From a phage, in NCBI GenBank assembly GCA_026683435.1, contig GCA_026683435.1_4866.1: a DNA stretch of 64,000 nucleotides, one strand, 5' to 3'. The notes under the pieces are model-generated. The model was not told the origin of the DNA and did not search any database. It worked only from the letters and a program-made list of their open reading frames with translations. Positions within the stretch are counted from its first letter, which is position 1, and every line of letters starts with the position of its first letter. Positions 1 through 64,000 of this stretch are shown here, piece after piece. Made by a program: the position numbers and the translations under genes.

Positions 1-1324
1 GTTCATGCAAATAGAGGGAAGAGGTGGTGGTCTCCAATCTTATGGTCGAGGAGTAAGTCGAACCGCGTCCCGTAACCGGATAACGCGTGATGAACGAGAA
101 GTAGTCATTCCAAATATCGTAACCTGACAAATAGAGGAGTTCCGCTAAGCTCAGTCCGCGGACAAGCTTACGGTCACGTCCTTCCGGCAGGTCTTCAATA
201 TCGTAAAAGATTTTGAAGCTGCGTTTGTCCTGGTAGATTAATGCCACGTAATGGTCCGGATCAATCATCAGCGGTTTATGTCGAAGCTCGCGCGCTTCCA
301 TTCTGTTGATGAGTGTTTCGATGCCATCGTCGGTAGTGAAAAGGTCATACACCCGCCCGGAGACTTCCAGGAACTCACGCTTGAGTGTTTTGGTGTTAAC
401 GCCGTATAAGTTGCCGTCCCCTGCCCGGATGTTACTGAGGTAACGTTCACGGATGTGGTATTGAGCCACAGGCAGTAATGCCTTCAGGGTTTGGTACAAA
501 CCGATACGGGTATCCGTTGGACGAATCGCATCTTCGCGACCCATGACCTTGGAACCGGTTGAGAATGAAGACAGTACGTTACGCGTACCGTTCATTAACT
601 TACGTGACGTCACTTTACGACGTGCAAAACCACCTTTACCATCCTGGATGTTGAAGAAGTACATCCAGATGTCATTAAAGGTTTGTTGGAGCTTCCAGCG
701 AACCGGGTCAGTCAGTTCCGTTCGCGTACTGCGGTCGGGGATTGCACGCGCCAGAGAAATCAGACGACGGTAGAGTCCGCCAATCTCTTCTTCTTGGTCG
801 CGGCCATCCTGACGAATGACCAAATCACGTAATCCCGCAGGCAGAACCAGCACATAGCGGCTGAGACTGACCGGACGGAACTTATTGAAGAAATCGACTG
901 TCTCGTCGCGACGCATCGACTCGTTGCGACCCGGAGTCAGTTGTTCGTAGTAGCGTAGGAAGAAGTTGAAGCCGGTGTCTGCACCTTTATCACTGGGCAG
1001 AGCCGGCTCGAAATCTTTTTCTTTCTCATTCCAGATAGCGAATCGCTTCCCGGAACAGATTTCTTCGTACAGCTGTTTCAGCTGGAACAATGCCAAACAA
1101 ACGGTCGGCGAAATGATATCCAGTTTGATATCAATGTACGAGAACGTTGAGTCTCGTGCTTCGCTCCCTGTGAGGCCAAAAATTTCGGTTGAATACAGTC
1201 CTTCAGGGTGAAAGTTTTTCGTCAGTCCCTGAAAGGTGTCTGTTGTTGTAACTGGTTTTAAATGCGACACCAGGGACTTATTAACGTTCAGTAGATAAAA
1301 ATCTACCCAGTTAAGCTTTCTCAC
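1..1324 (-). CDS. partial CDS (C-terminal part lies beyond left edge), hypothetical protein
   Basis: Manual translation of the minus strand gives an uninterrupted frame of >440 codons from about 1324 to position 1 (…GLYRRLISLARAIPDRSTRTELTDP…); absent from ORF track because no stop in window; start uncertain (GTG at 1324-1322 or internal codon). Confidence 0.5.
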   Translation of the reverse strand, partial: MRKLNWVDFYLLNVNKSLVSHLKPVTTTDTFQGLTKNFHPEGLYSTEIFGLTGSEARDSTFSYIDIKLDIISPTVCLALFQLKQLYEEICSGKRFAIWNEKEKDFEPALPSDKGADTGFNFFLRYYEQLTPGRNESMRRDETVDFFNKFRPVSLSRYVLVLPAGLRDLVIRQDGRDQEEEIGGLYRRLISLARAIPDRSTRTELTDPVRWKLQQTFNDIWMYFFNIQDGKGGFARRKVTSRKLMNGTRNVLSSFSTGSKVMGREDAIRPTDTRIGLYQTLKALLPVAQYHIRERYLSNIRAGDGNLYGVNTKTLKREFLEVSGRVYDLFTTDDGIETLINRMEARELRHKPLMIDPDHYVALIYQDKRSFKIFYDIEDLPEGRDRKLVRGLSLAELLYLSGYDIWNDYFSFITRYPVTGRGSTYSSTIRLETTTSSLYLHE

Positions 1325-1354
1325 TTTTTAGGCTCCTGAATTGGAAGAAACATT

Positions 1355-4300
1355 ATGGCAAAAAGAGGCAAAGACGGTTTCGATGATATCGATTTAGATA
1401 GACTCGACGACTGGGATGATTTCGGTGAACCACCCCGTCCCAAAGACGAGAAAAAACGAAGCCCGATACTCAGTACCCTGAATGTTGCCAGGAAGTCGGC
1501 GTTGTCAACTATCTGGCCAGAAGGGAAACGCGACCAAGTTATCCTCAAGGGGATGCCTAAGCCGGCAGCTGATGCATACGAGGGCTATCAGTCAGCGGCA
1601 GCTGCAGCAAAGGACATTTACGCCCATACGAAAGGGGAGCTTGAGAAGACCGAGCGCACGCTGAAGATGCAAGCGCGCCAACTCGGTCCGACAATGAAGA
1701 AATACTTGCCGGATGCAGTTACTAAGCGCATCGACAAGTGGTCAAAATCTGACCAGTTAGATTACCAGAACTACGATCCGAATCAGGCATTGATGGATCG
1801 TGAACTGGGCGACGTATTCTCAGGTGTGCCAAAGGACGCCGACGAACAACGTCAGCTGCAGGACCGCATGGTAGAGGATAAGCTCCGCGACAGCATCAAA
1901 GAGATGCGCGCGGATGCAATGCACCAAACCATGATTGGGATGGCGAAAGACATTAACCTGCTAACCGGGTTAAGCCGTGGGGTATTCTTAAACATCGAGC
2001 GTAAGAAACTCGAATTGCAATACCGTACCCTGTTCGCCATTCAAGACATCGTGAAGATGAAGCAGTCGGAGTTCGATCGTAACACGCCTGCTTTAGAAGC
2101 CATCGTGAAGAACACGGCGCTGCCAGACTACGCGAAGGAAGATTTCTCAGAAGTCCGTTGGGCAAACGTTAAACGCCAGGCTGCGGAATGGATGAACCCA
2201 TTGCGTTATGCTGACGGGTTTATGGACATGATTCGCGAAAATACCAAGAAGAAAATTTCTGGTATATTCGGCGAAGGTCGTGGTTTGTTAGAGTCTGTTC
2301 TCGGCATGGGTGTTGAAGACGATTTCGGCATGAGCGACAGCTCTTCGTTGACTGCCGAACGTCGCAAAACAAATGCTCGCGATAAAGCAACTGCATGGGG
2401 TAGCGGATTCCTTGCGAAGAAACTACTCGGCCCACAAATCGAGAAACTCCAGAAATGGACTCGTGAGGAGATGGAGAAAAATCCAGAGGTCATGAAACGC
2501 CTGCAGAAGGGCGCGTTCACCTTTGGTAATCTTTCCTCTATCTCGAACTCAGCTATCGCAGGCGAAACGCAAGGACCTTTGGCGGATTTGTTCCGGGTAC
2601 TGAATGAACTCGGTATTGTCCAACCGTTAAACCGTGAGAAAGCCTTCCTTGATGAGCGTAATGGCGAAACGTTAAGTCGCTCGGCGAAGTTTGACCGTAA
2701 AGCGTATCTTAGCCTGGTTGAAGTTATTCCTGCCTGGCTGGCAGAGATTAACAAATCTGTTCGTCGTGGCTATGGCGAACATGCCGATCTGGAATACGAC
2801 ATCACCAGTCGTGGTTTCGTGGACCGCAAAGTGGTCGGTAACCGTGTACGCAAAGCGGTTGCAAACGATGAGCAGCGCCTGCGTCTCCAAAATTCCATTA
2901 ACAGCACTGTGGATTTTGTTGACCGTGGCAAAACGCTCTCGCAGAAGGATCGGCAGCATCTTGCCGACTATATCGAGTCACGTGCCTCGCAGGGCCGCGC
3001 ATTCGACGTAGAAGCGATTCTGAAAGACCCGATGCATCTTCATCGGTATATGCCAGGAAACGCCGCAGAACGCATTAAGGAAGCGTTACAGGGGCATTCT
3101 GATAGCTTGGTCGGTGGTAGCAACGAATTAAGTAACGAGCTGGCCCGCAAAATCTCCACAGTGCAGTCATCTATCACCCAACGTCAGGCAATTATCGACG
3201 AGGCGGTGAATATTTACGGTGAGCGAGCATTGCGTGATGCGGGTATCTTTAACTACGACGCGAAGAGTGACACTTTCGGCGTGGATAAAGACCTGTCCGA
3301 TCCCTATACCTTGTTTAATGACTTGGCGATGGGTAAGACACGCAGCGGGCGTGCATTGACTCGTGACCAGGAGATTCAACGTAAGCTGCAAAACGGTTCG
3401 GCGTTAGGCGACTATCTGCGCCGAATGAACCAAGGGGCAAGTGGTGGTGCCGATGACACGTCGTTGCCGCCGGCTTTACGTGGCGGTGGTAAAGGCCGCG
3501 GAATGTCGCCTCGGCAGTTAGCCGCAGTTCTCTACGGTGAAACCTCGACTAACTTTGTTGAATTGTTGAGTCAACGTAACCGCGGCGAAGAAGCACCACG
3601 GAATAACTTTGACGGCATCATCGAAGCGATTCGGGGTAATAACAACAGCGACACCCTCCAGAAAATTCTGGAACACGTTAGAAGTATGGACGAAGAAGGG
3701 GTTCTCCTGGCTTCGTTAGCAGGGGGTGCTGGTTCTGGTGACGAAGAGATGGGACCACCTCGTCCTGGTGGTGGTAGCGGTGGCGGTAAACGCCGCCGTA
3801 TTATCATCGGTGAGGATGGGCTTATTCGTCGTTGGGGCGGTGTGTTGTTCGACACTGCAGCAGGAATCGGTGGCTTTGCAAAACGTGGTGTTAAAGGTGC
3901 CTGGAATAAACTGAATCAGTTCGGTGGCTGGGCGCGCGGTAAAATCGCGGGGATGGGCGGCGGAGAAGGTCCTGGTTTCTTAACCCGGATGCGTGGCCTT
4001 ATCAGCGGTAGTGTCCGTGGGGGCTTTGAAGCGGTAAGCTCTTTCGGTAAAGGATTGCTGGGTATCCGCGACGTTTACGATGACCATGGTAATGTTGTAC
4101 TGCAAGGTGCACGTCTGGAAGCTGGAGAATACTATCAGGTCATTGATGGTAAAATGGTTCAGCTGAAAACGCTGGACGACATCAAACTGGGGAGTGATAT
4201 TGTTGACTCCGCAGGTAATCTGGTATTAGCAGCCGCTGACTTAGCCGCTGCGGGTAAACTCCGCTACTATAAAGGCGGGAAAATCCAAGCACTGACCCAA

Positions 4301-7300
4301 GGTCTGGCCAGTAAGATTGGCTTAGGCTTTAATAAGGTGGCTAAGCTACCGAAACGGTTCCTGGATTTCCTGTCACCGAAAGCAGGCAGCATCGTTGGTA
4401 AGATTAAGGACTGGCTGAACGAGATTCCGGAGGGTGAAGAAAAGACACGTCTCCAGAAAGCGTTCAACCGCGTAACGAGCTTACCGGGTAAAGTGCTCGG
4501 TTTTGCGAAACGTGGTGTCGACCGTCTGAAAGACATGATTACCGACAACCCACTGACGCGTTGGTGGAAAGGCCGTAAAGATGGTGGGGGTGGTGGTTTC
4601 AGTATCTTCTCATCAACCGGAAAGAAAACCAACCACATTCTTATCCGTATCTACAAACTGTTGAACCAACGTTTACCGGGTGATCCGGAAGACGAAAGTT
4701 GGACAGAAGAAATGGAGAAGGGTGTCGGTGGCGGTGGTAGTACGATCGGCCGTGCAGTTCGCGGGGCGTATAATCGTGCGAAATCGTCGTTGTCTGAACG
4801 TTTTGGTGGACGTTGGTCAAGAACAAAAGCGTTCTTTGGTCGTGGACGTGACCGCCTGCGTGGTTGGTTCAGTGGTTTCCGAGGCCGGGCTGGGGATATG
4901 CTCGATGGGTATCGTGGAGCACGACACGACATTGCTACACGTTACGAAGTTGAACGTCGGTTGGCTGGACGTGATGACGACGTTGCTGAGTTTTATCGCA
5001 GTCATTTGAACGCGAAAGGTGGCCTTTCTGGCCGTAAAGTCTACGGTGACGCGAAGGACGACCTTGAGACCGCGCGCGATGCAGCAGGTCGGGTTATCAA
5101 CAAAGGGAAGAACGCTGCCAAATCTGCAGGTGCAAGGTTATTCGAACGCTTGGACCGAATGATTGGCTTGCAAGAGATGTCATGGTTTAACACCATGCGC
5201 GAATCAGTATCCCGTGCAGGTGGTGACGATGGCATTATTCGTACCATGTTTGCGAAGTTCGGTAAACGTAACAAGCCACCTGAAAGTGATGAAAAACGCG
5301 ACTACCTTAACTTCTTCAAACGTTGGCGTGAGAAACGTAAGGAGAAGAAAGAGAAAGCGCAGGGCTCCAAAGGGAAATCTGGCGGTCTGTGGGATATGGT
5401 GAAAGGCTTACCTATCATCGGTCCCATCGTCAGTATCTTGGGAACTGTGGGTAATATACTCGGTTCTATCACGAAATGGGGTGTGTTAAAACCAGTAGGT
5501 CTTTTAGGTAAGGCTGCGTGGAATGTCGGTAAGTTCGCAGTAACCCGTTTGGCGGCACCCGCGGTGTCCGCTGTGGCAACTGCGGCATCTGCCGTCGTGA
5601 CAGCAGTGGGCTGGCCGGCAATTCTTATCGGTGGTGCGATCGCTGCGGCTGGTTACGCCGCGTACAGGATTGCAACGACTACCTATACCCAGTACCTGGA
5701 TAAGATGCGTTTAGCTCAGTACGGTTTCCGTGATTACGATAAGTGGTCGTCGGACGACGGGGCGAAAGCGCGTTACTTAGAAGACGCATTGCGTGAGTAT
5801 GTGTCTTACGCGGAAGATGGCCAAGCCAGTCTCCGCGGGCTAAGTGGAAAAGACGTTCAGAAGTTAGCTGAAGGGTTCGGTATTAACGTCGAGGAAAAAG
5901 GCGAGATGTTGGCCTTCCAAGCGTTTATGCTTCAGCGCTTTATTCCGATTTATCTCCGCTGGATTACGGCACTGAAGTCAATGCCGAACAGTATCCAGTT
6001 GGCTGACGTCGGCGATGCGAAGAAAGTATCGAAAGAGGACATGCTGACTCTCTTCAACAAAATGAAGATGACTAAGGATGCAAAAGCGTTCTCTTCGTTA
6101 ACTGACCCACGCAAAGTCAACCAAGGTTTCTTCTCGAAGGCTTGGGACGTCGTAACCTTTACACCGAAGGAGTTTTTGAGCGGTGAAGAGGTTATGGAAG
6201 TGCAGAATGAAGTCGAGCGTGCAATCAAGTCCAGAATGGACGATAAGAAAGCACGTAAGTACGGAATGGCACCGGCCGTGGAGGGGATTAAATCCGCTGG
6301 CGTTGATGAAGCTATCAACAAACTAGGACAGCTGGATAACGAACGTAACAAAAATCTGGCGAAGGTAGAAGGTTGGGAAGACGGAACAGAGCAGGTTCAG
6401 ATTCAGGTAGACTGGAATGCGGTGCTCGACCAGAAAGACATGAATGCGATGGAATCGGTGCGTTGGAAGACTTACGGCTTTACCACCATCGATAACGCCA
6501 CCCGCACTTTGATCACGGTATTCGAGAAGAACGTCATCAAAGACATTGACGTGAAAACCGCAAGCTACAAAGGAGATTGGAAGAAAGCAATCGCCTCGAT
6601 GGTTCCAGACGCTATCGGCACACCGAAAGAAGATCGTTTGAAACGGTGGTTCTTTGACCGTTTCTTACCGGTATTCATGACGTATTTGGTTGGGGTGAAG
6701 CGTTACCTGCCAACAGCCGATCCGCTGAACTTGAAACTGACCGGCGGCTACCTGTACGAAATCAGTCTGATGATGTCAACTGCCTACAGCTTGAAAGGTG
6801 GTATAAGACAGTCGGTGTGGGAAGTGAATATCAACCCATTAGGGGGTGAGGCTAACACGAACCCATCGTCTATCAAAGCCGAGCTGGAAACGCTGAAGCT
6901 GTTGTCAAAAGAAGCTGACCTTGCCGTGCGTAACATGATTAAAGCCATTAAAAATAATGGCAAGCGTGCACGCTGGAAGGATCGTAACAAGAACCGCAGT
7001 TCTCTGGAAGTTACCGATGAAGATGAAGAAGACTCGAACATCAGTTCGGGAGATTCTTTGTCATCTGACGGTGCTCGCGCCTCAGGCTACATTCCATCGG
7101 GTACGAGTGGTGGTGTGCCGGGTAACTTGGGTCAAGTCGTCGATGCGGTTGGTGGTGTGCGGAACTACGCTGCAATGACCACTGGTTCGTCTTCGATTAA
7201 CCTGAGTGATGTGAAAGACGGTGATTATAAGTCACTGGCTGAAAAATACCCGATAGAAATGTTGGGTAGAAAGGGTGCGTTGAACGTTCCGAATATCAAA

Positions 7301-8476
7301 GCATTGATTACCGATGCGGCGAACATGATGGGCGTGCCACCTGCAGTAGCGTTAGCAATGGCTAAAGCGGAATCCGGTTTTAACTACACCGCTAAAAACC
7401 CGTATGCTTCGGCGTCTGGGCTGTTCCAGTTCATTGACGGCACGTGGAACGGGATGATGAAGGGGTATTCGCGGAAGTTCGGTATTCCGCGTGTTAACCA
7501 AATGGACCCGTGGGCGAATGCTATATTGGGTGTACAGTTCATTCGTGACAACATCCAACAAGCACAGCGTGACCTGGGTGGTAAAGCACCACCTCCAGCC
7601 GTGGCTTATCTGTACCACTTCTTGGGTGCAGGCGGCGGTAAGAAGTTCTTGGAAGCATGGAAGCGTAATCCGAATATGGCGGCATCAAGTGCTCCTGGGA
7701 TTACATCTGCAATACTGAGAGGGAATGCCAACGTCTTCTACAGCAACGGTCGTATACGTAGCGTAGACGGGGTTATTCAGGAACTGAACCGCCGCATGGG
7801 CGCAATTTCCGCCAACGAAGTCGCTGCCGATCCGAGTAAGACGAAGGATATGGTTGCAGGCTTGTCGCCTAATTCACCAACCAACCCGGCAGCAGCAATG
7901 GGTGCACCGGCCGCTAATGATCCGAGTCTGTCGCCAGCAGATAACCTGCCGGCAGATAATGCTAATCGTCGTGATGACGCATTGACGCAGAAAGGGGCCA
8001 TGGCGGCACAAGATGCAATGGCTACCGCCGCAGGTAATGTAGGACCAGCAGCACCTACACCAACCACAGGCGGTACCGGAACATCCGATGCCTCAACAAC
8101 GGCCGAAACCGTAGCGTCGCAAGCTGCAGCAGAAGGATTGTCTGCGACGGATGTTGCTAAAGTGAAAGCAGGCGCGGAAGCGCAGGTTAACGCAGCAGCT
8201 CGTCCAGTTGCCGCTCCAACTTCTGATGCTACAGCATCGACGCCAACGCTGAATGGTGACCCGATAGATGTTCAGCAGCTCAAGGTACTGATTCAGTCTC
8301 GCGATTACTTGAAAGAGATTCGTGATATTTTGAAATCAAATCCAAGAGCGGCAAACGACACACGGGGTGGTAGTATCCAGCAAGCGGCAAATGTGGCTCC
8401 TCCGGGCTCAGCTGCACGTAGGCAGGAAATAACCCAACCGACACCGTCGTTAAACGTAAGTCGGAAAGCAAGCTAA
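1355..8476 (+). CDS. giant tape-measure-like tail/ejection protein with C-terminal lytic transglycosylase (SLT) motif
   Basis: 2373-aa ORF; Gly-rich repeats; long hydrophobic segment (GLPIIGPIVSILG…AAGYAAYRI); SLT family-1 motif AESGFNYTAKNPYASASGLFQFIDGTW at nt ~7361-7447. Confidence 0.85.
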   Translation: MAKRGKDGFDDIDLDRLDDWDDFGEPPRPKDEKKRSPILSTLNVARKSALSTIWPEGKRDQVILKGMPKPAADAYEGYQSAAAAAKDIYAHTKGELEKTERTLKMQARQLGPTMKKYLPDAVTKRIDKWSKSDQLDYQNYDPNQALMDRELGDVFSGVPKDADEQRQLQDRMVEDKLRDSIKEMRADAMHQTMIGMAKDINLLTGLSRGVFLNIERKKLELQYRTLFAIQDIVKMKQSEFDRNTPALEAIVKNTALPDYAKEDFSEVRWANVKRQAAEWMNPLRYADGFMDMIRENTKKKISGIFGEGRGLLESVLGMGVEDDFGMSDSSSLTAERRKTNARDKATAWGSGFLAKKLLGPQIEKLQKWTREEMEKNPEVMKRLQKGAFTFGNLSSISNSAIAGETQGPLADLFRVLNELGIVQPLNREKAFLDERNGETLSRSAKFDRKAYLSLVEVIPAWLAEINKSVRRGYGEHADLEYDITSRGFVDRKVVGNRVRKAVANDEQRLRLQNSINSTVDFVDRGKTLSQKDRQHLADYIESRASQGRAFDVEAILKDPMHLHRYMPGNAAERIKEALQGHSDSLVGGSNELSNELARKISTVQSSITQRQAIIDEAVNIYGERALRDAGIFNYDAKSDTFGVDKDLSDPYTLFNDLAMGKTRSGRALTRDQEIQRKLQNGSALGDYLRRMNQGASGGADDTSLPPALRGGGKGRGMSPRQLAAVLYGETSTNFVELLSQRNRGEEAPRNNFDGIIEAIRGNNNSDTLQKILEHVRSMDEEGVLLASLAGGAGSGDEEMGPPRPGGGSGGGKRRRIIIGEDGLIRRWGGVLFDTAAGIGGFAKRGVKGAWNKLNQFGGWARGKIAGMGGGEGPGFLTRMRGLISGSVRGGFEAVSSFGKGLLGIRDVYDDHGNVVLQGARLEAGEYYQVIDGKMVQLKTLDDIKLGSDIVDSAGNLVLAAADLAAAGKLRYYKGGKIQALTQGLASKIGLGFNKVAKLPKRFLDFLSPKAGSIVGKIKDWLNEIPEGEEKTRLQKAFNRVTSLPGKVLGFAKRGVDRLKDMITDNPLTRWWKGRKDGGGGGFSIFSSTGKKTNHILIRIYKLLNQRLPGDPEDESWTEEMEKGVGGGGSTIGRAVRGAYNRAKSSLSERFGGRWSRTKAFFGRGRDRLRGWFSGFRGRAGDMLDGYRGARHDIATRYEVERRLAGRDDDVAEFYRSHLNAKGGLSGRKVYGDAKDDLETARDAAGRVINKGKNAAKSAGARLFERLDRMIGLQEMSWFNTMRESVSRAGGDDGIIRTMFAKFGKRNKPPESDEKRDYLNFFKRWREKRKEKKEKAQGSKGKSGGLWDMVKGLPIIGPIVSILGTVGNILGSITKWGVLKPVGLLGKAAWNVGKFAVTRLAAPAVSAVATAASAVVTAVGWPAILIGGAIAAAGYAAYRIATTTYTQYLDKMRLAQYGFRDYDKWSSDDGAKARYLEDALREYVSYAEDGQASLRGLSGKDVQKLAEGFGINVEEKGEMLAFQAFMLQRFIPIYLRWITALKSMPNSIQLADVGDAKKVSKEDMLTLFNKMKMTKDAKAFSSLTDPRKVNQGFFSKAWDVVTFTPKEFLSGEEVMEVQNEVERAIKSRMDDKKARKYGMAPAVEGIKSAGVDEAINKLGQLDNERNKNLAKVEGWEDGTEQVQIQVDWNAVLDQKDMNAMESVRWKTYGFTTIDNATRTLITVFEKNVIKDIDVKTASYKGDWKKAIASMVPDAIGTPKEDRLKRWFFDRFLPVFMTYLVGVKRYLPTADPLNLKLTGGYLYEISLMMSTAYSLKGGIRQSVWEVNINPLGGEANTNPSSIKAELETLKLLSKEADLAVRNMIKAIKNNGKRARWKDRNKNRSSLEVTDEDEEDSNISSGDSLSSDGARASGYIPSGTSGGVPGNLGQVVDAVGGVRNYAAMTTGSSSINLSDVKDGDYKSLAEKYPIEMLGRKGALNVPNIKALITDAANMMGVPPAVALAMAKAESGFNYTAKNPYASASGLFQFIDGTWNGMMKGYSRKFGIPRVNQMDPWANAILGVQFIRDNIQQAQRDLGGKAPPPAVAYLYHFLGAGGGKKFLEAWKRNPNMAASSAPGITSAILRGNANVFYSNGRIRSVDGVIQELNRRMGAISANEVAADPSKTKDMVAGLSPNSPTNPAAAMGAPAANDPSLSPADNLPADNANRRDDALTQKGAMAAQDAMATAAGNVGPAAPTPTTGGTGTSDASTTAETVASQAAAEGLSATDVAKVKAGAEAQVNAAARPVAAPTSDATASTPTLNGDPIDVQQLKVLIQSRDYLKEIRDILKSNPRAANDTRGGSIQQAANVAPPGSAARRQEITQPTPSLNVSRKAS

Positions 8477-8485
8477 TCGTAGGGG

Positions 8486-10747
8486 GTGGCAACACCCCCT
8501 AATCATCTTACAGAGAGGTTTTACGTGGAAGCAAGACAACTAAAAGATTCAGGATGGGTAACCGGCCTGTTTGGCGGTACAACCGCACAACGCGATGAGC
8601 GTTTCCTGGGTTTGCGTCGTTACTCTAACGCGATGCTCTCGTTTGAAGATACCACGATGGGTGGTTCGCAAGCGTTAAATGCGCCGCCGCAGTTTACGAT
8701 GTTTGCTGATCCGAGTTCAACAGGCGCCTTTGCACAACCTGATGCGGGTCGTGGCTCGTACTCAAAGTACGTTAAAGGTCAAGACCAACGTGGTTCCTAT
8801 CGTTTAGGGACTTTCTATTACGAAGCTATTAACCAAAACAGTTTTTATCTTCATTGTCGTTTCGGTAAACCTCGATATATCGGGGTCGCTGCATTCTTCG
8901 CGAATATGTACGATTCCAACCTAGCGTATCTGGCGCGCACAGGTGACTACCCTGGTATGTTGCGTGCGATGGGGACGTATGTTGCCGCCGCAGCAATATG
9001 GGCCGCAGTAGGTACGGTTGCCTTTGCGGTTATTCTAATTACACCACGTATGTTGAAGATGGTGCTGAACAAGCAGACTTCTCGCTACTACTACGTGAAA
9101 CCGACAATGCACTTGTATCTGCGCGCTGTGCAGAATATGGTTAACACCCAGTTAGTTTATCGCCGATTGGTACCAACGGGTGTGTTAGGGACTTTCCAGC
9201 TTGCTAATGCTGTAGACGGGTCTGAGAAAGGCGGTACTGCTAATAAGTACAACGGCGACCGTAAAGAGTGGTACTCCATGCTGCCAGAAATCTGGACAGC
9301 TGATGGTGAGTTCGATATCTATCGAATGATTAACCGCTACCAAACATTAGCCAACTACCAGGCGAAAACCATCGATAAAATTCGTAAAGAGTCGAGTAAC
9401 GAAGAGGACATGGCTCGTCGTTTGCGAAACTTCTATCTGGAAGCGACGTATTCAACAACCCATTTGGAGAAAGCTGCGCAGTACGAGGTTTCTTTACGTA
9501 ACCTTGAATACGTAGCCAAAGCTGGTAAAGGGTACGATGCTGGTTTTGAAAACGTCGACAACAAAGAAGACGAACTGGTAGCAGGGATGAACGGCAGCAT
9601 TCAGGATGCTCAGTCACAAGGAGGTAAAGCTGAAAACTTCGAAAACGAAGGTGATGCGCAACGTAAAAAGCTTGCCGAGCGTATGGCACAGGTTGAAAAG
9701 AACCAGGCTCAGGTTGCTAAAAGTCAGACTGAAGCAAACTCAATGGATGAGAATAATCTCGACATTGGGAAGATTGAAAACTGGATGGACCAAGGCCAGA
9801 AAGAATCTGTCGGTAGCGTCTTCAAAGACTATATCGATATTTTAGAAGGCGCTATGGATGGGTTAACTTCGAACATCGCTTCGGAGATACGCAATGGTTC
9901 GCAGTGGATTACTTGGCGTGTTGATGGACGTGATACCGTAGGGCGTTCGTTCTCCAACACCACCAAAGAACCTGAAATCTCTGGCACGGTTAACTCCGCC
10001 ACACAGAAAGCACGTTCTTTAGAAGTAAACCTCTCTGGTGGTAAGACTGGTTTCGACGCAGTCGATGGTCTCATTACTGGGTTGAAGTCCGCCTTTACAG
10101 GCGCACTCGATTTCTTGCATTTATCAGGGATTATGTCGCTGTACAACTCGTCAGTGATTGACTTCCCGGAAGTGTGGGACTCCTCAGACACCTCAGGTGA
10201 CGATATCTCGCTAAGTATTCCCCTTCGCTGTTGGTCGGGTAACGACTTAGATGTGTTCCAGGATCTGATTGTCCCGTTGTCGTTCTGGTTAGCGGCAGTT
10301 TGCCCGTTAGCAACCGGTAAACAATCGTTTACGCACCCGTTCTATCTGGAGTGTTATTCTCGTGGTCATTATTCCATGCGTAATGCCATGGTAACTAACT
10401 TGAGTCTCCAGTTTGGTACAGGTGGGTTAGGGTGGCGTGCTGACGGTCTGCCGTTGTCGTGTGATATACAGGTAACTATTCGTGACCTGTCGCGTGTTAT
10501 GTACATGCCGATTGTAACTGATATTGGTGTGTTTGATGATGATAACAAGTTCAGTGAATTTATGTCTGTGTTGGGCGCTGCCACGCTTTACGAGCGTACC
10601 AACGGTATCGCGCAGGCTAAAATCAATGCGTCTATCTGGGCGCAGAACTGGGCAAGTGCCTGGTCACAGGGCAGCATCGTCAACGCCGCATTAGATATCA
10701 TACCAGCACGACAAATCGCGAACATTTTCCTACCACAAGCGCGATAG
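8486..10747 (+). CDS. hypothetical virion/tail-module protein with internal hydrophobic segment
   Basis: 753-aa ORF directly after the giant protein; track start is GTG at 8486 inside a hairpin; alternative GTG at 8525 has RBS gagagg. Confidence 0.75.
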   Translation: MATPPNHLTERFYVEARQLKDSGWVTGLFGGTTAQRDERFLGLRRYSNAMLSFEDTTMGGSQALNAPPQFTMFADPSSTGAFAQPDAGRGSYSKYVKGQDQRGSYRLGTFYYEAINQNSFYLHCRFGKPRYIGVAAFFANMYDSNLAYLARTGDYPGMLRAMGTYVAAAAIWAAVGTVAFAVILITPRMLKMVLNKQTSRYYYVKPTMHLYLRAVQNMVNTQLVYRRLVPTGVLGTFQLANAVDGSEKGGTANKYNGDRKEWYSMLPEIWTADGEFDIYRMINRYQTLANYQAKTIDKIRKESSNEEDMARRLRNFYLEATYSTTHLEKAAQYEVSLRNLEYVAKAGKGYDAGFENVDNKEDELVAGMNGSIQDAQSQGGKAENFENEGDAQRKKLAERMAQVEKNQAQVAKSQTEANSMDENNLDIGKIENWMDQGQKESVGSVFKDYIDILEGAMDGLTSNIASEIRNGSQWITWRVDGRDTVGRSFSNTTKEPEISGTVNSATQKARSLEVNLSGGKTGFDAVDGLITGLKSAFTGALDFLHLSGIMSLYNSSVIDFPEVWDSSDTSGDDISLSIPLRCWSGNDLDVFQDLIVPLSFWLAAVCPLATGKQSFTHPFYLECYSRGHYSMRNAMVTNLSLQFGTGGLGWRADGLPLSCDIQVTIRDLSRVMYMPIVTDIGVFDDDNKFSEFMSVLGAATLYERTNGIAQAKINASIWAQNWASAWSQGSIVNAALDIIPARQIANIFLPQAR

Positions 10748-10769
10748 TACACCACAGAGGTAGCGCATT

Positions 10770-11309
10770 ATGAGTTTATTTGGAAAGACCGCAAAAGAGT
10801 TGGTTTACGATCTTATCGTGTCCCAGAATCCCGGACTGGCTGGTAAGGGCGTGACCATCGATAAATTGTCGTTCGGTAACCCGTCGCACATCACCGCAGC
10901 CGATCCTGACCCAGAACAGTACACCAGACTGAACACCAGTCTCGATGTTTCTGGTATCGTTGAGAAAGGTACGTTTGGTAAGATGGGTCTTACTTACCGT
11001 CGACTGGACGTAGCCCACCTGTTTGAAAACGTGGTGCTGTCTGTAGATGGTAGTAGCGCATCCACTGCTGCTGATCTTGTCCCGTTATTGCAGGCTAAGT
11101 ATAACTGGATGATTGACACATCGGAGATCTATGCAAACGAGTCAATGACATCTTCCACGAAACACAATTTGCGTTTCAATGGCAAGTCTTTGGCTTGGAC
11201 TGGCACGGTTGAAGTTTATCTAACCGAAGTTCCAAGTGATGGCGTCGATATCAGTAAACTGATCACTGTTACTGAGCTGAATGGCTTGGTTTATGAAGTC
11301 TCGATATGA
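10770..11309 (+). CDS. hypothetical protein (end of plus-strand structural island)
   Basis: 179-aa ORF, RBS gagg upstream, followed by strong terminator. Confidence 0.7.
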   Translation: MSLFGKTAKELVYDLIVSQNPGLAGKGVTIDKLSFGNPSHITAADPDPEQYTRLNTSLDVSGIVEKGTFGKMGLTYRRLDVAHLFENVVLSVDGSSASTAADLVPLLQAKYNWMIDTSEIYANESMTSSTKHNLRFNGKSLAWTGTVEVYLTEVPSDGVDISKLITVTELNGLVYEVSI

Positions 11310-11335
11310 CGCAGGCGTAACAAAAAATAAGTATT

Positions 11336-11372
11336 ACGAGTACCCCGTCGGGGTACTCGTTTGCTTTATTTT
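11336..11372. terminator. bidirectional intrinsic terminator between convergent genes
   Basis: hairpin acgagtacccc-gtc-ggggtactcgt with A-run upstream and T-run downstream. Confidence 0.7.
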
Positions 11373-11795
11373 TTAGCGTTCAATAATCACTTTTACGATA
11401 TCTTCTACCGGAGGGTAATACCACAGAACCACGCTGTTTCGTCCCAAGTCTTTTGGAAACGTTTGACAGTACGCAATGTCGGTGCCGAAGCGCTCAGAGA
11501 GCTTTAAAACGTTCTCTGGGAATTGACAGCCTCCTCGCCAATCATGCGTATAGAGTACCTGCTGTAGTAACTTCACATTAGCATCGAAGAAGTACAGATT
11601 TTCCACTGGCGCAATATGTGGTACCGGAATTGGCGTGTCTGTAAGTACGAACTCCAAACCACCACATTGTTCTGAACGCTCCGCTAGGAATTTCAGATGC
11701 CATGGCATTAGACCGTGGTCTTCCCAGACGATATTGTTGACCAGTAAACGATCAACGTATTCATCGTAATCAACCGTGAACAGTTTCTTCGCCAT
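11373..11795 (-). CDS. hypothetical protein
   Basis: ORF track 11373..11810; start moved to ATG 11795 (MAKKLF) which has RBS gagg; track start has none. Confidence 0.55.
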   Translation of the reverse strand: MAKKLFTVDYDEYVDRLLVNNIVWEDHGLMPWHLKFLAERSEQCGGLEFVLTDTPIPVPHIAPVENLYFFDANVKLLQQVLYTHDWRGGCQFPENVLKLSERFGTDIAYCQTFPKDLGRNSVVLWYYPPVEDIVKVIIER

Positions 11796-12711
11796 CGGTA
11801 AACGCCTCATCTTTTACAGTAAGGGAACCGTTTACTTCGATTTCAGCGGCGGTCATGTCTGCTTCTTTAACGAATATACCGTCCGCGTTCAGGAAACCCT
11901 TACGGTCTTTGATTTCATCCCACGCCAGAGAGAAACACTGTTCCAGAGTCATATCGTACGCATTAGCCAGCGCATTGGCGTATTCGACCATCTGCGCGAA
12001 GTGACATTCGATCATTACCGCGTCGCTGTTCTCGAAGTGTTTATATTCGAGTTGCTTAGCTGAGTCGATGCCGGCTTGATCCCAGATGTAATCAACAGCT
12101 GCTGTGAGATGGAAACGCATTTTGTGGAACAAGTAATGACTGTTCCCGGCATGTGGGTTCTTTGAACGCGCTTCGTTGACATATGTGCTGATATCGGTCG
12201 AGTCAAACTTAATGAGTTCCATCAAGTTAACCAGCACGACCAGAGCATCACCGATACCGTCCATGATGTAACGGCGTTTGTTTTTACTGATACCGGTTGC
12301 CGCTTCACCGTCTTCTTCGTAGAGTTTGGTGGCTTGGCTATACCAGACGCCGTTATCCAGAATACCACGCGCTTTAGACCAACCCATAACGTTAGTAATA
12401 CATTGTGGGATGGTGTACAAAGGTACGTAACGCGGACGATCAACCGTACCACGATACTCGACACCTTCCAATGTCCACGGCATTTCGAAATCGTTTACTT
12501 CTAAACTCTGATCGCCGGTAAAGACTTTACCTTCGACGTAAGTGTGACCGGTTTCACTGTTCACGCACAGGGTGTACAGTTTCTCAAAGGACCACGGTTT
12601 AACAAACTGACGTTGGCAAAATCCAGCCAGAAGCTCATTAATCTGTGCCAGGTACTGGTTAGGTTCAACAATTACGTTGTACGGAATCTGGATAATGAAA
12701 CGATCGCCCAT
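11770..12711 (-). CDS. hypothetical protein
   Basis: 313-aa ORF; RBS aaggag upstream of ATG. Confidence 0.7.
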   Translation of the reverse strand: MGDRFIIQIPYNVIVEPNQYLAQINELLAGFCQRQFVKPWSFEKLYTLCVNSETGHTYVEGKVFTGDQSLEVNDFEMPWTLEGVEYRGTVDRPRYVPLYTIPQCITNVMGWSKARGILDNGVWYSQATKLYEEDGEAATGISKNKRRYIMDGIGDALVVLVNLMELIKFDSTDISTYVNEARSKNPHAGNSHYLFHKMRFHLTAAVDYIWDQAGIDSAKQLEYKHFENSDAVMIECHFAQMVEYANALANAYDMTLEQCFSLAWDEIKDRKGFLNADGIFVKEADMTAAEIEVNGSLTVKDEAFTDGEETVHG

Positions 12712-12741
12712 TTTGATAGCTCCTTAAACAAAAAAATAACT

Positions 12742-12763
12742 AGGGTGTCCATATGGACACCCT
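12742..12763 (-). terminator. intrinsic terminator (minus strand)
   Basis: palindromic hairpin agggtgtccatatggacaccct followed by T-run on minus strand. Confidence 0.6.
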
Positions 12764-12773
12764 AATACGTATT

Positions 12774-12962
12774 TTAAATCTTGCACGCACCACCGGTGCA
12801 GTTGTCGTCGTCTTTCGACGGGTCAACGCCACCTTCCACACCTGCATCCGGGTCAAGTCCAGGGATAACCATCTCGTCATCCGGAGACATGTTTACATCC
12901 GCACCTAACCCATCACGATACATGAACGTTGTGGCTTGCCCACGACCGAGTTCTCCAGCCAT
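12774..12962 (-). CDS. small hypothetical protein (62 aa)
   Basis: ORF with RBS gaggaaa; own terminator downstream. Confidence 0.5.
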   Translation of the reverse strand: MAGELGRGQATTFMYRDGLGADVNMSPDDEMVIPGLDPDAGVEGGVDPSKDDDNCTGGACKI

Positions 12963-12974
12963 ATTTTCCTCTAC

Positions 12975-13454
12975 TTAATTAATCAGGTGTATCACAACGT
13001 CTGGCGTTACTACGTCGACCAGACTGCGATAGATTTTATCGTAACTGAACTTGTTGAAGAAGAAACCCGCTTCGTCGACAATAACCAAGCCGAATTTCTC
13101 GTAGCCGGATATACCAGCACCCGTCGCGCGTTTCCAACCCTCGGGCAAGTAGTTACAGTGTACGGTCAACCAACCGTTCCCGGCAGCCTTTTCATGGAAC
13201 TTCTCCACTACTTCGTTTCGTAACGATTCATTGTGGACCAGATACAGAACGCTGCCGTGGAACTTTGCTGACATATCAACGGCGTGTGTTGTAACGCCCT
13301 TCTGACGACCGGCACCGTAACGGATGGTACGGAACTCACTCAGTGCAATGTGTGGCAGGAAGCCACAGCTGCGGGCTTCATCGGAGTCCAGTTCGATAAG
13401 ACCTTTGGACAGTTCTTTTACCACGGCACGATAATCGATCCGAGTTATAGACAT
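12975..13454 (-). CDS. hypothetical protein with Walker-B-like motif (LVIVDEAGFF)
   Basis: 159-aa ORF with RBS; motif seen in translation only. Confidence 0.65.
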   Translation of the reverse strand: MSITRIDYRAVVKELSKGLIELDSDEARSCGFLPHIALSEFRTIRYGAGRQKGVTTHAVDMSAKFHGSVLYLVHNESLRNEVVEKFHEKAAGNGWLTVHCNYLPEGWKRATGAGISGYEKFGLVIVDEAGFFFNKFSYDKIYRSLVDVVTPDVVIHLIN

Positions 13455-13465
13455 CTGTTTTCACC

Positions 13466-14233
13466 TTATTTGTAGTTAACCATATACGGCGCGCCCTGCT
13501 TAGTAAAGCCAACCGTCAGCTTGCTCGCCTCTTCTTTTACCCATGCGGGTAATTCTTCACGGAATGCCGGATTCAGGAACCAAATCTGCTCATAGCGCCC
13601 GTCAATCTTTTCAACAACACGTTCCCAACCTTCGACGTACGTCAACGAGAACCATTTAGAACGCGCCTGGCGTGCCCAGTAGTGGTATTCGATGGTTCGA
13701 CCGACGTGAGTCAAGACATCAATCAGAACTTGGTAGAAGCTCGGCTTTCCGATGACATGGCTATACTCGAAGATAACAGACTCTTCGCCAGGGACGAAGT
13801 TATCTTCAAAATTCTTCTCCCCTGTTAACGGTACCATTATCGTGTCGTCGTTGATACATAACAACCAGTGCTTATTCGAAAATATCGGCGTGTCGCCTGA
13901 GAAACGAGCCCAGCGATAATTTTCAATCGCGACGCCAATCTGTGGCCGTAGTGTATCGACCACCTTCGCTATCGCTGCAGGGTCTATCGGCTCATAAACC
14001 AGACAAATCGCTTGCGCTTGCTCTCTTTCCTGCTCAGGTTCCGCAGGTCGTGGTCGCCGCCCCAGCATCAAAATACCACTAAGATTAGTTTCCCCAATCT
14101 CAATGATTTCTATTTCGCTAGTGGGAAGCTGCCGTTTAGCGTCCTCCATGTCGACGGCCCCTAATAACCCGTATTCGTAGTCGTCAAATTCCACTGTGTA
14201 GAATTCATCGGAGAACGCAAAGAGTTTCATCAT
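13466..14233 (-). CDS. hypothetical protein
   Basis: 255-aa ORF, RBS ggagaaa. Confidence 0.7.
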   Translation of the reverse strand: MMKLFAFSDEFYTVEFDDYEYGLLGAVDMEDAKRQLPTSEIEIIEIGETNLSGILMLGRRPRPAEPEQEREQAQAICLVYEPIDPAAIAKVVDTLRPQIGVAIENYRWARFSGDTPIFSNKHWLLCINDDTIMVPLTGEKNFEDNFVPGEESVIFEYSHVIGKPSFYQVLIDVLTHVGRTIEYHYWARQARSKWFSLTYVEGWERVVEKIDGRYEQIWFLNPAFREELPAWVKEEASKLTVGFTKQGAPYMVNYK

Positions 14234-14234
14234 C

Positions 14235-14498
14235 TTATTTCTCCATTGTTTTAAAGAGAACGTCTACGCTGTTACGGAGCATATTCAGTTCTTCTTCTTT
14301 CTTACGCAGCAGCATTTCAGGAGCGTTCTTTGCAAACTCTTTCAATGCCATTTGGACGACATGCGAATCGGTTTCGTCCGGGAACAGAGCCTTTAATGCG
14401 ACCCATTCTTCCGCCGTGAAAACGTCGCCTTTGCGAACATTACGCTGTTGTGGTAGTCGAATTGTTTTAGTGAGTCGGTCAGTCATAGCTCCACCCAA
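14235..14498 (-). CDS. hypothetical protein
   Basis: 87-aa ORF packed between neighbours. Confidence 0.5.
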   Translation of the reverse strand: MGGAMTDRLTKTIRLPQQRNVRKGDVFTAEEWVALKALFPDETDSHVVQMALKEFAKNAPEMLLRKKEEELNMLRNSVDVLFKTMEK

Positions 14499-15019
14499 AT
14501 CAGTTTAAAGGTATCACCTTCTAAGCCAGTCGGATGGATAATCATCGCTTCGGTATAGATAGGCTCTTCTTCTGCAATGCGGTGTTCAGCTGCTAAGCCT
14601 GAAAGGTGCATGTAGAGGTCTTCATCCATATCCCCGTTAAAAGATGAGGTCAGGATGAAAGGTGTGGATTCTGCGATTTGCAAAAGCGTTTCTTTGCTAA
14701 TCTGCATCTCCATTGTCCGACGTCGTTCCATCCAACTGCCTTGTTCGTGGATATACGGGTCGGTATTAATGCGAACGACAGGTTCCGTAGACACACCCAG
14801 ACCACGCGACATCATCTGGATGGCCAGAAGCGTCCACCATTCTTGTTCAGCTATCGGGAAACCGATAGCTTTCATCGTCCCGTCCGGTTGTGGAACGTGC
14901 AATTGCCCACGATGCTCGTCTGGAAACTCGATGATCTTCTGTCCATTGACAGGAACAAACGGCGGTTCGTCCGTAGCAACCACCACTTTAGGTTTGAATG
15001 GAACGACGTTGTCAACCAT
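14483..15019 (-). CDS. hypothetical protein
   Basis: 178-aa ORF, RBS aggagcg. Confidence 0.65.
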   Translation of the reverse strand: MVDNVVPFKPKVVVATDEPPFVPVNGQKIIEFPDEHRGQLHVPQPDGTMKAIGFPIAEQEWWTLLAIQMMSRGLGVSTEPVVRINTDPYIHEQGSWMERRRTMEMQISKETLLQIAESTPFILTSSFNGDMDEDLYMHLSGLAAEHRIAEEEPIYTEAMIIHPTGLEGDTFKLIWVEL

Positions 15020-15031
15020 AAACGCTCCTAA

Positions 15032-16069
15032 TTAGATAGCGACAGGCGCAGATATTTTTTCATGAGACTGATACCCAACGATCTCAAAATCTTCGAACTT
15101 ATAATCGAAGATAGAATCCGGTTTACGCTTGATGACCAGTTTCGGTAAAGGTAAAGGTTCGCGCGTCAGCTGCAATTTAGCCTGTTCCAGATGGTTGGAG
15201 TACAGATGTACGTCACCACCACTCCAAACGAAATCGCCTGGAACCATGTTAACTTGCTGAGCTACCATGTGTACGAGTAATGCGTAAGACGCGATGTTGA
15301 ACGGTGTTCCCAGGAAGAAGTCTTGGGAACGTGCATACAGCTGACATGAAAGAATGCGGCGAGGTATTTCAAGTGCGTCCATCTCAACGTGGAACACTGC
15401 GTCGTCTGCAACAGCTTCATTACTAAAGCGGGAATCGTTAAATTGATCTGGAAGGTTCTTTTCAAACCAATCAAGACGCTCGTCGATAGACAGCTCACGA
15501 GTGTAGAACTGAAAGAACGCATGACACGGAGCTAACGCCATTTGATCCAACTCACCCACATTCCATGCGCTGACAATAATACGGCGACTGTCAGGATCGT
15601 TACGCAGTTGGTCAATCACCTTAGAGATTTGGTCGTGTAGTTTCAGAAGTACACGCGCATCGAACATTTGTGAACCGTCGTCCGCGTCGCCATAATCCAC
15701 GTATCCTGCATCTTGCAGTTTCTCGAGTAAAGCTGCATTTTTCTTAGGCACCAGTTTCACATCTTTCCAACGTCTCCACTGTTCCCCATACAGGGGGCCA
15801 AGGTTCCCATTTTCATCTTGCCACTCCCGCCAAATGGTAACGCCGTTATCTTCCAGATATTTGGTGTTGGTATCGCCACTAAGGAACCACAGCAGTTCGT
15901 GAATAATAGAACGCAGGTGGAGTTTTTTAGTCGTGACTAGCGGGAAACCTTTGCGCAAATCAAAACGCATTTGGCGACCAAAGACGGAGAGCGTCCCTGT
16001 TCCAGTACGGTCGCCTTTAACATGCCCTTCATCCAGAATATTCTGCATCGTTTCAAGGTATTGCTTCAT
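15032..16069 (-). CDS. thyA: thymidylate synthase (ThyA family) with two insertions
   Basis: Motifs [25 protein letters not shown], catalytic [10 protein letters not shown], dUMP-specific [17 protein letters not shown]-terminus [20 protein letters not shown]…APVAI closely like E. coli ThyA; 345 aa versus about 264. Confidence 0.9.
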
Positions 16070-16929
16070 TAGATACTATCCCTCTTTAAGCTTTCAAATA
16101 AGTAAAGTAGATCATCATTCATCACCACATTCACACCGCCATCTGTGTAGGCTGCGGTTATTTCAGGTACACGTTCGAACAGGATACGATTCCAGCGCAC
16201 TGAGTCACGAACATATTTGTCCAGCAGTTCGTTTAACGTAGTTGCGAGTGCAGCATTGATTGTCGGCAACTCGTCGCGTTTAAACGGCCGGTGGCAATAG
16301 GGCGCAAGGTGCGTAGCGACACAACTGTCCAGGACAGTCTGGAACATCAGACAGATGGCTGGCCCAGACATCTGTCTAGAACCAGGCAATTTATCGCCAG
16401 TAAAATCATCAGACGCGGGAACAAACAACCCGATGCCGTTCATTTCACCTTTCGTGTTGATTAGCACACGATGTCCGTTGTATATTACACGGCCGAATTC
16501 CAGGCCGCAGATACGCGCCAACATTCGGTATTGTCGCGCCAAACTATGCAGCTCGGTAACGTAGCTGTGGGGCTCGTGCTCATCTTGCAATATGAGTCCA
16601 ACCACTTCGGTGGCAACAACAAAAAGGTTATGAAGACGGAACTCTTTGGTGTTTCCCGTGGTGCGGTCTTTTATAGCTGCATCCAGTGGAATAACGAAAT
16701 CTCCCACGTTCGTGTGCTTGCCGAAGTGCAACAGACCAACGAACGCCCAAAGAGAGCGACCCATGGCCGCCGCCACTTTCAAGTTGTCCATCTTCTGCAC
16801 ACCTTCAGCGACGTCGCCTAATGTGCGATAGAACTTGGCAAGCTGCTGCTCGCGTGTCCCGTATTGGTAAATCTTCGCTTGCCGGTACCAATCATCAACC
16901 GCCTGAGTCTGCTGAATAATACTAAGCAT
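16069..16929 (-). CDS. hypothetical protein
   Basis: ORF track 16069..16995; start moved to ATG 16929 (MLSIIQQ) preceded by AGGAGG. Confidence 0.7.
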
Positions 16930-17341
16930 ACTCTTCCTCCTGATACGCGTAGCAGATTGCAAAGTTAAGCTGGCCGGTTGCGCGAGAAACGACAACGGCG
17001 ATAGTCTGGTCTTCTACACCCGACATCGGTGTGCCCTGGTTAACCATTTGACCTGCGGCTTTACTTACCGGACCCAGCAAACGCCAGCTGTACAGACGGC
17101 TACGTAACGCGGCGTTTTGTAAGAAAGCGGAGCCGCAATCATAGTCGACGTTAAACGCTGCAAACATTGGACCACAGTCCGCCATTGTGCCGTTTAACGG
17201 TAACTCGCTCGTCACCACGATTTTCACCGGCTTGTCTTTGAGACGTTGCGCTAACGCTTCCCAGTTAGCGTTATTAGTGCCAGCGACGATGGTGTTGTTC
17301 AGAAGTAAGCCAACGCCTTTTTCAAACGCGATATTGTTCAT
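16922..17341 (-). CDS. hypothetical protein
   Basis: 139-aa ORF, RBS aaggag. Confidence 0.65.
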   Translation of the reverse strand: MNNIAFEKGVGLLLNNTIVAGTNNANWEALAQRLKDKPVKIVVTSELPLNGTMADCGPMFAAFNVDYDCGSAFLQNAALRSRLYSWRLLGPVSKAAGQMVNQGTPMSGVEDQTIAVVVSRATGQLNFAICYAYQEEEYA

Positions 17342-17389
17342 TATAGTTCTCCTTGGGGTCTTTTACATACGTACAGCCGTGGCCGTAAA

Positions 17390-17752
17390 TTATCGAAGAA
17401 TAAGAATTTGGCTACTGTCGTGCACATTGTACGTATTCATCCTGGGCTTGCTAGGCGGGTTGAATCCCATCAATAATTCGCACAATACACGACCAGGCTG
17501 CCCACTGAAGATAACCAGGTGTGTGGTGTCTTCGCCGTCTCCAAGTCGGGAGAAAGCAACGCGTGGTGATGCAGCTTGCGTGTAGAGTTGCAATAGTTGA
17601 AACTTACCTTCTGCGAAGGGAGCAAGTTTCTCTTTCCACTCGACCATAGATGTTTCGTCGAGTTCTAACGTGCGTACACGTCTCCCGTCACTATCCGGAA
17701 CACCACAAACAAACACGATTCCGTGACGATTAAAGAAGAAGCCGATTTGCAT
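17390..17752 (-). CDS. hypothetical protein
   Basis: 120-aa ORF, RBS aaggagt. Confidence 0.6.
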   Translation of the reverse strand: MQIGFFFNRHGIVFVCGVPDSDGRRVRTLELDETSMVEWKEKLAPFAEGKFQLLQLYTQAASPRVAFSRLGDGEDTTHLVIFSGQPGRVLCELLMGFNPPSKPRMNTYNVHDSSQILILR

Positions 17753-17782
17753 TTACATACTCCTTAAGATAAAAAATAAAGA

Positions 17783-17806
17783 TACCCTCTCCCGAAGGAG
17801 AGGGTA
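17783..17806 (-). terminator. intrinsic terminator (minus strand)
   Basis: hairpin taccctctc-ccgaag-gagagggta, T-run on minus strand. Confidence 0.65.
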
Positions 17807-17810
17807 CGAC

Positions 17811-18473
17811 TTAGATGCGGGTTTCATTATCCCAGTAGTTCCGAATGACTTCCTGGGCTTCAGCATCAGACGGGTTGCCTGGAATAGCGTCTTCTACTGC
17901 AAACGGCAATACGTCCTTGATAGACGTCAGCTCAAATCGCTCAACTTCCAGTTCGACTTTTACCCATTCACCGAATGTCGTGGAGTCACGCAGTTCGTTG
18001 ACAAGGTCTTCGAAACCTGCCTGCGATTCGATAACTGGGTGACCTGCCAGTTTAAAGAACAGATCAATATCCCAATGCTTCGCACCTTGCTCTGCCAGTT
18101 CACCTGGTTCGAGTTTGATACGACGCACGAGATGTGCAAGATTGCCATCTTCGTAGAAGGTCAGACCCGAAGCAAACCCGATATCCGAGTTCTCTTCGAT
18201 ACGTCCGTCAGATGCTTGTCGTTTTAACGTTAAGACTGCGGTTTTATCGGTGGACAACCGCACACGACGTTTGCCGTTAACGACCGGCATGATGACATCC
18301 AGGAACGTTTCACCTGTCTGACCAAACAGCCATTGCCAACCTTCTTCAGTGGGTTTAACCCACATGCAATACTCACGTTCCTTCTCCGTAGAGATGGACT
18401 CACGCGCAACAGTAATGACTTCTTTTTCCTGCTGCTCGTCTAAGTTTTTGAGAATATCAAATAGTCCCATCAT
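17811..18473 (-). CDS. hypothetical protein
   Basis: 220-aa ORF. Confidence 0.7.
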   Translation of the reverse strand: MMGLFDILKNLDEQQEKEVITVARESISTEKEREYCMWVKPTEEGWQWLFGQTGETFLDVIMPVVNGKRRVRLSTDKTAVLTLKRQASDGRIEENSDIGFASGLTFYEDGNLAHLVRRIKLEPGELAEQGAKHWDIDLFFKLAGHPVIESQAGFEDLVNELRDSTTFGEWVKVELEVERFELTSIKDVLPFAVEDAIPGNPSDAEAQEVIRNYWDNETRI

Positions 18474-19308
18474 CGATTCCTAGTTTCTTCAAAAGTTCGG
18501 TTCGATCAAACGTACTGTCCTCAGGATCGATATGTTCAGCTATCATCTCAATCAGATTTGGTAGCCAGTCCCAGTGTGCTGGGAATATCTTACGCCCTTG
18601 CATCATGTAATAATGCTTAAGCGGGATACGTGCTCGCAGAATCTCTGCAAATACATTACCTAACGATGTCCCGTCGACCGACAGTATAAAGAGTTTATTT
18701 ACCAGCGCATGGATAAAACGGCTTTCTGTAACCGGGGTAAATGAACCGGGCTTATAGCTGGTTCCTCCGTAGATTTCCGCTTTCAGATTACGACCTAACC
18801 GGATACAGTCGGTGCCATCCAGTGCACGCAACTTCTCAATATCAGGCCAGGTGTTCACTGCCTGTCGCATGATATCAAATTCCATCACCAAAGTGCGGTT
18901 ATCAATTTCACGCATTAAGTAATCCAGAATACGCAGGTAATGATAATAACCTTCGAGCGTCCGGAAAGGTCCGTGGGGGGTAACAAAATACTCACCAGGG
19001 CGAGCATAGAAGTTACTCGCCATCCGACCTATCTCAGTTCGCCCCTGCGAATAGATGTTGAAGTGATTCAGACCGTCTGTAGACGGCGTGATGTCCACCA
19101 AGGTACTCTGGTAACCCATACGCAGTAAATAGCGTACAAAGGCTTCCTTTTCTTCTGGTGGGAGGATGGGACGTAAAACAGGATATGTGGCTTCTACCGA
19201 GGCGGGCAACGTAAACCCAAAAGCAGCTGCCAAAGCATCCACCGATGCACCATCGACACGTAGACGTTCCAACGCACTACGCAAAAACTTACCTTCATCT
19301 TTCGACAT
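18457..19308 (-). CDS. hypothetical protein
   Basis: 283-aa ORF. Confidence 0.7.
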   Translation of the reverse strand: MSKDEGKFLRSALERLRVDGASVDALAAAFGFTLPASVEATYPVLRPILPPEEKEAFVRYLLRMGYQSTLVDITPSTDGLNHFNIYSQGRTEIGRMASNFYARPGEYFVTPHGPFRTLEGYYHYLRILDYLMREIDNRTLVMEFDIMRQAVNTWPDIEKLRALDGTDCIRLGRNLKAEIYGGTSYKPGSFTPVTESRFIHALVNKLFILSVDGTSLGNVFAEILRARIPLKHYYMMQGRKIFPAHWDWLPNLIEMIAEHIDPEDSTFDRTELLKKLGIDDGTI

Positions 19309-19317
19309 AGAGGTACC

Positions 19318-20592
19318 TTACAAGGCGAAATAGCTCTGCACCAGCGTACTGGCAGACTGATATTGGACACTACCACCGGCGATAACGTACGGACGTTTCT
19401 CGGTGGTCAGGAGTGCTTGAATCGCATTACTGTTGGCGTACGTGTAAAGCTTAAGCTCAACCATTCCCGGATTCGTTTTAGAGATATCCCAGTTTGGATT
19501 AAGCGTTTTAAACAACGTCAACAGTCGTTGGCCGTAGGTGCTGTAACCCACACCCGGCTCAACGTTAAGGTTCATCAGAAGATTCTGAATAACAGTATCT
19601 GCAATCTCAGCACCTTGACCTGGCTGTAGTTTAGGCAAGTAATACTCAACAGAATTGAGATTACCCGCAGCCGCAGCCTGTATCATCAGTTCGCCGTACA
19701 ACGCTTGTTGTGCAACAGGATCGGTGATAGCCTGAATCATCGGATCGATGCGATTCGGCAGACCGTATTGATTGAGCTTCGTGGACATACCGTATATCAA
19801 CGCAGACGAGGTGTTGATATCCAGCGAGGAGAAATTTCCACTCCCGCCCGTAAAGCTATCAATGATCCCGTCGATAGACAAGAAGTCGTCCAGGTCCTTA
19901 AAGCTATCAAACGTGTGCGTAACATCGTCAATCAGTGCGGTGACTTGCCACTTGGCGCTATTGGCCATATCGACGTAGTTACCGATTTCACGCTGTACCT
20001 CACCAGGCAGTTTGGCAAGCTGTCCCGCGATGTTCATCGTGGATTCCAGGCGAGCTTTCACTGACGCATAATCTGTCCCGACCGCGCTTAAAGCGCTATC
20101 GCGAAGATCAGTCAGTGTATCCCATCCCTTACTTAACAGACTACCTGCGCCGCCCGGTGAGAGATAGCTCAGTGCAGTTTTCCCTTCCTGGTTTACCTTC
20201 TGAAAGGGTTCGGACACATCACGCTTCTGTGGATCGATAACTGGCAGCGCTTCTTTCGTGTTGGAAGCAAAAGTAGGCACACGTTGTGGCGGCGATACTC
20301 CGGAAGCCGCTGAACCTGCTGCCTTTTTACCACCCACCGTGACTTGGTCGCCACCCCCGAACACGTTACCAAATTTTTCACTTATCGTGTTGCCAATGTT
20401 GGAGATCTTGTCGAACGTCTCTCCGGCTTTAGCAGTTGCGTTATTGTACAAATTTTGAGCACTTTCAATACCGCGCTCGGCATTACCAATCGTTGACTGG
20501 ACACGGTTTTGAACATCGTTAACTTTGTTCTCTATTGCGCCCGTTGTGCTGCTTATCTGGTTGGTAATCCCATCAAGGTTGTTCAGTTTCAT
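19318..20592 (-). CDS. hypothetical protein (Gly/Ser/Thr/Asn-rich)
   Basis: 424-aa ORF. Confidence 0.7.
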   Translation of the reverse strand: MKLNNLDGITNQISSTTGAIENKVNDVQNRVQSTIGNAERGIESAQNLYNNATAKAGETFDKISNIGNTISEKFGNVFGGGDQVTVGGKKAAGSAASGVSPPQRVPTFASNTKEALPVIDPQKRDVSEPFQKVNQEGKTALSYLSPGGAGSLLSKGWDTLTDLRDSALSAVGTDYASVKARLESTMNIAGQLAKLPGEVQREIGNYVDMANSAKWQVTALIDDVTHTFDSFKDLDDFLSIDGIIDSFTGGSGNFSSLDINTSSALIYGMSTKLNQYGLPNRIDPMIQAITDPVAQQALYGELMIQAAAAGNLNSVEYYLPKLQPGQGAEIADTVIQNLLMNLNVEPGVGYSTYGQRLLTLFKTLNPNWDISKTNPGMVELKLYTYANSNAIQALLTTEKRPYVIAGGSVQYQSASTLVQSYFAL

Positions 20593-21451
20593 TGGAACTC
20601 CAGAATCTATACGTCGCTAACGGAACGTTGTCGCTGACCTCATATTCTCTACCACTACGATGGCGAACTTTGAAAGTGATTTCGAACTCACGCACGTCCA
20701 GCGCTTGTAAGATTATTAGAAACCAACGCCAGGTGATTGCCTCGGTGTGACGCATCGCCTGTTTCATGTTGTTTCGTCTGTCCCCACGTTTGGATGATGT
20801 GCCTGGGCACAACTTAGGGTTGTTGACGTAGTTCGTCGTCCACCGTTCCAGTTTATCACCATCGATTTTATACCCACGAATAATTTTGTAGATTAAACGC
20901 AGGAGAATATGCTTCATCACATGTTCGATGGTGTGATCGATGTTCGCGATATACTCGTTAACGTCGTGAGATGCAGGATGCTCGAAACGCTCTTTACGTT
21001 TCTTCCTGTTCTCATTACGTAAGTTCTTAATGAAGTCCTCACGCACAAACGTACTGTCGAATACAAAACACTTCGTGTCAAAGCTTCCCCGCTTAGTCAG
21101 CATGGTGACTGTTAGCGTTTGCATCTCCAGGATAACTAATCCCTCGATGAAACGTTTCCACGTAAAATCGACTGTCAGGTTACGTACCGAACCACCCGTA
21201 AGTGAGGTGTTCAGCCGGTTAACGCGGTCAGTCATCGTGGTCAGTTTGCTGTCACGAAACTGTTTCAGATACTCCGGGTCGTTGACATGTTGACGGATAA
21301 GGTCTTTCCATATCCCGTCGCTAATACCCATCAACTTAACCAGATTCCAATAAGCATTCCTTAACGGGTAGCTGGTATCCGACGCTGGTGGCGTACCGTG
21401 CCAAATTTGCTCGCGTGTGCTATTCAGCGGCGGCTTTTTCTCATCATCCAT
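20573..21451 (-). CDS. hypothetical protein
   Basis: 292-aa ORF. Confidence 0.7.
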   Translation of the reverse strand: MDDEKKPPLNSTREQIWHGTPPASDTSYPLRNAYWNLVKLMGISDGIWKDLIRQHVNDPEYLKQFRDSKLTTMTDRVNRLNTSLTGGSVRNLTVDFTWKRFIEGLVILEMQTLTVTMLTKRGSFDTKCFVFDSTFVREDFIKNLRNENRKKRKERFEHPASHDVNEYIANIDHTIEHVMKHILLRLIYKIIRGYKIDGDKLERWTTNYVNNPKLCPGTSSKRGDRRNNMKQAMRHTEAITWRWFLIILQALDVREFEITFKVRHRSGREYEVSDNVPLATYRFWSSNETEQP

Positions 21452-21484
21452 ACATCACCTTGTTACAAGGGAATAGATTAAAAG

Positions 21485-22015
21485 TTAGAGATAGTGTTCC
21501 ACTATCACTTCTAACTCGCGGAAGATATGTGCGGTTTGATTAAACAGCGTATCCTGCTCGGGTGTTTGTTTATCAAATGCACGCTGATACAGTTCTAACA
21601 TAGCGAAGACTGTGCGCAGTTTTTCGCGCGCGACTTCAGGATCGGATGCACCGAAATAGTGATCAAGCCATCGTGGTTCTGAACTCTCTCCTTTTCTATC
21701 GATTGCCTCAGGCAACTCTAACCAACGTTGATTGGGAATGTTGCTACTGGATACACGGTTATACTCAGAAATGAAGAATTCCAATCGCTCCACCAACGTG
21801 TCAAAATCTCGAATACGTAATTCGAGTTGTCCACGCAATGAAAAAGGAAGGTATTCTTTCCCATTATATTCCAGAGGCTCTGTAATGAGTTCTAAGCCCA
21901 CCATCACTCTGTGCAGGGTGTTATGGGTATTCTTATGAAACTCAGCCTCCAAAGAGCGTCTGCGAGCTTCTACAGCCTTACGACGCAGGAGTGTTGAAAG
22001 CCATTTAAAAAGCAT
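21485..22015 (-). CDS. hypothetical protein
   Basis: 176-aa ORF. Confidence 0.65.
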   Translation of the reverse strand: MLFKWLSTLLRRKAVEARRRSLEAEFHKNTHNTLHRVMVGLELITEPLEYNGKEYLPFSLRGQLELRIRDFDTLVERLEFFISEYNRVSSSNIPNQRWLELPEAIDRKGESSEPRWLDHYFGASDPEVAREKLRTVFAMLELYQRAFDKQTPEQDTLFNQTAHIFRELEVIVEHYL

Positions 22016-22046
22016 AGGTGTTATCCTATTATGAGATGTTGTCTCG

Positions 22047-22081
22047 GATAGATAATATCTGTCTGAGTTCTTTTTGAGATG
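22047..22081. promoter_or_regulatory. conserved intergenic element, copy A
   Basis: GATAGATAATATCTGTCTGAGTTCTTTTTGAGATG; aligns with copies at 31167, 40259, 49531. Confidence 0.5.
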
Positions 22082-22091
22082 AGGTTATCCC

Positions 22092-22562
22092 ATGAGCGAA
22101 GAAGTGAAATACCAAGCGTTCGACGGAGATGTGGACAACGAAGATTCGCTTCTCCGCCAAACACAACAGCTACGCGTTAAGCTCGTCACGGATATGGTGA
22201 ACGACGGTGAAGTACACAAAGACTTAAAAGCCGTCGACCGAATCGAACGCCTAATCAACGGCATCGACAAACAGGTCATGACGAAGCGGAAAATTAAAGC
22301 TGCTGAGAAAGGCGCTGAGGCGACTCAAGATTTGGCCAACAGTTTAAACGGCTTCTTAATGACCCGTGCTGGCGTTGGTATCAAACGTCACGATGATGAA
22401 GAAGATTTAAATAACGGATACCAACCCACCGTCCCACAGATTGCCGCAGTACGGCCTCCGAAAGAAGGTGAGTTGGCACCAGTAGGCGAAAAGATTGACG
22501 TTGACCAGATCATGGCGTCTGCGTTTGCGAGTCGTCGTCCTGCTGATGACGACGAAGACTAA
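22092..22562 (+). CDS. acidic hypothetical protein
   Basis: 156-aa ORF with RBS gaggt; lone plus-strand gene in a minus block. Confidence 0.6.
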   Translation: MSEEVKYQAFDGDVDNEDSLLRQTQQLRVKLVTDMVNDGEVHKDLKAVDRIERLINGIDKQVMTKRKIKAAEKGAEATQDLANSLNGFLMTRAGVGIKRHDDEEDLNNGYQPTVPQIAAVRPPKEGELAPVGEKIDVDQIMASAFASRRPADDDED

Positions 22563-23238
22563 ACAGCGCAGTGTCCTTTACGTCAGTACCGACGTATTGT
22601 GCAAGAAAACGGGTGGACTCCTTAAAGGGGTTCACCTTATCTCTTTTTATTTGCGCGATTGCTTCTTCCGTTAATTCGCTGGTCAGCATACTCGGTCGGG
22701 TAATCGTAAAATCCGGAATCGGTTTCTGGAAATGGTTCGCGTGTTGTTCTATCCACGGATACCAATCGTACATTATCCAACCATCCCATGCAGATGCAAG
22801 TCGTCCTGGTGTAAGATCGCTGTGAGGAATAACAACGACGTCTACTTGCACTTCGTTATAGTAGTAACGCAGTTCTTCCAAAAACGCATGACGTTCTTCA
22901 TCATCGAGATCAGCGTATGGCCACAGGTTAAACGTTAAGACAGGTCGCTCGATAGGAGCGTGCATCTGTATCGTCATTAACATTGCCTGTACTTCGTTCT
23001 TTAGCGTAAGCAACATTTCTGTTGGCTGCGCGTTCTGCAACGCGCGTTTATCACGCTCCGCGAACTTTTTATTCCAGTCCTGAATTCCTACCACTTCGGC
23101 CCACGCATCTGTGAACCGCATCCGATACACTTCTAAATCAAGCTTCTCTAATACATCAGGCTGCAGCACTTTCGCCCAACCAATTCGTGTATCGAAGATT
23201 GTGTCGATATCGACTAAGAAACGGCGTCCTAATCTCAT
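22510..23238 (-). CDS. hypothetical protein
   Basis: 242-aa ORF. Confidence 0.65.
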   Translation of the reverse strand: MRLGRRFLVDIDTIFDTRIGWAKVLQPDVLEKLDLEVYRMRFTDAWAEVVGIQDWNKKFAERDKRALQNAQPTEMLLTLKNEVQAMLMTIQMHAPIERPVLTFNLWPYADLDDEERHAFLEELRYYYNEVQVDVVVIPHSDLTPGRLASAWDGWIMYDWYPWIEQHANHFQKPIPDFTITRPSMLTSELTEEAIAQIKRDKVNPFKESTRFLAQYVGTDVKDTALFSLRRHQQDDDSQTQTP

Positions 23239-23903
23239 TCCGGGCGTCCTAAGTTGTTACCGATGTGCATTGCTTTAAAGTACGAAGACCATGTACGCGG
23301 CGCTTTTGAACTAGTACGCTCAGCCCCTTCCAGGTTGATGCGACCTTTACCGGTTTGCCGTAGCGATTGATAGAACGCACGTTGTAACGTATCGTTACCA
23401 CCACGCGCCCACAGGAACTCCTGGAGCGTTGAGTCGTGTCCATCCGAGTACATGATGTACGCTTCTGGAAACGAAACACCCGAAGCTTTGGAAGGCCCTA
23501 CTACCTGACCTGAGAGTTTATCGCGGACTTTATCGTTCTTCGCCACCGCCATTTTCTTCTCATGCATCTGCGTCTGGCGACGTGCAGGCAGGCGGAAGAC
23601 TAAATGGGGGTAACGGGTACGTTGTAGGATACCGGTTTTCGGTTCCGTGAGCCACAGGCGCTGACACAAGCTCAGTCCCATCGCTTCGCAAATTTTAATA
23701 TTGCGCATATGGTCAATTTTGACCTTGCCACCAGTTGGGTTGTAAACAGGCAACCCTTCGCGCAGACGATTGAACTCTTCGTCAGACATTCGCGAGAAAG
23801 CGCGCTTGGCAGCTTCCGCGTTAATCCCGGTCGGGTCAACTAAGTTCAGTAACTGTAAAGCATAAGCTTCTGCTTTTTTTCGCCGTGCCGGGTCTAATCT
23901 CAT
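23235..23903 (-). CDS. hypothetical protein
   Basis: 222-aa ORF, 4-nt start/stop overlap with neighbour. Confidence 0.65.
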   Translation of the reverse strand: MRLDPARRKKAEAYALQLLNLVDPTGINAEAAKRAFSRMSDEEFNRLREGLPVYNPTGGKVKIDHMRNIKICEAMGLSLCQRLWLTEPKTGILQRTRYPHLVFRLPARRQTQMHEKKMAVAKNDKVRDKLSGQVVGPSKASGVSFPEAYIMYSDGHDSTLQEFLWARGGNDTLQRAFYQSLRQTGKGRINLEGAERTSSKAPRTWSSYFKAMHIGNNLGRPE

Positions 23904-24175
23904 TTTTTCATCCTCTCGCGGAGCACTGGAAGAACCACACGTTCCAGGTCTTCAATCCAGTACGGGATATCTTCATTGTGTTCAGGCACACCGACCGCAT
24001 CAACCTTCGGTTTATCATTAATCAGGTTGCCGTAATGGGCATTTACCTGATGACTAAATTCAGACAGTGCATGTCGCGGTGCTGAGAACTCGTTATGGAA
24101 CGCGGTGCTAAGTTCCTGGCTAATACCAGCGAGACCCAGACACAGACGCTCTACAATATCTTTCTGATAACGCAT
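23900..24175 (-). CDS. hypothetical protein
   Basis: 91-aa ORF, 4-nt overlap with upstream gene. Confidence 0.5.
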   Translation of the reverse strand: MRYQKDIVERLCLGLAGISQELSTAFHNEFSAPRHALSEFSHQVNAHYGNLINDKPKVDAVGVPEHNEDIPYWIEDLERVVLPVLRERMKK

Positions 24176-24200
24176 CGCTAATCCTCAGGGGGAAAAAACA

Positions 24201-24216
24201 GGCGGGTTGCCCCGCC
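24201..24216 (-). terminator. intrinsic terminator (minus strand)
   Basis: hairpin ggcggg-ttgc-cccgcc with T-run on minus strand. Confidence 0.5.
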
Positions 24217-24221
24217 CATGC

Positions 24222-25715
24222 TTATTTCTTCTTAGTCAAGAACTTAGGTTCCAGACCATCCACGGCCATCGCCAGTAATGACATTGCTGTTAAGCAACGC
24301 TTACCACCTTTGACTTCCTGATCCTTGAACATCCAGTATTCCACTGTATTGTCCAGAATTTCATTCCAGTCCCACTTTTCGTCGATAACTTTATAAAGCT
24401 CCGCCGGTGAGAGATGGTACTTCATTTCCAGTCGGTGGTAGTTATTCTGCATGTACGCTAGTGCGGCGGTGATTTCCAACGCACGGCGCAAACGCGGGTT
24501 GCTGTCACACATGTCGCGAATCGTGGTACGCATGAAAGATGTACCAGGTAGCAAATCGAGGGTATAGTTAGCACCACTACGTTTGTAGCCCCATTCATCT
24601 TTCAGTGTGTCGCTCAGGTAATGCCACAGAGAGAGGTGATAAAGCAGACCCATCTCCTGCGAGAAGACCATTTTGAACTTAACGCCTGTGTGACCACCCT
24701 TCGCACGGTACTGCGTGAAAACAATTTCTTTCAGGTCGTTCACCGAAGCATTCATTGCTTTCGAACGCGCAGTCGGGTATTTCTCTTCGTTTACACCGGT
24801 CTTCGCGTTGTAAGTCTGATCCTGCTTCAACTCACCAGACTTGGTTGCAACCAGCAGGGAGTTAGTTAAGAACGACAACTGACGGCGCGGGATACCCGCA
24901 AACTTCAGATCATCGCCTGCATCGTCCAGCAGTTTACCGTTCGCCTTCGGTCCACCACGGCCACCTGCCGCCATTGCTTTACCCGCATCGTCGGCCAACT
25001 GAGCAACGAAGCCCATATAGAAACCACCACGCGCAAACGCAGACGGCCAACGGCTCATCATATTCGATTTCTGCAACGCATCGTGGGCGTTCAGGATGTT
25101 CTGTTCAGAATCACCGACTTCTGATTTGGCATGTTTCTCTTCCAGGGAAGAAGTGTGCCATTCGGACAGGGAGTCAATCGAGTACAACCACGGGTCGAGA
25201 ATCTTTTTCGCAGAGCGACGGATTGGGTCCGGGAACGGTGTTTCGCGTGCCTTACCAGCCATGTACTCTTTGAAACGTTTTTCGACTTCGTCACGGATAT
25301 AAGCAGAGTAATACTCCTCACCCGCCATGATATCCGAGCCAACCATGTTGTAACGACCTTCGTGGATCAGGTCCAGCACGCCGCCCGTTGGTGGTACTTC
25401 TAATCCGTTTGCTTTCGCTGCGGAAATGTACCCTGTTTCCAGACGACTTAATGCTGCCGTAACTTCGGTATCATATTTCGATCCCCAGGCTGCATTATAA
25501 CGTTGCAGAATCATGAAAATACAGAAGTCCAATAAGGTGGACTTAAAGGTATTCCCACGACCTGCGAAGCCCATGATGTGGGCAAAACCACCGTTGAGGT
25601 AGTACAAACCATCTTCCCCGCGCTCGTAGTTACCGAGAGCGTGGTCCATGATGGTATATACGTTAAAACGAGGGCGAATCACTTCACCCATGACTTGTTT
25701 AGCTGGACCTGCCAT
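24222..25715 (-). CDS. hypothetical protein (497 aa)
   Basis: long ORF; no family recognised by eye. Confidence 0.75.
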   Translation of the reverse strand: MAGPAKQVMGEVIRPRFNVYTIMDHALGNYERGEDGLYYLNGGFAHIMGFAGRGNTFKSTLLDFCIFMILQRYNAAWGSKYDTEVTAALSRLETGYISAAKANGLEVPPTGGVLDLIHEGRYNMVGSDIMAGEEYYSAYIRDEVEKRFKEYMAGKARETPFPDPIRRSAKKILDPWLYSIDSLSEWHTSSLEEKHAKSEVGDSEQNILNAHDALQKSNMMSRWPSAFARGGFYMGFVAQLADDAGKAMAAGGRGGPKANGKLLDDAGDDLKFAGIPRRQLSFLTNSLLVATKSGELKQDQTYNAKTGVNEEKYPTARSKAMNASVNDLKEIVFTQYRAKGGHTGVKFKMVFSQEMGLLYHLSLWHYLSDTLKDEWGYKRSGANYTLDLLPGTSFMRTTIRDMCDSNPRLRRALEITAALAYMQNNYHRLEMKYHLSPAELYKVIDEKWDWNEILDNTVEYWMFKDQEVKGGKRCLTAMSLLAMAVDGLEPKFLTKKK

Positions 25716-25730
25716 TTAGCGCTCCGTCAA

Positions 25731-26030
25731 TTAGCGTTTTTTCAGTGGGAGTAACAGACGACGTTTATGCCAAACTTCGAAATGCATTTCTGCCCACTCG
25801 GTGACTTGACTGTCATCTTTAGGGTTGATATTAGAAATGCTTTTGAAGCGGTTACGGTTACGTTCGTCGATTTCGATTTCCAGAACGCGTTGACCATCAG
25901 CACGTGTGGTCACGTTCAGGATTTTACCAACCACGATCGGACTACCATCGGTATTCTTCTTCGTCGGGGTGGTGTAAATCTCAGGTTCGATACGAGAGGT
26001 TAAAGCGCGAGTCAGTAATTTGATTCTCAT
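25731..26030 (-). CDS. hypothetical protein
   Basis: 99-aa ORF. Confidence 0.55.
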   Translation of the reverse strand: MRIKLLTRALTSRIEPEIYTTPTKKNTDGSPIVVGKILNVTTRADGQRVLEIEIDERNRNRFKSISNINPKDDSQVTEWAEMHFEVWHKRRLLLPLKKR

Positions 26031-26128
26031 CAGATGTTACCTTTTTGCAGTTCTCGTACATAAGGTTTGGGTGATACGTAAAAGACTTACTATGTAGCCC
26101 AATCCCTTATATATTCGAGGTTGATAGA

Positions 26129-26884
26129 ATGAATGTTAATCCACTTGCAGCGTTGTCGGGCTTTGTTGCCAAAGCATCCACGATTCTGCCTAAAGCCTTT
26201 AGCGGCTCTCAACAGGAACTCGCGCTGACCACCTATGACGACATGTCTGATGTGTCCAAGTGGATGCAGCAAGAGAAGTTTTTAAACTTTACCGGAATGC
26301 TTGTACCCGTACCACCGGGCTTCAACACGTATGTGATGGACCACATAGAACGGTTGGAATCTGTATGGGCTGTGCTCCAGAAGATTCAGGAAGGGGTTTT
26401 AAGTCCCATCGACAAACGTTTCGGCGCGATGACCCACGACCTGGGCATGTTAACTCTGCCGATTGGGTTTAAGTTCAAAGACCTGAACTATCCACTGAAA
26501 AACATTAACCCGAAAGACCTGGTTGAGAAACTGGCGAAGTCGTACACCAACAATGTGATCGACCAGCGTGCGATTGAAAAGACCTACCACAGTGCAGGTG
26601 AGATTGACGTTGCGTTTAATCGTGCCAAAGCGCTGAACCTGGAAGTGACTAAGAAACTCCAGAAAGGTATTGACCGTACAGTTGAAAGCATCAACGTCTC
26701 TGTAGACATTATCTCTAATTCACAAGTCCATCCTAATGTGGCGGCAGAGTTAGTGAAAATGGCTGACATGGGTGCTGACTGGGTTGAGCTGTTCGGACTG
26801 TTTATGAAACAGATTAATGAACTGACAGAATGCCTGAACGTAACCGGTGATCGCCTCAAGACCCTGAAAGCAAACAAAAAATAA
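26129..26884 (+). CDS. hypothetical protein
   Basis: 251-aa ORF followed by strong bidirectional terminator. Confidence 0.7.
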   Translation: MNVNPLAALSGFVAKASTILPKAFSGSQQELALTTYDDMSDVSKWMQQEKFLNFTGMLVPVPPGFNTYVMDHIERLESVWAVLQKIQEGVLSPIDKRFGAMTHDLGMLTLPIGFKFKDLNYPLKNINPKDLVEKLAKSYTNNVIDQRAIEKTYHSAGEIDVAFNRAKALNLEVTKKLQKGIDRTVESINVSVDIISNSQVHPNVAAELVKMADMGADWVELFGLFMKQINELTECLNVTGDRLKTLKANKK

Positions 26885-26900
26885 AAAAAAATAAGCATTA

Positions 26901-26923
26901 CCCACTCCCATAAGGGGAGTGGG
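26901..26923. terminator. bidirectional intrinsic terminator
   Basis: hairpin cccactccc-ataa-ggggagtggg flanked by A-run and T-run. Confidence 0.75.
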
Positions 26924-26934
26924 TAGGCTTTATT

Positions 26935-27858
26935 TTATTTGCATTTAGAACCGTTGACAAATGTCGGCGGTATCCATTTCAAAATCTTTGTCCGATTCCC
27001 GTCACGTGGACCGAGCCAGTAAGTACGCCAGTGTGCACGACGCATATGCGCACATCTGCTACCTTGTGTTCTTTTCTCCGTATCAGTATCAAATTCTTCA
27101 AGATACTCGCTTTGTGCTTTTACGGTGGAGAGGACAGTCGGTTTAGATTTTGGTTCAATGTGGTAATTGGCGATACGTTTCTTTCCAGTTAATTGTCTCA
27201 GTTTGACGGGTGTAGGGTTGTGCGGGATCAGTGAGAATGTAAACATGGTAGCGCCGACAATGCGTAACGTTTTCTCATTGGCCGGCGTACCAGTTTCCGC
27301 CACACGCAAGGATACAAAGCCGTCACCCACGTCCACGATTTCAAAGGTTTCCCCCTCGATACGTTTTCCAAAAATCATCATTGTTAAACAATCTTTCCCT
27401 TTAAACATTCGCCGACCGAAAACGTAAGTCTTTTCTTGGATACCGATATCTTTAGCGCGATAGCACACTGAAAAGGAGACGGCCCAACCGGGAATCTTGT
27501 CTATCCAGCTGCGTGGTATCTCAGTGAGAACGTCGCCAAGTAGAACTTGTTCAAAAATATTAAGATCAAATTCCATTTGGATACCCCCGTATCGCCAGCC
27601 GTAGGCAAGAGACAGGAAGTCTGCGGTGCATTCTTCGGCGAAGCAGTTCTTTAGGAACGCCTCAATCGGTATAAAGTGCTGGCCTATCTCGCCACAATGG
27701 GCTATTGCGTATTGCTCGATGATGGCGGGATCTCCACTTCTGGATTTCACACGTTCGTCGATTTTAGTAAGACCGTTTAAGAAATTACTCGGGGATTCGC
27801 GCATACCGATTACATCTACATTTACCGATTCTGCCAAATCAAAAAGAAAGCTGTCCAT
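26935..27858 (-). CDS. hypothetical protein
   Basis: 307-aa ORF, RBS aaggag. Confidence 0.7.
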   Translation of the reverse strand: MDSFLFDLAESVNVDVIGMRESPSNFLNGLTKIDERVKSRSGDPAIIEQYAIAHCGEIGQHFIPIEAFLKNCFAEECTADFLSLAYGWRYGGIQMEFDLNIFEQVLLGDVLTEIPRSWIDKIPGWAVSFSVCYRAKDIGIQEKTYVFGRRMFKGKDCLTMMIFGKRIEGETFEIVDVGDGFVSLRVAETGTPANEKTLRIVGATMFTFSLIPHNPTPVKLRQLTGKKRIANYHIEPKSKPTVLSTVKAQSEYLEEFDTDTEKRTQGSRCAHMRRAHWRTYWLGPRDGNRTKILKWIPPTFVNGSKCK

Positions 27859-27898
27859 TTAATACTCCTTTAGATTAATGGTCGATTAAAATAAAACT

Positions 27899-27922
27899 AC
27901 GGACACTCCGAAGAGTGTCCGT
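27899..27922 (-). terminator. intrinsic terminator (minus strand)
   Basis: hairpin acggacactc-cgaa-gagtgtccgt. Confidence 0.65.
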
Positions 27923-27926
27923 TTAA

Positions 27927-28469
27927 CTAGAATTTACTAATAGCGAGTGGCTGCATTGGCTCAATCACAATCAGTATTTCTTTCAGACGTGAAACGATAT
28001 GCTCCCAGACCTGCGCTTCGAGATGACGTAGCATAGTGGTGAACTCCTCCATATACATCTTTTTATACTCTTCGCGGTTGAGATTTTCCCACGCTTCTTT
28101 CAATGGGCCTGCTTCCGGTCCAGACATCTTAATCATCATTTCGATGTCCTTCATTTCATCAAAGGCTTTACCGACCTTATCAATAACCTCATCGGTCTTG
28201 AGTTCGAGTGAGAAGCGACCCATCTTAGACTGCAGGAAGCCGTCTTCAATGTCTTCGTCGTTGTATTCGAAACACGCAATACGTTGCGCGAGTTGATGAA
28301 CTTCATTTACCGCGATATTGACATACGCTGCAGAGATAAGCCCAGCGAGGTGCTGACGATCGATATTCTTCGGTATTAGATAGTCTTCACACTTACGCTT
28401 AAACTCGAACAACGCCGCTGGAAATATTTCACGAAATTCGTCATCGAGTAAGTCAATGAATATCTTCAT
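27927..28469 (-). CDS. hypothetical protein, tandem paralog family member 1
   Basis: 180-aa ORF; N-terminus MKIFIDLL. Confidence 0.7.
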   Translation of the reverse strand: MKIFIDLLDDEFREIFPAALFEFKRKCEDYLIPKNIDRQHLAGLISAAYVNIAVNEVHQLAQRIACFEYNDEDIEDGFLQSKMGRFSLELKTDEVIDKVGKAFDEMKDIEMMIKMSGPEAGPLKEAWENLNREEYKKMYMEEFTTMLRHLEAQVWEHIVSRLKEILIVIEPMQPLAISKF

Positions 28470-28479
28470 TCAACACCCT

Positions 28480-29049
28480 CTATAGTTGAAAACTGAAACG
28501 CAAATGGATTTCCCTTACCGTATCTACCACTTTCCGATAAACGTCTCCCATCACATCCCTCAAATCACGCTCAAGCAGATACACGATTTTCTCACACAGC
28601 TCGCTGCTAAAAGGATAACGTGTCACTGTATAACTGCCCGGATGTTTTTCGGCATGTTCGATGATTGCTTTATCACTAACGGCATACGCGGCAACACGCT
28701 TGCCGTCGTCACGATAGACTACATAAGCGATGTTGTCGAAAGACTCGACGTGGCGTCGAAAATTCGCTACCAAATCCGAAACATCATCGCGTTCAGTCAG
28801 CGAAGTTATTCTGCCAGCATAAACCCCATCGACCAGATCGGCATCAGTAATCTCAACCTGTAAAACGCGCTCCGTTAACGCAATCAAATCTTTCAAAAAG
28901 GGATTGAGCAGCAGCAACATGATGTGCTTTCGATGTTCTTCAGGCATGATACTCTCAAGCATGGCGTCGTAATCTCTGTTGAGAGTTTCGATGAGGCCTT
29001 TCCACATTTCCTCATGCCCAGGCGTGGTCAGATCAAGGTAGATTTTCAT
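28480..29049 (-). CDS. hypothetical protein, tandem paralog family member 2
   Basis: 189-aa ORF; N-terminus MKIYLDLT. Confidence 0.7.
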   Translation of the reverse strand: MKIYLDLTTPGHEEMWKGLIETLNRDYDAMLESIMPEEHRKHIMLLLLNPFLKDLIALTERVLQVEITDADLVDGVYAGRITSLTERDDVSDLVANFRRHVESFDNIAYVVYRDDGKRVAAYAVSDKAIIEHAEKHPGSYTVTRYPFSSELCEKIVYLLERDLRDVMGDVYRKVVDTVREIHLRFSFQL

Positions 29050-29585
29050 TCAATAACCTCCCCATATTTCTCGCCGAGGTACAACAGCTCACGGCGACAG
29101 ATAGCCAGCACTTTCATTTCCGCTTCACGATACAACTTGGTGATTTTGTCAATGATTGGCTGGTCAACGATATCAGACCATGTTACCGTGTCCGTAACGT
29201 TTGACGATTGTCCGTTAATGACCACAGCAACGTACGTCTCGCCGAGGTTCTCTTGATGTAACCCCGCCAGAGATTCACCGACCTTATCAAAGGCTTCACT
29301 CAACAAGTCGGTGATTTGGTCCGTCCCTTCTACCAGTTCAAAACGATGGGGATAGTTCAGAATGTTACGCAGCCGCGTGAACATACGTTCAATAAGCTGA
29401 TTTACCATATCCCCAGTGTCACAGATAGTCACATCTACACCCGAACCTATTTCGTCAGACAAACGATTTTCGTGGACGGCCAACGCATCGTGAAGTTCAA
29501 ATTCCACGTCACGTTTTAATCCTAACAGAATTTCATCTAGCTGACGTCTCGACTCCGACAGAGCGAAGTCAATTACGATTTGCAT
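29046..29585 (-). CDS. hypothetical protein, tandem paralog family member 3
   Basis: 179-aa ORF; N-terminus MQIVIDFA. Confidence 0.7.
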   Translation of the reverse strand: MQIVIDFALSESRRQLDEILLGLKRDVEFELHDALAVHENRLSDEIGSGVDVTICDTGDMVNQLIERMFTRLRNILNYPHRFELVEGTDQITDLLSEAFDKVGESLAGLHQENLGETYVAVVINGQSSNVTDTVTWSDIVDQPIIDKITKLYREAEMKVLAICRRELLYLGEKYGEVIE

Positions 29586-29595
29586 CTAATGCTCC

Positions 29596-30003
29596 TTAAA
29601 AGTTACTTAACTCGGGCTGCGTATACCAGTATCTGCACGCTACGAGATCCACAACGTTATATTTCAGTTGTCCACCGTGCTGTGACGTGTCTGCCAATTC
29701 ACGCGCAAGCTTGAACGCCAAGTCTCCACGGTTGTCGAGGATAAGCAACACAACACGTTGCACCTCATTAAAGATATCCAGTTCACGTAAACAACTGTAG
29801 CGGTCGCTAAGATGCTTAATAACGCCTTTATAAACATCTCCTGGTACAGCAGTGCCATTTTCTGCCGCGTGGAATGAAACAAGCACGATTTTAATTAAAA
29901 TCTCGACAACCATGGAGTATATCATTCCACGGTTGCCGTTAATTTCCACATGCTTTAGATACTCTTGCAAGTCCATCAATGACTCGCTATACACCTTTAA
30001 CAT
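29596..30003 (-). CDS. hypothetical protein
   Basis: ORF track 29596..30084; start moved to ATG 30003 (MLKVYSESL) to avoid 71-nt overlap. Confidence 0.5.
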   Translation of the reverse strand: MLKVYSESLMDLQEYLKHVEINGNRGMIYSMVVEILIKIVLVSFHAAENGTAVPGDVYKGVIKHLSDRYSCLRELDIFNEVQRVVLLILDNRGDLAFKLARELADTSQHGGQLKYNVVDLVACRYWYTQPELSNF

Positions 30004-30013
30004 ACCGCCCCCA

Positions 30014-30385
30014 TTAGCTGGTAGCTGGCCAAACCCCCGGCGATGGAATCGCATCGTATCCACGCCATTTCTTAATGGCAACAAGGCTAGTGCCTGGGGA
30101 GCCGTCTAAATCGAAACCGACGGTTGCAACCACATCAACTTCGGTTTCTAAGTTAGAGTGGCCGATCGGAGAGAGGTGGGAGAAGCTGACGACTTTACCG
30201 CCCTGGATGGCGGTATCTCGAACTATACGAGCCATCTGTCTTATTTCTTGAGAAACTGGGCCGCGTAGGGTGGTTACCCGCGACGATAACGTCAACCAGT
30301 TTTCGCTCTCGGGTGCGACTATGTACAGAATAGTCCCTTCTTTAAAGTATTGTTTAACCAGTGTTTCAAATTCGTCTTGCGTCAT
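30014..30385 (-). CDS. hypothetical protein
   Basis: 123-aa ORF. Confidence 0.5.
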   Translation of the reverse strand: MTQDEFETLVKQYFKEGTILYIVAPESENWLTLSSRVTTLRGPVSQEIRQMARIVRDTAIQGGKVVSFSHLSPIGHSNLETEVDVVATVGFDLDGSPGTSLVAIKKWRGYDAIPSPGVWPATS

Positions 30386-30398
30386 GTTAAATACTCCT

Positions 30399-31133
30399 TC
30401 AGTAGTTTAGTTTCTCAGAGACTTCTTTACGGATGCGACACATCACCACCATCGCACCATTCGGAATTTGGCTCACGCAGTTATCCGTGTAAAACTTACC
30501 TTCACAGAGATAAAAGTCCAGACACATGGCATCGGTCAGTTCGTGCCACAGTGTGCCGAAACCGTACTGCCAAGGGCCAGAATGAACGACATCGTAATCG
30601 CCTTCAGTTATGCCAAAAGCGGCAGTAGCGGAAGACCACAGTGTTGAGGAGGTGGTATAAGTGTCATACCAGTAACCGAGCAGACGATGGTTACGACGTA
30701 TCTCAGCTAACCGCTCGTACATTGGGATGAATACATCTTCCACCTGCGTGACAAAATCAGCCAGCATCAACTTTTCCGTGAACCACTCGATCCACGCAAA
30801 GATTTGTTCTTCAACGTCTTGTTGACTTAACCCCGTGGAAGTGATACCTTCTTCGTAGCTGTAACCTTCGTAGACGTCAACAACATTAATCTCTACATGT
30901 TCTAGCGTGAACAACCGTTCGGTGTTGATGCAGTCGTACATCTCTTGTAACCACGCAGTGAAGACTTCTATACAGACGTTGATGGCTGTATACTTGAACT
31001 CGTCACGCAGAGGATACCACTGTGGGTTATCCTTTAGTTCGTTCTTCGCGAACGCGGGCCAATGCTTTTCGAACAACGCTTCAAAGAACTGGGGCGTGAG
31101 GTTTAAAAGCACTGGCACTTCGACTTTAAGCAT
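30399..31133 (-). CDS. hypothetical protein
   Basis: 244-aa ORF, RBS aaggag. Confidence 0.7.
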   Translation of the reverse strand: MLKVEVPVLLNLTPQFFEALFEKHWPAFAKNELKDNPQWYPLRDEFKYTAINVCIEVFTAWLQEMYDCINTERLFTLEHVEINVVDVYEGYSYEEGITSTGLSQQDVEEQIFAWIEWFTEKLMLADFVTQVEDVFIPMYERLAEIRRNHRLLGYWYDTYTTSSTLWSSATAAFGITEGDYDVVHSGPWQYGFGTLWHELTDAMCLDFYLCEGKFYTDNCVSQIPNGAMVVMCRIRKEVSEKLNY

Positions 31134-31166
31134 CGTGAATAAATTCTCCTTAAGGTTACGTCCCTG

Positions 31167-31201
31167 TAGATAATATCTATCTCAGATTACTTTAAGAGAT
31201 G
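31167..31201. promoter_or_regulatory. conserved intergenic element, copy B
   Basis: TAGATAATATCTATCTCAGATTACTTTAAGAGATG; overlaps stop codon of upstream minus gene. Confidence 0.5.
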
Positions 31202-31927
31202 CAAGAAGCGTGCTGCCTGTTCTGTAAAGTGAAAATACTCGATGGTATCAGGTTCGTCCGAGTGAATGTCATCCGGGTCCAGCAGGTAGCCCGAGATATC
31301 ATCCGTTAAAACCCAAGCGTCTCCCTGCAGGAAAATACCCATCGGTTTTTCTACCACGGACATCACCAAGTCGGAATAAGAGTTACCTTCTGCTACCTTT
31401 ACAATGTCTTCACACGGGTCAACAATATACAGGTTGCAGAGACTACGATCTTTAAGACTGCGATGAAACATCGCTCGATCGTACCAAATAACCTGAGAAC
31501 AATTATCTTCGTCACCCGCCACATCGACCAACTCTGTCCAGAACCGATGTAAGAACCAGTTCAACGCACCGGTTATTAGCTCGTTCGGTTTCAGCATTCT
31601 AACGTGTTCGTCGTACAACTCTTCCATTGTCCAGATTCGACAATGCTCACGATCGATTGTCGGTAGCGGAGGTATTTGCGGCGGGACTTGTTTAGGCATC
31701 GGTTCATCACATCTTGCGTTGTAACGCGCAATTGTTTCGGTAACCAGCTCTGCCACAACATCACAAGCCGCTTCAAATCCCCACTTGTACAACACGTCGT
31801 AATCTTCCATGGGCGCAGCACCAAACTCACGGTTCGTTGCCATCCACGACATCCATCCGTATTGCTCCACACAGTTAATCAGACTTTGTGTGTGGAGCGT
31901 GAGCGATTCACTCACGACTCGCAACAT
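31187..31927 (-). CDS. hypothetical protein
   Basis: ORF track 31187..31987; start moved to ATG 31927 (MLRVVSESL) with RBS gaggtg. Confidence 0.65.
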   Translation of the reverse strand: MLRVVSESLTLHTQSLINCVEQYGWMSWMATNREFGAAPMEDYDVLYKWGFEAACDVVAELVTETIARYNARCDEPMPKQVPPQIPPLPTIDREHCRIWTMEELYDEHVRMLKPNELITGALNWFLHRFWTELVDVAGDEDNCSQVIWYDRAMFHRSLKDRSLCNLYIVDPCEDIVKVAEGNSYSDLVMSVVEKPMGIFLQGDAWVLTDDISGYLLDPDDIHSDEPDTIEYFHFTEQAARFLHLLK

Positions 31928-31928
31928 G

Positions 31929-33443
31929 TTACACCTCTTCTTCTCGCAGTATGCGACGGTTTGCGTAATACGCACACCACAACCCATGATACTCTTTACC
32001 GATATAGATTAAGAAGTAACGGATGTAGTATTTTTCAGGACGACACACCGCGATGTAATAACGGCCTTCGGGTTCTTTAATACGGTTGATTTCCGTACGA
32101 GACGGAATATCAATACCACGCGTCAAAATAACCGAGACAGGTCGTTTACCCATCGGAAAGTCAATCTTTAACGTTATTGACTTATCGACGCTACGGTAGT
32201 ATTCCTTAACAGGCTTACCTTTGTCATCGAACAACAAGTCAGTAATATCATTTAAGACATAACCCTTTTCCTGATGCAGAACATCACGCAACGTTGTAGC
32301 GAGTTCGTCACGAATATCCAGCGCACGGTACGACAATAAGGGCGGGCGAAGCATTCTGGAGATGGCCAGGTCTTCAAAGAACCAGACATTGGAATCTTCT
32401 CCACTGAAATGCATCTTGTCTGCCGGTAATCCATCACCTGCCACGTCAACGAACTTCTTACGTTTAACGAACTCATTGTTAACAACACCGATTGGATCAT
32501 ACTGCCGCATCTTCGGTGTATCTTTCCATGCCAGGGCGGCGTGGTTGTTTACAATCGTGTAGATGTTATCCCACGGTTGTTTAGTGAACATTACGGAAAA
32601 GTGTGCATCAGGAATCATTTTCCCAATAAACACCAAGTCGTCCTTGTTCTTTGCATGGTTGCCACCAAACATGTAATAGAAAGTTTCATCTTTCACTTTT
32701 ACAGTAGGATGGTCCTCGTTCACCAACGGATAGCAATATTTAACCGTACAAATCGGCGGATATGCCGCAAGGTTCATCCCAGCGGCGATGGGCTCGGGTT
32801 CCGCGGATGCAGGCAACTCATCCTTCGACCAGTACGGCTGATATGGAACGCCGTCGTTGGTCGCTGTGATGGCTGAACCTTTTCTAGCCAATTCGTCCGC
32901 CCGGTCGTTACCGTAGTGGCCGGAGTGTCCTTTGATTTTGATAACCTTAACACCCCGTCCTTCTTTTTTCATCTGCTGTTTGATTTCCCAGATACGAACA
33001 ATAAGTTCTTTGTTCGCCAGCGGAGTACCGTCAGCACGAACCCAACCGCGTTTATGCCAGCCGTCTATCCACTCGTTAAAAGTGTTTACAACGTAACTGG
33101 CATCCACGTAGATGATATAGTTCTTCGCGCGGAAGGGCGCGTTCTCAAACAACGTGATGAAGGCGATTAACTCGCCCACATCTGAGTAGAACTCTTTCGG
33201 AACGGGAATAACGGCGTCGACAAATTGAACGGTGTCCGGCAACTCCGGACACTTCACATCCTGCGGCACTTTTTTGTATCCAACAGTGGTAATCCGTTCT
33301 GAAACACCCGGATGGCTATAAGCCTGACTGTCTTCCAAATCTCCGTTGTTGAATAAATAACCATGAATACCAGCCCCCGAACCTTTCGGGGACTCAGTAT
33401 GACTACCATCGGTATAAATAACCGCTACGTCGACGTCTTTCAT
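31929..33443 (-). CDS. RNase HI domain fused to C-terminal domain of unknown function
   Basis: N-terminal ~190 aa carry RNase HI motifs: TDGS, ELIAF, YVDASY, WHKRGW, KGHSGHYGNDRADELA; C-terminal ~310 aa unassigned. Confidence 0.85.
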   Translation of the reverse strand: MKDVDVAVIYTDGSHTESPKGSGAGIHGYLFNNGDLEDSQAYSHPGVSERITTVGYKKVPQDVKCPELPDTVQFVDAVIPVPKEFYSDVGELIAFITLFENAPFRAKNYIIYVDASYVVNTFNEWIDGWHKRGWVRADGTPLANKELIVRIWEIKQQMKKEGRGVKVIKIKGHSGHYGNDRADELARKGSAITATNDGVPYQPYWSKDELPASAEPEPIAAGMNLAAYPPICTVKYCYPLVNEDHPTVKVKDETFYYMFGGNHAKNKDDLVFIGKMIPDAHFSVMFTKQPWDNIYTIVNNHAALAWKDTPKMRQYDPIGVVNNEFVKRKKFVDVAGDGLPADKMHFSGEDSNVWFFEDLAISRMLRPPLLSYRALDIRDELATTLRDVLHQEKGYVLNDITDLLFDDKGKPVKEYYRSVDKSITLKIDFPMGKRPVSVILTRGIDIPSRTEINRIKEPEGRYYIAVCRPEKYYIRYFLIYIGKEYHGLWCAYYANRRILREEEV

Positions 33444-34162
33444 TATTCTCCTCGCAACTGCGGTGGAATGTATTCACCTGTGCACATTTCGCGGTGGGCT
33501 TCTAACATGCGTTCGAAGCCGTACGTACGCGCAACCAGGGCCAAATGATAGATGCGTGCCGTAGAATACGCTTCCTTCGCAGCATCAAAGCTAGCGTTAT
33601 GCTCGTACGCTTCTTTGCCACGGGTCCAGTGGTGCGCTTCTGCGTGCCAGTTCGGTTCCAGACCAAACGCATATGCAATACGTTCTGCAGTCCGGTCAGA
33701 GTCCAATATAGAAAACTTGCGGTACTTGCCCGGCGGGATATCGCACTGCGCGAACGCGTTCATCAGAATTGGAGCATCGAAATCGGGACCGCGCATGGTG
33801 ATAACCATTTTCACGTTGCCCAGATCATCCAACCATTTTTTAGCCGCCCACAGTGCTTCTGGCAGTGGAGTGGTCCCAGAAAACGCTTCAATGCGTGCTT
33901 TCTCGCTCGGTGCGTATTCGGGGTCGCCTTTACCTTCCCAATAACCGACCGTTTGTGGATCGATGTAGAAGATTTCTTTTGCTTTTGCATCGTTGGGGTC
34001 GATTTTGTGGTAACATGAACCGATCATTTTCATTGTCGGAACATCGAATGCCACGTTTGCCAACGTTAAGATGTAGGCATCTGGACGTAAAGCCAGGGTC
34101 TCTAAGTCCGTCCCAACAACAACGGTGGGCGTTAAAACAGGCAGAATTTTAGGATAGGTCAT
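33443..34162 (-). CDS. DEDDh-type 3'-5' exonuclease
   Basis: Exo I motif VVGTDLETLAL, later HNASFDAAKEAY (H-x4-D); 239 aa. Confidence 0.75.
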   Translation of the reverse strand: MTYPKILPVLTPTVVVGTDLETLALRPDAYILTLANVAFDVPTMKMIGSCYHKIDPNDAKAKEIFYIDPQTVGYWEGKGDPEYAPSEKARIEAFSGTTPLPEALWAAKKWLDDLGNVKMVITMRGPDFDAPILMNAFAQCDIPPGKYRKFSILDSDRTAERIAYAFGLEPNWHAEAHHWTRGKEAYEHNASFDAAKEAYSTARIYHLALVARTYGFERMLEAHREMCTGEYIPPQLRGE

Positions 34163-34221
34163 TTCAACTCTCCACGAGATTATATATCACACTATTGACT
34201 ATTAACGTAAAAAAGGAAATC

Positions 34222-34245
34222 CCCTCTTACCCGAAGGTAAGAGGG
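34222..34245 (-). terminator. intrinsic terminator (minus strand)
   Basis: hairpin ccctcttacc-cgaa-ggtaagaggg, T-run on minus strand. Confidence 0.65.
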
Positions 34246-34250
34246 AGTTT

Positions 34251-34730
34251 TCATTGCACAAGGCAACTACTTTTGTGCCGTTCGTAGGCACGATTAAAAG
34301 ACTCTCTGTCTTCGCGATAGCTGCGAATGAGAGACTTAATCTGTCGTGACAAATCACGACTAATGTCTTGAGGGCTACGAGAACCAGGGTCGAGATATAT
34401 CCCGGAGGGTATACCATGAAGAGTGGGGCGAATAAACTCTTCACAAAGCGGTGCGGTCATCGGGGTGTGCCACCCTTTAGCTTCTGCATAGTTGTTTACT
34501 GACTTAGCGTACAGATAAACGTAATAAGCATAAGCGTTCACATCCGCAACAAACATTTTCCCTGCCAGCTTTTTCGCCTCAGGACTGTTCCCACCGTTAT
34601 ATACTGGTGGGTGTTCTAAAGGACGAAAAGGCCAATCTCCGGTTGAGGAGTAATCTGGGTCTACGTGACGGATGACCCCAGGGCATCCTGTCAACAATAG
34701 CACCAGTATCGCCACCAAAAATAACTTCAT
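34251..34730 (-). CDS. lipoprotein (candidate outer-membrane partner of upstream gene)
   Basis: N-terminus MKLFLVAILVLLLTGC has signal peptide with lipobox LTGC; 159 aa. Confidence 0.75.
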   Translation of the reverse strand: MKLFLVAILVLLLTGCPGVIRHVDPDYSSTGDWPFRPLEHPPVYNGGNSPEAKKLAGKMFVADVNAYAYYVYLYAKSVNNYAEAKGWHTPMTAPLCEEFIRPTLHGIPSGIYLDPGSRSPQDISRDLSRQIKSLIRSYREDRESFNRAYERHKSSCLVQ

Positions 34731-34739
34731 GTATGCTCC

Positions 34740-35255
34740 TCATGGATTATTAAGCGTACTGATAATCTCCTGTCGGAAATCGTTTGCCGCCTGCGACCCC
34801 ACTGGGCGAGAAGCTGCCTGGTGTTTCTTGGCAGGCGGGCTAGACGGATTTAACGGTGCCTGTGGTGTTACCGGCTTGAGTTCTTCAGGCGGAACCGCGG
34901 CCCCAGTGCCTGTCCCTGTTGGAGATTTGGTACCATCATATGGCGATCGAGAACCCAGGCATGTGAAGAGACGATCGTACAGCTTATTGTTCTCCACTTC
35001 GCCATGATCGGACTTCTCTTTTAGCTCCTTATAGGATATCTCCAGATACTGAGTACGCGATTGGACGCTAACCAGTGTGTGGTATTGAACAATGTAGGCA
35101 TATGAGACAAATGCAGAGAACGCGATCAGTGCCACTATCACTAGTGTCACTATTTTCCCGGCTCGTGTTACTTTCTCCCCCTCGCCCGGTTTAAATGCTT
35201 CCCACAGAATCTGTAAGAATGGAAGCAGTTTGAAAACTGATGCTATCATGCTCAC
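34740..35255 (-). CDS. inner-membrane-anchored protein with short coiled-coil and Pro/Ser/Thr-rich C-terminus
   Basis: 171-aa ORF; single hydrophobic helix IVTLVIVALIAFSAFVSYAYIV near N-terminus. Confidence 0.7.
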   Translation of the reverse strand: MSMIASVFKLLPFLQILWEAFKPGEGEKVTRAGKIVTLVIVALIAFSAFVSYAYIVQYHTLVSVQSRTQYLEISYKELKEKSDHGEVENNKLYDRLFTCLGSRSPYDGTKSPTGTGTGAAVPPEELKPVTPQAPLNPSSPPAKKHQAASRPVGSQAANDFRQEIISTLNNP

Positions 35256-35273
35256 CTCGGAGAGTTTTTAATT

Positions 35274-36653
35274 ATGTATGATTTACAAGGCTTTATTCAA
35301 ATAGCGGCTCTGATTGATAATGGCCCTGGCAACACCGCTCCGGTAGGTGAGTTGTCTGAGCTGTCATATTCGTTCGCTAAAAGCAAGCAGTATTTTACTA
35401 AAGAAAATCTGCAGGTGGAACTGGTTGCTTTTACTTCTAAACGTGACGAGTTGCCTATTAAGACCCCGGCCGTCTTTAGCGACCACGTTCTTACTGTTTC
35501 CCAATGGATCTACCAACAGTCTATCCTGGGCAACTTAAGAAACGACGAAGTTGAATTCCAGCGTTTGCTGTTGGGGCAATTTAATAGTGTCATCAGCGGT
35601 GTTCAGTCTGGCGCGATGATTCAGACTAACAGTAACTGGTTCCCACGTTGGGTCAGTTGGAAACTTGAAACCACAGCAGATAAAGTCGAAGACCCGTCTG
35701 ATGTAAATAACCAGATTATTCTCTGGTTTGCTGATGAAGATTTCAATCAGGACTATACTGGATTTGAAATTGAAGTCCAAATGCCGATATTACCGGTTGA
35801 TACTTTCTTGGCTGTGAAATCTGTAGTCGAAAAGGCAATGGAAGGGTTCAACCTTCCGGATCACCATAATAAGATTAACGAATTAGCTGACGGTTATCCG
35901 TACACTAGCCTGATTACTAACATCTATACTTGGCACGACCAGGAAGACTTTGACTCCACCTTACCGATACCGATGTCGGCTATCATCTACGGACGCGCGG
36001 GTCGTAACCCGAGCAGGATTAAACAAGCGTTACGTGATTACATTTTGGCAAACTCCAGTTTTACTGTGGCGTTGGGTGTCAAAGTGTTCCCAGAAATCTT
36101 TACGACCACCAAGTTCACAATTGTTCCCGGTTGGTCAATTCGTGGGATTCCAAATGAGGAAGATGTTGCGGCATTATACTCGCCGATTCTCCCATATGAT
36201 TTCTGGGTCAAAGCAATCTCCCGATTTGGGGAGTGGACTGTTCAAACCATTACGGAAAAAAATAGTGGAGCGATCTCGATTCCAACTACCGATGTAACGG
36301 ATTTACCGTCCATCTATAAATCGTTGAACGCCGTGGTTATCGCTGGCCCTGAAAACGATTCACGCAAAACGACCCTGCATGACACAATTCCTGACTACGC
36401 ATTAATCGGCACTAATAATGCGGATATTGCGAGAATGTCGAAGAAAACCACCGAGTGGTTGGATCTGTTCTTCCAGGCGTTAATTGCAGCCGAAGAGTAC
36501 CATCCGCACTCCACCCCGTTGGATATCGTGAAGCTCGTAGACGACGTTGATCCTAACGTTTACTTCTACGTCTTCGAATTCGATAACGTGGAATATCGTG
36601 TCTTGGCCCGTAAGGCCATTTGGGATGTTCCTGCGGTAGAGCCAAAAGCCTAA
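35274..36653 (+). CDS. hypothetical protein (probable virion protein)
   Basis: 459-aa ORF; plus-strand island ending in strong terminator. Confidence 0.75.
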   Translation: MYDLQGFIQIAALIDNGPGNTAPVGELSELSYSFAKSKQYFTKENLQVELVAFTSKRDELPIKTPAVFSDHVLTVSQWIYQQSILGNLRNDEVEFQRLLLGQFNSVISGVQSGAMIQTNSNWFPRWVSWKLETTADKVEDPSDVNNQIILWFADEDFNQDYTGFEIEVQMPILPVDTFLAVKSVVEKAMEGFNLPDHHNKINELADGYPYTSLITNIYTWHDQEDFDSTLPIPMSAIIYGRAGRNPSRIKQALRDYILANSSFTVALGVKVFPEIFTTTKFTIVPGWSIRGIPNEEDVAALYSPILPYDFWVKAISRFGEWTVQTITEKNSGAISIPTTDVTDLPSIYKSLNAVVIAGPENDSRKTTLHDTIPDYALIGTNNADIARMSKKTTEWLDLFFQALIAAEEYHPHSTPLDIVKLVDDVDPNVYFYVFEFDNVEYRVLARKAIWDVPAVEPKA

Positions 36654-36663
36654 GGAGGGTTAA

Positions 36664-37287
36664 ATGGCACAACTGTTGCCTAACACGCCTCAGGTTAACC
36701 TTGAGGGGTTGTTCAAGGTTAAGACACCTTATACGTTGCCAGATAAAGTGATTTACCGTGTTGACGCGGTACAGAACTTTCCGAAACTCCAACGTAATAA
36801 TATTGACGTTTATAACAAGTATTATAAACCTGTCGGCCTAACTCGTGACGACTATATCAGCGACGCTAATGTCGAAGCCTCGATTGTAACATTAAAGTCG
36901 AGGGACGGTCAAGTCTACGAGTTGCCTGATACGTACATTGAGACGTATCCTGGACTGAACGGGTTAAATTATAGACGCAATGTGGTGGTTATTGACCTGG
37001 CATTAATACCCGAATACGTCGATGTCACACTGCTAACGAACGACCTGAAAAGCATCTTAGAACGCGGTTTAGGAATCGAAGCACGTGTGGACATCACATC
37101 GATGGATTACGAAGGGACGGTGACGGAAGAAGAACACTTGCAAATGGAAGCGGTGCGTAAAGCCAAAATCCGTGAGCAGGTTCCTCTGACAGAACAAGTT
37201 GCAACACTCACTAAGCAGAATCAAGAACTGCAGGCGTTGAATGATGCGATGTTGAAAATCCTGAAAGATAACGGGTTAACAAATTAA
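36664..37287 (+). CDS. hypothetical protein with C-terminal coiled-coil
   Basis: 207-aa ORF, RBS aggagg. Confidence 0.7.
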   Translation: MAQLLPNTPQVNLEGLFKVKTPYTLPDKVIYRVDAVQNFPKLQRNNIDVYNKYYKPVGLTRDDYISDANVEASIVTLKSRDGQVYELPDTYIETYPGLNGLNYRRNVVVIDLALIPEYVDVTLLTNDLKSILERGLGIEARVDITSMDYEGTVTEEEHLQMEAVRKAKIREQVPLTEQVATLTKQNQELQALNDAMLKILKDNGLTN

Positions 37288-37303
37288 AGAAAAAAAAAGA
37301 ACT

Positions 37304-37324
37304 ACCTACTCCCTTGGGAGTAGG
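37304..37324. terminator. bidirectional intrinsic terminator
   Basis: hairpin cctactccc-ttg-gggagtagg flanked by A-run and T-run. Confidence 0.75.
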
Positions 37325-37345
37325 TAGGCTTTTATTTTTATCGCA

Positions 37346-38503
37346 TTATTTACCGATGATATCACGGACCATTGCTTTGATTGTGGCAACAGTACGTTTC
37401 TTTTTCGGCAGCTTGCGGATTTCTGCGTACAGTTTATCCAGGTTCAGCGTTTTCTGTACCTGCGCAACAATCTGCATTTGCTCTTCGTCGATCTTCACTT
37501 CGACGGTTTGTTCCTGCATTTTGCCCAGTTCCTGAATCACACTGGAAACCGATACCGGATAAGCTGTTGATTTTGGACGTTCGATACCGAGGGTAACAAA
37601 GATTTCGTCGTCAATAAACACATTTTCGATATCAACCAAGTTTTCCAGAATGATTTCATCGTGGTCTTCATCTTCCGACGCATTCGGGTATGGACGTTTG
37701 TAGGTGTAATCCCACACGTCATAACCGAGTTTATCTGCGAGTTGTACGAAACCTTCCCAGGTTACTTCGCCGGGGTTGATAGTCTGACCACGGAAACCGG
37801 GGTTGGCCGTAAAGACTTTCACCCAGTCGATGTTCGCGATGTTACGACACTCTTCCAGCGGCGCGTAACGATCTCCCACTTCGTCATTGTCAGTCTCTTC
37901 AACATGCTCTGCTTCACAACGCTCGAAAGTAACTGAGTGTGGTTTACCGTCACCGAAGATAACGGAGGCAGCACGCCAGTCTTCGATAGTCCACTGGACA
38001 TGAGTCAATTCAATGTAACAATGCCCAACCTTAACACGACCATGTGGAGCACTTACTGGTTTAATCAGCTCACCTGGTTCGAAGAAGAATTCGTCAGAAT
38101 GTGCAATGGCATACCAGACACCATCAACACCTTCAACGAGAATAGACCAGTTATAAGGCGCGTGGCAATTTTGGAAAGCTACGCCCAGCATACTTCCCCA
38201 ACGGTCATCTGGCGAATATTTCAGTGGCGGCAGGTTATCAAACTGAAGAGTTTGAGAAGAAAGGCACAACTTATTACGCAGGTGCGGCAGCGGCAGATAA
38301 GCCTCCACATTGTTATCGACCAGCGCATTGTAAAGATCCGGGTTGATAACACCGGTGCCAGTGACGTGTTGTGCAATCAGAGCTTCTGAATATGCACGAA
38401 TACCTTCGTAGCTAAGCACATACGCACGGTCACGTACTACACGAGCCATATCTTCGATTACGGAAATTGGAAATTTCATGTTAATAGTCCTTATAAAAGT
38501 CAA
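37346..38503 (-). CDS. hypothetical protein
   Basis: 385-aa ORF. Confidence 0.7.
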   Translation of the reverse strand: MTFIRTINMKFPISVIEDMARVVRDRAYVLSYEGIRAYSEALIAQHVTGTGVINPDLYNALVDNNVEAYLPLPHLRNKLCLSSQTLQFDNLPPLKYSPDDRWGSMLGVAFQNCHAPYNWSILVEGVDGVWYAIAHSDEFFFEPGELIKPVSAPHGRVKVGHCYIELTHVQWTIEDWRAASVIFGDGKPHSVTFERCEAEHVEETDNDEVGDRYAPLEECRNIANIDWVKVFTANPGFRGQTINPGEVTWEGFVQLADKLGYDVWDYTYKRPYPNASEDEDHDEIILENLVDIENVFIDDEIFVTLGIERPKSTAYPVSVSSVIQELGKMQEQTVEVKIDEEQMQIVAQVQKTLNLDKLYAEIRKLPKKKRTVATIKAMVRDIIGK

Positions 38504-38539
38504 TGGTATTTTCAGATGATTAGTTACTGCTGTAAAAAA

Positions 38540-38806
38540 CTAGTTACGGTCGGAATTAAAGACGTGCCAGGTACTACGCCAGCGGAAGAATCGGGTTATG
38601 AAACCACGTATGTGGTAGCCTGAGAACAACATCCAGATCGTGAGAAAAAGCTGCGCCCATGGAGTGGTGAGTTCCATCAAATGCGCGACTATCGCACCAA
38701 CTATCAACATTACCGTGGAGAATAACAAACTATACATCATCGGAATGTTGTGGCTATAGCGTTTCTCCATCCAGTAGAGAAAATTTATTAAACGTTTCAC
38801 GAACAC
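38540..38806 (-). CDS. small membrane protein with two predicted helices (holin-like topology)
   Basis: 88-aa ORF; two hydrophobic stretches and basic C-terminus. Confidence 0.5.
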   Translation of the reverse strand: MFVKRLINFLYWMEKRYSHNIPMMYSLLFSTVMLIVGAIVAHLMELTTPWAQLFLTIWMLFSGYHIRGFITRFFRWRSTWHVFNSDRN

Positions 38807-38830
38807 ACATCCAAGAATTAAATAAAAGGT

Positions 38831-38852
38831 GGTCAGACCCGAAGGTCTGACC
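38831..38852 (-). terminator. intrinsic terminator (minus strand)
   Basis: hairpin ggtcagacc-cgaa-ggtctgacc. Confidence 0.65.
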
Positions 38853-38857
38853 GTTAA

Positions 38858-39451
38858 TTACGCATCGGCCTCAAAGAACGGCTGGTTTGGTACCACTGCG
38901 TATTCGAGCACGAACAGATGTTCTGGGGCATCTTCTGCTCGCCACAGTTTGTGGCACGTTGCCAGTTTTTCCAGGATGGTCAACCAGCTGAGCTGGCAGA
39001 AAGCACGGTCGCCGAAGAACAGTTTCTGCAGTGCAATCGACACATCCATATACGCCTGTTTGAAGTCGAGTTCTTTATCGTAACCCGCCGACTGTCGCCA
39101 CGTCAGCACGAAACCTGCTTCGGTTTCGTTAATTGCTGGACGTAAACCACAAATCCACATCAGTGCCAGATTAACGTTCCAGTCGAATTCGATACCTTCG
39201 TCTTCGTCATCACCAAACGCCGCGTTTAACGCATCGTAGAAACCGTGGTTCTCTGCGAACCATTCGCCGTACTCAACGTAGACCGGTGCTTCGACAGCTT
39301 CCCCATCGACTTCACCGATAGGACGCTCTACATAGTTCGGGTTGGTTTGAACGTGTTCCGCACCCGCGCGAATTAATTCGTAGACATCTTTGGCGGTGAT
39401 TTGTGCGGCTGTTTTAAGACCTGGATACCAGGGGCGTGTTACGAGTGTCAA
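38858..39451 (-). CDS. hypothetical protein
   Basis: 197-aa ORF, 4-nt overlap with upstream gene. Confidence 0.65.
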   Translation of the reverse strand: MTLVTRPWYPGLKTAAQITAKDVYELIRAGAEHVQTNPNYVERPIGEVDGEAVEAPVYVEYGEWFAENHGFYDALNAAFGDDEDEGIEFDWNVNLALMWICGLRPAINETEAGFVLTWRQSAGYDKELDFKQAYMDVSIALQKLFFGDRAFCQLSWLTILEKLATCHKLWRAEDAPEHLFVLEYAVVPNQPFFEADA

Positions 39452-40170
39452 AGCAATGCTCCTTTCATGATAGTGTTATTTGCCAGTAGTGTACCGGCCG
39501 CAGGTGATATTTTGGTGTACAGCGTATCCCAGATTTTCTGAAGCTCAGCGACGCGTTGGTCGCGGTCTTCCTTCGCAAAAGCAAGCTGACGTGTTTCAGC
39601 TTTCGGTGGCGTCATTTTCGCACCGTAGAATGCTGCGTCTTTTCGGTAGCTGTCCATCCAGCGTTTCCCGACCGATGATTTCTTTTTAATCATCGCAACA
39701 GCAGCGCTCTCACCGAAGCGGTAGCCTAATGCAATTTCGGCTGTGCTCGGCTTGCGTTTGAGTTGTTTTGTCAGATGATCCTCGATGTGTTTCATGTAAA
39801 CAGCAGCAAGCTGTACAGCATATTTCGGTTTATTAAGGTCTGCGTTCTTTGGGATGTTAAGTTGTTTCCCATACAGACGTATCATGGAGCGTTTAGTACC
39901 TGTCGTCATTTGGACAACACTACTAGCACTGCTCGATTTATTCTTACCCACGTTTTTATTAAAACGGGATTCGCGGTAAATGGTGGTCGCAAGCATCCCG
40001 GCATGTACACCTTGCTTTTGAGATGCAGAGACGATGAGAGGTTTAATCTCATTGAACTGGTCCTGGATAAGGACAAATTCTTTTTGATGTTTGTTACTGG
40101 TGGACTGGTAAGAAGCGTTGCTGTTGAATGTGGTCACTGCTACCAGAAGAAATAAAATGGTGCGAAACAT
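39448..40170 (-). CDS. secreted or signal-anchored lytic transglycosylase-like protein (candidate endolysin)
   Basis: N-terminal hydrophobic signal MFRTILFLLVAVTTF; motif ESRFN…SSSASSVVQMTTGT parallels the SLT motif of the giant protein. Confidence 0.65.
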   Translation of the reverse strand: MFRTILFLLVAVTTFNSNASYQSTSNKHQKEFVLIQDQFNEIKPLIVSASQKQGVHAGMLATTIYRESRFNKNVGKNKSSSASSVVQMTTGTKRSMIRLYGKQLNIPKNADLNKPKYAVQLAAVYMKHIEDHLTKQLKRKPSTAEIALGYRFGESAAVAMIKKKSSVGKRWMDSYRKDAAFYGAKMTPPKAETRQLAFAKEDRDQRVAELQKIWDTLYTKISPAAGTLLANNTIMKGALL

Positions 40171-40258
40171 GGATGTATCTCCAAACGGATTTATACTTTT
40201 CCGTTCCCAATCCGGGAAGACGGCGCGGACGGCATTGTGCTCCTTTGTAATGTGCCCT

Positions 40259-40291
40259 GATGATAATATCTATTTGAAACTTTTTGGGATG
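40259..40291. promoter_or_regulatory. conserved intergenic element, copy C
   Basis: GATGATAATATCTATTTGAAACTTTTTGGGATG; overlaps stop codon of macro-domain gene. Confidence 0.45.
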
Positions 40292-40770
40292 ATTTTCTCT
40301 GCTTCCCTCAGCAGGGTGTCTGGTAAATAGAATCGATAAGTCTGCTCCGTGTGCTGTAGTCGTTTCTGTAAGTGTATAAAGATTTCCAATCGCTCATGGT
40401 AACGTAACCAGCCGTTAGCCATCCCTAGGGGCGGTATCGCAATCCCTCCTTCTAAGTCTTCCCCTAGTCGCGCCAGCGCATCAATGCCGGACGTGACATA
40501 GTAAATCTGCGATTTATAGCGAAAATGGGTTTTAGTAGGAAGGAGTATTACCCCTTCCTCAGGATAACAATAGACCTCACCAATAACGATTTGCTCTTTA
40601 CGGCATTTCTGGCGATAGTCATTATAAAGCGATGGGAAGCGTTCTCGGCACGCCAAAGCAATGCCCCTTCCCATTGCACCAACACAGTTAACTGTAACGA
40701 CCTTGAAGCGCTCAGGCGCGTTAAACAGGTCGTGGGAGATAATAGCCTCGTCGATCAGTTCTAGTGGCAT
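40270..40770 (-). CDS. macro-domain protein (putative ADP-ribose binding/processing)
   Basis: Motifs VTVNCVGAMGRGIALACRERFP and GIAIPPLGMANG resemble the two macro-domain signatures; 166 aa. Confidence 0.65.
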   Translation of the reverse strand: MPLELIDEAIISHDLFNAPERFKVVTVNCVGAMGRGIALACRERFPSLYNDYRQKCRKEQIVIGEVYCYPEEGVILLPTKTHFRYKSQIYYVTSGIDALARLGEDLEGGIAIPPLGMANGWLRYHERLEIFIHLQKRLQHTEQTYRFYLPDTLLREAEKIIPKSFK

Positions 40771-40969
40771 CTATTGCCATACCCCATTGTGAAATAACCG
40801 GAGACTGAAGCAACGATTCCAGCTCAGTAAGAACTCTGGCTTTTGCTTCTTCGCGCAACTTACGGACTTCCGGATCGGGTTTACCTGCGCCTAAATATTG
40901 GGGTTCTGTTTGTGGGGTAGGGAAACCACAGAAAGAACTAACCATTATTCCGATGATTGTTTTTTGCAT
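40721..40969 (-). CDS. small hypothetical protein with N-terminal hydrophobic signal
   Basis: 82-aa ORF with RBS gaagga; 50-nt overlap with macro gene lowers confidence. Confidence 0.35.
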   Translation of the reverse strand: MQKTIIGIMVSSFCGFPTPQTEPQYLGAGKPDPEVRKLREEAKARVLTELESLLQSPVISQWGMAIDATRTDRRGYYLPRPV

Positions 40970-41392
40970 TTAGCTATTCCTTCTCACCCAGGTTTGTACC
41001 GCTGACTCGAAACCTTCGTGTTCGATACCGAGTCGTTTCATTGCCAACATAGTGTTGAGGCTATTCGTAATTTCTTCACGGTAGCGATGGTCGTCCATCT
41101 TACGCCAACACTTCTCCGGGTCAACACCTAAGCGTTGGAGTAGATACGCCTCACGCACCATACCAGGCCGCCAGAATTTAGGGCGGGTAATCGCGATTTC
41201 AATCATGGGTGTCATGTCCAACGTGTGCGCGAGAATACTAACCGGCGTTTCCCCAACTTTATCACGTAACGCTAAACGTAACCACCACTGAACGTTTGCT
41301 TTGGTTTCAGGTAACAGATCGTAGAATAAGGCTGTTTCTTCTTCTGATAAATGATCGTATAGTGATTTTGTTTCGCGAATAGCGGTAACCAT
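40970..41392 (-). CDS. hypothetical protein
   Basis: 140-aa ORF. Confidence 0.6.
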   Translation of the reverse strand: MVTAIRETKSLYDHLSEEETALFYDLLPETKANVQWWLRLALRDKVGETPVSILAHTLDMTPMIEIAITRPKFWRPGMVREAYLLQRLGVDPEKCWRKMDDHRYREEITNSLNTMLAMKRLGIEHEGFESAVQTWVRRNS

Positions 41393-41410
41393 TTTAATGC
41401 TCCTTTAGAT

Positions 41411-41929
41411 TTAATCAATCTCGCGTTTAGGGCTCCTGTGAAACTTCACTTCAGGATTATCCTTAAATGTTTCCCAGATAAGGGACGCACCACCAAGCTC
41501 TTTGGTTTTCGTGGTGCGCAGGTGTGAGTCGCCGAGCATAACAGCACAACGTCCTTTTGCCATATACTTTTTAATTTTTTCAACCATTTTAGCTTCACGA
41601 ATATAAAAAGAACGGCTAAAGTTTACAGCCATTCCCTTTTTATCCTTGATATCTTTAGCGTAGGTTGCGTCGCTCCAGTCATCGATCCCAATAGCAGGGA
41701 TGCCGAGTTTCTTAGCCAACTCCAGCCCCATGGGCCCAATAGAGTACATCTTCTCCTTTAATGCCTTATCTTGCGCTTTTGCAGTGTGATATTCATACGG
41801 CCCCAGTTCTTCACACAGTAAAAAATCGTATGGTTTTTTCCGATGGTTATCGATGATCGCCCATTCAACACGATTACGATCGGCCGTGGTATGAATTTCC
41901 CCATATATGTCAACACGAATGTCTGTCAT
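41411..41929 (-). CDS. hypothetical protein
   Basis: 172-aa ORF. Confidence 0.65.
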   Translation of the reverse strand: MTDIRVDIYGEIHTTADRNRVEWAIIDNHRKKPYDFLLCEELGPYEYHTAKAQDKALKEKMYSIGPMGLELAKKLGIPAIGIDDWSDATYAKDIKDKKGMAVNFSRSFYIREAKMVEKIKKYMAKGRCAVMLGDSHLRTTKTKELGGASLIWETFKDNPEVKFHRSPKREID

Positions 41930-42171
41930 TTTAATTCCTCAAAAACTATAGACGCCGGCAGCGTACCAAGCGCTGCTTTAATACACGTACTCAGCGGAGT
42001 ATCATCGAACGCAACACGACCGATAGTACCCACGTTGATGTGTTTTGGATTTACGGGTAAGAACTCCTTCGCCCGTTCGTACTCAGCCCAACAGACATCG
42101 GTGTTTAAAGCTGAAAACCCAGGACGGTGAAACATAAATAGCACCCCTCGCGTAAAAAATACCCCACTCAT
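41926..42171 (-). CDS. hypothetical protein
   Basis: 81-aa ORF, 4-nt overlap with downstream gene. Confidence 0.45.
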   Translation of the reverse strand: MSGVFFTRGVLFMFHRPGFSALNTDVCWAEYERAKEFLPVNPKHINVGTIGRVAFDDTPLSTCIKAALGTLPASIVFEELK

Positions 42172-42206
42172 AGTGAGGCATAATCGTAAGGAGTGCTAAA
42201 ACAGGA

Positions 42207-42722
42207 CTATGCTACCGCAGTCCTTAAAGGATCATCTGCTTCCGCAGGAACCTGCTTCGTAAATTCAAGCCATTGTCCGTCTGTAGAGACGGTCTTGTCA
42301 AAACCGCGAGCGGTAAAGAACGCAATACCAGCTTCCTGGCAAGCGTATATTCCCCCATGCGCACTGGTGAACTTTTCATTCACATCAAGCGCATCAAAAA
42401 TCTGCGTCATCGTTTTGCGACGGCGTGCCATTTCGGACACGAACATCGTACGAATCTTCAGAACCCCAGCGATTACGCGATAGAGACAGTAACCAACAGG
42501 GGTACCCCCTTCCAGAGCAACACAAGCACGGTTCCCCGCCAACAGTTTCTCCAGAGTGAGGTTCGGAATCTCACCTTTTTCGATATGGAGTATGGTACGT
42601 TGGTGGTTCAGAAATTTATAATGCAGCCCCAACAGCTGTTTATTTTGTGCTTCCGTTAAATCTGAAGATGAGGAAAGAATGACAATTTCGGCCATGAGCT
42701 GAATTCCTAAGTGAGCTTTCAC
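42207..42722 (-). CDS. GNAT-like acetyltransferase (tentative)
   Basis: 171-aa ORF; GTG start at 42722 or ATG at 42695; C-terminal YACQEAGIAFFTARGF resembles a GNAT motif. Confidence 0.55.
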   Translation of the reverse strand: MKAHLGIQLMAEIVILSSSSDLTEAQNKQLLGLHYKFLNHQRTILHIEKGEIPNLTLEKLLAGNRACVALEGGTPVGYCLYRVIAGVLKIRTMFVSEMARRRKTMTQIFDALDVNEKFTSAHGGIYACQEAGIAFFTARGFDKTVSTDGQWLEFTKQVPAEADDPLRTAVA

Positions 42723-42763
42723 CTGCGATGAAAGCGAGTAACGAAGAATTGCGTTTGTGTTTT

Positions 42764-42787
42764 CTTAAGTTTACCGGTAAACTTAAG
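42764..42787. promoter_or_regulatory. perfect 24-bp palindrome (candidate operator)
   Basis: CTTAAGTTTACCGGTAAACTTAAG, about 40 nt upstream of the GNAT-like gene. Confidence 0.6.
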
Positions 42788-42841
42788 CGGTGTATACCGC
42801 TGCAGGTAAAGACCAGTTCTCTATCGGAACCGTGTCTTTGA

Positions 42842-43120
42842 TCAACAACGTCGTTGAAAACGCTGCGATGCTGAGGTAACCTTCCGTCGCCACATTCGCT
42901 CATGGCGCTTCTGATTACCACGCCAGTCTTCCCCGACTGTACGTGAAACTGCAAAATCATCCGGCCCGCAGACTTCCGCGATGTCTGCTAGAAGGTTCTT
43001 TGAAGACCCTATAGCCATCCCCGCGCTCGAAAGAACGATACGCCGGGTTGGCACGGCCGCCCCTGAACCCACGACCACGGGATCAGAGACTGTTTCACTG
43101 TTACATGATACTTCTCCCAC
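42842..43120 (-). CDS. hypothetical Gly/Ser-rich protein
   Basis: 92-aa ORF with GTG start and RBS aggaggg. Confidence 0.45.
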   Translation of the reverse strand: MGEVSCNSETVSDPVVVGSGAAVPTRRIVLSSAGMAIGSSKNLLADIAEVCGPDDFAVSRTVGEDWRGNQKRHERMWRRKVTSASQRFQRRC

Positions 43121-43138
43121 TTCGTAATTACCCTCCTG

Positions 43139-43246
43139 TTAAAACCAACCTTGCGTCAATGCAAGGATTGCGCCTAGGGCGTATGCGCCTGCTCCTAGTA
43201 CCAGACTACAGATGATACACCCAACCCACTTCACTAAAATAACCAT
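43139..43246 (-). CDS. small hydrophobic peptide (35 aa)
   Basis: Manual translation MVILVKWVGCIICSLVLGAGAYALGAILALTQGWF; below ORF-track cutoff; weak RBS. Confidence 0.3.
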   Translation of the reverse strand: MVILVKWVGCIICSLVLGAGAYALGAILALTQGWF

Positions 43247-43365
43247 GATGCCAGAAATGCTCCGATTGCACAGATGATAATCGTAATGCCAAGGTCTGTC
43301 CAGGTGGCACCATCATACGCACCTGTTGCAATCATCGCCGCGTTGACACTATTCACGACTGTCAT
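43234..43365 (-). CDS. small hydrophobic peptide (43 aa)
   Basis: Manual translation MTVVNSVNAAMIATGAYDGATWTDLGITIIICAIGAFLASWLF; RBS aaggga. Confidence 0.35.
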   Translation of the reverse strand: MTVVNSVNAAMIATGAYDGATWTDLGITIIICAIGAFLASWLF

Positions 43366-43552
43366 AAGCCGGGTCCCTTAAACGCGGGGGCTTGCTCCAC
43401 AGATTACCGAAGTAAACCCCTTCTAAGAACACCAAAACAACTAAGCCCCAAAAGGCAGGCGTAGCGCGAGACATGAAAATACCGAGTAGCACCACAGTGT
43501 GCATTACCACAACTGCCCAAAACTTTAAACGACCAGGTTTACGTCTTGCCAT
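43349..43552 (-). CDS. small membrane protein (67 aa)
   Basis: ORF track 43349..43597 (GTG start); trimmed to ATG 43552 (MARRKPGRLKFWAVVVMHTVVLLGIF…). Confidence 0.45.
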   Translation of the reverse strand: MARRKPGRLKFWAVVVMHTVVLLGIFMSRATPAFWGLVVLVFLEGVYFGNLWSKPPRLRDPAYDSRE

Positions 43553-43643
43553 GGAATGCCCATCCTTTCGTGCGGATAATCCAACCCCAGGCACCACGAA
43601 TCAACCACAGTGCAATACCGGTTAATACGATACCTTCAATCAT
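43539..43643 (-). CDS. small hydrophobic peptide (34 aa)
   Basis: Manual translation MIEGIVLTGIALWLIRGAWGWIIRTKGWAFHGKT; RBS ggagaa; ATGA overlap with upstream stop. Confidence 0.4.
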   Translation of the reverse strand: MIEGIVLTGIALWLIRGAWGWIIRTKGWAFHGKT

Positions 43644-43831
43644 GTCCGTTCTCCTATATCTCGCCACTCACAACGCGTGTCGAACAGACGTTCTTTAAGA
43701 GCAGCAGCTAAATAAACGACCGCAGCGATAACCACTACGGTTGCACAAAAGGAGAGGTACAGTACCATCACAACAAACTGAAGGAACTGAAAACCCCACC
43801 AAGCCCATAAGCGCCAACCGTTATGATGCAT
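43640..43831 (-). CDS. small membrane protein (63 aa)
   Basis: ORF track; hydrophobic helix FQFLQFVVMVLYLSFCATVVVIAAVVYLAAAL. Confidence 0.5.
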   Translation of the reverse strand: MHHNGWRLWAWWGFQFLQFVVMVLYLSFCATVVVIAAVVYLAAALKERLFDTRCEWRDIGERT

Positions 43832-46331
43832 ATTTGATTATTACCCCTTCGTTATAAACCGGTGGAAGCGTTACACCTTCTGGCTCCACGACACAGTAGG
43901 TGGCTTCGTTAAGTTTAGAATGAACTTCCGCTTCATGCGAAACGACCAGCAATTGAGAAAACTCTCCCGACAACGCCAACGATTTAATGAAGTTGACCAG
44001 TCGATTTTTGTGTTCTTCATCCATGCCTTCAGAGGGTTCATCCAATAACAAAGGATAGTTTTGTAAACCAAGCGCTTTATACGCTGTTAAACGAAACATC
44101 ATGTTAAAGATAATACGCTGTGCCTTCGAACCTTTCTTCACATCCGGCACCAGTTCTTCATGGTCTTTTAATCGCACCGGGAAAGTATAATCCAAATCCC
44201 CGTCGGTTAGATCGCATGGAATAACCTGCATCGGATATGCCCATACCGTTTCGATATACCGATTCATTAAATCCATGATGCGGGTAATCGCAGCATAAAA
44301 GTAACGACGCAATAATCCCTTTTCGGGTGAGACGGCATTGATAATCAATCTGGCATGATGGTGTTCTTTGAGCAACTCAGCTTGCTCTTTTTCCAATTCC
44401 GCTAAACGTGCAATAGCCCCTTCCATTTGACGAAACCGTTCACGAGCGGAAGTGTACGCATCGAGCTTCGCTTCGCGTCGGTTTAACAACTCGCGAACCA
44501 CGACGTTGTTAACGGAGATGTTCATTTCCGATACCAGATGTTCGTAGCCTTTTTGGAAACGTTCGATTGCTTCTTTGGTTTGTTGCAGTTGGGTGGTTTC
44601 GCGTTCCAGCACATTGGCTTGTCTGCGGTATTCTATCAGTCGACGGTTAGCCCCGTCCAGTTGTGAACGGATATGTTCAATTTTCTGGCTCAGCGCACCA
44701 TCAACGTTACCTACTGCGGCAACAGCCTCTTGCCATTCCCGTTCCGCTGTTGCAAGCTTCTCCGATTGACGCAGATACATCATGGCCGAATCTAGCTCTT
44801 CAGTAAAGGCACGTGCAATGGCACCGTAACGATCCCGCGCCATGGTGAAGATATCCAGCTCCTGCAGTTTACGGAAAAACAAACCGACAACGGGATGGTT
44901 GGAATACGACATGACGATTTCGCGAATCGTACGTAAGCTACGGACGTCCTCTTCAATCTCTTTGCGGTCACGCAAAAGACTATCCATTTCGTCTTTCAGC
45001 TGCTTCTTCCAACCTTCATTATCGTTGATGGCCTTTTCAATTTCAGGTAACGACTTACGAATCCCAGGACGGAAACGGTGGTTACACTGTGGACAATCAA
45101 CTTCTGCAGTTTCTAAGAAGTGTTGACGGTCGTGGTATAAACCGTGTAGCACATTCTCACAACGTTGCAGCTTTTCAGATAGACCCGCAGAGGTTAAATC
45201 CATACCCTGTAAACGCTTCTCTAACGCTCCCAGGCGCTCTGTTGTCTTTAACTGGTCCAGATGCATGGACAACGGTAAATTCCAGTTACAGGCATCGTTT
45301 AACGCGTTCTGAATGCTATCCACATCGATGCGGGTGCCTTCAAACAGAGCCGGGAACATCCAGTTCTGTTGGAACGTTGCCAGTTCCTGTTTTAAGCTGT
45401 CGATTGTTTGTTTTAGACCGGTATGGTTGCGCATCAGATATGCTTGACGCGACTCCTCATCCAGTAGCTGTGACAACTCTTTATTGTACATGTTGCATTC
45501 AGTTTCAGCAGAGGCCGCTTGCTCACGCCAGGCAACCACACGACTTTGAAACTCGTTAATCAGTTCGTCAGAAGGCAGAACGCCATAACGTTCCATAATG
45601 AGTTTTACAGCCGGTTGCAACGAGGCAATGCGTTTCCGGATACTATCAACCGAAACGGCGTTATCTAAACCGGGTCTCGCTTCAATGGTGCGGTTTAGTT
45701 CCTGAAGCTCAACGTCCAGTTCTTTCAAACGAACTTCTAAACGTGCACGATCTTCTTCATCGTCCACCACGCGCATTTTTGCCTCACCGATTTTACGGCC
45801 GGTGTGCTCAATGGCCCCACTTAAACTGGAAGCGAGTTTACGCAGACGACGATAACAACCAACGACGTACGTCAGATCAGATTCTGACATTAACGTAAAC
45901 CATTTACGACGAACTTCAGTGGTAGCGTCTGTTAATAAGGTTTCACCGTTAATTAACTCTTTGATTTCTTTGGTGATCCCGGTTAACTGTTCCACCATGG
46001 AGTTGTAAACTTTGGCGTTTACCGAGTCTACGACGGAGACACCTTTAGTGATGTTGAAGATACTACAAGACAGAGAAGAGCCACGACGCAGGACTTCAAA
46101 CTTAAGACGGTCGTCCCCAACTAACGCGTAGTTAGTGTAGGAACCACCTTCACGGAATTCTGATTTTGCTGGAGCTAAGGGGAGAAAAACAGATAGGAGG
46201 CTTGTTTTACCGCAGCCGTTGCCACCGAGGATGATGGTAACGGTTGACTTAAGGGTGAAATCAAACGTTTCGATTTCATGTAACCCCATGCCGGTAAATC
46301 CTTTCAAAATGATACGTTCGACCTTGAGCAT
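43821..46331 (-). CDS. Rad50/SbcC-like recombination/repair ATPase
   Basis: N-terminal Walker A GGNGCGKTSLL; central CxxC zinc hook (CPQCNHRF) within coiled-coil-like sequence; C-terminal Walker B LLLDEPSEGMD; 836 aa. Confidence 0.85.
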   Translation of the reverse strand: MLKVERIILKGFTGMGLHEIETFDFTLKSTVTIILGGNGCGKTSLLSVFLPLAPAKSEFREGGSYTNYALVGDDRLKFEVLRRGSSLSCSIFNITKGVSVVDSVNAKVYNSMVEQLTGITKEIKELINGETLLTDATTEVRRKWFTLMSESDLTYVVGCYRRLRKLASSLSGAIEHTGRKIGEAKMRVVDDEEDRARLEVRLKELDVELQELNRTIEARPGLDNAVSVDSIRKRIASLQPAVKLIMERYGVLPSDELINEFQSRVVAWREQAASAETECNMYNKELSQLLDEESRQAYLMRNHTGLKQTIDSLKQELATFQQNWMFPALFEGTRIDVDSIQNALNDACNWNLPLSMHLDQLKTTERLGALEKRLQGMDLTSAGLSEKLQRCENVLHGLYHDRQHFLETAEVDCPQCNHRFRPGIRKSLPEIEKAINDNEGWKKQLKDEMDSLLRDRKEIEEDVRSLRTIREIVMSYSNHPVVGLFFRKLQELDIFTMARDRYGAIARAFTEELDSAMMYLRQSEKLATAEREWQEAVAAVGNVDGALSQKIEHIRSQLDGANRRLIEYRRQANVLERETTQLQQTKEAIERFQKGYEHLVSEMNISVNNVVVRELLNRREAKLDAYTSARERFRQMEGAIARLAELEKEQAELLKEHHHARLIINAVSPEKGLLRRYFYAAITRIMDLMNRYIETVWAYPMQVIPCDLTDGDLDYTFPVRLKDHEELVPDVKKGSKAQRIIFNMMFRLTAYKALGLQNYPLLLDEPSEGMDEEHKNRLVNFIKSLALSGEFSQLLVVSHEAEVHSKLNEATYCVVEPEGVTLPPVYNEGVIIKYAS

Positions 46332-46398
46332 GTTTGCCTTCTAATGAGAAAGTATTAGTCGTTCATATCCAAAAGGTCATGCGTAAAAAAGAAGAAAT

Positions 46399-46416
46399 GG
46401 AACCCCGAAGGGTTCC
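46399..46416 (-). terminator. intrinsic terminator (minus strand)
   Basis: hairpin ggaaccc-cgaa-gggttcc with T-run on minus strand. Confidence 0.55.
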
Positions 46417-46427
46417 AGAGAGGAGAG

Positions 46428-47054
46428 TTATTGCGGAATAAACTTACGGTGTCCGAGTGATTCCCAAAAACTATCGGTGCGCTCTTTGGTTAATTCATAC
46501 CACGCCCGCCCGGCATCAGAATCGACAACCTTTAACGTTTCAGTAAGCAGGAATTTGAACAGTTCGGCACTACGACCGGGTGCCACGCCGTCGAGATATA
46601 TCGGGATTAAATAACCGGTTTTGATTTCTTCGTACGCTTGCGATTGGTGCTGGCCAACAACCCAGGCATCAGCAGCGCTACCGACCAAAGTGGTGTTTAC
46701 AGTCAACTCATCAGAAATCCAGTTAACTGTATCAGCCATTATTGAATCGCCATTGACGTAGAAGAAAACCAAACGCTTAGGTTGCTCCACCGAACCAGCC
46801 AAATCTAATGCGGTGGTTCCGGTAAAGATCGTATTGTTAGGGTTACGTTCTGCAATAGGTAGAGCAAACCACGCTTCTAGCTGTTCCCAGCTACGCGGCA
46901 GTGCTTCTTTAAACCACTTCACCAATCGCGGGTATTCCAGAAACCCTTCTACCTCTTCTTCCATCAGATTGATACGCAGTTTGGTATCCCGACGATTCGC
47001 TTTCTGACACGTCACCATGTCGTCGATGAAACGAATCAGGGTAATCTCGTTCAT
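46428..47054 (-). CDS. hypothetical protein
   Basis: 208-aa ORF. Confidence 0.65.
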   Translation of the reverse strand: MNEITLIRFIDDMVTCQKANRRDTKLRINLMEEEVEGFLEYPRLVKWFKEALPRSWEQLEAWFALPIAERNPNNTIFTGTTALDLAGSVEQPKRLVFFYVNGDSIMADTVNWISDELTVNTTLVGSAADAWVVGQHQSQAYEEIKTGYLIPIYLDGVAPGRSAELFKFLLTETLKVVDSDAGRAWYELTKERTDSFWESLGHRKFIPQ

Positions 47055-47081
47055 GTTTAATCCTTCTTCAACAAAAAAAGA

Positions 47082-47101
47082 AGGTAGCCCGTAGGCTACC
47101 T
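47082..47101 (-). terminator. intrinsic terminator (minus strand)
   Basis: hairpin aggtagcc-cgta-ggctacct with T-run on minus strand. Confidence 0.6.
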
Positions 47102-47108
47102 CTCGTAT

Positions 47109-47609
47109 TTACAGCCCCATATGCATAAGGGAAATGATTGGGACCTTATGGCCACGAATCATTGCATACGGTTCGTACATTTGTGCGTTGGTTTCGAATA
47201 ACTCACAGGCCGGAATACGGTCACCGGTAGAGAGTTGTAAGACCTCAATTTGGTCGCCCCAGAAGTTATTCACTAATACGTGGTCGACGGTGTTGTCTTC
47301 ACGACCTTCAGGGGTGCTACGATAGGTGGCTGCATCGTACCAACCTTTGCGGTATACTTCATATCCCGCGTGAAGCATCCGGTAGTACGGACGTAGCTGT
47401 GGGGCATTCAACGCAGCATCTAACCATTCGCTGTGGATGCTGTTAATCAGTACAGTTGCTTCTGCTGGCCAGTCGGTGCGATTGAGGGTTAACTCGCCTA
47501 ACAACTTCAACTTCCAACCAGTAGAAAGAATAGCACGGGTACGTTCAGGGTTAACGTTCATCTGAGTAAAGAAAGAAGAACGGGTATCGTCGAGAATGTT
47601 CATGTTCAT
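47109..47609 (-). CDS. hypothetical protein
   Basis: ORF track 47109..47675; start moved to ATG 47609 (MNMNILDD) with RBS aagga so the upstream hairpin is intergenic. Confidence 0.6.
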   Translation of the reverse strand: MNMNILDDTRSSFFTQMNVNPERTRAILSTGWKLKLLGELTLNRTDWPAEATVLINSIHSEWLDAALNAPQLRPYYRMLHAGYEVYRKGWYDAATYRSTPEGREDNTVDHVLVNNFWGDQIEVLQLSTGDRIPACELFETNAQMYEPYAMIRGHKVPIISLMHMGL

Positions 47610-47647
47610 TTGCTTAATCCTTACGGGTAATAGTCGATTAAAAAGGA

Positions 47648-47683
47648 CCCTGCGGCTAAGTGTTGGGGAAATCACCGCAGGGC
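47648..47683 (-). terminator. hairpin with long loop (putative terminator)
   Basis: ccctgcgg…ccgcaggg 8-bp stem followed by T-run on minus strand. Confidence 0.4.
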
Positions 47684-47709
47684 CAAAGTGAGATGGGTCG
47701 TCATCTCAC

Positions 47710-47738
47710 GTTATAACATCTGTCTGAAAACTTTTCGG
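47710..47738. promoter_or_regulatory. partial copy of conserved element (copy E)
   Basis: GTTATAACATCTGTCTGAAAACTTTTCGG; shares ATCTGTCTGA with copy A. Confidence 0.3.
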
Positions 47739-48122
47739 TTACTGGTCGAGCGCTATTGAACCACGCACTTCGCCTTGTTGTTCAATAACCAGGAGGCGCT
47801 GTTTGGTTTTCGTATTGTAAGCGAGCGACGCGCGAAGCGTCGGGTCGCACGTTATTGTCTCTACTGGCACAATCTCTTGTGCCTTTGAGTTCAACAGAAA
47901 GTAATAACCTGCCGGACAAGTTTCCTCGCCCTTTGCGTGGACTAGGATGTACTCGTCGTGCCGGCTGACTTCTTCACATCTACCATCGTCGCCAGTACAG
48001 ACTTCGAACGAAGGCGGGTTGTACTGATACGGTGTGCCTGGTAGTAAATCTTCTACGCTGGTTGTAGCTGAAGCAGAAGCGGTCAAGAACACCGCCGCGA
48101 TAATACCCATAAATCCACGCAT
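47739..48122 (-). CDS. small secreted Cys-containing protein, paralog S1
   Basis: 127-aa ORF; signal peptide MRGFMGIIAAVFLTASASA; motif ILVHAKGEETCPAGYYF. Confidence 0.7.
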   Translation of the reverse strand: MRGFMGIIAAVFLTASASATTSVEDLLPGTPYQYNPPSFEVCTGDDGRCEEVSRHDEYILVHAKGEETCPAGYYFLLNSKAQEIVPVETITCDPTLRASLAYNTKTKQRLLVIEQQGEVRGSIALDQ

Positions 48123-48135
48123 GTTGTTTCCTTAC

Positions 48136-48546
48136 TTAAAAGTCGAGTTTATTGATGCCCACGTTTTTCTTAATCGTAGGGTCGTACATGATAACCGTCA
48201 GGGCATTGTCGCCTGGGTCGCGAGTAAACTCGGCAACGGCTTCACCACTGCAGGCTTGGTTATCATTATAGTTCATGGATTCGGCTTGCCCGGTTGCCAT
48301 GTTAATGACCCCGTATTCAGGGTCGCCACATGCGACACCGCCCATCGTTTTCACTAACAGATAACGGTTGTTATCGGACATCGCAACGATCTGGCAGCTA
48401 CCGCCTTGTACGTCAGAGTTCTGGCACCAGAACTCTCCGCCGTATTCGTGATCGTTAACAACTTTTGGTAACTCGATACTTCCAGCACGAGCGAAGAAGC
48501 TAATGGCCAGAGTAGCAAGTAAAACTGGTAATAAAAAATGTTTCAT
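48136..48546 (-). CDS. small secreted Cys-containing protein, paralog S2
   Basis: 136-aa ORF; signal peptide MKHFLLPVLLATLAISFFARA; motif LLVKTMGGVACGDPEYG. Confidence 0.7.
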   Translation of the reverse strand: MKHFLLPVLLATLAISFFARAGSIELPKVVNDHEYGGEFWCQNSDVQGGSCQIVAMSDNNRYLLVKTMGGVACGDPEYGVINMATGQAESMNYNDNQACSGEAVAEFTRDPGDNALTVIMYDPTIKKNVGINKLDF

Positions 48547-48568
48547 AATAGCACCTCAATTTTTTGAG

Positions 48569-49060
48569 TTATTCTGAATAGTCGATTGTTTTGATGGTTT
48601 CCATACCGTAGTACATAGCGATGGAGGCCAGAGTTTTGGTATCCGGTCGCTGTACAAAACCGGCCCTGAAATCTTTGCTGCAAATTTTCTCCACTGATAG
48701 TTCATCACGATTAGGGATAAGCCATAACGCGTCACCGTTGTGACGGTCGACTGCACCCCACCAACCTCCTGGGCAATCTTTATCGCCCGGACGGTGTACG
48801 ATAGCGACACGACCGTTGAAGGATATGTCAACTACACGACACTGTTTCTTAAGCAGCTTACGCGCATTGCACCAGAACGGCTTATCATTAAGATTGATGG
48901 TGCGGGTATATGCTGGAATGCTGCCGTTAATACTGCCCTGGAACCCGCTGAATTCGTCAGCGCGTGCCTTAGAAATCCGTAGCCCAACAACAACTGCCAT
49001 CAACAGCACAGTAAAAAGCACCACTTTGGCCAAGTGGCGATTAACGTTATTGCATTTCAT
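48569..49060 (-). CDS. small secreted Cys-containing protein, paralog S3
   Basis: ORF track 48569..49105; start moved to ATG 49060 (MKCNNV) with RBS ggagat; motif AIVHRPGDKDCPGGWWG. Confidence 0.65.
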   Translation of the reverse strand: MKCNNVNRHLAKVVLFTVLLMAVVVGLRISKARADEFSGFQGSINGSIPAYTRTINLNDKPFWCNARKLLKKQCRVVDISFNGRVAIVHRPGDKDCPGGWWGAVDRHNGDALWLIPNRDELSVEKICSKDFRAGFVQRPDTKTLASIAMYYGMETIKTIDYSE

Positions 49061-49448
49061 TTTTGATATCTCCACGAATGAGGGTGATGCGACCAACGAG
49101 CACATCGTTGTGATAAAAACTCACAGCAACCAGATCTGGTAATTCCAACGGTGATACGCTGACCGAAGTGACTTTTGGTTGATCGCACGATATGTCGATT
49201 AACCGCTGATACATTTTCAATTTCTTATCAGCGATAACCAGCCCTGTGCAGTTCTTACCGTCCGTCAGTCTGTAGATTTGTAACTGTTCGACCTCACGCA
49301 TCAGTTCCGGTTTTTCATTCGGCGCAATGCCATAATCCGAATCAGCTGATGTGTATTCAGTCACGTCTGGCTTATCGAAAGCATAAGTTGCTGCAATGCC
49401 ACATGCGGCCAGAACTACTACTGCTTGTAAGAACTTCTTGATAGTCAT
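49047..49448 (-). CDS. small lipoprotein or secreted protein S4
   Basis: 133-aa ORF; N-terminus MTIKKFLQAVVVLAACG with lipobox-like LAAC. Confidence 0.65.
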   Translation of the reverse strand: MTIKKFLQAVVVLAACGIAATYAFDKPDVTEYTSADSDYGIAPNEKPELMREVEQLQIYRLTDGKNCTGLVIADKKLKMYQRLIDISCDQPKVTSVSVSPLELPDLVAVSFYHNDVLVGRITLIRGDIKNEMQ

Positions 49449-49484
49449 GTTTTACTCTATAGTCGATTGGTTTAAAAAAGAATA

Positions 49485-49502
49485 GGCTACCCGAGGGTAG
49501 CC
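49485..49502 (-). terminator. intrinsic terminator (minus strand)
   Basis: hairpin ggctaccc-gag-ggtagcc, T-run on minus strand. Confidence 0.6.
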
Positions 49503-49530
49503 AGTTGAGTTAATCTCTTAACTCTCACCT

Positions 49531-49561
49531 AGGTAATATATATCTGAGATATTTTACAATG
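49531..49561. promoter_or_regulatory. conserved intergenic element, copy D
   Basis: AGGTAATATATATCTGAGATATTTTACAATG; begins at stop codon of upstream minus gene. Confidence 0.45.
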
Positions 49562-50150
49562 TGAACGTTGTGTTAAGAATACGAAAACCCAACGCACGCT
49601 TAGCGATTTGCATATTTGCAGGCGTAAAGTCCACCAGTTTGATTTGAACGATCGATAAATCGTAAAGCTTGTGAAGCACTTCGATTTTGTGTCGCCAATC
49701 TGTTTTTTGGTGCAGCTCTATCGTCGTTGGTATCTCGCCTAGTCTCGGCAACTGTGCTCCAAGTAAACGATGGTGGACTTTACCGTTTATAGTTGGAGTG
49801 CCTTCCGTGACCATCAGCCGCGCATCGATGTAGTTATTTCGCTTAGCGTATTCCATAAAAGTTTTGACGTTTATCTTTTCCTCGTATAGAATGCTGCGAA
49901 AGTATTCGTAAATGATGTGTCCCGCCACCTTACCACTTTCCGAGTCCGGAATAACCTTATCGATGAAAATCGCAGAGACCACTTCGCTCCCACGCGAATG
50001 CATTGTAATGACCCTATCCCCGTGCTGTGCGGCAGTTAATAATCCACTCACATCAAGCCCCACCGGAAACAAGCCACGACTACGCATTACGTGCAGGTCT
50101 TCTAACTTGTTCTCTTGCAGTCGTAAAATACGTTCTGTCATATACCACAC
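49554..50150 (-). CDS. hypothetical protein
   Basis: 198-aa ORF. Confidence 0.65.
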   Translation of the reverse strand: MWYMTERILRLQENKLEDLHVMRSRGLFPVGLDVSGLLTAAQHGDRVITMHSRGSEVVSAIFIDKVIPDSESGKVAGHIIYEYFRSILYEEKINVKTFMEYAKRNNYIDARLMVTEGTPTINGKVHHRLLGAQLPRLGEIPTTIELHQKTDWRHKIEVLHKLYDLSIVQIKLVDFTPANMQIAKRALGFRILNTTFTL

Positions 50151-50188
50151 CTCAAATTAATTTGAGTTAAGTGTAAAAAATAAGAGGA

Positions 50189-50215
50189 CTCCAGTAACCC
50201 TCGTGGTTACTGGAG
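50189..50215 (-). terminator. intrinsic terminator (minus strand)
   Basis: 11-bp stem ctccagtaacc/ggttactggag, T-run on minus strand. Confidence 0.6.
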
Positions 50216-50220
50216 ATAAA

Positions 50221-50748
50221 CTACACACTCAACGTTTCAATGAATTTGATGCGCGCTGGGTGAAATGTGTGATAAACAGTTACCGGTGCGTGCGGGCCTT
50301 CGGCTGCGTGTATTGCGCCATCGTATCCGCTCAGCAACAGATGGTCATATATCGCACCACAGTTATACGCCACTGATGCCCATAGTGGTAACTTGTCAAA
50401 CTCTTTAGGGTGTTGGTGGTAAACCTCCATCAAACCCTTTTCAGGATGACGCTCTTGGATACGCTCCCACTCATTTGTTTCAATGAGCAAGTTCCCTTTC
50501 TTCTGTGCAACTGTCTGGTATTGATGCGGGGAAAGAATCTCGCGGAAATTACCGATATCGACGAACGGGTCAGTAGGATCGTCGATAAACGGATTGGTGA
50601 TTTCCAAAGAAACGTGGTTGATTAGCCGGCTGGGATTCGCTTTAACAATTTCAGCAGGGACGTCGATGTCTTTATAGACAACTTGAGAACGTGAAAGGTT
50701 AGCCTCAACAAACGGCTTATCAGTAACAATATAACCTTCGAGTTTCAT
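50221..50748 (-). CDS. hypothetical protein
   Basis: 175-aa ORF. Confidence 0.65.
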   Translation of the reverse strand: MKLEGYIVTDKPFVEANLSRSQVVYKDIDVPAEIVKANPSRLINHVSLEITNPFIDDPTDPFVDIGNFREILSPHQYQTVAQKKGNLLIETNEWERIQERHPEKGLMEVYHQHPKEFDKLPLWASVAYNCGAIYDHLLLSGYDGAIHAAEGPHAPVTVYHTFHPARIKFIETLSV

Positions 50749-51311
50749 TATAAGGCTCCTTTAAAGTGGTATGTCATGCTTTCTACGAGGTGAGAAGTCT
50801 GGCTTTCAAAGAAGTGTAAAACGGGTTCGAGCGGCACACCACCGAGATTATAAATAGTGACGTCCTGCTTTAATCCCGCATTAACTTCACTAAGAAAAGA
50901 CTCGATTGCCTGTTCGCTGTTCGTTGTGGAGAGGGTGATCATTGTTTCACCATCTTCGCTAAAGCCTGACGCATCTTGTAAACGTAAAACGCTTGGCACA
51001 GTTTTACTAATACGGATGTCTGGCGGAAGGACGACCTCCAATTGTGGCGTACGTACTTTACGCGCAAGGTAATTAACAAACAGATTGACATCAAGCTCAC
51101 TGACTCCGCAGCAAATGCAGTTTAGAACTGTTGCCAAACTCGTTGTCTTCCGTTCAAAAATTCCCTTGATCTGTTTAGCTTTATCGCTGTAAAGGAACAC
51201 CAGTAGTTGGTCGGGATTATCTGGTAAATCCTTTTCCACTCCCTCCCATTCCGGATCGTCGCGGATATGTTCTTGCCAGATATCGTTACGTATTTCTAAC
51301 AAGCGGAACAT
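50748..51311 (-). CDS. hypothetical protein
   Basis: 187-aa ORF. Confidence 0.65.
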   Translation of the reverse strand: MFRLLEIRNDIWQEHIRDDPEWEGVEKDLPDNPDQLLVFLYSDKAKQIKGIFERKTTSLATVLNCICCGVSELDVNLFVNYLARKVRTPQLEVVLPPDIRISKTVPSVLRLQDASGFSEDGETMITLSTTNSEQAIESFLSEVNAGLKQDVTIYNLGGVPLEPVLHFFESQTSHLVESMTYHFKGAL

Positions 51312-51320
51312 ATACCCTCC

Positions 51321-51902
51321 TTACGCAACGTAAACCGCGCGATGGTTGCGGAAGCCGTGTTCTTCGGTAAGGTGGCGGGCGTAGGTGTGTTCAATAGACG
51401 GAGTATAACAAAGCAGATGCAGTTCCTGCCCTTCAGCTAGGCCAGGCAACATCACACTCAACCAGTCCATTCCACCGTTCTGTTGAAGCATGTCTTGAGT
51501 TAGCGTTAACGGTTGAACGATATGTTCCGGATTGCAATCGTCTTCACTTTTTGTAAAACGAAGAATTCCCGGACGAGAACCCTCCACCAGTACCGTGCGC
51601 GGTAAGTCAAACGCGACCACTTTCGCTTTCTGTTCGTAGGACGATTTATAACGACGTAACAGTCCAATATCGGTATCTAGTACGGTAGCCATCACGTTAT
51701 ACAGCATCACTAGACGGTCGTCGTTATCGGTGGTGACGTGTTTTACGAACACCAACATCGGAATACCTTCGCGTTGGAATACCACGAAGTCTGCTTCTTT
51801 GTATTTCTCGCAACCTTCTACTACCCGTGGGGCTTTCACGCGATAGCGGCGGGTCAGTTCTTCGTAGTTCATTTCATGTTGTTCAATAATTGGTTGTGGC
51901 AT
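51321..51902 (-). CDS. hypothetical protein
   Basis: 193-aa ORF. Confidence 0.65.
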   Translation of the reverse strand: MPQPIIEQHEMNYEELTRRYRVKAPRVVEGCEKYKEADFVVFQREGIPMLVFVKHVTTDNDDRLVMLYNVMATVLDTDIGLLRRYKSSYEQKAKVVAFDLPRTVLVEGSRPGILRFTKSEDDCNPEHIVQPLTLTQDMLQQNGGMDWLSVMLPGLAEGQELHLLCYTPSIEHTYARHLTEEHGFRNHRAVYVA

Positions 51903-51934
51903 GGTTAAATACTCTTTACGGTTAAAAAATAAGA

Positions 51935-51951
51935 AGGGGGTACAAGACCCC
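51935..51951 (-). terminator. intrinsic terminator (minus strand)
   Basis: hairpin gggggt-acaag-accccc with T-run on minus strand. Confidence 0.5.
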
Positions 51952-51962
51952 CGATGGCGAGA

Positions 51963-53237
51963 TTACAGTAAACGCAAATCTGCGACAAACAATAGTTGAC
52001 GGCCGTACTTAGTCACTTCTTTCCAGCCATTGTTAACACCCCATTTGATGATAGCGTCGTAATGCCATTGTTTCAGTTCGTTGGTACCCCACGCATCCCG
52101 TACCGCCTTCGCCGACATCAAATAAGCAGGTTCGGCAACGGAGCGCATTTCAGAATCTGGCAGGCGAGAAACAACATAACTGTTCACACGCTGCAGCTTT
52201 CCTGTCACCTGTATCCAGAACGCAGGCGATATTGTATTTGTCGGTCGGCAGTCAAATACCCACGCCGTGTCATTTTCACTGGCCGGGGTCTTGCGTTTAT
52301 AGATGCTTAACAGTATTTCTGACTGGATAACTTCGCGGAAAACAGCAAGAAGAGTGAGGACTTTCTCATTAACCACCTCATCCTTTTCGACCTTATAGTA
52401 ATCTTTAAGGTTTCCTGGCTCTGTTATCGGCATTACTGACCAAACATCGGCGTCTAACATCTCACCGAAATAATGGTTAGCGTTTTCATCAGATGTCCAG
52501 AACATCATATTGCTATCATTGGCTATGGTGACTAGATCACGCAGTGCTTCCTTGGTGTCTTCGTCAATTTCCACAGGTTTGGCTGCTTCACGCGGTGCGT
52601 TTTTCGTGTAGAATCTGCGCTTGCTTACCGCTCTATTCCATACGGTAGTAATTTGGTACGCAGTGAATTCGGGGAACTGCTGCACCAACACTTCCGCATC
52701 AACATCAAGCCGCTCTGAATTAAAGTTTTGTAATTTCTCATTAAACCCTGTATTCAGCTCTCCGCCAATCCACCAGTTGCTATCGCTTAGTGCAGGCATG
52801 TCAGGTGTTAACTCGAACACCGGTTTACCGGTCAGCAGAGTAAGAATGTAGTGCACCCACATTGTGTTACCCTCAGCAATGGCGCGTCCGATGTTTTGAT
52901 TACCCGATAGGTAAGCTACCCGCGAATCCCCTTCGAATGTCATGGTTAATTCAACCCACGGCGCTAAGTCAGAGACGTGGTGGCCTAAACGGCACTTTAC
53001 TTCCCCTTTGTCAAGCAGACGCTTTTCGACAACGGTTGAGAGCTTTTGTGGCAGGCACGCACAATCCTGCCACGTTACGTCGCTGTAAGCCATACTCCGA
53101 ATATTGAACTGCATTCCCAACAGTACAATTGAGTTAGTAATTACTGCATTAAAGAATGCTTCTTTCGGTGTCTGGTAAACTAATTCGTATTCGTTATACA
53201 TTTGGTATTTCCTTTTAAAGTACACTAAAGTGACCAA
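51963..53237 (-). CDS. hypothetical protein
   Basis: 424-aa ORF (start may be internal ATG). Confidence 0.7.
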   Translation of the reverse strand: MVTLVYFKRKYQMYNEYELVYQTPKEAFFNAVITNSIVLLGMQFNIRSMAYSDVTWQDCACLPQKLSTVVEKRLLDKGEVKCRLGHHVSDLAPWVELTMTFEGDSRVAYLSGNQNIGRAIAEGNTMWVHYILTLLTGKPVFELTPDMPALSDSNWWIGGELNTGFNEKLQNFNSERLDVDAEVLVQQFPEFTAYQITTVWNRAVSKRRFYTKNAPREAAKPVEIDEDTKEALRDLVTIANDSNMMFWTSDENANHYFGEMLDADVWSVMPITEPGNLKDYYKVEKDEVVNEKVLTLLAVFREVIQSEILLSIYKRKTPASENDTAWVFDCRPTNTISPAFWIQVTGKLQRVNSYVVSRLPDSEMRSVAEPAYLMSAKAVRDAWGTNELKQWHYDAIIKWGVNNGWKEVTKYGRQLLFVADLRLL

Positions 53238-53238
53238 A

Positions 53239-53259
53239 AACTGTTACTAAAGAACAGTT
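53239..53259 (-). terminator. putative intrinsic terminator (minus strand)
   Basis: hairpin aactgtt-actaaag-aacagtt with T-run on minus strand. Confidence 0.4.
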
Positions 53260-53322
53260 GGTGTTTAAGCGACTGTGGGTTTATACACAATGCTCACTAA
53301 GATGACATCTATCTGTAAAAAC

Positions 53323-53640
53323 TTAGTATACGACCAGTACGATGCAGTCATCGATAGCCAGATTCAGTAATGAGTAGTCGTTACTTAACCGCTGGTAACG
53401 CATCCCTTTTTCAAACTGACTTAATTGTTCAGTCGGCATGACGTATACCGCGCTTTGCACTACTCCCGTAAACAGTTCGTCGTAGAACTGGTCTACTTCC
53501 CCGACTTTGTAAAAGCGCATTCTTTGATTGTTAGCAAAGACGCTGTCTAGCTTCCCGTTACTGGCTTTCTGTAACGCAGTAAAGGCACTGTCTGCATCAT
53601 TACGCTCTAATGCACTTTTAATGGTTTGAAATAAAGACAT
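53323..53640 (-). CDS. hypothetical protein
   Basis: 105-aa ORF. Confidence 0.6.
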   Translation of the reverse strand: MSLFQTIKSALERNDADSAFTALQKASNGKLDSVFANNQRMRFYKVGEVDQFYDELFTGVVQSAVYVMPTEQLSQFEKGMRYQRLSNDYSLLNLAIDDCIVLVVY

Positions 53641-53824
53641 GGTACTGCACTCCTCGTTAGGTTAGAAGTCAAGGTCAACTACAAAACAAAAGGATGTCGG
53701 TATCCTACGGATACCTCCGTTTATGTTCGCATCCAATACATAAACCCCCTTACCCCCGTACTCTCCTCGATTGTCAAACGATGAGATCGAAACGTAAAAA
53801 AGTGTAGTATGAGAGGAGGGTGGT

Positions 53825-54757
53825 ATGAATAAATCTAAGTCAGGGTTGCACATCTTCTCGATAGGTATCGTCGCGGAAGATAAACCTCGTGGTGCCACTC
53901 GAGTTAAAGTCATCCCTATCGAAGTTAACTTTATTAATCCTACAGCTGTCGATGCAACAGAGACACCTGTAGAGAAGCAACACAACAGTTTAAGTGGTAC
54001 TGACAACCTTACTGTAAAGCAAGGTAATGCCATCACTGCAAAATGGATGAAGTCCAACAGCAACCGGGTTAACCCTCCGGATGTGAAAAAAGAAGACTAT
54101 GTAAGAATCTGGCGTATCGGTGAAACCGATATGTACTTCTGGGAAGATTTAAACAACAGTAACGTTAAGCGACTGGAAGATGGGGTATATGCCTGGTCTG
54201 CTGACCCAGTAAACCAGATGGCCGATGACCTCTCTAACGCCTACGTACTGAATGTCTCCCCGATGGATGGTCACGTTACTTTACGCACCAGTATGACTAA
54301 CGGTGAGAAAAATGCGTATTTGCTCCAGCTGAATACCCGTGACGGGTTTTGCCAGTTAGTGGATGACGAAGGGCGTAAGTTCTACCTCAACTCTCCAGAG
54401 GATGACTTAGGGTTTGAAAACGCCTGCCGGTCGAAGATTAATATCAATAAAGAGGACGCTTTCATTTATGCTAAACGTTCTATTAATCTCGAGACAAAGA
54501 CGATTAACGAGAAGTGCGAAACTCGCAACTCTACAGCGTCGAAAAACATGGCATGGACGACTGAAGACTGGAAGACCACATGCCCAACGAATCTATTTAC
54601 CGGTAACCTGGAAGTAGGTAAGGATTTCCTCTATAATGGCAAGGGTGAAGGTAAGGGTACATTCACAGTTACCGAATCGGTTATCGGCGGCATCACCTTT
54701 AGTCTTCACTTGCATACTGGCCATGGTCCGGGCAACGACACCAGTACACCGCACTAA
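53825..54757 (+). CDS. hypothetical protein (probable virion protein)
   Basis: 310-aa ORF with RBS gaggaggg. Confidence 0.7.
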   Translation: MNKSKSGLHIFSIGIVAEDKPRGATRVKVIPIEVNFINPTAVDATETPVEKQHNSLSGTDNLTVKQGNAITAKWMKSNSNRVNPPDVKKEDYVRIWRIGETDMYFWEDLNNSNVKRLEDGVYAWSADPVNQMADDLSNAYVLNVSPMDGHVTLRTSMTNGEKNAYLLQLNTRDGFCQLVDDEGRKFYLNSPEDDLGFENACRSKININKEDAFIYAKRSINLETKTINEKCETRNSTASKNMAWTTEDWKTTCPTNLFTGNLEVGKDFLYNGKGEGKGTFTVTESVIGGITFSLHLHTGHGPGNDTSTPH

Positions 54758-54965
54758 TTTAATTACGTGTGAGCTGTATATTGTGACAATAAACCTCCTA
54801 ACTGTAACGATAACCCAAATCGCTTGTACACGGTTAGCCACTTTTTTCGCACAAAAGCCGGTTTATTGTCAACTAATTTACGAGACGGGGCAGTTAATAT
54901 GCCTCGAAGTACAAGTAGTTGAACATAGGGTTCTTCTGCTATCATTTGTTAATGGAGATAAGTAA

Positions 54966-55175
54966 ATGAGCATTCGTGAAATCACCGCAGGCAGCGACGT
55001 TTCTGGTCTGGTAGAAGCAGGCACTGTTCAGGTTTCTGGACTGAGCACCGTTACCGAAGTTACCGAAGCGCTGGCTAAGAAAGCCGAAGCTGAAGGCGGC
55101 GTAGCATTTAAAGTTACCGCTTGTGGCGGCAACAACAAAATGTTCGGCAACGCCATCTATTACGTAAACGCGTAA
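54966..55175 (+). CDS. YdgH/BhsA/McbA-like (DUF1471) small protein, no signal peptide
   Basis: 69-aa ORF with RBS ggaga and strong terminator; pattern GTVQVSG…ALAKKAEAEGG…FKVT…GNNKMFGNAIYY matches DUF1471 signature. Confidence 0.75.
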   Translation: MSIREITAGSDVSGLVEAGTVQVSGLSTVTEVTEALAKKAEAEGGVAFKVTACGGNNKMFGNAIYYVNA

Positions 55176-55206
55176 TCGGCCTGCAGGCAAAAAAAAGATA
55201 TAGGTA

Positions 55207-55229
55207 CCCTACTCCCAACGGGAGTAGGG
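55207..55229. terminator. bidirectional intrinsic terminator
   Basis: hairpin ccctactccc-aac-gggagtaggg flanked by A-run and long T-run. Confidence 0.75.
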
Positions 55230-55237
55230 TTTACCTT

Positions 55238-56500
55238 TTATTTTTTTCGTGCTTTGTAGCGATGCATTTCAACAAATGGCTTACCCCAAGCCCCGAAAGG
55301 CCCGACGATCGCCTGCGCGTCGTTTACCAAATTCTGGTTATACCAACGCGCGTTCCCCAACAAAAAGTTTTCCCGGTCGAAGAATGTGGTATTAAAGACC
55401 CACTCCCCTTCTTCCCAGGTCGGCCAGTACCCTACACATTTACCAATACGGTTAAAGATAGGACCTAGCGTCTTCTTCCCATCTGGGTCAGTCGGGTCTT
55501 TTAAATAGAACCGGCCCCAGATAGCGTTGTGGCTTATTCCGTGAATCTCTTTTTCGAGATACGGGTTGTCTATCGTAAAGATAAACGAGGATTCGTGCGT
55601 CAGCAACGCTTTTAACGTTTCTGAGTTACGAATACGTTGAACGGACGTAGGCGTACTTAAATCACCTACACCGATGGCGTCCCAATCGTAATAGCGACGG
55701 GTTTCCAATACAATCTTCGCCACGCTAAGGTTTGGCAGACTCAGCATAATCGCACGGTCGCTGAAATAGCCCTGCGGTGGCAACCAATGCAGAATACCCC
55801 CGATGACGAACCCAACGGTTTTCCCTGTAATGGAATCGGGTAAGGTCAACATTAACGAAGAATAGTAATCTCGCGTAGTATCGAGTTTGTTCATCGTTAA
55901 ACCGGATATGGGGTAAGTCTTCACTTTACCAATATTCGCCATCACTAGACAGCCGATGTCGGGTGTGTTGGCTCTCCGCACGATGTTACCAGCGCCGGTT
56001 AAGCGAACACCCACTGGGTCAGATTGGTGCGGTACCCATTGACCGTTGATGTTGTACAGTACCCCGGTACGGTATTTCTCTTTCCACTCATCGTCGCAGA
56101 CTACAACAACGTCGTGTGCATCATCAGGATTGAAGTCCTGAGTGTAGTGGTACCCAGGAGGGCACAGGTGCGTTTCTACGGGCACATCTGCATTAATAGA
56201 CTGGTAATGTGCCTCAACGAATTCGAGCTTCGGTAGGCCCTTCCCAAGCGTTGGAATCGCGATTCCTGACTTGGTGTTTAACCAATCTTGCAACGTGTCC
56301 GTACGGTTTTGTAAATCAGCCAGGTGATACTGGCTATAGAAGGTATATTCGGCACCTAGTGCTTCTAGTCCTACTTCGAAAAAGTGGTAGTTAGCACAAA
56401 GGGTATTTAAGGGCTGCGTGACATCGATGGTTCCCCAAGTTCGGGTGTCTCGAGAGAAGCCAAAAGCGCTGTCGGCCCGCACTTGATAAGCAGTAGTCAC
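55238..56500 (-). CDS. hypothetical protein
   Basis: 420-aa ORF between two plus-strand virion islands. Confidence 0.7.
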   Translation of the reverse strand: MTTAYQVRADSAFGFSRDTRTWGTIDVTQPLNTLCANYHFFEVGLEALGAEYTFYSQYHLADLQNRTDTLQDWLNTKSGIAIPTLGKGLPKLEFVEAHYQSINADVPVETHLCPPGYHYTQDFNPDDAHDVVVVCDDEWKEKYRTGVLYNINGQWVPHQSDPVGVRLTGAGNIVRRANTPDIGCLVMANIGKVKTYPISGLTMNKLDTTRDYYSSLMLTLPDSITGKTVGFVIGGILHWLPPQGYFSDRAIMLSLPNLSVAKIVLETRRYYDWDAIGVGDLSTPTSVQRIRNSETLKALLTHESSFIFTIDNPYLEKEIHGISHNAIWGRFYLKDPTDPDGKKTLGPIFNRIGKCVGYWPTWEEGEWVFNTTFFDRENFLLGNARWYNQNLVNDAQAIVGPFGAWGKPFVEMHRYKARKK

Positions 56501-56567
56501 TGGCTGTTTCCTCTAAGGATTCGGGTCATAGTATGAACTCGACGCCCTCAGAGAAAAGGAGTGTAAA

Positions 56568-59500
56568 ATGGCTGTCGTCCCTGACCCGCACTATCAAGAA
56601 CCGGGGAATATGCAGACCGGTGAAGCGGTAACGCCGATCGGTACTAAGTACCGGATGCTGTTCCCCGCACACGCCCCCTTTTATACCACATCCCTGGTGG
56701 TCAAGAGTGGCGGCAAGAAATTAACATTAGGTGATGATTACGTCATCACCCATGCGTACGTTACGGGCATGGCCCGCACTGGTCATGTTTGTCACGGCGG
56801 CGTGTGGATTACCAACCCGAAATACCAGAGTGGCTTTACACTCGATTACCATGCAATTGGTATCGGCGAAGCCACTGCAGAAATGATCGCCGCAGAACGA
56901 GAAGCGAATAAAGATCGGTATCCCGTAGACTGCCAATGGGATAACGTCATTGGGGATTTATATTTCCCACCGGTCGATATTAAGTTCGACTGGGAAAACT
57001 GGCGTGGCGAATCCGAGTTGATGGAAGCCATTGTTGCGGTTGGTGCTAAGCTCGGTGAAGCGATCAGCCGCGTTGACCCGATTGCTCGTAACACGTTAGA
57101 CCTTCAATATCGCGCCGGCGTCACGCTTATCACATCCGAGCAGTATGCGACGTACGACGGTACTGGCGGCTACACGTATAACGCGTCACGTCGTCGTTAT
57201 TCGTTATCTTACCAGAATACGACATTCGATGCGTATTCGTTAGCGGTAAAATACCGTTTACCGAGCATTCCACCGGAAACAACGTTGAATCCAGGCGAGT
57301 TGATCGATTGGATGCTCTGTTACGCAAACGGTGGGGCAAGTATCCTGCGTCTTCAGTTGAAGCAACGCGCGATTTATCTTACCTTAACGACAGCGATTGG
57401 TTCCGGTTCGTCTAATTACAGCTATACGTTGACGACTGGCCTGACCGATACCGAGTTGGCGGGTGAGGTTGAGTTTAGCGTGGTCAGACGCGAAGGTAAC
57501 GGCATTTACGACATCACCGTTAAAACAAGCAAGCAAACCGTTAACTACAGCTTTAACGTTGACAACCCACCGAGCGAATTTGCGCCAGGGTATCAGAAAA
57601 CTAATGTCGCAAAATGGTTGAAGTTTAAATCGGGCGTCAACCTAAACTGGTGGGCAGGTGAGAACGATTACGTCCAGATTCGTTCATTACCAGGCGCACC
57701 GGCACCTGACGTTAACAATGACGTGTACCAGCTGCTGGTAAAATATCACCAGATTGTCGATAAACTGTACCGTGATGCACCGGCACACACACACGTGCCG
57801 CGCAAGGATAACCCGCATCGCGATTCGTGGGGCGCAATCCGTGCTTTGGAGAATAACGGTATTGCTTCGGACGCGACACTGGTATACGGAAAAACGCAAC
57901 CGCAGCTGACAGATTACGTTAACAATCTGTTGCCGAAACTGTCAACGCTGGCGAATAAGCTTTTACGCTTACCGACGGCTGCACAGTCTATCAACGGCAC
58001 GTTCGGCATGAAGCCTGGCCTGACTTCAATAACGTCAGCAGTGGGTACCGATGAGTCTGAAGGCGTGGGTGCACAATTCACGGTTGACCCGAGGGTTATC
58101 CGTTTTATTGGACGCGATTCGCAAACCGTTAACGCCGGGAACAATCCGATTACATGGCAAGGTGGGGCTAACCAGCTCATCCTTTATCCGGATTCCCGTG
58201 GATTGGAGTTCAACGGTAAGAAACTGTTGGACCCTACTACGGTCGGGCCGTACCTGCCGGGTAACGAATCAGGTGGTGATGGACTGTTTTACGGAGCATC
58301 CACAGCTACTGTAACCATTAACGGTAACGGTATTCAGTCGGTTCCGTTCATTTGTACTTTTGTTCCACCGGAGTCCGACGACCTTGGCCTGATGGCTGTC
58401 CGTTTGTTGGCTACTGAATTCGGTGATCGTGAGGACTTGGCCGCAACGCCGGCACTCATCAAGAAATTGGATCAGCAGTTTACGGGCAAGTTGGTTGCCG
58501 TTAAATCGTACATCAACGACATGCCACTGACGAGTTCTATTTACATCGATAAAACTAACTTCGGCTTATCGAACGTACAGAACATCCCAGATGTACAATT
58601 GCCGATTTCCCCGCTCCAACAAGCTGAGCTGGACAAGTATGCAGTCGTCGGTCACAAACACACTTCTGCCGCGTTCGGGATTAAGCGTGCAACAACGACG
58701 GAGTTCGGTTTAGTACAGTTCGGCACCGCGGTTGACGATGCCACGCTGGCATTAGACGGCGGTGAGGTCATCCGACAGGCGGACGCCATCACAGAGATAG
58801 TGAAGGTTGCGAAGACAGTCGACTCTGGTGCTTCAATCAACATTATTCGTTACGGTTTACCCGGCACGGATATCATTGAAAACGGCATCACTTACACCGA
58901 CTGGATGGTTACTATTAAAGCGAACGATTATTTCGTTGGTCGCGAGTACAAAGTACCTCTCTCCACATTTAACTTGGCGGAGCTATTCCCAGCGACGCAC
59001 GAAGATGCCGAGTTTGGCGTGTATGTTGACGCGGCGGGCGATGATGGCAAGTACATTATCTACGAAAATCCAAATACGGCAGAAACTGAGACGATGACTA
59101 AAATAGGTTCCATCGTCACCAGTGAAACCGGTGTGGTGTTTGTAGAAATCCGCAACGTGACGCGTTTAGGTGAGTTTCGTGAATTAGGCGAGCATATCGA
59201 GGATGATAACGCCCATATTCGTCGGGGCATGACGCAAGCTGAATTCGGATTTACTTACGGTACCGGCGGGCCTGTGTGGTCCACGGGTGCACCGGGTACA
59301 AAACGTATAGATGCCGATTGGCGTTACGCGCAGGCTAGCAGCTATACGCCTATGTTGAAAGCGGACTACGATCCGGCTGCTGATAAATGGACGTTTAAAA
59401 CAACCGGTTTAACTGTAGCCGATTATCGTTTTGTCCACAACACATTCCCAATGTTCCAGAATAACGGCATTACCGCGACGTGGACACCTTTAACCGCAAC

Positions 59501-60281
59501 AGCGGACAGTGTGCTAGAAACGGTAATTGGGTGTTGCCATCACTCGGCCACGTTCATGCACCGTATTTCTGTACTCGTCGTACGCACCGCAGGGCGTATT
59601 ACCACTCCAGGCGGCGTGAGCACGTATGCGGGAATCGCGGTTAACTACGGACGTGCTGCTCAGGTTGTTATTGGCTTGAACGGTGTTACTGGTTCCGGCC
59701 ATGACTGGACGGCACTTAATCCATCGGTGCGTTTCAGCCACACGCGAACAGCGGACGGTATTTCGTTCGAGGGAACGATTAACATCGATTCCAAAACGAT
59801 TAACTTTGAGCTGACGCTAACCGCGACAACAAAGACGCTGAAATACACCTTGCAGTCGACCGGAGAGTCGTGGACTGAGGATTTGTCTACCCGTCTCCGT
59901 CCTGACTATATCGACTTGACGAAACTGATTACCGATCCGAGTACGCCGATTTATCACGGCGTGGGTGGTTTGTTTAGTTCCGACACCGAAGTGCGTTTGA
60001 CTTACGCTAACCTGAACACGATGCCGACAAAGAATCGTTATTACGCCACGTTCCTTGACTATGCGATTAACTATTCCGGCTTAAACCGCGCAAGATTCTT
60101 TACTGGCGTGGTGGATGCAGGTTCAACGATTAATGAGATGAACAGCGCGATGTGCAACTATTCATACAGTTCGTTCCGACCAGTGGATACAGGTAAAATT
60201 CCACTGGTGGCACACCCATCCAAGATGATGACGTTCAATCCGAAAAACACGTCAGCTCGAACACTTATTATTCGTGATTAA
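56568..60281 (+). CDS. large tail-fibre-like protein
   Basis: 1237-aa ORF with RBS aaggag; directly followed by a second giant fibre-like ORF. Confidence 0.75.
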   Translation: MAVVPDPHYQEPGNMQTGEAVTPIGTKYRMLFPAHAPFYTTSLVVKSGGKKLTLGDDYVITHAYVTGMARTGHVCHGGVWITNPKYQSGFTLDYHAIGIGEATAEMIAAEREANKDRYPVDCQWDNVIGDLYFPPVDIKFDWENWRGESELMEAIVAVGAKLGEAISRVDPIARNTLDLQYRAGVTLITSEQYATYDGTGGYTYNASRRRYSLSYQNTTFDAYSLAVKYRLPSIPPETTLNPGELIDWMLCYANGGASILRLQLKQRAIYLTLTTAIGSGSSNYSYTLTTGLTDTELAGEVEFSVVRREGNGIYDITVKTSKQTVNYSFNVDNPPSEFAPGYQKTNVAKWLKFKSGVNLNWWAGENDYVQIRSLPGAPAPDVNNDVYQLLVKYHQIVDKLYRDAPAHTHVPRKDNPHRDSWGAIRALENNGIASDATLVYGKTQPQLTDYVNNLLPKLSTLANKLLRLPTAAQSINGTFGMKPGLTSITSAVGTDESEGVGAQFTVDPRVIRFIGRDSQTVNAGNNPITWQGGANQLILYPDSRGLEFNGKKLLDPTTVGPYLPGNESGGDGLFYGASTATVTINGNGIQSVPFICTFVPPESDDLGLMAVRLLATEFGDREDLAATPALIKKLDQQFTGKLVAVKSYINDMPLTSSIYIDKTNFGLSNVQNIPDVQLPISPLQQAELDKYAVVGHKHTSAAFGIKRATTTEFGLVQFGTAVDDATLALDGGEVIRQADAITEIVKVAKTVDSGASINIIRYGLPGTDIIENGITYTDWMVTIKANDYFVGREYKVPLSTFNLAELFPATHEDAEFGVYVDAAGDDGKYIIYENPNTAETETMTKIGSIVTSETGVVFVEIRNVTRLGEFRELGEHIEDDNAHIRRGMTQAEFGFTYGTGGPVWSTGAPGTKRIDADWRYAQASSYTPMLKADYDPAADKWTFKTTGLTVADYRFVHNTFPMFQNNGITATWTPLTATADSVLETVIGCCHHSATFMHRISVLVVRTAGRITTPGGVSTYAGIAVNYGRAAQVVIGLNGVTGSGHDWTALNPSVRFSHTRTADGISFEGTINIDSKTINFELTLTATTKTLKYTLQSTGESWTEDLSTRLRPDYIDLTKLITDPSTPIYHGVGGLFSSDTEVRLTYANLNTMPTKNRYYATFLDYAINYSGLNRARFFTGVVDAGSTINEMNSAMCNYSYSSFRPVDTGKIPLVAHPSKMMTFNPKNTSARTLIIRD

Positions 60282-60293
60282 GGAGATTTTTGA

Positions 60294-63200
60294 ATGAAAA
60301 CGTATCCTTACGATCCTCGGGGTGTAAATCCTGAGTGTCACTTCATCGAGGAACGTATCATCGACTCCGACAATCCTAACGATCGGGTGGTGATGCTAGA
60401 TCATCGCCCGTTTTTCGAAGGATTGGTGGTAAGGCTCGCCGGCTCGTCCATACCGCTTACCCGCGGGACGGACTATGAGCTGGAGTATGCTTTAACACCG
60501 TTGGACGACTCGGTGACGACCCCGGTGTTTTGCGGGGTGCATCTTATTAACCCTAAACTGCGTGGTGCGGTGGTCTTTGAAGGCCAGATGCTCGGGGGTA
60601 CGTTTTACAGTGGTTTGATTGAGATGTTGGATGAGCTAATTAAGGCTCTCAACAATCCAACGGCTGCAGATTGGCTGCTTTTAGGTAATCGACCCTCCCT
60701 GTACCCAGCCACCCCTGCAGCGGTAGCTTGGTCAGACATGCTGAATAAAAAGTATGTTGCCTCTGCAGTGCATGATGTGGAGTTAGATGCCGGGGCGGCC
60801 AACGAGCAGATTCGTGAAAAGCTTACTGAGCTGAAAGATGCGGTTTTGGGCTTAGGAACTGAAATCGCCACATTTAACTACCCCGGACACATTGCGTCGA
60901 CTAACCCCCATGGGACTACCGCGGCGCAGGCCGGTGCGCATCCTGTCAACCTGAAAACGCCAGATACTTTCCTGGCGTATGGAAAGACGTTGCGTCAATT
61001 AACCAGCGAGGTCCGTGCACTGGGCCTGCAACAATCGGATATCGACAAGTACATTTCTAAATGGGTATCGAAAGAATCCAAAGGGGTGTTTAACGCGACG
61101 ATATCCGGTACTCGTGCCCTGTTCCGTTCTCCTGCTGGTGAATCCGAAATTGTGTTCTCTGCTGAGGCATTCACTCTTAAATCTAATGGCTCTGTTGTGT
61201 TGGCGTGTGGGTATGCCGACACTACTGGAACCGTCCGGTTTATGGAGTGGAAAGCAGGCATCAATACATTACGTATTGAGTCGACTGGCAGTGCCTTGGG
61301 GATGGATAAGCTGACGCTTAATGGTACGACGTTACTGACCACAACTGCTCTCATGGGCTATCAACAAGACCCTGGTACCGGCGGTGGTACCGTTGACCCG
61401 GATGACAACAAACTGTACATTAGCGGGGTGAACGGCATCACTTTCACGGGTAAAGGGTCAAAAGCCGATCCCGTCACCGGGAAGGTCACAGCCAAACCCG
61501 CGACGACCTCTGAACCTGGCGTTGTGACGCTGACTGATAAGCCGAGCGATGTAGTCAAAGGGCAAGCAGCCACCCCGTCGGCGCTTTTGCCGTATGAGGG
61601 CGACCTGTCTTCGTACGTCAGGAAGACAACGCTGCTGAATAACCAGCCGATGAACACTGGTAGTCGAACGCTGACGAAAAAGGATTTAGGTTTAGACTTG
61701 GCTGATAACACAGCTGACGTCGATAAACCACTTTCTGATGCGTTGGCAGAAGCAGTTACCGGTCTTAGTGATAAAGGTCACCATCACAACTTCGCCGATT
61801 TACAGATCCCAACGGCTTCTCAAACAGTTCCCGGTATCGCTCGATATTCTACCAACCTAAACGGCTTGTCGGGTAATCGCGGCGTTACCCCGAACGTTCT
61901 GAACGATTTGTCAAAACGTTTAGACGTAGTTGCAGCTGCGCTAGCAAACGCGAAAGAGGATTCCGTGACCGATTTTGCCGCTGTGCGTGGTAAGACTTGG
62001 ACTGTGGGATCTACACGTACCACCCTCGCCGTAACGGATTTGAATTATTTCTATCTGTTAAATGGTGCACGTAAAGAGGGGACGGTATCTGGTTCGATAG
62101 ACCTGCAAACCACCCCGATGTTCCAGTGGTTCTCTCCAGATAACCGTATGGAAAGAACGTGGCAGAACGCGGTAATTAATATCGGTGACGGTATTGATTT
62201 TAGTGGGTTTGAGGTTGCCGTCCCGGAAACGAACTACGGTGCGCAGATTGGGTTAACGGCAACCGGCATGGGTGACTTATCGGTTGTTAACCTTTTAGCA
62301 AAAACGTGGGTTCGTTGCGATACAGGTAAACTACGTATTTGGGTTCGTGGCGGTGGTGCTGTTTCTGTTTATCTGGACGGTGTAATTATCGGTGCGGGTA
62401 TTACAGAAGCGGGGTATCTGGAGGCGACTGTCAAAGAGGGGTGGAAGCAACATTGCCTGGCGTTTCGTGCGGAATGTAACAATAGCGCGAAAGCAGCTGC
62501 TATACGCTTCACCATTTACGATGGTGATTACCCGGTTGCGGTGTCGGACAAAAACACCAAGGTCGCCCGTTTGCAGGAGTTTGTTAAGACCGCGAACGGT
62601 TTACGACATTATCTTTACGTGAACATGATAACCGACGCATTGTATTCACGTGCGGAACCCATTGTGGACACTGAAGGTATTAACCTGGAGCGTGGGTACA
62701 TTGGTTACATTGATGTACCCGAGACGGGATTGGTTGCAGGTACGACTTACGAGTTTGAAACGACGTTTGATTTTGGCATGGCGTCCGAACTTAAACGACA
62801 CTTCGAAACACGTCTGGCGCACGGAGTGAGTAATGCCGACTGGTCGTTGACGGATAACCCAAAAATGTTACCGCTAAACAAAGTCGATCCGTTGCCTAAA
62901 CAGTGGCTTTATGCGTACCCTAATAGTCCAGTTTCTGGTAACCACTATATTCGATTAGACCGAGGGTTATTCGATTATAAATTTGATAGTACCATTTCAA
63001 GCCTAGTGTTTGTTGGAGCGGTTGTCTCCACAGAAAGCGCATCACCGTACTGCTGGTTTACACCAAGCAACCCGAAAGAAAAAGGGATGGCGACGTTTGA
63101 AGGTTCTGTGGTGGTCGATGTTGATTTGTCGGAAGCACAAACAGTTCGCGTTCGCGATATCACATTAAACTTCATGGCCCCGTCTGCAGATGATAAAAGC

Positions 63201-64000
63201 AAGACTAGGGTACTGAGATGGAGTGGCAATCGTCCAGAATTGAATTGTGGCTTCATCACGTCTCCTTATAACCAAGCAACTGGAGGCATCATCTCGACCA
63301 CGCAGGGCAGTGTTACAAATAAGGTGCTTGAAAATCCGAGGGTAATTAAAAACCTGACGAGCCAATCTACCGAGTGTTTAGATTTTCTTTCGGTTCATAC
63401 CGATAGTGAGCCTGCGCCGCTTGGAGATCGTTGGCTTGTACGTTATCGATACATTGTTGATACGCAGGTACTGCGCATCTCAATGGTTTCTAAGTTGATA
63501 GCCAATCCGCTGGTGCAGGTTTACGAAATGGAATACGACATTCCGTTTGATGCGATCGATTACTTTAAAGGTGGGGCGCTAGCCATCCACGTTTCCGGTA
63601 TTGAAACTGGAGACAACGTGACTATTAACCACGGTTTGATGCAGCCGATCATCTCAGATGTGGATATAAATCGTTTCCATTATTTACGTTCACTGTTTGA
63701 GTCGTATATTGAAAGGACACCAGATAGACAGTCTTCCGGCCACGAGGAGATGACAGTAACAACGGTACCTTTTGCGTCATTTGGAGATAACGTTGATCAC
63801 CCGGTTACGGAATACATCACGATGTCTGCTGCAAGTGAAGGTTATCCGGAACTTGCACCGAACGGTAAACTCCCCGCGCCGTTTTATAAAGGGCTGCAGA
63901 AACGTGGTGCTCCGCTACTTGAGTCGGCTCCTGCCGACTATACGGCTAACGGTGGTGAATGGAAGAACGGCTTTATGCGGGCCTATCGCCCAACTCAAAC
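60294..64000 (+). CDS. partial tail-fibre-like protein (C-terminus beyond right edge)
   Basis: Manual translation from ATG 60294 (RBS aggag) is open to the window end; absent from ORF track; contains KKDLGLDLADNTADVDKPLSDA and GHHHNFADL, motifs typical of phage tail fibres. Confidence 0.75.
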   Translation, partial: MKTYPYDPRGVNPECHFIEERIIDSDNPNDRVVMLDHRPFFEGLVVRLAGSSIPLTRGTDYELEYALTPLDDSVTTPVFCGVHLINPKLRGAVVFEGQMLGGTFYSGLIEMLDELIKALNNPTAADWLLLGNRPSLYPATPAAVAWSDMLNKKYVASAVHDVELDAGAANEQIREKLTELKDAVLGLGTEIATFNYPGHIASTNPHGTTAAQAGAHPVNLKTPDTFLAYGKTLRQLTSEVRALGLQQSDIDKYISKWVSKESKGVFNATISGTRALFRSPAGESEIVFSAEAFTLKSNGSVVLACGYADTTGTVRFMEWKAGINTLRIESTGSALGMDKLTLNGTTLLTTTALMGYQQDPGTGGGTVDPDDNKLYISGVNGITFTGKGSKADPVTGKVTAKPATTSEPGVVTLTDKPSDVVKGQAATPSALLPYEGDLSSYVRKTTLLNNQPMNTGSRTLTKKDLGLDLADNTADVDKPLSDALAEAVTGLSDKGHHHNFADLQIPTASQTVPGIARYSTNLNGLSGNRGVTPNVLNDLSKRLDVVAAALANAKEDSVTDFAAVRGKTWTVGSTRTTLAVTDLNYFYLLNGARKEGTVSGSIDLQTTPMFQWFSPDNRMERTWQNAVINIGDGIDFSGFEVAVPETNYGAQIGLTATGMGDLSVVNLLAKTWVRCDTGKLRIWVRGGGAVSVYLDGVIIGAGITEAGYLEATVKEGWKQHCLAFRAECNNSAKAAAIRFTIYDGDYPVAVSDKNTKVARLQEFVKTANGLRHYLYVNMITDALYSRAEPIVDTEGINLERGYIGYIDVPETGLVAGTTYEFETTFDFGMASELKRHFETRLAHGVSNADWSLTDNPKMLPLNKVDPLPKQWLYAYPNSPVSGNHYIRLDRGLFDYKFDSTISSLVFVGAVVSTESASPYCWFTPSNPKEKGMATFEGSVVVDVDLSEAQTVRVRDITLNFMAPSADDKSKTRVLRWSGNRPELNCGFITSPYNQATGGIISTTQGSVTNKVLENPRVIKNLTSQSTECLDFLSVHTDSEPAPLGDRWLVRYRYIVDTQVLRISMVSKLIANPLVQVYEMEYDIPFDAIDYFKGGALAIHVSGIETGDNVTINHGLMQPIISDVDINRFHYLRSLFESYIERTPDRQSSGHEEMTVTTVPFASFGDNVDHPVTEYITMSAASEGYPELAPNGKLPAPFYKGLQKRGAPLLESAPADYTANGGEWKNGFMRAYRPTQ

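Follow-up and report, generated by a model that had tools for sequence, protein, structure and literature searches.

The window, that is, the whole stretch of 64,000 nucleotides that was analysed, comes from the genome of a Seoulvirus, an SPN3US-like, nucleus-forming jumbo phage. It carries on its minus strand a tandem array of three small genes, named here A, B and C. On balance, we find it rather probable that the three proteins belong to one superfamily of small acidic proteins (about 160-210 aa) that is confined to their phage clade. Judging from their sequences, A and B are clearly homologous over their full length, C would be a more distant relative, and the B-type copy seems to be present in this genome because a tract carrying it was swapped in by recombination. 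The features that we discuss are the following.

26935..27858, minus strand: 307-aa AcrVA2/FinQ-like gene (precomputed match to PF26125), variably present and no paralog of the array genes
27899..27922, minus strand: terminator-like hairpin with a 10-bp stem, a UUCG loop and a T-run, 4 nt 3' of the stop codon of A
27927..28469, minus strand: gene A, 180 aa, ortholog of SPN3US gp213 (phrog_9806), A-type subclade
28453..28480: right copy of a 28-nt imperfect direct repeat, which takes in the RBS and the initial codons of A together with a TGA
28480..29049, minus strand: gene B, 189 aa, orphan member of the gp213 family, assigned to the B-type (Machinavirus-type) subclade
29033..29060: left copy of the 28-nt repeat, extending from the final codons of C across the ATGA overlap into the initial codons of B
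29046..29585, minus strand: gene C, 179 aa, ortholog of SPN3US gp212 (phrog_8379), first and most conserved member of the array
29050..29124, minus strand: divergent tract in the 3' part of C, differing from JN03 at 13 of 75 nt, compared with about 1 mismatch per 40 nt further in
29596..31987, minus strand: homologs of gp211, gp210, gp209 and gp208, co-directional with short spacers, upstream in the same variable island

Organization of the array and of its island

A preliminary description of this DNA had reported three minus-strand open reading frames of 180, 189 and 179 aa that are closely spaced or overlap, and the open reading frames of the window bear this out for coordinates, N-termini and spacing. 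The overlap of C with B is 4 nt long (ATGA), a gap of 10 nt separates B from A, and a Shine-Dalgarno-like GGAG or GAGG lies 8-12 nt 5' of each gene. All three proteins are acidic (pI 4.5-5.2). The array had also been described as preceded by its own terminator, but the hairpin at 27899-27922 lies directly downstream of A and ends the transcription unit. It has a dG of -18.1 kcal/mol (z of -5.33), none of 200 shuffles folds as well, and it marks the end of the gene string. Upstream of C there is neither a terminator nor an obvious promoter. A scan for sigma-70 promoters gave no more hits than in shuffled sequence, and sigma-70 is in any case inapplicable to phiKZ-type transcription.

The array is the distal end of a co-directional string made of a nuclease, RNase H, the homologs of gp208-gp211, the array itself, and the terminator. 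The island is flanked by two genes of the phiKZ-like core, RNase H (gp207, phiKZ ORF155) and the virion protein gp214 (phiKZ ORF153), and a UvsX-like recombinase gene lies 2 kb from the array. The homologs of gp208-gp211 have no detectable relation to A, B or C. When compared with hhalign, gp208, gp210, gp211 and the Erwinia 'g0' family were unrelated to the array, and gp209, which had been considered for its N-terminal resemblance ('LNLTP..FEKHWP'), was set aside at E=0.16.

In related phages, the island between RNase H and the core virion gene is variable and holds two to six array genes. The pair of C and A is conserved in all relatives examined (Seoulvirus, Erskinevirus, Machinavirus, and Wellingtonvirus). 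The duplication and divergence proposed in the preliminary description is supported by our data, but it is ancient and no simple local triplication. The arrays of Erwinia Machinaviruses have the order C, B-type, A-type, as here. In keeping with this order, the two families at the fourth position in Machinaviruses match the A-type clade better than the B-type clade (7.9e-9 vs 2.5e-4 for family F; 1.5e-5 vs 0.015 for family E). At the position of the array, phiKZ has only ORF154, which is unrelated. According to Table S1 of Thomas et al. 2016, only gp209 and gp212, among the upstream and array genes, are shared with phiEaH2 and CR5, and none is shared with phiKZ.

A and B belong to one family

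Gene A is a 97%-identical ortholog of SPN3US gp213 and matches phrog_9806 with E=1.7e-65 (residues 1-180 against 1-177 of 177). The protein encoded by B matches the same PHROG with E=6.8e-17 (1-188 against 1-169 of 177). The two proteins are similar by BLASTP (E=6e-4, 104 aa, 25% identity), and the profile alignment by which the preliminary description proposed to check the relationship is significant for B against the gp213 family (hhalign probability of 98.2%, E=4.5e-14, 165 columns), and marginal for the A-family against the C-family. Both genes keep the position of the gp213 family, directly downstream of the gp212 homolog and on the same strand. The earlier statement that no known family could be recognised is right as to function, but both families exist as PHROGs of unknown function (9806 and 8379).

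The family has two deep subclades, A-type and B-type, which match each other in hhalign with E=2e-19. B matches the B-type clade over its full length (4.9e-12) and the A-type clade in its N-terminal half only (2.2e-8). It is 16% identical to A, compared with 24-27% to the proteins of ChrisDB, SNU4, and Caitlin, and it falls inside the Machina/Wellington clade with 100% support in 50 neighbour-joining bootstraps. These sequence comparisons assign B to the subclade of gp213 whose other members come from Erwinia Machina- and Wellingtonviruses. An exhaustive HMMER search of 1.84e9 representatives with a profile of A and B returned 11 matches at E<=1e-3, nine of which are genuine members of the gp213 family and two apparently spurious. 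From these matches, the gp213 family appears restricted to this phage clade.

Relationship of C to A and B

Gene C is a 97%-identical ortholog of SPN3US gp212, which has orthologs in 63 phage records, and it matches phrog_8379 with E=6.3e-67 (1-176 against 1-176 of 180). We are fairly confident that it is homologous to A and B as a more distant relative. As the hhalign evidence is only marginal and no match of C to the gp213 profile is significant, we regard C as a distant relative within the superfamily and not as a member of the gp213 family.

The similarity of A and C in BLASTP (E=0.005) is confined to a 22-aa internal block. The preliminary description had pointed to this block as shared by the three proteins, and it does correspond to a real motif, R-h-x-h-x4-D-x-h-x-D, modelled as a beta-strand followed by a helix in both A and C. 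Profile alignment of the A-family with the C-family by hhalign gives E=0.0026-0.006 over the first 37-38 columns, aligned one to one from the initiator methionine (P of about 0.003-0.006, with a probability of only 6-11%). This score was reached in none of 150 column shuffles and none of 150 block shuffles, and control families gave E=0.02-0.8. In a relaxed alignment of the two profiles the internal blocks of both families line up. The N-terminal motif M[KRQ]-h-h-h-[DN]-h, whose residues 2-5 form the first strand (beta-1) in the models of A and C, occurs only in A, B, and C among the 152 open reading frames of at least 80 aa in the window. Practically every extra array gene of the relatives has it too, and it is missing from the gp208-211 families.

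The AF2 models of C (pLDDT 68, pTM 0.66) and A (pLDDT 66, pTM 0.59) each predict a beta-strand at the N-terminus, long helices packed into a bundle, and a beta-sheet of small size. When these models were searched with Foldseek against BFVD, the best nine matches for C and the best seven for A were all array proteins, including those of the other family. For the C model, A-family proteins rank 5-6 and other array genes rank 4 and 7-9; for the A model, C-family proteins rank 4 (E=5.7e-3, prob 0.98), 7, and 12. In both directions the other family comes directly after the model's own orthologs. The 3Di+AA score of Foldseek re-uses part of the sequence signal, and the TM-scores between the two families (0.31-0.44) come from models of moderate confidence (pLDDT 66-68) built on shallow alignments of five sequences. 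C may be tentatively placed in the superfamily mainly on these moderate-confidence structure predictions.

It is also conceivable, if rather unlikely, that a gp213-type pair simply sits beside an unrelated gene, and that the N-terminus and the internal block of C arose by convergence, e.g., from constraints of translational coupling, A-rich early codons, or a common helical-bundle architecture. Several searches would agree with this: B and C lack significant similarity in BLASTP, C has no match to phrog_9806, hmmsearch of the family profiles against the open reading frames of the window leaves C and B at E=0.5-0.75 (0.51 for C), and the exhaustive search with the A and B profile retrieved no C-family member. 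The low hhalign probability over a short region and the low TM-scores point the same way. Yet convergence has to contend with a score that 300 shuffles failed to reach and that control families did not approach, with an alignment that starts at residue 1 in both families and keeps the block collinear, with the reciprocal structural ranking, and with an N-terminal motif peculiar to array genes. A patch of 17 nt, identical at 16 positions between A and C (peptide DKVG), was not counted as evidence of homology. It is offset by 21 nt from the protein alignment and is probably a coincidence of a shared tetrapeptide and codon bias.

Origin of gene B

Gene B is known from a single sequencing run (ERR6411844). 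It is absent from the other Seoulvirus genomes of the phage collection that we searched and from about 15 billion proteins. A word-indexed search of 5.8e9 clusters returned only the self-match, and the exhaustive HMMER search found no closer relative among the 1.84e9 representatives. In all searches for B or its donor, which covered these two databases, phages by tblastn, E. coli genomes, plasmids, and IMG/VR, nothing came closer than 27% identity.

The flanks of B are about 98% identical to JN03 and EC001, which lack the gene. In megablast, B appears as a gap, i.e., an insertion of 580 bp, and the sequences on either side of it map to one and the same 24-nt stretch of JN03. The junctions coincide with the two copies of the 28-nt repeat, which are 79% identical, are spaced by 580 nt, and share the perfect core TTGAATGAA on the coding strand. 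Divergence from JN03 is locally elevated at the 3' end of C, where the protein ends in GEVIE instead of the GKPAE of its relatives, and at the 5' end of A too. We infer that positions 29050-29124 were part of the recombination tract that brought B in.

These observations suggest the following scenario. Ancient tandem duplications would have produced the array, with an ancestral order [C][B-type gp213][A-type gp213] that is still seen in Erwinia Machinaviruses, and lineage-specific losses and gains would afterwards have led to between 2 and about 6 copies. All other sequenced Seoulviruses would have kept C and A alone. In the lineage of the present phage, a tract of roughly 0.6-0.7 kb, running from the 3' end of C through B into the 5' end of A, may then have been swapped by recombination with a still unsampled Seoulvirus-like phage in which B had persisted. 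The conserved junction at the gene starts (RBS-TGA-ATG-AAR-AT) would have provided the short homology for the exchange. The direction of the event is inferred, and the donor is hypothetical.

Two other origins of B must be weighed against this exchange. The tandem position of B, the direct repeat at the gene starts, the similar lengths, and the shared N-terminus are what one would expect if B were a recent tandem duplicate of A (or C) that has since diverged very fast. We regard this as highly improbable: B is strain-specific and absent from other Seoulviruses while its flanks are about 98% identical to genomes without it, so it does not stem from a recent duplication of A. At 16% identity, it has diverged too far from A for the time since the split from JN03, the similarity of the two genes at the DNA level is confined to the junction repeat of ~24-28 nt, and BLAST, tree, and profiles all place B closer to the gp213-type proteins of Machinaviruses. 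Its GC content and codon usage are also ordinary. The same native-like composition, together with a gene order like that of Machinaviruses and a repeat that could mediate deletions, would fit with B being ancestral, vertically retained in this lineage only, and lost elsewhere by deletion between the repeated gene starts. This second alternative has a small but appreciable probability. It demands at least 3-4 independent losses (in SNU29, in SPAsTU, in the SPN3US group, and in the 98%-identical group of JN03 and EC001) and leaves unexplained why divergence is raised locally where C ends and where A begins, which an exchanged tract would account for.

Possible functions and the AcrVA2/FinQ-like neighbour

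A and C are under purifying selection: the dN/dS of C is 0.06-0.07 among close relatives and that of A is 0.03 relative to SPN3US. As these values are far below 1, there is no short-range signature of an ongoing arms race. Over longer ranges, both proteins diverge fast compared with gp214. Neither gp212 nor gp213 was detected in virions of SPN3US, whose mass-spectrometry list skips gp204-gp213 (supplement of PMC5105663). Sequence searches of A, B, and C against Pfam, NCBIfam, PADLOC, and PDB gave nothing meaningful, and weak matches to DUF3802, DUF7874, and StiP (E of about 0.05) were dismissed. A PIN/Toprim-like nuclease, suggested by the hhhhD strand, was rejected, given that the models are helical bundles with a small sheet and no alpha/beta three-layer fold, that position 6 is N in many members, and that there is no Pfam match. 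Acidic DNA mimics like Ocr or ArdA were discarded as well, as A, B, and C do not combine a structure resembling known DNA mimics with extreme negative charge. We found no study of gp212 or gp213 of SPN3US; the mentions of 'gp213' in the literature concern other phages.

The 307-aa gene downstream of the array is worth describing in this context. It lies with the hairpin 3' of A in a 987-bp segment (26941-27927) that has no counterpart in SPN3US, and it is missed by some GenBank annotations. The sole PDB match of the protein is AcrVA2 (7ci1), with E=1.9e-3 for the single sequence and 6.8e-5 for the family profile, and the motif HxRxxH (H271, R273, H276) is invariant in its family. Its counterpart in AcrVA2 is made of the C-terminal residues H286, R288, and H291, which are needed for activity (bioRxiv 10.1101/2022.11.29.518452). 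The N-terminal, target-binding part of the 307-aa protein has no detectable similarity to AcrVA2, and PADLOC has no match for the protein. Sequence and conserved C-terminal residues assign it to the AcrVA2/FinQ family. Since the gene is absent from many array-bearing genomes and is separated from the array by the terminator, guilt by association is weak.

We propose that A, B, and C could be accessory proteins acting on targets in the host or in competing elements, e.g., as defence or takeover factors. The genes form a translationally coupled tandem array, and their products might be co-expressed as a hetero-complex in which C is constant and is joined by one or another of the gp213-type copies. 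A role of this kind in conflict or anti-defence, in line with the host takeover or anti-defence raised in the preliminary description, is possible, though we would give it less than even chances. The AcrVA2/FinQ-like neighbour and the variable island are compatible with such a role, and demonstrate none.

The genomic context fits equally well with auxiliary proteins that would assist the replication, recombination, or repair of phage DNA within the nucleus formed by the phage, for instance by mediating or regulating the work of RNase H, the nuclease, or the UvsX-like recombinase 2 kb away. The array shares its strand with the endonuclease and RNase H, with short spacers and no internal terminator, C is present in the whole clade, and purifying selection is strong. 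We consider this role doubtful, however: copy number varies from 2 to 6, presence differs among 98%-identical genomes, and the proteins diverge much faster than core genes. In addition, the family is missing at this position from phiKZ and other chimalliviruses, whose core replication genes are the same, and no nucleic-acid-binding or enzymatic signature was found in the array proteins.

One could go further and imagine gp212/gp213 as a new class of proteins for counter-defence or conflict between elements in enterobacterial nucleus-forming jumbo phages, in which a constant C would be combined with exchangeable, target-specific subunits encoded by cassettes. These would be acquired and lost through recombination at RBS-TGA-ATG-AAR-AT, within an anti-defence island to which the AcrVA2/FinQ-like gene would belong too. 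We think it improbable that this is the case. Speculatively, the target-specific subunits would be the A-type, the B-type, and the extra copies of Erwinia phages. It is even more speculative that the AcrVA2/FinQ-like neighbour might recognise the conserved N-terminal heptad co-translationally, a homolog having been reported to bind nascent N-terminal peptides.

Comparison with known systems

Our results tentatively join two PHROGs of unknown function and several orphan genes of Erwinia phages in one clade-specific superfamily. They provide a clean case in which a jumbo-phage genome that is otherwise 98% identical has recently gained a singleton gene, at junctions that can be identified, and they delimit the interval from RNase H to gp214 as the accessory island of this phage group, AcrVA2/FinQ-like gene included. 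Should the family act on host defences or competing elements, it would help in studying how nucleus-forming phages cope with threats in the cytoplasm.

The closest known relatives are the two PHROG families themselves. C heads the array in single copy, like the gp212 family (PHROG 8379) in all relatives examined. B matches the gp213 family (PHROG 9806) over its full length, although it is very divergent, and keeps the place of that family below the gp212 homolog. It coexists here with an A-type copy, and two copies are found in no other Seoulvirus. The two PHROGs are unlinked in the PHROG database, whereas the fold and the N-terminal motif are tentatively shared in our analysis.

In its organization, the array resembles the plasticity regions and internal-protein loci of T4-type phages, where small tandem genes that look non-essential lie between core genes in variable copy number. 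The hyperplastic regions of large phages similarly recombine at short conserved boundary sequences and diverge fast in sequence, as in the array. The protein family is another one than in T4-type plasticity regions, and the boundaries consist of microhomology at RBS and start codon instead of a cassette of promoter and stem-loop. Like the anti-defence islands of mobile elements (clusters of acr and further counter-defence genes), the array encodes small, acidic, uncharacterised proteins and adjoins a variably present gene of the AcrVA2/FinQ family; it differs from them in that no member matches a known anti-defence family, there is no Aca-type regulator, and dN/dS is low. The inner-body and ejection proteins of phiKZ-like phages are also diverged tandem paralogs of the same phage group (PMC5694885). 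They are virion proteins processed by the prohead protease, in contrast to gp212 and gp213, which are absent from the virion lists of SPN3US. Since lineage-specific arrays of paralogs are common in the plasticity regions of large phages, nothing here is surprising in kind, and this is an ordinary accessory-gene array and no new kind of system.

Identity of the phage and layout of the array

The region shares 97-98% identity with the Salmonella and Escherichia jumbo phages JN03, EC001, and Lh1B. Its identity to SPN3US, a phiKZ-like nucleus-forming phage of the genus Seoulvirus, is about 95-97%. A 239-kb contig with the label E. coli and the Logan assembly of run ERR6411844 both encode the product of array gene B. 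The phage genome was assembled from this run and from a TPA record, both labelled Escherichia coli (protein OZS76_002498). This is a complete lytic jumbo-phage genome inside a bacterial isolate dataset, reflecting either a carrier state or contamination.

The preliminary description reported three consecutive minus-strand genes, and their coordinates and lengths are confirmed:

27927-28469, minus: gene A, 180 aa, ortholog of SPN3US gp213
28480-29049, minus: gene B, 189 aa
29046-29585, minus: gene C, 179 aa, ortholog of SPN3US gp212
28453-28480 and 29033-29060: repeat bracketing B, 79% identical; its core, TTGAATGAA as read on the coding strand, is perfect (independent repeat search)
27899-27922, coding strand of the array: strong hairpin and T-run (dG -18.1 kcal/mol, z -5.3)
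26935-27858, minus: AcrVA2/FinQ-family gene, 307 aa, next after the terminator

C and B share an ATGA overlap, 10 nt separate B from A, and all three genes follow Shine-Dalgarno-like sequences. The genes upstream (gp211, gp210, gp209, gp208, RNase H, and a nuclease) overlap or are closely spaced. The terminator had been placed ahead of the array; the hairpin in fact sits 4 nt after the stop of A and ends the gene string. A perfect bidirectional terminator-like palindrome (26898-26926) separates the convergent AcrVA2-like gene and gp214 homolog, and in SPN3US its counterpart comes directly after gp213.

Relatedness of the three genes

All three genes had been described as paralogs sharing an internal block. 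For A and B, pairwise BLASTP is weak (E=6e-4), yet each gives a full-length match to phrog_9806 (A 1.7e-65, B 6.8e-17), and B matches the profile of gp213-position proteins with 98.2% probability (E=4.5e-14). The paralogy of A and B is solid.

C is more distant. With C, BLASTP aligned no more of A than the 22-aa block (E=0.005) and gave no match to B. The profiles of the A and C families align over their first 37-38 columns only, Met1 on Met1 (P=0.0026-0.006), with a score reached by none of 150 column shuffles and none of 150 block shuffles (0/300) in both alignment versions; unrelated neighbouring families gave E of 0.02-0.8. In a relaxed alignment the block is in register (A LKTDEVIDKVGKAFDE, C EGTDQITDLLSEAFDK), and short DNA matches at the gene starts and in the block (repeat families D3 and D7) are collinear with it. 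The motif M[KRQ]hhh[DN]h starts only 3 of the 152 ORFs of the window, namely A, B, and C, and nearly all extra array genes of relatives.

The AlphaFold2 models of C (pLDDT 68, pTM 0.66) and A (pLDDT 66, pTM 0.59) are of moderate confidence; in both, residues 2-5 form an initial strand, and the block forms a strand followed by a helix. The strongest argument for the kinship of C comes from Foldseek searches of these models against the viral library BFVD, with entries assigned by organism, length, and identity. For C, gp212 orthologs (ranks 1-3) were followed by other array genes of Erwinia phages at all of ranks 4-9, two of them gp213-type. For A, gp213-type proteins (ranks 1-3) were followed by a gp212-type protein (rank 4, E=5.7e-3, prob 0.98), with array genes again at ranks 5-7, 11, and 12. 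Given the low TM-scores between A and C (0.31-0.44), we rate the homology of C to A and B as likely rather than certain.

A 17-nt stretch (16/17 identical, peptide DKVG) is shared by A (28167-28183) and C (29274-29290). It lies 21 nt (7 codons) off the protein-alignment register, adjoins an in-register 13/14 match (peptide AFD), and may be explained by micro-conversion, by coincidence plus codon bias, or by an old internal repeat that is heptad-like.

Origin of the middle gene

In JN03, EC001, SPN3US, SPAsTU, and pEa_SNUABM_29, C and A overlap by ATGA, with no gene between them. Relative to JN03 the window has a 580-bp insertion, both flanks of which map onto a single 24-nt stretch of JN03. 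No search found a relative of B closer than 27% identity: comparison with 5.8e9 protein clusters returned only B itself, HMMER run exhaustively on 1.84e9 representatives nothing closer, tblastn only four weak matches in Erwinia phages, and E. coli complete genomes, plasmids, and IMG/VR no match.

A recent in situ duplication of A is excluded as the source of B, which has 16% identity to A but 24-27% to its gp213-position counterparts in the Erwinia Machinaviruses ChrisDB, SNU4, and Caitlin. In a neighbour-joining tree, B nests within the Machina-/Wellingtonvirus clade (100% of 50 bootstraps). Its match to the profile of this B-type clade is full-length (4.9e-12), and that to the Seoulvirus/Erskinevirus A-type clade covers the N-terminal half only (2.2e-8); the two clade profiles are clearly homologous (2.2e-19). 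The Machinavirus position-4 families are nearer to the A-type than to the B-type clade (F, 7.9e-9 vs 2.5e-4; E, 1.5e-5 vs 0.015), and the Machinavirus order is therefore C, B-type, A-type-like, as in the window. We infer an ancient A/B duplication, followed by loss of the B-type copy in most Seoulviruses.

Retention of B by vertical descent alone would need several independent losses. The window genome falls among genomes that lack B and are 98% identical to it. Close to B, 13 mismatches to JN03 cluster in the adjoining 75 nt of C, whose C-terminal tail is changed (GEVIE vs GKPAE), and mismatches are mildly raised at the 5' end of A. The most economical history is import of a tract spanning the end of C, B, and the start of A from an unsampled Seoulvirus-like phage still carrying B, with the conserved gene-start junction providing homology. 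The native-like GC content and codon usage of B fit a related donor. The duplication and divergence proposed earlier would hold for the array as an ancient event; in place of simple local duplication, the middle copy appears to be a recent (re)gain by recombination.

Gene A differs from its SPN3US counterpart (L002 5000-5542) with a dS of 0.44, several-fold above the 0.02-0.21 of the genes around it, and its mismatches are clustered at 27933-27965, which suggests mosaic exchange of A among Seoulviruses.

The locus in related phages and its possible role

Gene order at the locus, counted from the gp212 (C-type) homolog onward; gp211-region homologs upstream are left out. E and F are the position-4 families of the Machinaviruses.
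SPN3US, SPAsTU, SNU29: C, A
JN03: C, A, AcrVA2-like
ChrisDB: C, B-type, AcrVA2-like
Window: C, B, A, AcrVA2-like
Asesino: C, A-type, D, AcrVA2-like
Stratton: C, A-type, D
Huxley, SNU10, SNU43: C, B-type, E
Caitlin: C, B-type, F
SNU4: C, B-type, F, AcrVA2-like
Kwan, Wellington: five family-type genes plus two upstream genes

The GenBank records of SPFM phages (e.g., LR535901, LR535903, LR535905-LR535908, LR535911-LR535913, LR535917) match window 27900-30400 in 18-22 short fragments only. Truncation or frameshifts affect the gp212 and gp213 proteins they encode (142-175 aa, partial identity), and the assemblies, apparently of low quality, are unfit for presence/absence calls.

The 307-aa neighbour belongs to the AcrVA2/FinQ family. 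A local Pfam copy gave no match, though the precomputed PF26125 match and the PDB profile search, with AcrVA2 as sole match (E=6.8e-5), agree. Its C-terminal H271-x-R273-x-x-H276 is invariant and corresponds to the HxRxxH residues that AcrVA2 requires to destroy Cas12a mRNA in a translation-dependent manner; such homologs are reported from plasmids and megaphages, Cas12a being absent in most cases, and other targets are proposed (bioRxiv 10.1101/2022.11.29.518452). The gene is patchy, being present in JN03, Asesino, ChrisDB, and SNU4 and missing from SPN3US (with the 987-bp segment that carries it), Stratton, Huxley, and Kwan. The intact 307-aa JN03 ortholog (L001, MT799840, 4036-4959, minus) falls in a 1-kb gap without a CDS in the GenBank record. 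This neighbour, itself an indel, makes the interval an accessory, possibly conflict-related island, though its link to the array is positional only.

All three array proteins are soluble, with an acidic pI of 4.5-5.2. The mass-spectrometry tables of the SPN3US virion list gp214 and lack gp212 and gp213 (PMC5105663 supplement). Among close relatives, purifying selection on A and C is strong (dN/dS 0.03-0.07). At genus-level distances the gp209-gp213 island diverges far faster than gp214 (identity to Asesino: A 32%, C 43%, gp214 79%). The gp209 and gp208 homologs (30399-31133 and 31187-31987, minus) align from residue 1 over about 155 columns (hhalign E=3e-4) and may be mutual paralogs. With the N-terminus ML[KR]V.SE.L common to gp208, gp211, and Kwan gp236, genes of the gp208/gp209/gp211 type may form a second diverged family of the island.

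Our best functional guess, a tentative one, is that the array proteins are accessory factors whose targets lie in the host or in competing elements, perhaps acting in hetero-complexes of co-translated subunits; an accessory role in DNA metabolism, the main alternative, seems rather unlikely. The family is confined to this clade: a search of 1.84e9 representatives gave 11 matches at E<=1e-3, and of these P0030 and P0031 look spurious. In phiKZ the flanking core genes are kept (ORF152, UvsX-like; ORF153, virion protein; ORF155, RNase H), with a single ORF154, unrelated to the array, between ORF153 and ORF155. The array is an ordinary, so far uncharacterised multigene family of the sort usual among phage accessory genes.

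Follow-up and report, generated by a model that had tools for sequence, protein, structure and literature searches.

The best-described relatives of the gene treated here come from two nucleus-forming phages. ΦKZ155 (Nlp2) is encoded by a core gene of these phages and behaves as an RNase H in vitro, where it cuts RNA:DNA hybrids in their RNA strand; its essential function in ΦKZ does not depend on the catalytic Asp (PMC12571901). It enters the phage nucleus through Imp1/PicA (10.1101/2024.03.27.586873). The Goslar protein was named Rhc (RNase H-clamp) in a 2026 preprint, which describes it as the third subunit of a split DNAPN-DNAPC-Rhc polymerase, bound to DNAPC. According to the same preprint, Goslar replication needs both Rhc domains, i.e., RNase H catalysis and the DNA-binding domain, and a separable role in late transcription is attributed to R-loop resolution (PMC13648698). 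SPN3US encodes a diverged chimallin, gp244, and thus shares the biology of the nucleus-forming phages (PMC9365700).

We analyzed a gene of this kind in a phage contig (GCA_026683435.1_4866.1), of which the whole stretch of 64,000 nucleotides is called the window below. Our main reading, to which we assign a probability of about 0.85, is that this gene (rhc) codes for the Rhc orthologue, a Chimalliviridae core protein in which a competent RNase H and a diverged clamp-fold domain would serve the phage replicase. What the present analysis itself shows is the identity of the two domains, the catalytic residues, a clamp-like fold, the orthology, a conserved fusion and the shared gene order.

The rhc gene and its orthologues

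By its 98-99% identity to GenBank records, the window can be assigned to an SPN3US-like Salmonella jumbo phage (Seoulvirus). Over the 3.5 kb surrounding rhc, the identity is 97.7-99.2% with the Salmonella phages SPLA5c, SPFM and SPN3US and with Escherichia phage EC001, and the SPN3US counterpart of the gene is ACQ60_gp059, annotated as "ribonuclease." This identity to SPN3US-like phages, together with the reported gp244, places the window among the chimallin phages (PMC9365700). The gene is already known, since both its sequence (near-identical to deposited SPN3US-like genomes) and its protein family are found in the literature and databases.

The rhc product matched phrog_3265 over its full length (E 1e-189). 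By BLASTP, it aligned with PHIKZ155 along both domains (aa 5-494, E 8e-38) and with Goslar_00246 from aa 76 to 501 (E 4e-37). The latter is the sole rhc homologue across the whole Goslar genome and, because of this uniqueness, we have taken Goslar_00246 (QBO64037.1) as Goslar Rhc. The "gp246" of the Goslar papers belongs to another numbering scheme, in which it designates ChmA, and is therefore unusable for tying Goslar_00246 to Rhc; one paper gives ChmA as "gp246" and PhuZ as "gp234" (10.1101/2023.09.22.559000). Goslar gene numbers differ between sources, and it is under the GenBank locus tag Goslar_00246 that the RNase HI-clamp gene is found. Homology over both domains makes rhc the SPN3US-lineage orthologue of Rhc, ΦKZ gp155 (Nlp2) and Goslar_00246. 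With this family it shares full-length homology, the presence of RNase HI and putative clamp-derived domains in one polypeptide, and the phrog_3293 neighborhood. In every genome examined, the phrog_3293 gene lies upstream of rhc at a distance of one to three short genes, with counterparts in Goslar (Goslar_00248), ΦKZ (PHIKZ157), Derbicus, the Vibrio phage, RisingSun and the Ralstonia phage. The features of the locus are collected in Table 1.

Table 1. Coordinates of rhc, its parts and its neighbors in the window
Feature	Position	Strand	Remarks
Downstream gene, phrog_9472	31187..31927	-	Starts 1 nt past the rhc stop codon
rhc, RNase H-clamp protein, 504 aa	31929..33443	-	Single uninterrupted ORF
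Putative C-terminal clamp-derived domain, aa 230-504, two alpha/beta subdomains	31932..32756	-	
Interdomain linker, aa 195-229	32757..32861	-	Y204-W205 conserved; the residues after it are acidic, variable and modeled with low confidence
RNase HI domain, aa 1-194	32862..33443	-	Pfam, PDB sequence matches, alignment
Catalytic codons	D12 33408-33410; E91 33171-33173; D114 33102-33104; H173 32925-32927; D183 32895-32897	-	
Family-specific insertion of ~40 aa, aa 32-72, between RNase H strands 2 and 3	33228..33350	-	Gap versus E. coli RNase HI
Exonuclease/rhc junction	33441..33453	-	Shine-Dalgarno GAGGAG 33453-33448; TAATG overlap 33445-33441
Rv2179c/DexA-like DEDDh 3'-5' exonuclease, 239 aa, upstream of rhc	33443..34162	-	PF16473, phrog_255
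Terminator-like hairpin, perfect 10-11-bp GC-rich stem, T-rich tails on both strands	34221..34246	-	Consensus scan only
Virion structural protein, phrog_3293, divergent	35274..36653	+	Synteny anchor

The upstream exonuclease and the surrounding genes

The gene upstream of rhc codes for a true DEDDh exonuclease (Rv2179c/DexA type), to judge from its matches to PF16473 (E 1e-8, 35.5 bits against a cutoff of 27) and phrog_255 (E 4e-53) and from its Exo I/II/III motifs (D19/E21, D127/D129 and H188-x4-D193). Its SPN3US counterpart is gp060, annotated as "3'-5' exoribonuclease." The stop codon of the exonuclease (TAA, 33445-33443) and the start codon of rhc (ATG, 33443-33441) share one base, just as the initial annotation had described, and the GAGGAG motif is found four bases upstream. 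The hairpin on the other side of the exonuclease gene separates it from a 159-aa gene (34251-34730) and is a candidate bidirectional terminator, at which a new transcription unit comprising the exonuclease, rhc and the downstream genes probably starts. A sigma-70 promoter scan performed no better than on shuffled sequences and is uninformative for a phage with its own RNA polymerases. Given the hairpin ahead of the exonuclease and the overlap behind it, the exonuclease and rhc are probably cotranscribed and translationally coupled in the SPN3US lineage. Overlapping stop and start codons are commonplace where phage genes are packed tightly, and the gene downstream, which begins one base past the rhc stop codon, indicates that tight packing is the norm in this one. 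The PHROG match of that gene begins at residue 21 of the mechanically called ORF, and the SPN3US CDS has 741 nt, equivalent to a start at the ATG at 31927. In the mechanical ORF (31187-31987, minus strand), a start at 31987 would overlap rhc by 59 nt.

The adjacency of exonuclease and rhc, with overlap, was found in the SPN3US clade, Erwinia phage Derbicus and Vibrio phage pVp-JHP1101 (8 to 14 nt of overlap in the last two), and it persists to ca. 28% identity. ΦKZ, Goslar, RisingSun and Ralstonia RsoM3USA lack it and have small unrelated ORFs upstream instead; tblastn found no homologue of the exonuclease in Goslar, and the PF16473 gene of this phage, located ca. 100 kb away, was not picked up by BLAST with the window protein. 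The exonuclease thus lies outside the conserved Rhc module, and it should not be presumed to be part of the Rhc machine. The initial annotation had proposed a cotranslated nuclease pair on the basis of the overlap; the TAATG overlap stands; the pair as stated is not supported, since adjacency is confined to one subclade. A dedicated pair is a weak possibility within that subclade and not a property of the family.

It is rather unlikely that the exonuclease of the SPN3US, Derbicus and Vibrio phages joins the replisome as an additional partner specific to this lineage, acting together with Rhc on primers, flaps or R-loops, and that, separately, the clamp module is a portable platform (P0052, P0060 and P0053, described below). 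Less probable still is a dedicated, translationally coupled two-nuclease complex made of the exonuclease and the RNase H fusion, devoted to primers and flaps or to the degradation of host nucleic acid. The one-base overlap with a Shine-Dalgarno sequence within the exonuclease gene, the adjacency maintained down to ca. 28% identity in Derbicus and pVp-JHP1101, and the hairpin preceding the pair speak in its favor. However, such a complex would have to do without adjacency in four of the phages named above and, by BLAST, without an exonuclease homologue in Goslar; overlapping stop and start codons are the rule in the rhc operon, and the partners of Rhc reported in the preprint are DNAPN and DNAPC, with no exonuclease among them (PMC13648698).

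With Goslar_00068 as the query, no N-terminal subunit of the DNA polymerase was found in the 64-kb window. A thymidylate synthase ORF (15035-16075, minus strand) is 59% identical to that of Goslar, while other genes shared by the window and Goslar are in the 23-34% range; either strong constraint or a more recent origin, shared or host-derived, may lie behind this.

Two domains in one polypeptide

The N-terminal domain has the RNase H fold. Pfam RNase_H (PF00075) covers aa 89-190 with 78.4 bits (cutoff 25.8, E 8e-22), and PDB sequences of RNase HI and H1 matched down to E 3e-13 (phmmer). In a pairwise alignment with what we take to be the E. coli RNase HI sequence, D12, E91, D114, H173 and D183 fall on D10, E48, D70, H124 and D134, in agreement with the phmmer alignment to PDB entries. 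The WHKRGW basic handle is kept as well. All five catalytic residues are invariant among close homologues and intact in 143 of the 152 family-wide representatives (ca. 94%), which argues for selection on catalysis. The RNase HI signature read by the initial annotation is therefore real, and the misalignment of catalytic residues that it had named as a possible flaw was not found. By these matches, the domain qualifies as a genuine type-1 RNase H with correctly aligned catalytic residues and, by orthology with ΦKZ155, it would be catalytically competent, cutting the RNA strand of RNA:DNA hybrids. Inside the family-specific insertion, the structure model places a small hairpin (aa 42-51), followed by the motif T52-x2-G55-Y56, whose residues are kept in 88% (T52), 93% (G55) and 92% (Y56) of the 152 representatives. 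The linker between the domains shows indels and varying length in the homologue alignment and has a pLDDT of <50 at aa 208-217, with W205 kept in 93% of the same representatives. The insertion and W205 could provide an interdomain or polymerase contact.

The rest of the protein had been described as an unknown domain of about 310 aa. There is indeed a second domain, of ca. 300 aa, and "unknown" is superseded by its clamp-like fold and by Rhc orthology. By sequence profile (Pfam and PDB sequences) it does not pass as a clamp: aa ~200-504 gave neither a Pfam match nor a PDB sequence match, even with a 15-sequence profile, and none of 15 rhc family members matched a clamp Pfam family at E values up to 10. 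Modeled alone, aa 228-504 reached a pLDDT of 89 and a pTM of 0.88, and the structural comparison that the initial annotation had suggested matched sliding-clamp-type folds with modest scores: Hus1 (6.7 / 176), Mec3 (6.6 / 190), Rad9 (6.0 / 158), Ddc1 (5.9 / 162), the ASFV sliding clamp (5.7 / 152), RB69-type gp45 and Rad1 (both 5.2 / 151), PCNA (4.8 / 141), the bacterial beta clamp (4.7 / 146), and herpesvirus UL44 (4.4 / 149) and UL42 (4.3 / 91), with herpesvirus PF-8 and BMRF1 further down the list. With the full-length model, these clamps again gave the best fold matches outside RNase H. Foldseek against viral models (BFVD) returned "ribonuclease H" proteins of jumbo phages at the top, followed by a phage beta-clamp (E 1.4e-3). 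Since the scores are modest, we call the domain clamp-derived, with what seems to be a strongly diverged PCNA/9-1-1-like fold, and do not call it a sliding clamp. The identification is drawn from fold comparison and the literature only, and the fold result agrees with the published description of Rhc.

Across the family, the most conserved C-terminal motifs are D399-I400-T401 and D445-x-P447-x-R449. Among close homologues, the domain has numerous invariant basic residues (K265, K267, K275, R328, K329, R366 and R373, and further on R378, K410, K413, R417, R449, R454 and R497) that would fit a nucleic-acid-binding surface. There is a slim chance that the C-terminal domain is instead chiefly a protein-protein or nuclear-import adaptor and no relic of a DNA-binding clamp, with the RNase H domain acting as a sensor and not as an enzyme. 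The catalytic residues maintained in ca. 94% of the family and the abundance of invariant Arg and Lys, as expected of a surface that binds nucleic acids, run against it, as does the need for both RNase H catalysis and the DNA-binding domain that the preprint describes for Goslar (PMC13648698).

The fusion itself, read by the initial annotation within one ORF, is kept by relatives, including ΦKZ and Goslar. A word-indexed search returned 32 matches, close relatives only, and all 26 close homologues had 503 to 531 aa with PF00075. An exhaustive profile search of 1.84 billion representatives recovered 520 rhc-family proteins; nearly all the full-length proteins among the 150 matches listed were of 470 to 585 aa with the clamp-like domain at the C terminus, and PF00075 preceded this domain in eight of 10 distant members sampled. 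With the C-terminal domain alone, tblastn hit 219 phage records. Among the matches listed, all genomes were >200 kb, and they included PhiPA3, PA7 and other ΦKZ-like phages, RisingSun, PCH45 and Ralstonia phages. The RNase H-clamp fusion is, from this distribution, ancient and stable. As it recurs throughout the family, in independent genomes and metagenomes, in all 26 close homologues and in ΦKZ and Goslar, and as the ORF is uninterrupted in the window, the chance that two genes were joined by a sequencing frameshift (the other flaw considered by the initial annotation) or a gene-calling error is negligible, and the gene found in pieces in some SPFM phage records is an exception among near-identical genomes.

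In several genomes of Salmonella SPFM phages (SPFM1, SPFM7, SPFM9, SPFM12, SPFM14, SPFM15 and SPFM20), rhc appears in five to six tblastn pieces or as odd-length "hypothetical proteins" (P0024, P0026, P0027, P0029, P0031 and P0032; hits H39 and H40), while sister genomes are intact; these broken copies are most likely assembly or sequencing errors in the records. A metagenomic sublineage (P0052, P0053 and P0060; loci L016 533-2290 and L017 457-2214) has kept the clamp-like C-terminal domain (31% identity, E 6e-24 in P0053) and the "GAHGY ... TPxGY" N-terminal landmarks. The catalytic residues of its RNase H-like domain are lost, and a scan of two members, P0053 and P0060, gave no PF00075 match; P0053 carries an additional N-terminal macro domain. 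The loss of these residues recalls the finding in ΦKZ that the protein can do without catalysis. Two other proteins, P0153 (675 aa) and P0157 (668 aa), have an N-terminal extension of ca. 170 aa with an I-TevI-type DNA-binding domain before the RNase H. This is either what is left of a homing endonuclease, fused to rhc, or two genes merged by gene calling.

Proposed role and comparison with known systems

If rhc is the Rhc orthologue, DNA binding, polymerase binding, nuclear localization and essentiality would carry over from the published orthologues. Its product would enter the phage nucleus, where the clamp-like domain would bind DNA and the C-terminal subunit of the split family-B DNA polymerase, and the tethered RNase H would remove RNA primers (Okazaki) and R-loops, both at the fork and on transcribed DNA. 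It would thus be a third replicase subunit, contributing processivity and primer processing inside the nucleus, and its second role would be to keep transcription free of R-loops. For the SPN3US lineage, we infer the replicase-subunit role from the Goslar work. A gene like this one would covalently couple the removal of primers and R-loops to an accessory domain of the polymerase with a clamp-like fold. Publications on ΦKZ (2025) and Goslar (2026) show that related phages cannot replicate inside the phage nucleus without an Rhc-type protein. The "Ribonuclease H" of Seoulvirus annotations would be better named "Rhc, RNase H-clamp DNA polymerase accessory subunit."

Goslar Rhc has the same two-domain architecture and nearly the same length (508 versus 504 aa), it also adjoins a divergent virion structural gene, and both phages belong to the chimallin-encoding jumbo group. 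However, it is just 26% identical to the window protein, and there is no exonuclease gene upstream of it. DNAPC binding and the roles in replication and R-loop-related transcription have been shown for Goslar only, and a clamp-type role, keeping the DNA polymerase on DNA, is reported for Rhc in the preprint (PMC13648698). ΦKZ gp155 (Nlp2), grouped with ΦPA3 gp176, has the same RNase HI insertion, C-terminal domain and synteny, with 26% identity and 482 aa; its D102 is equivalent to D114 here, and, as mentioned, the essential function in ΦKZ persists when the catalytic Asp is lost (PMC12571901).

The catalytic domains of E. coli RNase HI and human RNase H1 are without the ca. 40-aa insertion of the phage domain between strands 2 and 3 and, unlike cellular RNase HI, the phage RNase H is covalently joined to a clamp-like domain of 275 aa. 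Cellular RNase HI is a single-domain protein or has an N-terminal hybrid-binding domain. To sliding clamps and processivity factors (9-1-1, PCNA, T4/RB69 gp45, the ASFV clamp and UL42/UL44), the likeness lies in the two-subdomain alpha/beta clamp fold predicted by the model. The nearest working analogy is herpesvirus UL42, which has a clamp fold and attaches directly to DNA and to its polymerase with neither ring closure nor loader, and the noncovalent counterpart of the RNase H-clamp fusion is found in PCNA-bound RNase H2 and FEN1.

Follow-up and report, generated by a model that had tools for sequence, protein, structure and literature searches.

Two adjacent genes on the minus strand of the window, the term used here for the whole 64,000-nt stretch of phage DNA that was analysed, encode a protein with a single transmembrane segment and a lipoprotein. 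A sequence-only reading had picked out both genes, and both open reading frames were found on the minus strand where that reading had placed them (Table 1). The segment from 33400 to 36700 is 99.3% identical to Escherichia phage vB_EcoM_EC001 (EC001) and 97% identical to Salmonella phage SPN3US; the source is an SPN3US-like jumbo phage of the genus Seoulvirus, which comprises 240-kb jumbo phages. The two genes are orthologous to SPN3US gp204 (SPN3US_0204, membrane protein) and gp205 (SPN3US_0205, lipoprotein), and these names are used below for the window proteins. In all phage records examined the orthologues are labelled 'hypothetical'. They were assigned to PHROG 8719 (gp204) and PHROG 8165 (gp205), both of unknown function, and neither reached the cut-off of any Pfam family. 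SPN3US serves as the genetic model of giant enterobacterial phages. Its lysis system still lacks annotation, and work is under way to characterise its relatives as agents against Salmonella and Erwinia.

Table 1. Features of the gp204-gp205 locus and of its syntenic partner gene, in window coordinates.
Feature	Position	Strand	Details
Intrinsic-terminator-like hairpin	34221..34246	-	11-bp stem, 6 G-C pairs, TTCG loop, T-rich tail
Lipoprotein gene, proposed o-spanin (gp205 orthologue)	34251..34730	-	159 aa; signal peptide and lipobox
Gene junction	34731..34746	-	TGA stop of first gene overlaps GGAG Shine-Dalgarno sequence of second: TGAGGAGcatacATG
Inner-membrane protein gene, proposed i-spanin (gp204 orthologue)	34740..35249	-	169 aa from ATG 35249; alternative start GTG 35255
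SLT-family lytic transglycosylase gp198, 'putative endolysin', syntenic partner	39448..40170	-	Pfam SLT match

The membrane protein gene had been read as encoding 171 aa from GTG 35255. The gene stands, and its start codon is more probably ATG 35249, which would give 169 aa, since a GAGG sequence (35258-35255) lies 5 nt upstream of this ATG and overlaps the GTG, and since the 169-aa form is annotated in other records. The gp205 gene follows after a gap of 9 nt in the window, as had been reported; the gap is 2-9 nt in other phages and 2-13 nt over the wider set of relatives, and in Erwinia phage Wellington the two genes overlap by 4 nt. The terminator called behind the lipoprotein gene was recovered as an 11-bp hairpin with a T-rich tail, situated 4 nt past the stop codon and closing the two-gene unit. 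A sigma-70-like hexamer pair, of a kind no commoner than chance expectation, is found just upstream of the two genes. A lipobox scan revealed no Rz1-like open reading frame embedded in the gp204 gene.

The single N-terminal transmembrane helix claimed for gp204 corresponds to one strongly hydrophobic segment at residues ~26-56, whose Kyte-Doolittle mean over 19 residues peaks at 2.48 and which is conserved in 13 homologues; the predicted transmembrane segment is placed at ~33-55. The short coiled coil described behind it was likewise recovered, as a heptad helix spanning residues 57-96, that is, the ~40 residues before Cys97. Its register is consistent, with hydrophobic occupancy of the a and d positions of 0.64-0.75 in the 13 homologues, 30-42% of its residues are charged, and it is the only coiled-coil segment of the protein. 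Cys97 is followed by the motif (P)PY[DE]G. A single periplasmic Cys after the heptad helix is present in 12 of the 13 phage homologues; of four additional homologues from metagenomes three have a periplasmic Cys, and the distant L028 lacks it. Residues 98-153 form a 56-residue linker in which Pro, Ser, Thr and Gly account for 52% of positions, compared with 19% elsewhere in the protein, and which makes up about half of the predicted periplasmic part. This linker corresponds to the Pro/Ser/Thr/Gly-rich C-terminal region of the sequence-only reading, which had missed two further elements, a conserved helix motif at the C-terminus (FRQEIISTLNNP) and a conserved segment at the N-terminus. The latter, a hydrophobic or amphipathic stretch of residues 1-20 that precedes the transmembrane segment and is weaker (Kyte-Doolittle up to 2.07 in Cronobacter phage CR5), would lie in the membrane or on its cytoplasmic face and is the best-conserved part of the membrane protein. 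From Salmonella to Vibrio phages, Lys7, Leu8, Pro10, Leu12 and Glu17 of this segment are kept, together with the transmembrane segment, the Cys-(P)PY[DE]G motif and a C-terminal ...I/L-N motif.

For gp205, the lipobox LTGC and the several Cys residues of the first reading were found again, as Cys16, Cys96 and Cys156, with Pro at position +2 of the lipobox. A lipobox is present in all 11 phage homologues, where +2 is never Asp; across 41 sequences of the family, Cys96 and Cys156 are invariant and conservation of the lipobox Cys is 90% or higher. Under formal analysis both the transmembrane signal of gp204 and the lipobox signal of gp205 held, and they are conserved down to ~25% identity. The mature lipoprotein is 144 aa long and contains 9% Pro, concentrated in a tether of ~33 residues that includes WPFRPLEHPP. 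An AlphaFold2 model built from a 41-sequence alignment reached a mean pLDDT of 89.5. In it a signal helix and an extended tether precede two helices of 35 residues each, 50-84 and 120-154, which run antiparallel and are connected through an ordered loop. Helix 1 of this hairpin is conserved and aromatic-rich, with 6-7 Phe, Trp or Tyr in 19 residues and a Wimley-White interfacial energy of -2.5 to -6.2 kcal/mol. The remark that the lipoprotein is unusually large and not Pro-rich was thus well founded: its mature part is among the longest of proposed o-spanins and is modelled as a folded helical hairpin, not as a Pro-rich coil. When the model was searched with Foldseek against viral models in BFVD, the significant matches were to members of its own family alone; weak matches to other jumbo-phage lipoproteins and to two annotated o-spanins had E values of 0.2-7 and are not evidence. 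A sequence profile search of the PDB returned nothing informative.

The pair is widespread and has a constant arrangement. A tblastn search located the two proteins in one and the same set of 73 phage genomes, those of Salmonella, Escherichia, Proteus, Erwinia and Cronobacter jumbo phages, and in the genomes with the pair the two genes are always adjacent, the membrane protein preceding the lipoprotein. A profile search of 1.84 billion representative proteins yielded 38 clusters of the lipoprotein family, 79-206 residues in length, and among the 34 that were aligned at least 90% keep the lipobox Cys. Vibrio phage pVa-21 and six metagenomic contigs also carry the pair, at 25-30% identity and at the same locus throughout. 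Pairwise identities of the membrane protein and of the lipoprotein co-vary (r = 0.94). Among near-identical phages, and with small substitution counts, dN/dS of the pair was 0.16-0.36, indicating that both genes are coding and under purifying selection. Amino-acid change in the pair is ~10 times faster than in the neighbouring exonuclease, RNase H and virion genes, for which dN/dS was 0.02-0.03. Extreme sequence diversity is a known property of spanins.

The sequence-only reading had also stated that no holin or endolysin is adjacent to the pair. This is literally true, and it is misleading, since the gene for an SLT transglycosylase, gp198, lies 4.2 kb upstream on the same strand and is syntenic with the pair, upstream of it, in every lineage examined. 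The gp198 protein matches the catalytic domain of the phiKZ endolysin gp144 (E 2e-12), and a Sec-type signal peptide is predicted at its N-terminus as well as in its orthologues at distant loci where the N-terminus was read. In pVa-21 and the metagenomic relatives the locus runs from the SLT transglycosylase through an inverted module of DUF7194 and virion-protein genes to the membrane protein (~130-160 aa), the lipoprotein, an exonuclease and RNase H. Nothing apart from the inverted module separates the SLT gene from the pair in pVa-21 or in the relatives L014, L027 and L028; Seoulvirus genomes have three extra genes between the SLT gene and the module, and none of these is found in those four. 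The pair is transcribed away from two virion genes, the start codons lying 24 nt apart, and adjoins nuclease and RNase H genes, not a compact lysis cassette. No conserved holin was identified at the loci examined. Since the SLT gene is syntenic and few genes intervene, the pair belongs to a dispersed lysis neighbourhood, and gp198 probably acts as its peptidoglycan-degrading component.

A lipobox scan of the whole EC001 genome with a PS51257-type pattern found no other pair in which a membrane protein is followed by a lipoprotein. Only three other plausible open reading frames with a lipobox emerged (ACEC001_1580, ACEC001_1395 and window positions 49047-49448); they were considered as spanin candidates and rejected, none of them having a type II membrane partner upstream. 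ACEC001_1580 encodes a lone lipoprotein and is on the strand opposite to its neighbours.

Taken together, these findings suggest that gp204 and gp205 probably form a two-component spanin of separated architecture that would break the host outer membrane at lysis. The sequence-level features that can be tested were taken from Kongari et al. 2018 (PMC6139136) and were found in the predicted proteins, namely one N-terminal transmembrane segment, a lipobox without Asp at +2, tight coupling of the genes and a periplasmic Cys, the last being a recurrent feature of spanins (PMC6139136). Two further marks of spanins are seen in part: alpha-helix or coiled coil is expected to dominate the periplasmic domain of an i-spanin, whereas in gp204 the ~40-residue heptad helix stands beside a linker of about half that domain, and linkage to endolysin and holin genes, which is customary for spanin genes without being obligatory, is represented by the SLT gene 4.2 kb away. 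The assignment of gp204 as i-spanin and gp205 as o-spanin is drawn from the transmembrane and lipobox signals conserved to ~25% identity, from the fixed gene order and from the tight coupling, and is favoured by the synteny with the SLT gene, by the lack of another such pair in the genome and by the curation of the CR5 orthologues as spanins. The i-spanin/o-spanin-like topology of the sequence-only reading is in this way the best-supported reading, although its first interpretation was upheld only in part. Neither family showed sequence or profile similarity to characterised spanin families, and searches of Pfam, PHROG and NCBIfam returned nothing.

The closest curated counterparts are CR5_183 and CR5_184 of Cronobacter phage CR5, which are entered in SpaninDataBase as a separated i-/o-spanin with each protein in a singleton family (SIS, SOS); the assignment is a bioinformatic 'best candidate' that the curators annotated with 'Too long?' and 'Too long N-terminus?', remarks that match the size noted here for the lipoprotein (PMC6139136). 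For the CR5 membrane protein the database gives one coiled coil (66-99) and 30% helix in the periplasmic domain (PMC6139136). By tblastn these proteins are true homologues of the window pair (CR5_183, E 8e-11, 36% identity; CR5_184, E 9e-6, 30% identity), alike in domain layout, lipobox, Cys positions, inter-gene gap, locus and profile family. They differ in being only about 30-38% identical to the window pair, and the C-terminal helix and tether motifs are distinct in the Derbicusvirus and Seoulvirus clades. Since this falls short of the SpaninDataBase grouping threshold, set at 40% identity across 40% of the length, sister families would by that rule have to be created for the window pair. 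SPN3US is absent from the database, and the spanin idea was already present in its 2018 supplementary table for one distant member, CR5 (PMC6139136). The pair is accordingly not a new kind of system but a member, until now without annotation, of a family for which a spanin function had been proposed on bioinformatic grounds.

A comparison with phiKZ bears on how far such predictions can be trusted. The phiKZ pair gp141/gp141.1 was predicted in SpaninDataBase and has been validated by its ability to complement lambda RzamRz1am (Manohar et al. 2026, PMC12894885), which lends more confidence to predictions of this kind for jumbo phages. Like the source phage, phiKZ is a chimallivirus-type jumbo phage and encodes nearby an SLT-type endolysin related to gp198. 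Its gp141, at ~168 aa, is also extended on the N-terminal side of the transmembrane segment and has a helical stretch, a linker that contains Pro and a helix at the C-terminus, and gp141.1 is likewise an unusually long lipoprotein with two Cys in its mature part. Unlike the window genes, which are separated and belong to an interrupted cassette with an SLT enzyme that carries a signal peptide, the phiKZ genes overlap by 116 nt and lie in a compact cassette with a holin and a soluble endolysin. Homology between the two systems was looked for and rejected. BLASTP found nothing. On gp141 the membrane-protein family HMM scored no better than on 500 shuffles; for gp141.1 the family HMM matched the signal peptide only, and hhalign against the gp141.1 family aligned only 22 signal-peptide columns. 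The Pfam family PF23793 LysC (Rz1-like) matched gp141.1 at 3.6e-10 and none of 41 members of the window lipoprotein family at E <= 1.

The pair resembles lambda Rz/Rz1, the prototype two-component spanin, in combining an outer-membrane lipoprotein with an inner-membrane protein of type II topology that has a coiled coil and a periplasmic Cys. Contact through the C-termini, established for lambda (PMC6139136), is presumed for the window pair too. Lambda Rz1 is different in being embedded in Rz and in having a mature form of ~40 aa that is unstructured and rich in Pro, and Rz has two coiled-coil helices. An o-spanin of the Rz1 type (short, ~40-60 aa, Pro-rich and largely unstructured) was rejected for gp205, with its 144-aa mature form and two modelled helices. 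With the Pro-rich part placed in the inner-membrane protein and the helices in the lipoprotein, the pair looks like an inversion of the Rz/Rz1 division of labour. A predicted spanin of Serratia phage PCH45 is essential in Tn-seq; no member of the gp204 or gp205 family was found in a 30-kb segment of PCH45, so the Tn-seq data do not transfer to the window pair.

In the mechanism that we propose for such a spanin, gp204 would be anchored in the inner membrane by its one transmembrane helix, with the C-terminal two-thirds of the protein in the periplasm, and the juxtamembrane coiled coil and Cys97 may give rise to a disulfide-linked homodimer. The ~56-residue Pro-rich linker would let the C-terminal helix reach the outer membrane. 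There gp205, lipidated at Cys16, sorted to the inner leaflet and hung on its ~33-residue tether, would present a helical hairpin, stapled or dimerised via Cys96 and Cys156, that may bind the gp204 C-terminal helix. The resulting complexes would span the periplasm through the peptidoglycan mesh. Degradation of the wall by secreted gp198 at the end of infection would free them to collapse or oligomerise and, if expressed at that time, to disrupt the outer membrane, as has been proposed for Rz/Rz1, leading to virion release. The estimated reach comprises 6 nm for the gp204 helix, up to 17 nm for the linker, up to 10 nm for the tether and 5 nm for the hairpin, and is ample for a periplasm roughly 20-25 nm wide. 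The design is unusual, the model placing the Pro-rich flexible part in the inner-membrane subunit and the long helices in the lipoprotein, and the conserved N-terminal segment of gp204 is left unexplained by the spanin mechanism.

Three other roles are possible for the pair, none of them with positive support. The sequence-only reading had offered superinfection exclusion or receptor masking, in which entry of DNA from a second phage would be blocked, or an outer-membrane receptor masked, by the lipoprotein alone or together with the membrane protein, in the manner of the T5 Llp and Cor lipoproteins or of T4 Imm and Sp. Nothing was found in favour of this alternative, which is possible and, in our estimate, unlikely. 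Both proteins are predicted to be in the envelope, the pair evolves faster than its neighbours (dN/dS 0.16-0.36 versus 0.02-0.03), and it forms its own terminated unit next to replication-type genes instead of belonging to a compact lysis cassette, with the chance-level hexamer pair just upstream, all of which would be compatible with exclusion. Like gp205, T5 Llp and Cor of phi80 and N15 are small phage-encoded outer-membrane lipoproteins; they are, however, single genes with one receptor target (FhuA), and known exclusion lipoproteins are sporadic in distribution and receptor-specific. The window pair, by contrast, is an obligatory two-gene unit without sequence match to Llp or Cor, and an envelope-spanning design with an obligatory partner is atypical of them. 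It is also a fixed part of the syntenic core of a clade whose hosts (Salmonella, E. coli, Erwinia, Cronobacter and Vibrio) presumably offer different receptors. No match was obtained in PADLOC, Pfam, PHROG or NCBIfam, and the lone lipoprotein ACEC001_1580 is a better exclusion-type candidate in the genome than the pair. Assigning the pair to exclusion would moreover leave the phage without a recognisable spanin; this lack of another spanin candidate and the clade-wide synteny across hosts argue against exclusion in particular.

The same lack weighs against a periplasmic regulator of lysis, which would restrain the Sec-secreted SLT enzyme or sense the envelope to time lysis, in the manner of lipoprotein lysozyme inhibitors such as MliC or of the T4 periplasmic antiholin RI. 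An enzyme whose signal peptide is of the cleavable type throughout the lineages would be in the periplasm before lysis sets in and so need some control, its gene is constantly syntenic with the pair, and the conserved N-terminal segment of gp204 suggests signalling across the membrane. No similarity to known inhibitor or antiholin families was found, however, and an inhibitor has no need of an inner-membrane partner with a long Pro-rich tether, so that we regard regulation of this kind as quite unlikely. A trans-envelope anchor with another purpose, for example in DNA entry or envelope remodelling, seems highly improbable. The divergent orientation towards two virion genes, the conserved N-terminus of gp204 facing the cytoplasm and literature reports of proheads anchored to the inner membrane are compatible with it, but nothing ties gp204 or gp205 to virions, and cytoplasmic docking would require neither a periplasmic domain with a Cys nor an outer-membrane lipoprotein partner.

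Within the spanin reading itself, a more specific and rather doubtful version would take the inverted design literally and wire it to a trigger. The lipoprotein would then supply the long helices, with the aromatic-rich helix of gp205 as a membrane-active element, and the inner-membrane subunit would supply a Pro-rich tether, while the conserved N-terminal segment of gp204 might couple disruption of the outer membrane to membrane depolarisation. The context for such coupling is a Sec-secreted SLT endolysin whose gene has no conserved holin next to it. For the clade as a whole, recognising gp204/gp205 as a probable spanin and linking it to the SLT gene with a signal peptide provides a testable map of the lysis module, and the well-sampled, structurally unusual family widens the known range of spanins, with a helical hairpin in its lipoprotein and a Pro-rich subunit in the inner membrane.

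The two genes of the pair, encoding the membrane protein gp204 and the lipoprotein gp205, were compared with the corresponding SPN3US locus by dN/dS over positions 34251-35249 of the window, the two phages being 97% identical in DNA. Ratios of 0.36 for the lipoprotein gene and 0.16 for the membrane-protein gene were obtained, each from small counts (6-10 non-synonymous changes), and the exonuclease, RNase H and virion genes on either side gave 0.02-0.03 in the same comparison. The best-conserved part of gp204, from Salmonella through Vibrio phages, is its first 20 residues, which carry the motif M-x5-K-L-x-P-x-L-x4-E, followed in most homologues by PG. Several homologues are so hydrophobic here that the segment is scored as a second transmembrane one; the spanin model leaves this part of gp204 unaccounted for. 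The start codons of the gp204 gene and of the divergent virion structural gene gp203 are only 24 nt apart. The promoter of the gp204 gene must lie within the gp203 coding sequence, and that of gp203 within the gp204 coding sequence.

Features near the pair and other exported proteins of the same phage
Feature	Position	Strand	Basis or remark
gp204 N-terminal segment, residues 1-20	35190-35249	-	conservation among homologues
Start codons of gp204 gene (-) and gp203 (+)	35249-35274	divergent	24 nt between
gp200, 88 aa, hydrophobic segment at residues 21-48	38540-38806	-	sequence
gp198, SLT transglycosylase annotated 'putative endolysin'	39448-40170	-	Sec signal peptide
Three successive small exported-protein genes	48136-49448	-	sequence
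Lone lipoprotein, 163 aa, MKRLFIVFAFISLLTGC...	L017 38417-38908 = MN445185.1 136417-136908, outside the window	-	sequence

A search for a family match to gp200 found none; this small protein with its hydrophobic segment may be a holin or pinholin. ORFs that match it in size and position are present in SPAsTU and Wellington and absent from Asesino, CR5 and pVa-21, so gp200 does not belong to the core partners of the gp204/gp205 pair. Since the wall-degrading enzyme gp198 has a Sec signal peptide of the cleavable type (MFRTILFLLVAVTTFNSNA, with predicted cleavage before SY), it would be expected to enter the periplasm with no need for a large-hole holin, raising the question of what restrains its activity before lysis. 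Orthologues in Vibrio and metagenomic relatives also have cleavable-type Sec signal peptides.

The lone lipoprotein, whose gene lies on the strand opposite to its neighbours, is a more typical superinfection-exclusion candidate than the gp204/gp205 pair. Of the three successive exported proteins, one (133 aa) shows a lipobox-like LAAC, another is a 178-aa ORF whose membrane or signal segment is internal, and the remaining one (136 aa) has the signal peptide MKHFLLPVLLATLAISFFARA; each contains several Cys.

Follow-up and report, generated by a model that had tools for sequence, protein, structure and literature searches.

Exported and holin-gated murein enzymes of phages

The closest described lysis system is that of phage phiKZ, whose cassette gp141-gp144 encodes an i-spanin, an o-spanin, a class III holin, a regulator, and an endolysin (PMC12894885). 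The holin, gp142, was tested by lambda Sam complementation and DNP triggering (PMC12894885). The endolysin gp144 (PDB 3BKH/3BKV) has an N-terminal peptidoglycan-binding domain, lacks a signal peptide, and is released by gp142. The definition of this cassette dates only from 2025-26. phiKZ and the SPN3US group are related nucleus-forming jumbo phages.

Other phage enzymes are handed to the host export machinery. Lys44 of Oenococcus phage fOg44 is a Sec-secreted signal-peptide endolysin that is proposed to be kept inactive until the membrane is depolarized. In the SAR endolysins P1 Lyz and phage 21 R, the muralytic enzyme begins with a hydrophobic segment that depends on Sec, and such systems have a small two-TMD protein nearby, as in the pinholin S21 68. 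A SAR domain is an uncleaved, weakly hydrophobic TMD of ~16-22 residues, rich in Gly/Ala/Ser, that is able to leave the membrane. Many phages that infect Gram-negative hosts carry GH108+PG_binding_3 endolysins, which in Goslar and others are annotated as the endolysin.

The window analyzed here is a 64,000-nucleotide stretch from a Seoulvirus (SPN3US-like) jumbo phage, a Salmonella giant of the SPN3US type (contig GCA_026683435.1_4866.1). The original suggestion was that this phage may have dispersed lysis genes, with a signal-peptide or SAR-type SLT endolysin, a second gene, a terminator, and a holin-like two-helix protein in succession. All three ORFs and the terminator were confirmed on the minus strand (Table 1), and the lysis-type genes of the phage are indeed scattered. 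The SPN3US papers searched contained no mention of gp198, gp199, or gp200.

The best explanation, which we hold as a whole at a probability of about 0.5, is that the stretch contains two separate units: an early two-gene SLT-gp199 operon whose exported gp198 aids wall breakdown, and gp200 beyond the terminator. gp198 would be made as a pre-protein, exported by host Sec, and cut by signal peptidase I. The mature protein would be a soluble periplasmic transglycosylase with murein within reach in the absence of a holin-made hole. It would pre-load the periplasm with a murein-cleaving enzyme and would help wall breakdown after the membrane is de-energized at the end of infection. gp198 would not be the sole murein enzyme and is probably not the holin-gated one, a role that would fit the cytoplasmic GH108+PG_binding_3 enzyme gp156. 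gp200 would be a lineage-specific two-TMD inner-membrane protein, with holin/pinholin, lysis-timing regulator, and superinfection-exclusion protein as its candidate functions. Keeping the exported SLT apart from the cytoplasmic GH108 enzyme and from the membrane-protein candidates gives a guide to knock-down targets.

Table 1. Coordinates of features of the SLT-gp199 operon and gp200 in the window
Feature	Position	Strand	Basis or location
Predicted early (virion-RNAP) promoter motif core, AGATATTATC	40262..40271	-	5' of SLT gene
Conserved 5' leader of SLT mRNA	40171..40261	-	Alignment of 11 phages
Leader hairpin, CCGUCUUCCCGGAUUGGGAACGG	40201..40223	-	Folds in every orthologue
gp198, SLT pre-protein, 240 aa (homologue of SPN3US gp198)	39448..40170	-	Profile, sequence, and structure matches
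gp199, acidic, 197 aa	38858..39451	-	Translational coupling to SLT gene
Intrinsic terminator, end of SLT-gp199 operon	38821..38852	-	GC-rich hairpin and T-run
gp200, 86-88 aa (ORF of 88 aa), two predicted TMDs	38540..38806	-	Hydropathy and charge map, alignment

gp198, a predicted exported lytic transglycosylase

Pfam SLT (PF01464) matched gp198 with 28.3 bits (cutoff 21.3, E = 1.4e-6), and the PHROG 'transglycosylase' family matched at 7e-58. The nearest solved sequence is phiKZ gp144 (5.5e-7; 31% identity over 117 aa). Residues E67-S68 of gp198 align on the IES of gp144, and the ES motif is kept in 11/11 homologues. VVQM and GYRFG lie at the positions of the second and third family-1 motifs. 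The SLT core (~residues 30-187) of the AF2 model is confident, the N terminus is of low confidence and detached from the domain, and the C-terminal tail (residues 188-240) is of low confidence, disordered, and basic. The best Foldseek matches of the model were 3BKH, MltE, and Slt (PDB 2Y8P, 6GHY, 5OHU). The fold and catalytic motif were computed directly, and they identify gp198 as a family-1 lytic transglycosylase (GH23) with a goose-lysozyme-like all-helical fold and an intact catalytic Glu-Ser, which would cut murein to leave 1,6-anhydro-MurNAc ends. Profile, family, alignment, and structure searches agree on the SLT-like enzyme originally proposed.

phiKZ gp144 shares its catalytic fold with gp198 and is the best match in both sequence and structure. 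gp198 differs from it in having a cleavable signal peptide, in lacking the binding domain, and in its neighboring genes. Searches of the window and of SPN3US detected no homologues of the phiKZ holin, regulator, and spanins (gp141, gp141.1, gp142, and gp143), and none lies beside the transglycosylase gene as in a phiKZ-type cassette. A tblastn search for gp141-gp143 gave chance-level matches only, with a best E of 0.39 (E<=10 in the window; E<=1 in the SPN3US genome), and hhalign of gp199 with gp143 gave a probability of 0.1%. The next-best structural matches, MltE and Slt, are periplasmic housekeeping enzymes of the host that share the GH23 family-1 fold, and they demonstrate that an intact cell wall tolerates transglycosylases in the periplasm. 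They differ from gp198, a small and soluble phage enzyme whose basic tail is disordered, in that MltE is lipid-anchored as a lipoprotein and Slt carries a large superhelical domain.

The N-terminal hydrophobic stretch of gp198 spans residues 4-15 and is followed by NSNA|S. Rule-based features (n-region, h-region, small-x-small site), computed directly, delimit a signal peptide at residues 1-19 (40114-40170) with a predicted cleavage after NSNA19. In the 11/11 homologues, which represent 8 genera, the n-region contributes 1-2 basic residues, the uncharged core measures 11-15 residues, and the small-x-small site is of the AxA type. These data identify a cleavable type I Sec signal peptide, from which we infer export and cleavage. 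A SAR anchor was considered and rejected. The h-region is strongly hydrophobic and 12 residues long (ILFLLVAVTTF and equivalents), a conserved AxA site follows, and 0 windows of 19 residues are TMD-grade at a Kyte-Doolittle value of 1.6. Given its length of 12 residues and the conserved AxA cleavage site, the core is not a releasable membrane anchor, and the same two features set gp198 apart from the SAR endolysins. Of the two export routes first suggested, the Sec signal peptide was retained and the SAR route was dropped. Across 8 genera of phiKZ-like phages of enterobacteria, the signal-peptide SLT is retained regardless of the downstream genes.

gp198 resembles the signal-peptide endolysins such as Lys44 in its cleavable signal peptide and in predicted access to the wall without a holin hole. 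Those enzymes come from phages of Gram-positive hosts, have other catalytic domains, and have a lysis role shown experimentally, whereas any lysis role of gp198 is putative. A promoter motif that predicts early transcription also distinguishes gp198 from Lys44-type endolysins. Should the SLT turn out to be the endolysin, phages of Gram-negative bacteria would gain a rare example of the signal-peptide type. Access to the cell wall that does not depend on a holin makes such an enzyme interesting in practice.

The SLT-gp199 operon and the other lysis-type genes

The operon has a conserved and self-contained order consisting of the predicted early promoter motif, a ~90-nt leader, the SLT gene, gp199, and an intrinsic terminator. 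Operon anatomy and conservation were computed directly. The motif AGATATTATC occurs in 3 exact copies in the window, compared with 0.04 expected. Of the 13 directional copies in SPN3US, 10 are exact and 3 carry one mismatch. Each lies 5' of a non-structural operon, and the motif-bearing operons include the non-virion RNAP genes (29014-33356) and the operon with 17704-19299. The copy 5' of the SLT gene is conserved in Seoulvirus, Erskinevirus, and Machinavirus and is degenerate in Wellington. A conserved AT-rich motif was read as an early promoter in PMC7598289, and by analogy the motif of the SLT operon is a putative early promoter from which early transcription would start. The motif of the SLT gene lies 100 nt from its ATG, whereas most other genes with the motif have a spacing of 41-57 nt and a single one has 72 nt. 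A sigma-70 promoter scan of the window showed no enrichment (5 found versus 5.0 expected), in line with the reliance of the phage on RNA polymerases of its own.

The 11-phage alignment of the leader contains three invariant boxes, AGGAG, GCTGTCCGCGCCG, and CGGAAAAGTATAAAT. The true Shine-Dalgarno sequence of the SLT gene is the GGAG within the leader, 9 nt 5' of the ATG. A hairpin is present at the same position in every orthologue, with an invariant outer stem and seven different inner stems that are all still complementary. Pair counting by alignment column was dropped because gaps shifted the inner stem between lineages, and per-sequence folding was used instead. RNAalifold returned 4 pairs with compensatory changes; single-sequence z-scores were modest (-1.2 to -4.0), and the leader had no match to an Rfam family. 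An upstream ORF in the leader was rejected as a candidate. The window has a Shine-Dalgarno sequence and ATG with 14 codons, and inspection by eye of the alignments with SPAsTU, pEa29, and Asesino found neither the frame nor the start conserved. This result indicates that the leader is conserved at the nucleotide or RNA level.

The TTG start of gp199 overlaps the SLT stop (TTGA) and is preceded by an AAGGAG Shine-Dalgarno sequence 7 nt 5' of the TTG, an arrangement that couples the translation of the two genes. gp199 (pI 4.4) has no signal peptide or TMD and is predicted to be cytoplasmic. It is missing from the distant phages with a signal-peptide SLT. The terminator, GGTCAGACC-TTCG-GGTCTGACC plus a T-run at 38852-38831, lies directly 3' of the gp199 stop, and a GC-rich hairpin with a T-run is found at the equivalent place in SPAsTU, pEa29, Asesino, ChrisDB, and Huxley.

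Three other lysis-type loci were located in SPN3US. gp156, outside the window, is an endolysin-type GH108+PG_binding_3 enzyme that has no signal sequence and is predicted to be cytoplasmic. It differs from gp198 in fold as well as in location, lying within a late tail-fibre gene block where the early motif was not found nearby. Identity in relatives of the same clade is 77%, 75%, and 56% for the GH108 enzyme versus 69%, 44%, and 38% for the SLT. gp156 competes for the endolysin role because it is the other free murein hydrolase in the same genome. Its neighbor gp158 is a tail-associated virion protein, and members of the GH108 family may likewise serve in the virion or in an accessory role. 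gp86 is a membrane protein at the position of the phiKZ lysis cassette with a layout resembling the phiKZ holin. A spanin-like pair, gp204/gp205 (a TMD protein then a lipoprotein), is located at 34251-35210, 3.3 kb beyond gp200.

The endolysin label of the SLT gene dates from 2011. SPN3US_0198, 'putative endolysin', is 99% identical to gp198 of the window, and the name has been copied across about 40 genome records, a possible mislabel. Among the relatives of gp144, the proven endolysin of phiKZ, that this genome encodes as stand-alone proteins rather than as part of a virion protein, gp198 is the closest. The long-standing annotation and this relationship, and the chance that the GH108 enzyme is a virion or accessory protein, count against the best explanation. 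So does the harm that an exported transglycosylase could do if made early, unless something restrained it. The endolysin call is weakened because the clade conserves a signal-less GH108+PG_binding_3 enzyme and has the SLT behind a predicted early promoter. An exported SLT is what stands of the endolysin originally proposed, and the role of gp198 as 'the endolysin' is uncertain.

The position of the predicted early promoter motif directly 5' of the SLT gene also fits a rather unlikely reading in which gp198, secreted early, would remodel the murein or open it locally during infection and would have no part in terminal lysis. gp199 would then be a cytoplasmic chaperone or inhibitor of the pre-protein, consistent with the coupling of a basic SLT (pI 10.1) to an acidic partner. 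The purpose could be room for the swelling cell, envelope-associated assembly, or interference with superinfecting phages. Sec export would uncouple gp198 from holin timing, the signal-peptide SLT persists whatever sits downstream, and the genome has a separate endolysin-type enzyme. The literature searched yielded no experimental precedent, however, and the distant signal-peptide-SLT phages do without gp199. Early transcription is moreover compatible with a late function: the mRNA of T4 lysozyme is made early but translated late, and a long structured leader like this one could have the same effect. If the SLT is truly made early, this would be an unusual phage use of a murein enzyme.

gp200 and its variable slot

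gp200 contains a strong hydrophobic segment at ~residues 21-47 and a second, weaker one at ~49-70. The two helices and basic tail described originally are both there, and the N terminus is basic as well. The positive-inside rule predicts an inner-membrane protein with two TMDs and an N-in/C-in topology. An invariant motif, WRSxWHVF, is located in the C-terminal part on the predicted cytoplasmic side. Conservation in the alignment is highest in this motif and in an N-terminal amphipathic segment, not in the TMDs. The dN/dS of 0.12 indicates purifying selection and thus a real gene. The dS is 0.315, compared with 0.05 in the SLT operon, a sixfold difference, and its combination with the low dN/dS suggests allele exchange under continued selection.

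An exhaustive HMMER search with gp200 found 5 proteins, all Seoulvirus-type, so gp200 is an orphan family confined to Seoulvirus. Of the 10 relatives inspected that have retained the exported SLT, 5 lack gp200 (Asesino, CR5, Joad, Deimos-Minion, and BUCT660). In four of the others (pEa29, ChrisDB, Huxley, and Wellington), unrelated two-TMD proteins occupy the same slot, which is recombination-prone. The gene begins 52 nt downstream of the SLT-gp199 operon with the conserved terminator in between.

gp200 shares with a class II holin or pinholin its small size, the two-TMD N-in/C-in topology, and a charged C terminus on the predicted cytoplasmic side, with TMD2 weaker than TMD1. Pfam, PHROGs, and NCBIfam contained no holin-family match, and gp200 is by prediction not co-transcribed with the SLT. 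Nor is it co-conserved with the SLT, a further difference from SAR systems. The holin assignment therefore found no support beyond topology. It is very unlikely, in our estimate, that gp198 is the endolysin, Sec-exported and inactive in the energized periplasm, and that gp200 is a class II holin or pinholin that depolarizes the membrane at a set time and activates it. The holin-like size, two TMDs, basic cytoplasmic ends, and closeness of gp200 to the operon agree with such a pair, as do the diversity of the slot, which is typical of holins, the spanin-like pair further on, and the relationship of gp198 to gp144. The exported SLT occurs in the five phages that lack gp200, however, and the intervening terminator, the missing family match, the predicted early promoter at the SLT gene, and the presence elsewhere in the genome of a cytoplasmic endolysin-type enzyme and a phiKZ-holin-like membrane protein all argue against it.

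The lineage-restricted distribution of gp200, its place after a terminator in a variable slot, its elevated dS under selection, and the ranking of its cytoplasmic motif and amphipathic segment above the TMDs in conservation point to a different candidate role. gp200 could be an accessory membrane protein with no part in making holes, either a superinfection-exclusion or immunity factor comparable to the small membrane protein T4 Imm, or an antiholin-type timing regulator acting through WRSxWHVF. This role is somewhat unlikely: gp200 has no sequence or structural link to exclusion or antiholin families, and the same evidence fits a fast-evolving holin.

A broader scheme for the enterobacterial phiKZ-like jumbo phages, decidedly unlikely to hold in all its parts together, would combine these elements. 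An early Sec-secreted transglycosylase, made from a conserved operon under a virion-RNAP promoter, would serve a purpose apart from terminal lysis such as murein remodeling or competitor exclusion, its translation set by the leader hairpin and its partner gp199 present in one clade. Lysis would proceed via the GH108 enzyme, gp86, and gp204/gp205, and the two-TMD slot including gp200 would be an arms-race locus. For the best explanation given at the outset, gp200 is a unit separate from the SLT operon with any of the three candidate functions.

The phages without gp200 comprise Erskinevirus phages, CR5, and three more distant SLT-keeping phages. A match of gp200 to DUF4231, a two-TMD domain, was rejected; at 8e-4 it is under the cutoff and the SPAsTU and pEa29 homologues do not reproduce it, and for these reasons it was treated as TMD composition bias. 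A dual-start motif was rejected as well. The gene has two GTG codons two codons apart, which are not evidence of a dual start because there is no gain of charge and the arrangement is not conserved. The aligned homologues begin at MK(R/K)L, and the start of gp200 is therefore probably the second GTG at 38800, which gives a protein of 86 aa.

The phage and its transglycosylase gp198

Across positions 36000-43000, the window matches Salmonella phage SPN3US and related Seoulvirus, 240-kb phiKZ-like jumbo phages, at 97-99% identity. SPN3US gp numbers are used here; phiKZ proteins are named as such. Because gp198 carries enzyme annotations in GenBank and RefSeq, the enzyme part of the original prediction was already public. 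That annotation includes no signal peptide, operon anatomy or holin proposal. No element is categorically new, and the results are a more precise description of known kinds. The points of modest interest are a predicted early, secreted SLT, a covarying leader hairpin and a variable two-TMD (transmembrane domain) slot.

Features of the transglycosylase region and other lysis-type genes (window coordinates unless NC_027402 is given)
Feature	Coordinates	Strand	Description or basis
AGATATTATC, exact copies	22051-22060, 31169-31178, 40262-40271	-, all	Motif count in window
AGATATTATC, predicted early-promoter motif	40262-40271	-	Between macro-domain gene and SLT gene
SLT 5' leader	40171-40261	-	Unusually long, conserved
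Leader hairpin	40201-40223	-	Conserved fold
gp198 (SPN3US_0198)	39448-40170	-	GenBank 'putative endolysin', RefSeq 'transglycosylase'
gp199 (SPN3US_0199)	38858-39451	-	Hypothetical
gp200 (SPN3US_0200)	38540-38806	-	Hypothetical
Spanin-like TMD protein	34740-35210	-	Type II: N-terminal TMD, short helical region, Pro-rich tail
Spanin-like lipoprotein, 159 aa	34251-34730	-	Lipobox LLTGC↓P, Pro at +2
gp156, 205 aa, GH108+PG_binding_3	NC_027402 135425-136042 (outside window)		Domain search
gp86	NC_027402 84978-85550 (outside window)		Position and topology
gp86 and gp87	NC_027402 84978-86286 (outside window)		Position after phiKZ gp139/gp140 homologues

gp198 scored 28.3 bits against Pfam SLT, above the gathering score of 21.3, and matched the PHROG 'transglycosylase' family at 7e-58. 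The nearest solved sequence is the phiKZ endolysin gp144, and Glu67-Ser68 of gp198 aligns opposite the Ile-Glu-Ser of gp144. In the AlphaFold2 model, residues 30-187 form a confidently predicted helical core and confidence is low for the first 24 and last ~50 residues; the top Foldseek matches of the model are phiKZ gp144 (3BKH), E. coli MltE and Pseudomonas Slt. The agreement of profiles, alignment and model confirms the original prediction of an SLT-like enzyme.

The gp198 N-terminus consists of M-F-R, a 12-residue uncharged core (TILFLLVAVTTF) and N-S-N-A↓S, and has no 19-residue window of TMD-grade hydropathy. This layout is kept in 11 homologues from eight genera (Seoulvirus, Erskinevirus, Machinavirus, Wellingtonvirus, Derbicusvirus, Risingsunvirus, Agricanvirus and Moabitevirus), each with 1-2 basic residues, 11-15 uncharged residues, a small-x-small site and then Ser/Thr-rich sequence, and is retained though overall identity drops to 27%. 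Read from sequence, the layout is characteristic of a cleavable Sec signal peptide, and gp198 is predicted to be exported by Sec and cleaved. The original prediction had allowed either a signal peptide or a signal-anchor-release (SAR) sequence; the first stood, and the second was rejected, as a SAR anchor should be longer, rich in Gly/Ala and left uncleaved. Fold and export taken jointly, the probability that gp198 is an exported lytic transglycosylase is about 0.85.

The window has a second SLT domain (~7322-7804), nearer to phiKZ gp144 (E = 5e-18) than gp198 is. It is distinct from gp198 and part of a 2373-aa virion protein (1355-8476, +; RefSeq 'tail fiber protein'), presumably as a virion-associated lysin that punctures the cell wall.

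Operon structure and the SLT leader

From the motif, leader, coupling, terminator and conservation, we infer that Unit 1, the operon of the SLT gene and gp199, would be arranged as P(early)-leader-SLT-gp199-terminator. The window holds three exact copies of AGATATTATC where 0.04 are expected, and the extended consensus is (G)AGATAGATATTATCTnnnG(G/T)GA. SPN3US carries the motif in 13 directional copies, of which 10 are exact and 3 have one mismatch. All lie upstream of non-structural operons, among them the RNA polymerase genes at 29014-33356 and the operon containing 17704-19299. The virion RNAP subunits of SPN3US are gp42, gp218, gp240 and gp241 (PMC5105663), and the polymerase genes at 29014-33356 are not among them. 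In this phage group, the sole bioinformatically detectable conserved AT-rich motif was the early promoter in every profiled case, and the early promoter is read by the injected virion RNAP (PMC7598289). Its position ahead of non-virion RNAP genes and other non-structural operons makes AGATATTATC a likely early promoter for the virion RNA polymerase. Seoulvirus, Erskinevirus and Machinavirus keep the motif upstream of the SLT gene; the Wellingtonvirus copy is degenerate.

The motif lies 100 nt from the SLT ATG, compared with 41-57 nt for the other motif-bearing genes and 72 nt for one. The additional leader sequence is highly conserved, and the boxes AGGAG, GCTGTCCGCGCCG and CGGAAAAGTATAAAT, which flank the hairpin, are invariant. 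The outer stem of the hairpin is also invariant; the inner stem occurs as seven sequences across lineages, each complementary, and RNAalifold identified four pairs with compensatory changes. An Rfam search of the leader returned no family match. By this pattern the leader looks like a regulatory RNA element, and its hairpin may be a translational control element. One possibility is that the leader delays translation of an early transcript. SPN3US_0197 (40 aa; 40128-40250, +) runs antisense across the SLT start and the conserved leader. The leader and the signal-peptide coding sequence explain the conservation of this stretch, so SPN3US_0197 is probably not a gene.

The TTG start of gp199 overlaps the SLT stop (TTGA), 7 nt downstream of a Shine-Dalgarno AAGGAG. 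The terminator proposed between gp199 and gp200 was recovered past the gp199 stop as a strong intrinsic terminator (9-bp stem, UUCG loop, T-run), with an equivalent hairpin and T-run at the matching position in SPAsTU, pEa29, Asesino, ChrisDB and Huxley. gp199 is acidic (pI 4.4), has neither signal peptide nor TMD, and, in CR5 as in the close genera, always lies immediately 3' of the SLT gene. Its family is confined to these phages and is absent from distant phages with an exported SLT. A structural-neighbor search with its reasonable model (pLDDT 78) returned nothing meaningful, and gp199 has no relationship to gp143, the lysis regulator of phiKZ. Our guess is that gp199 is a cytoplasmic partner of the basic pre-SLT.

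gp200 and the variable slot

Since gp200 homologues begin MK(R/K)L, translation probably starts at 38800, for a product of 86 aa. The N-terminus of the protein is basic and amphipathic. TMD1 is strong and is joined by a tight Pro-containing turn to a weaker, aromatic TMD2, and the C-terminus, also basic, contains the family's most conserved block, WRSxWHVF. Between the window phage and SPN3US, a dN/dS of 0.12 indicates a real, constrained gene. The dS of 0.315 is six-fold the ~0.05 of the SLT gene and gp199, pointing to local allele exchange. tblastn of 50,697 phage records, a 5.8-billion-protein search and exhaustive HMMER on 1.84 billion representatives turned up Seoulvirus relatives and nothing else. 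The family search matched no holin family, nor any other. A weak DUF4231 match was rejected when homologues failed to reproduce it.

Between the gp199 terminator and gp201 lies a variable slot (38807-38857 and its equivalents in other genera) that holds at least four unrelated two-TMD families, or nothing. The families are gp200-like, phrog_20030, phrog_32841/22994 and the Wellington proteins. The slot is empty in Asesino and lacks a membrane protein in CR5. In pEa29 a gp200-like protein is accompanied by an unrelated two-TMD protein of 162 aa. ChrisDB has one two-TMD protein, of 194 aa, and Huxley two, of 162 and 187 aa; the two membrane proteins of Wellington (117 and 88 aa) are likewise unrelated. 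Non-homologous two-TMD genes recurring at one slot would fit fast-evolving holins; the pattern fits an accessory or arms-race locus, for example one for superinfection exclusion, equally well. Slots without gp200 in phages that keep the exported SLT argue against gp200 as its obligatory partner. The two hydrophobic helices and basic tail originally described were upheld; the holin assignment, drawn from topology and position, is unlikely.

Other lysis-type genes

The whole SPN3US genome was scanned for membrane proteins and lipoproteins. Lysis-type genes are dispersed, as first proposed, and, with gp156, gp86 and a spanin-like pair, more numerous than the two originally flagged. Whether gp198 is the lysis endolysin is uncertain, at somewhat below even odds, because of its predicted early promoter, holin-independent export and the competing GH108 enzyme, gp156. 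By its sequence gp156 is a standard soluble endolysin type, with neither signal nor TMD; its gene lies within the late tail-fiber block, away from any early motif. Seoulvirus, Erskinevirus, Machinavirus, Wellingtonvirus and Goslar all conserve it, with higher identity than the SLT in their common clade, and it competes with gp198 for the part of holin-dependent endolysin. Its neighbor gp158 (phrog_894, 'endolysin'-like) belongs to the tail-associated virion proteins (PMC5105663).

gp86 and gp87 lie directly 3' of the phiKZ gp139 and gp140 homologues, the place occupied in phiKZ by the proven lysis cassette, holin and regulator included (PMC12894885). gp86 (190 aa) consists of a cytoplasmic N-domain of ~100 aa followed by two TMDs and a basic tail, and gp87 is a 212-aa cytoplasmic protein. 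The gp86 layout, N-domain then TMDs, is reminiscent of the phiKZ holin gp142, but neither protein has detectable sequence similarity to the phiKZ holin or regulator. gp86 and gp87 are candidates for the true holin and regulator.

The spanin-like genes are the sole adjacent i-spanin/o-spanin-like pair in that order in the SPN3US scan. Their positional analogues, phiKZ gp156.1 and gp156, lie beside the gp157/gp203 homologue, yet gp141 and gp141.1 are the spanins proven in phiKZ. The pair is spanin-like in the 'separated' arrangement, but because phiKZ has both sets, its assignment needs care.

Three tiny membrane-protein genes (63, 67 and 43 aa) cluster at ~43200-43800 (-; SPN3US 171400-171997), just past the SMC-like gene, and the acetyltransferase-macro-SLT block lies downstream of them. 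Comparably tiny genes are clustered at this position in relatives.
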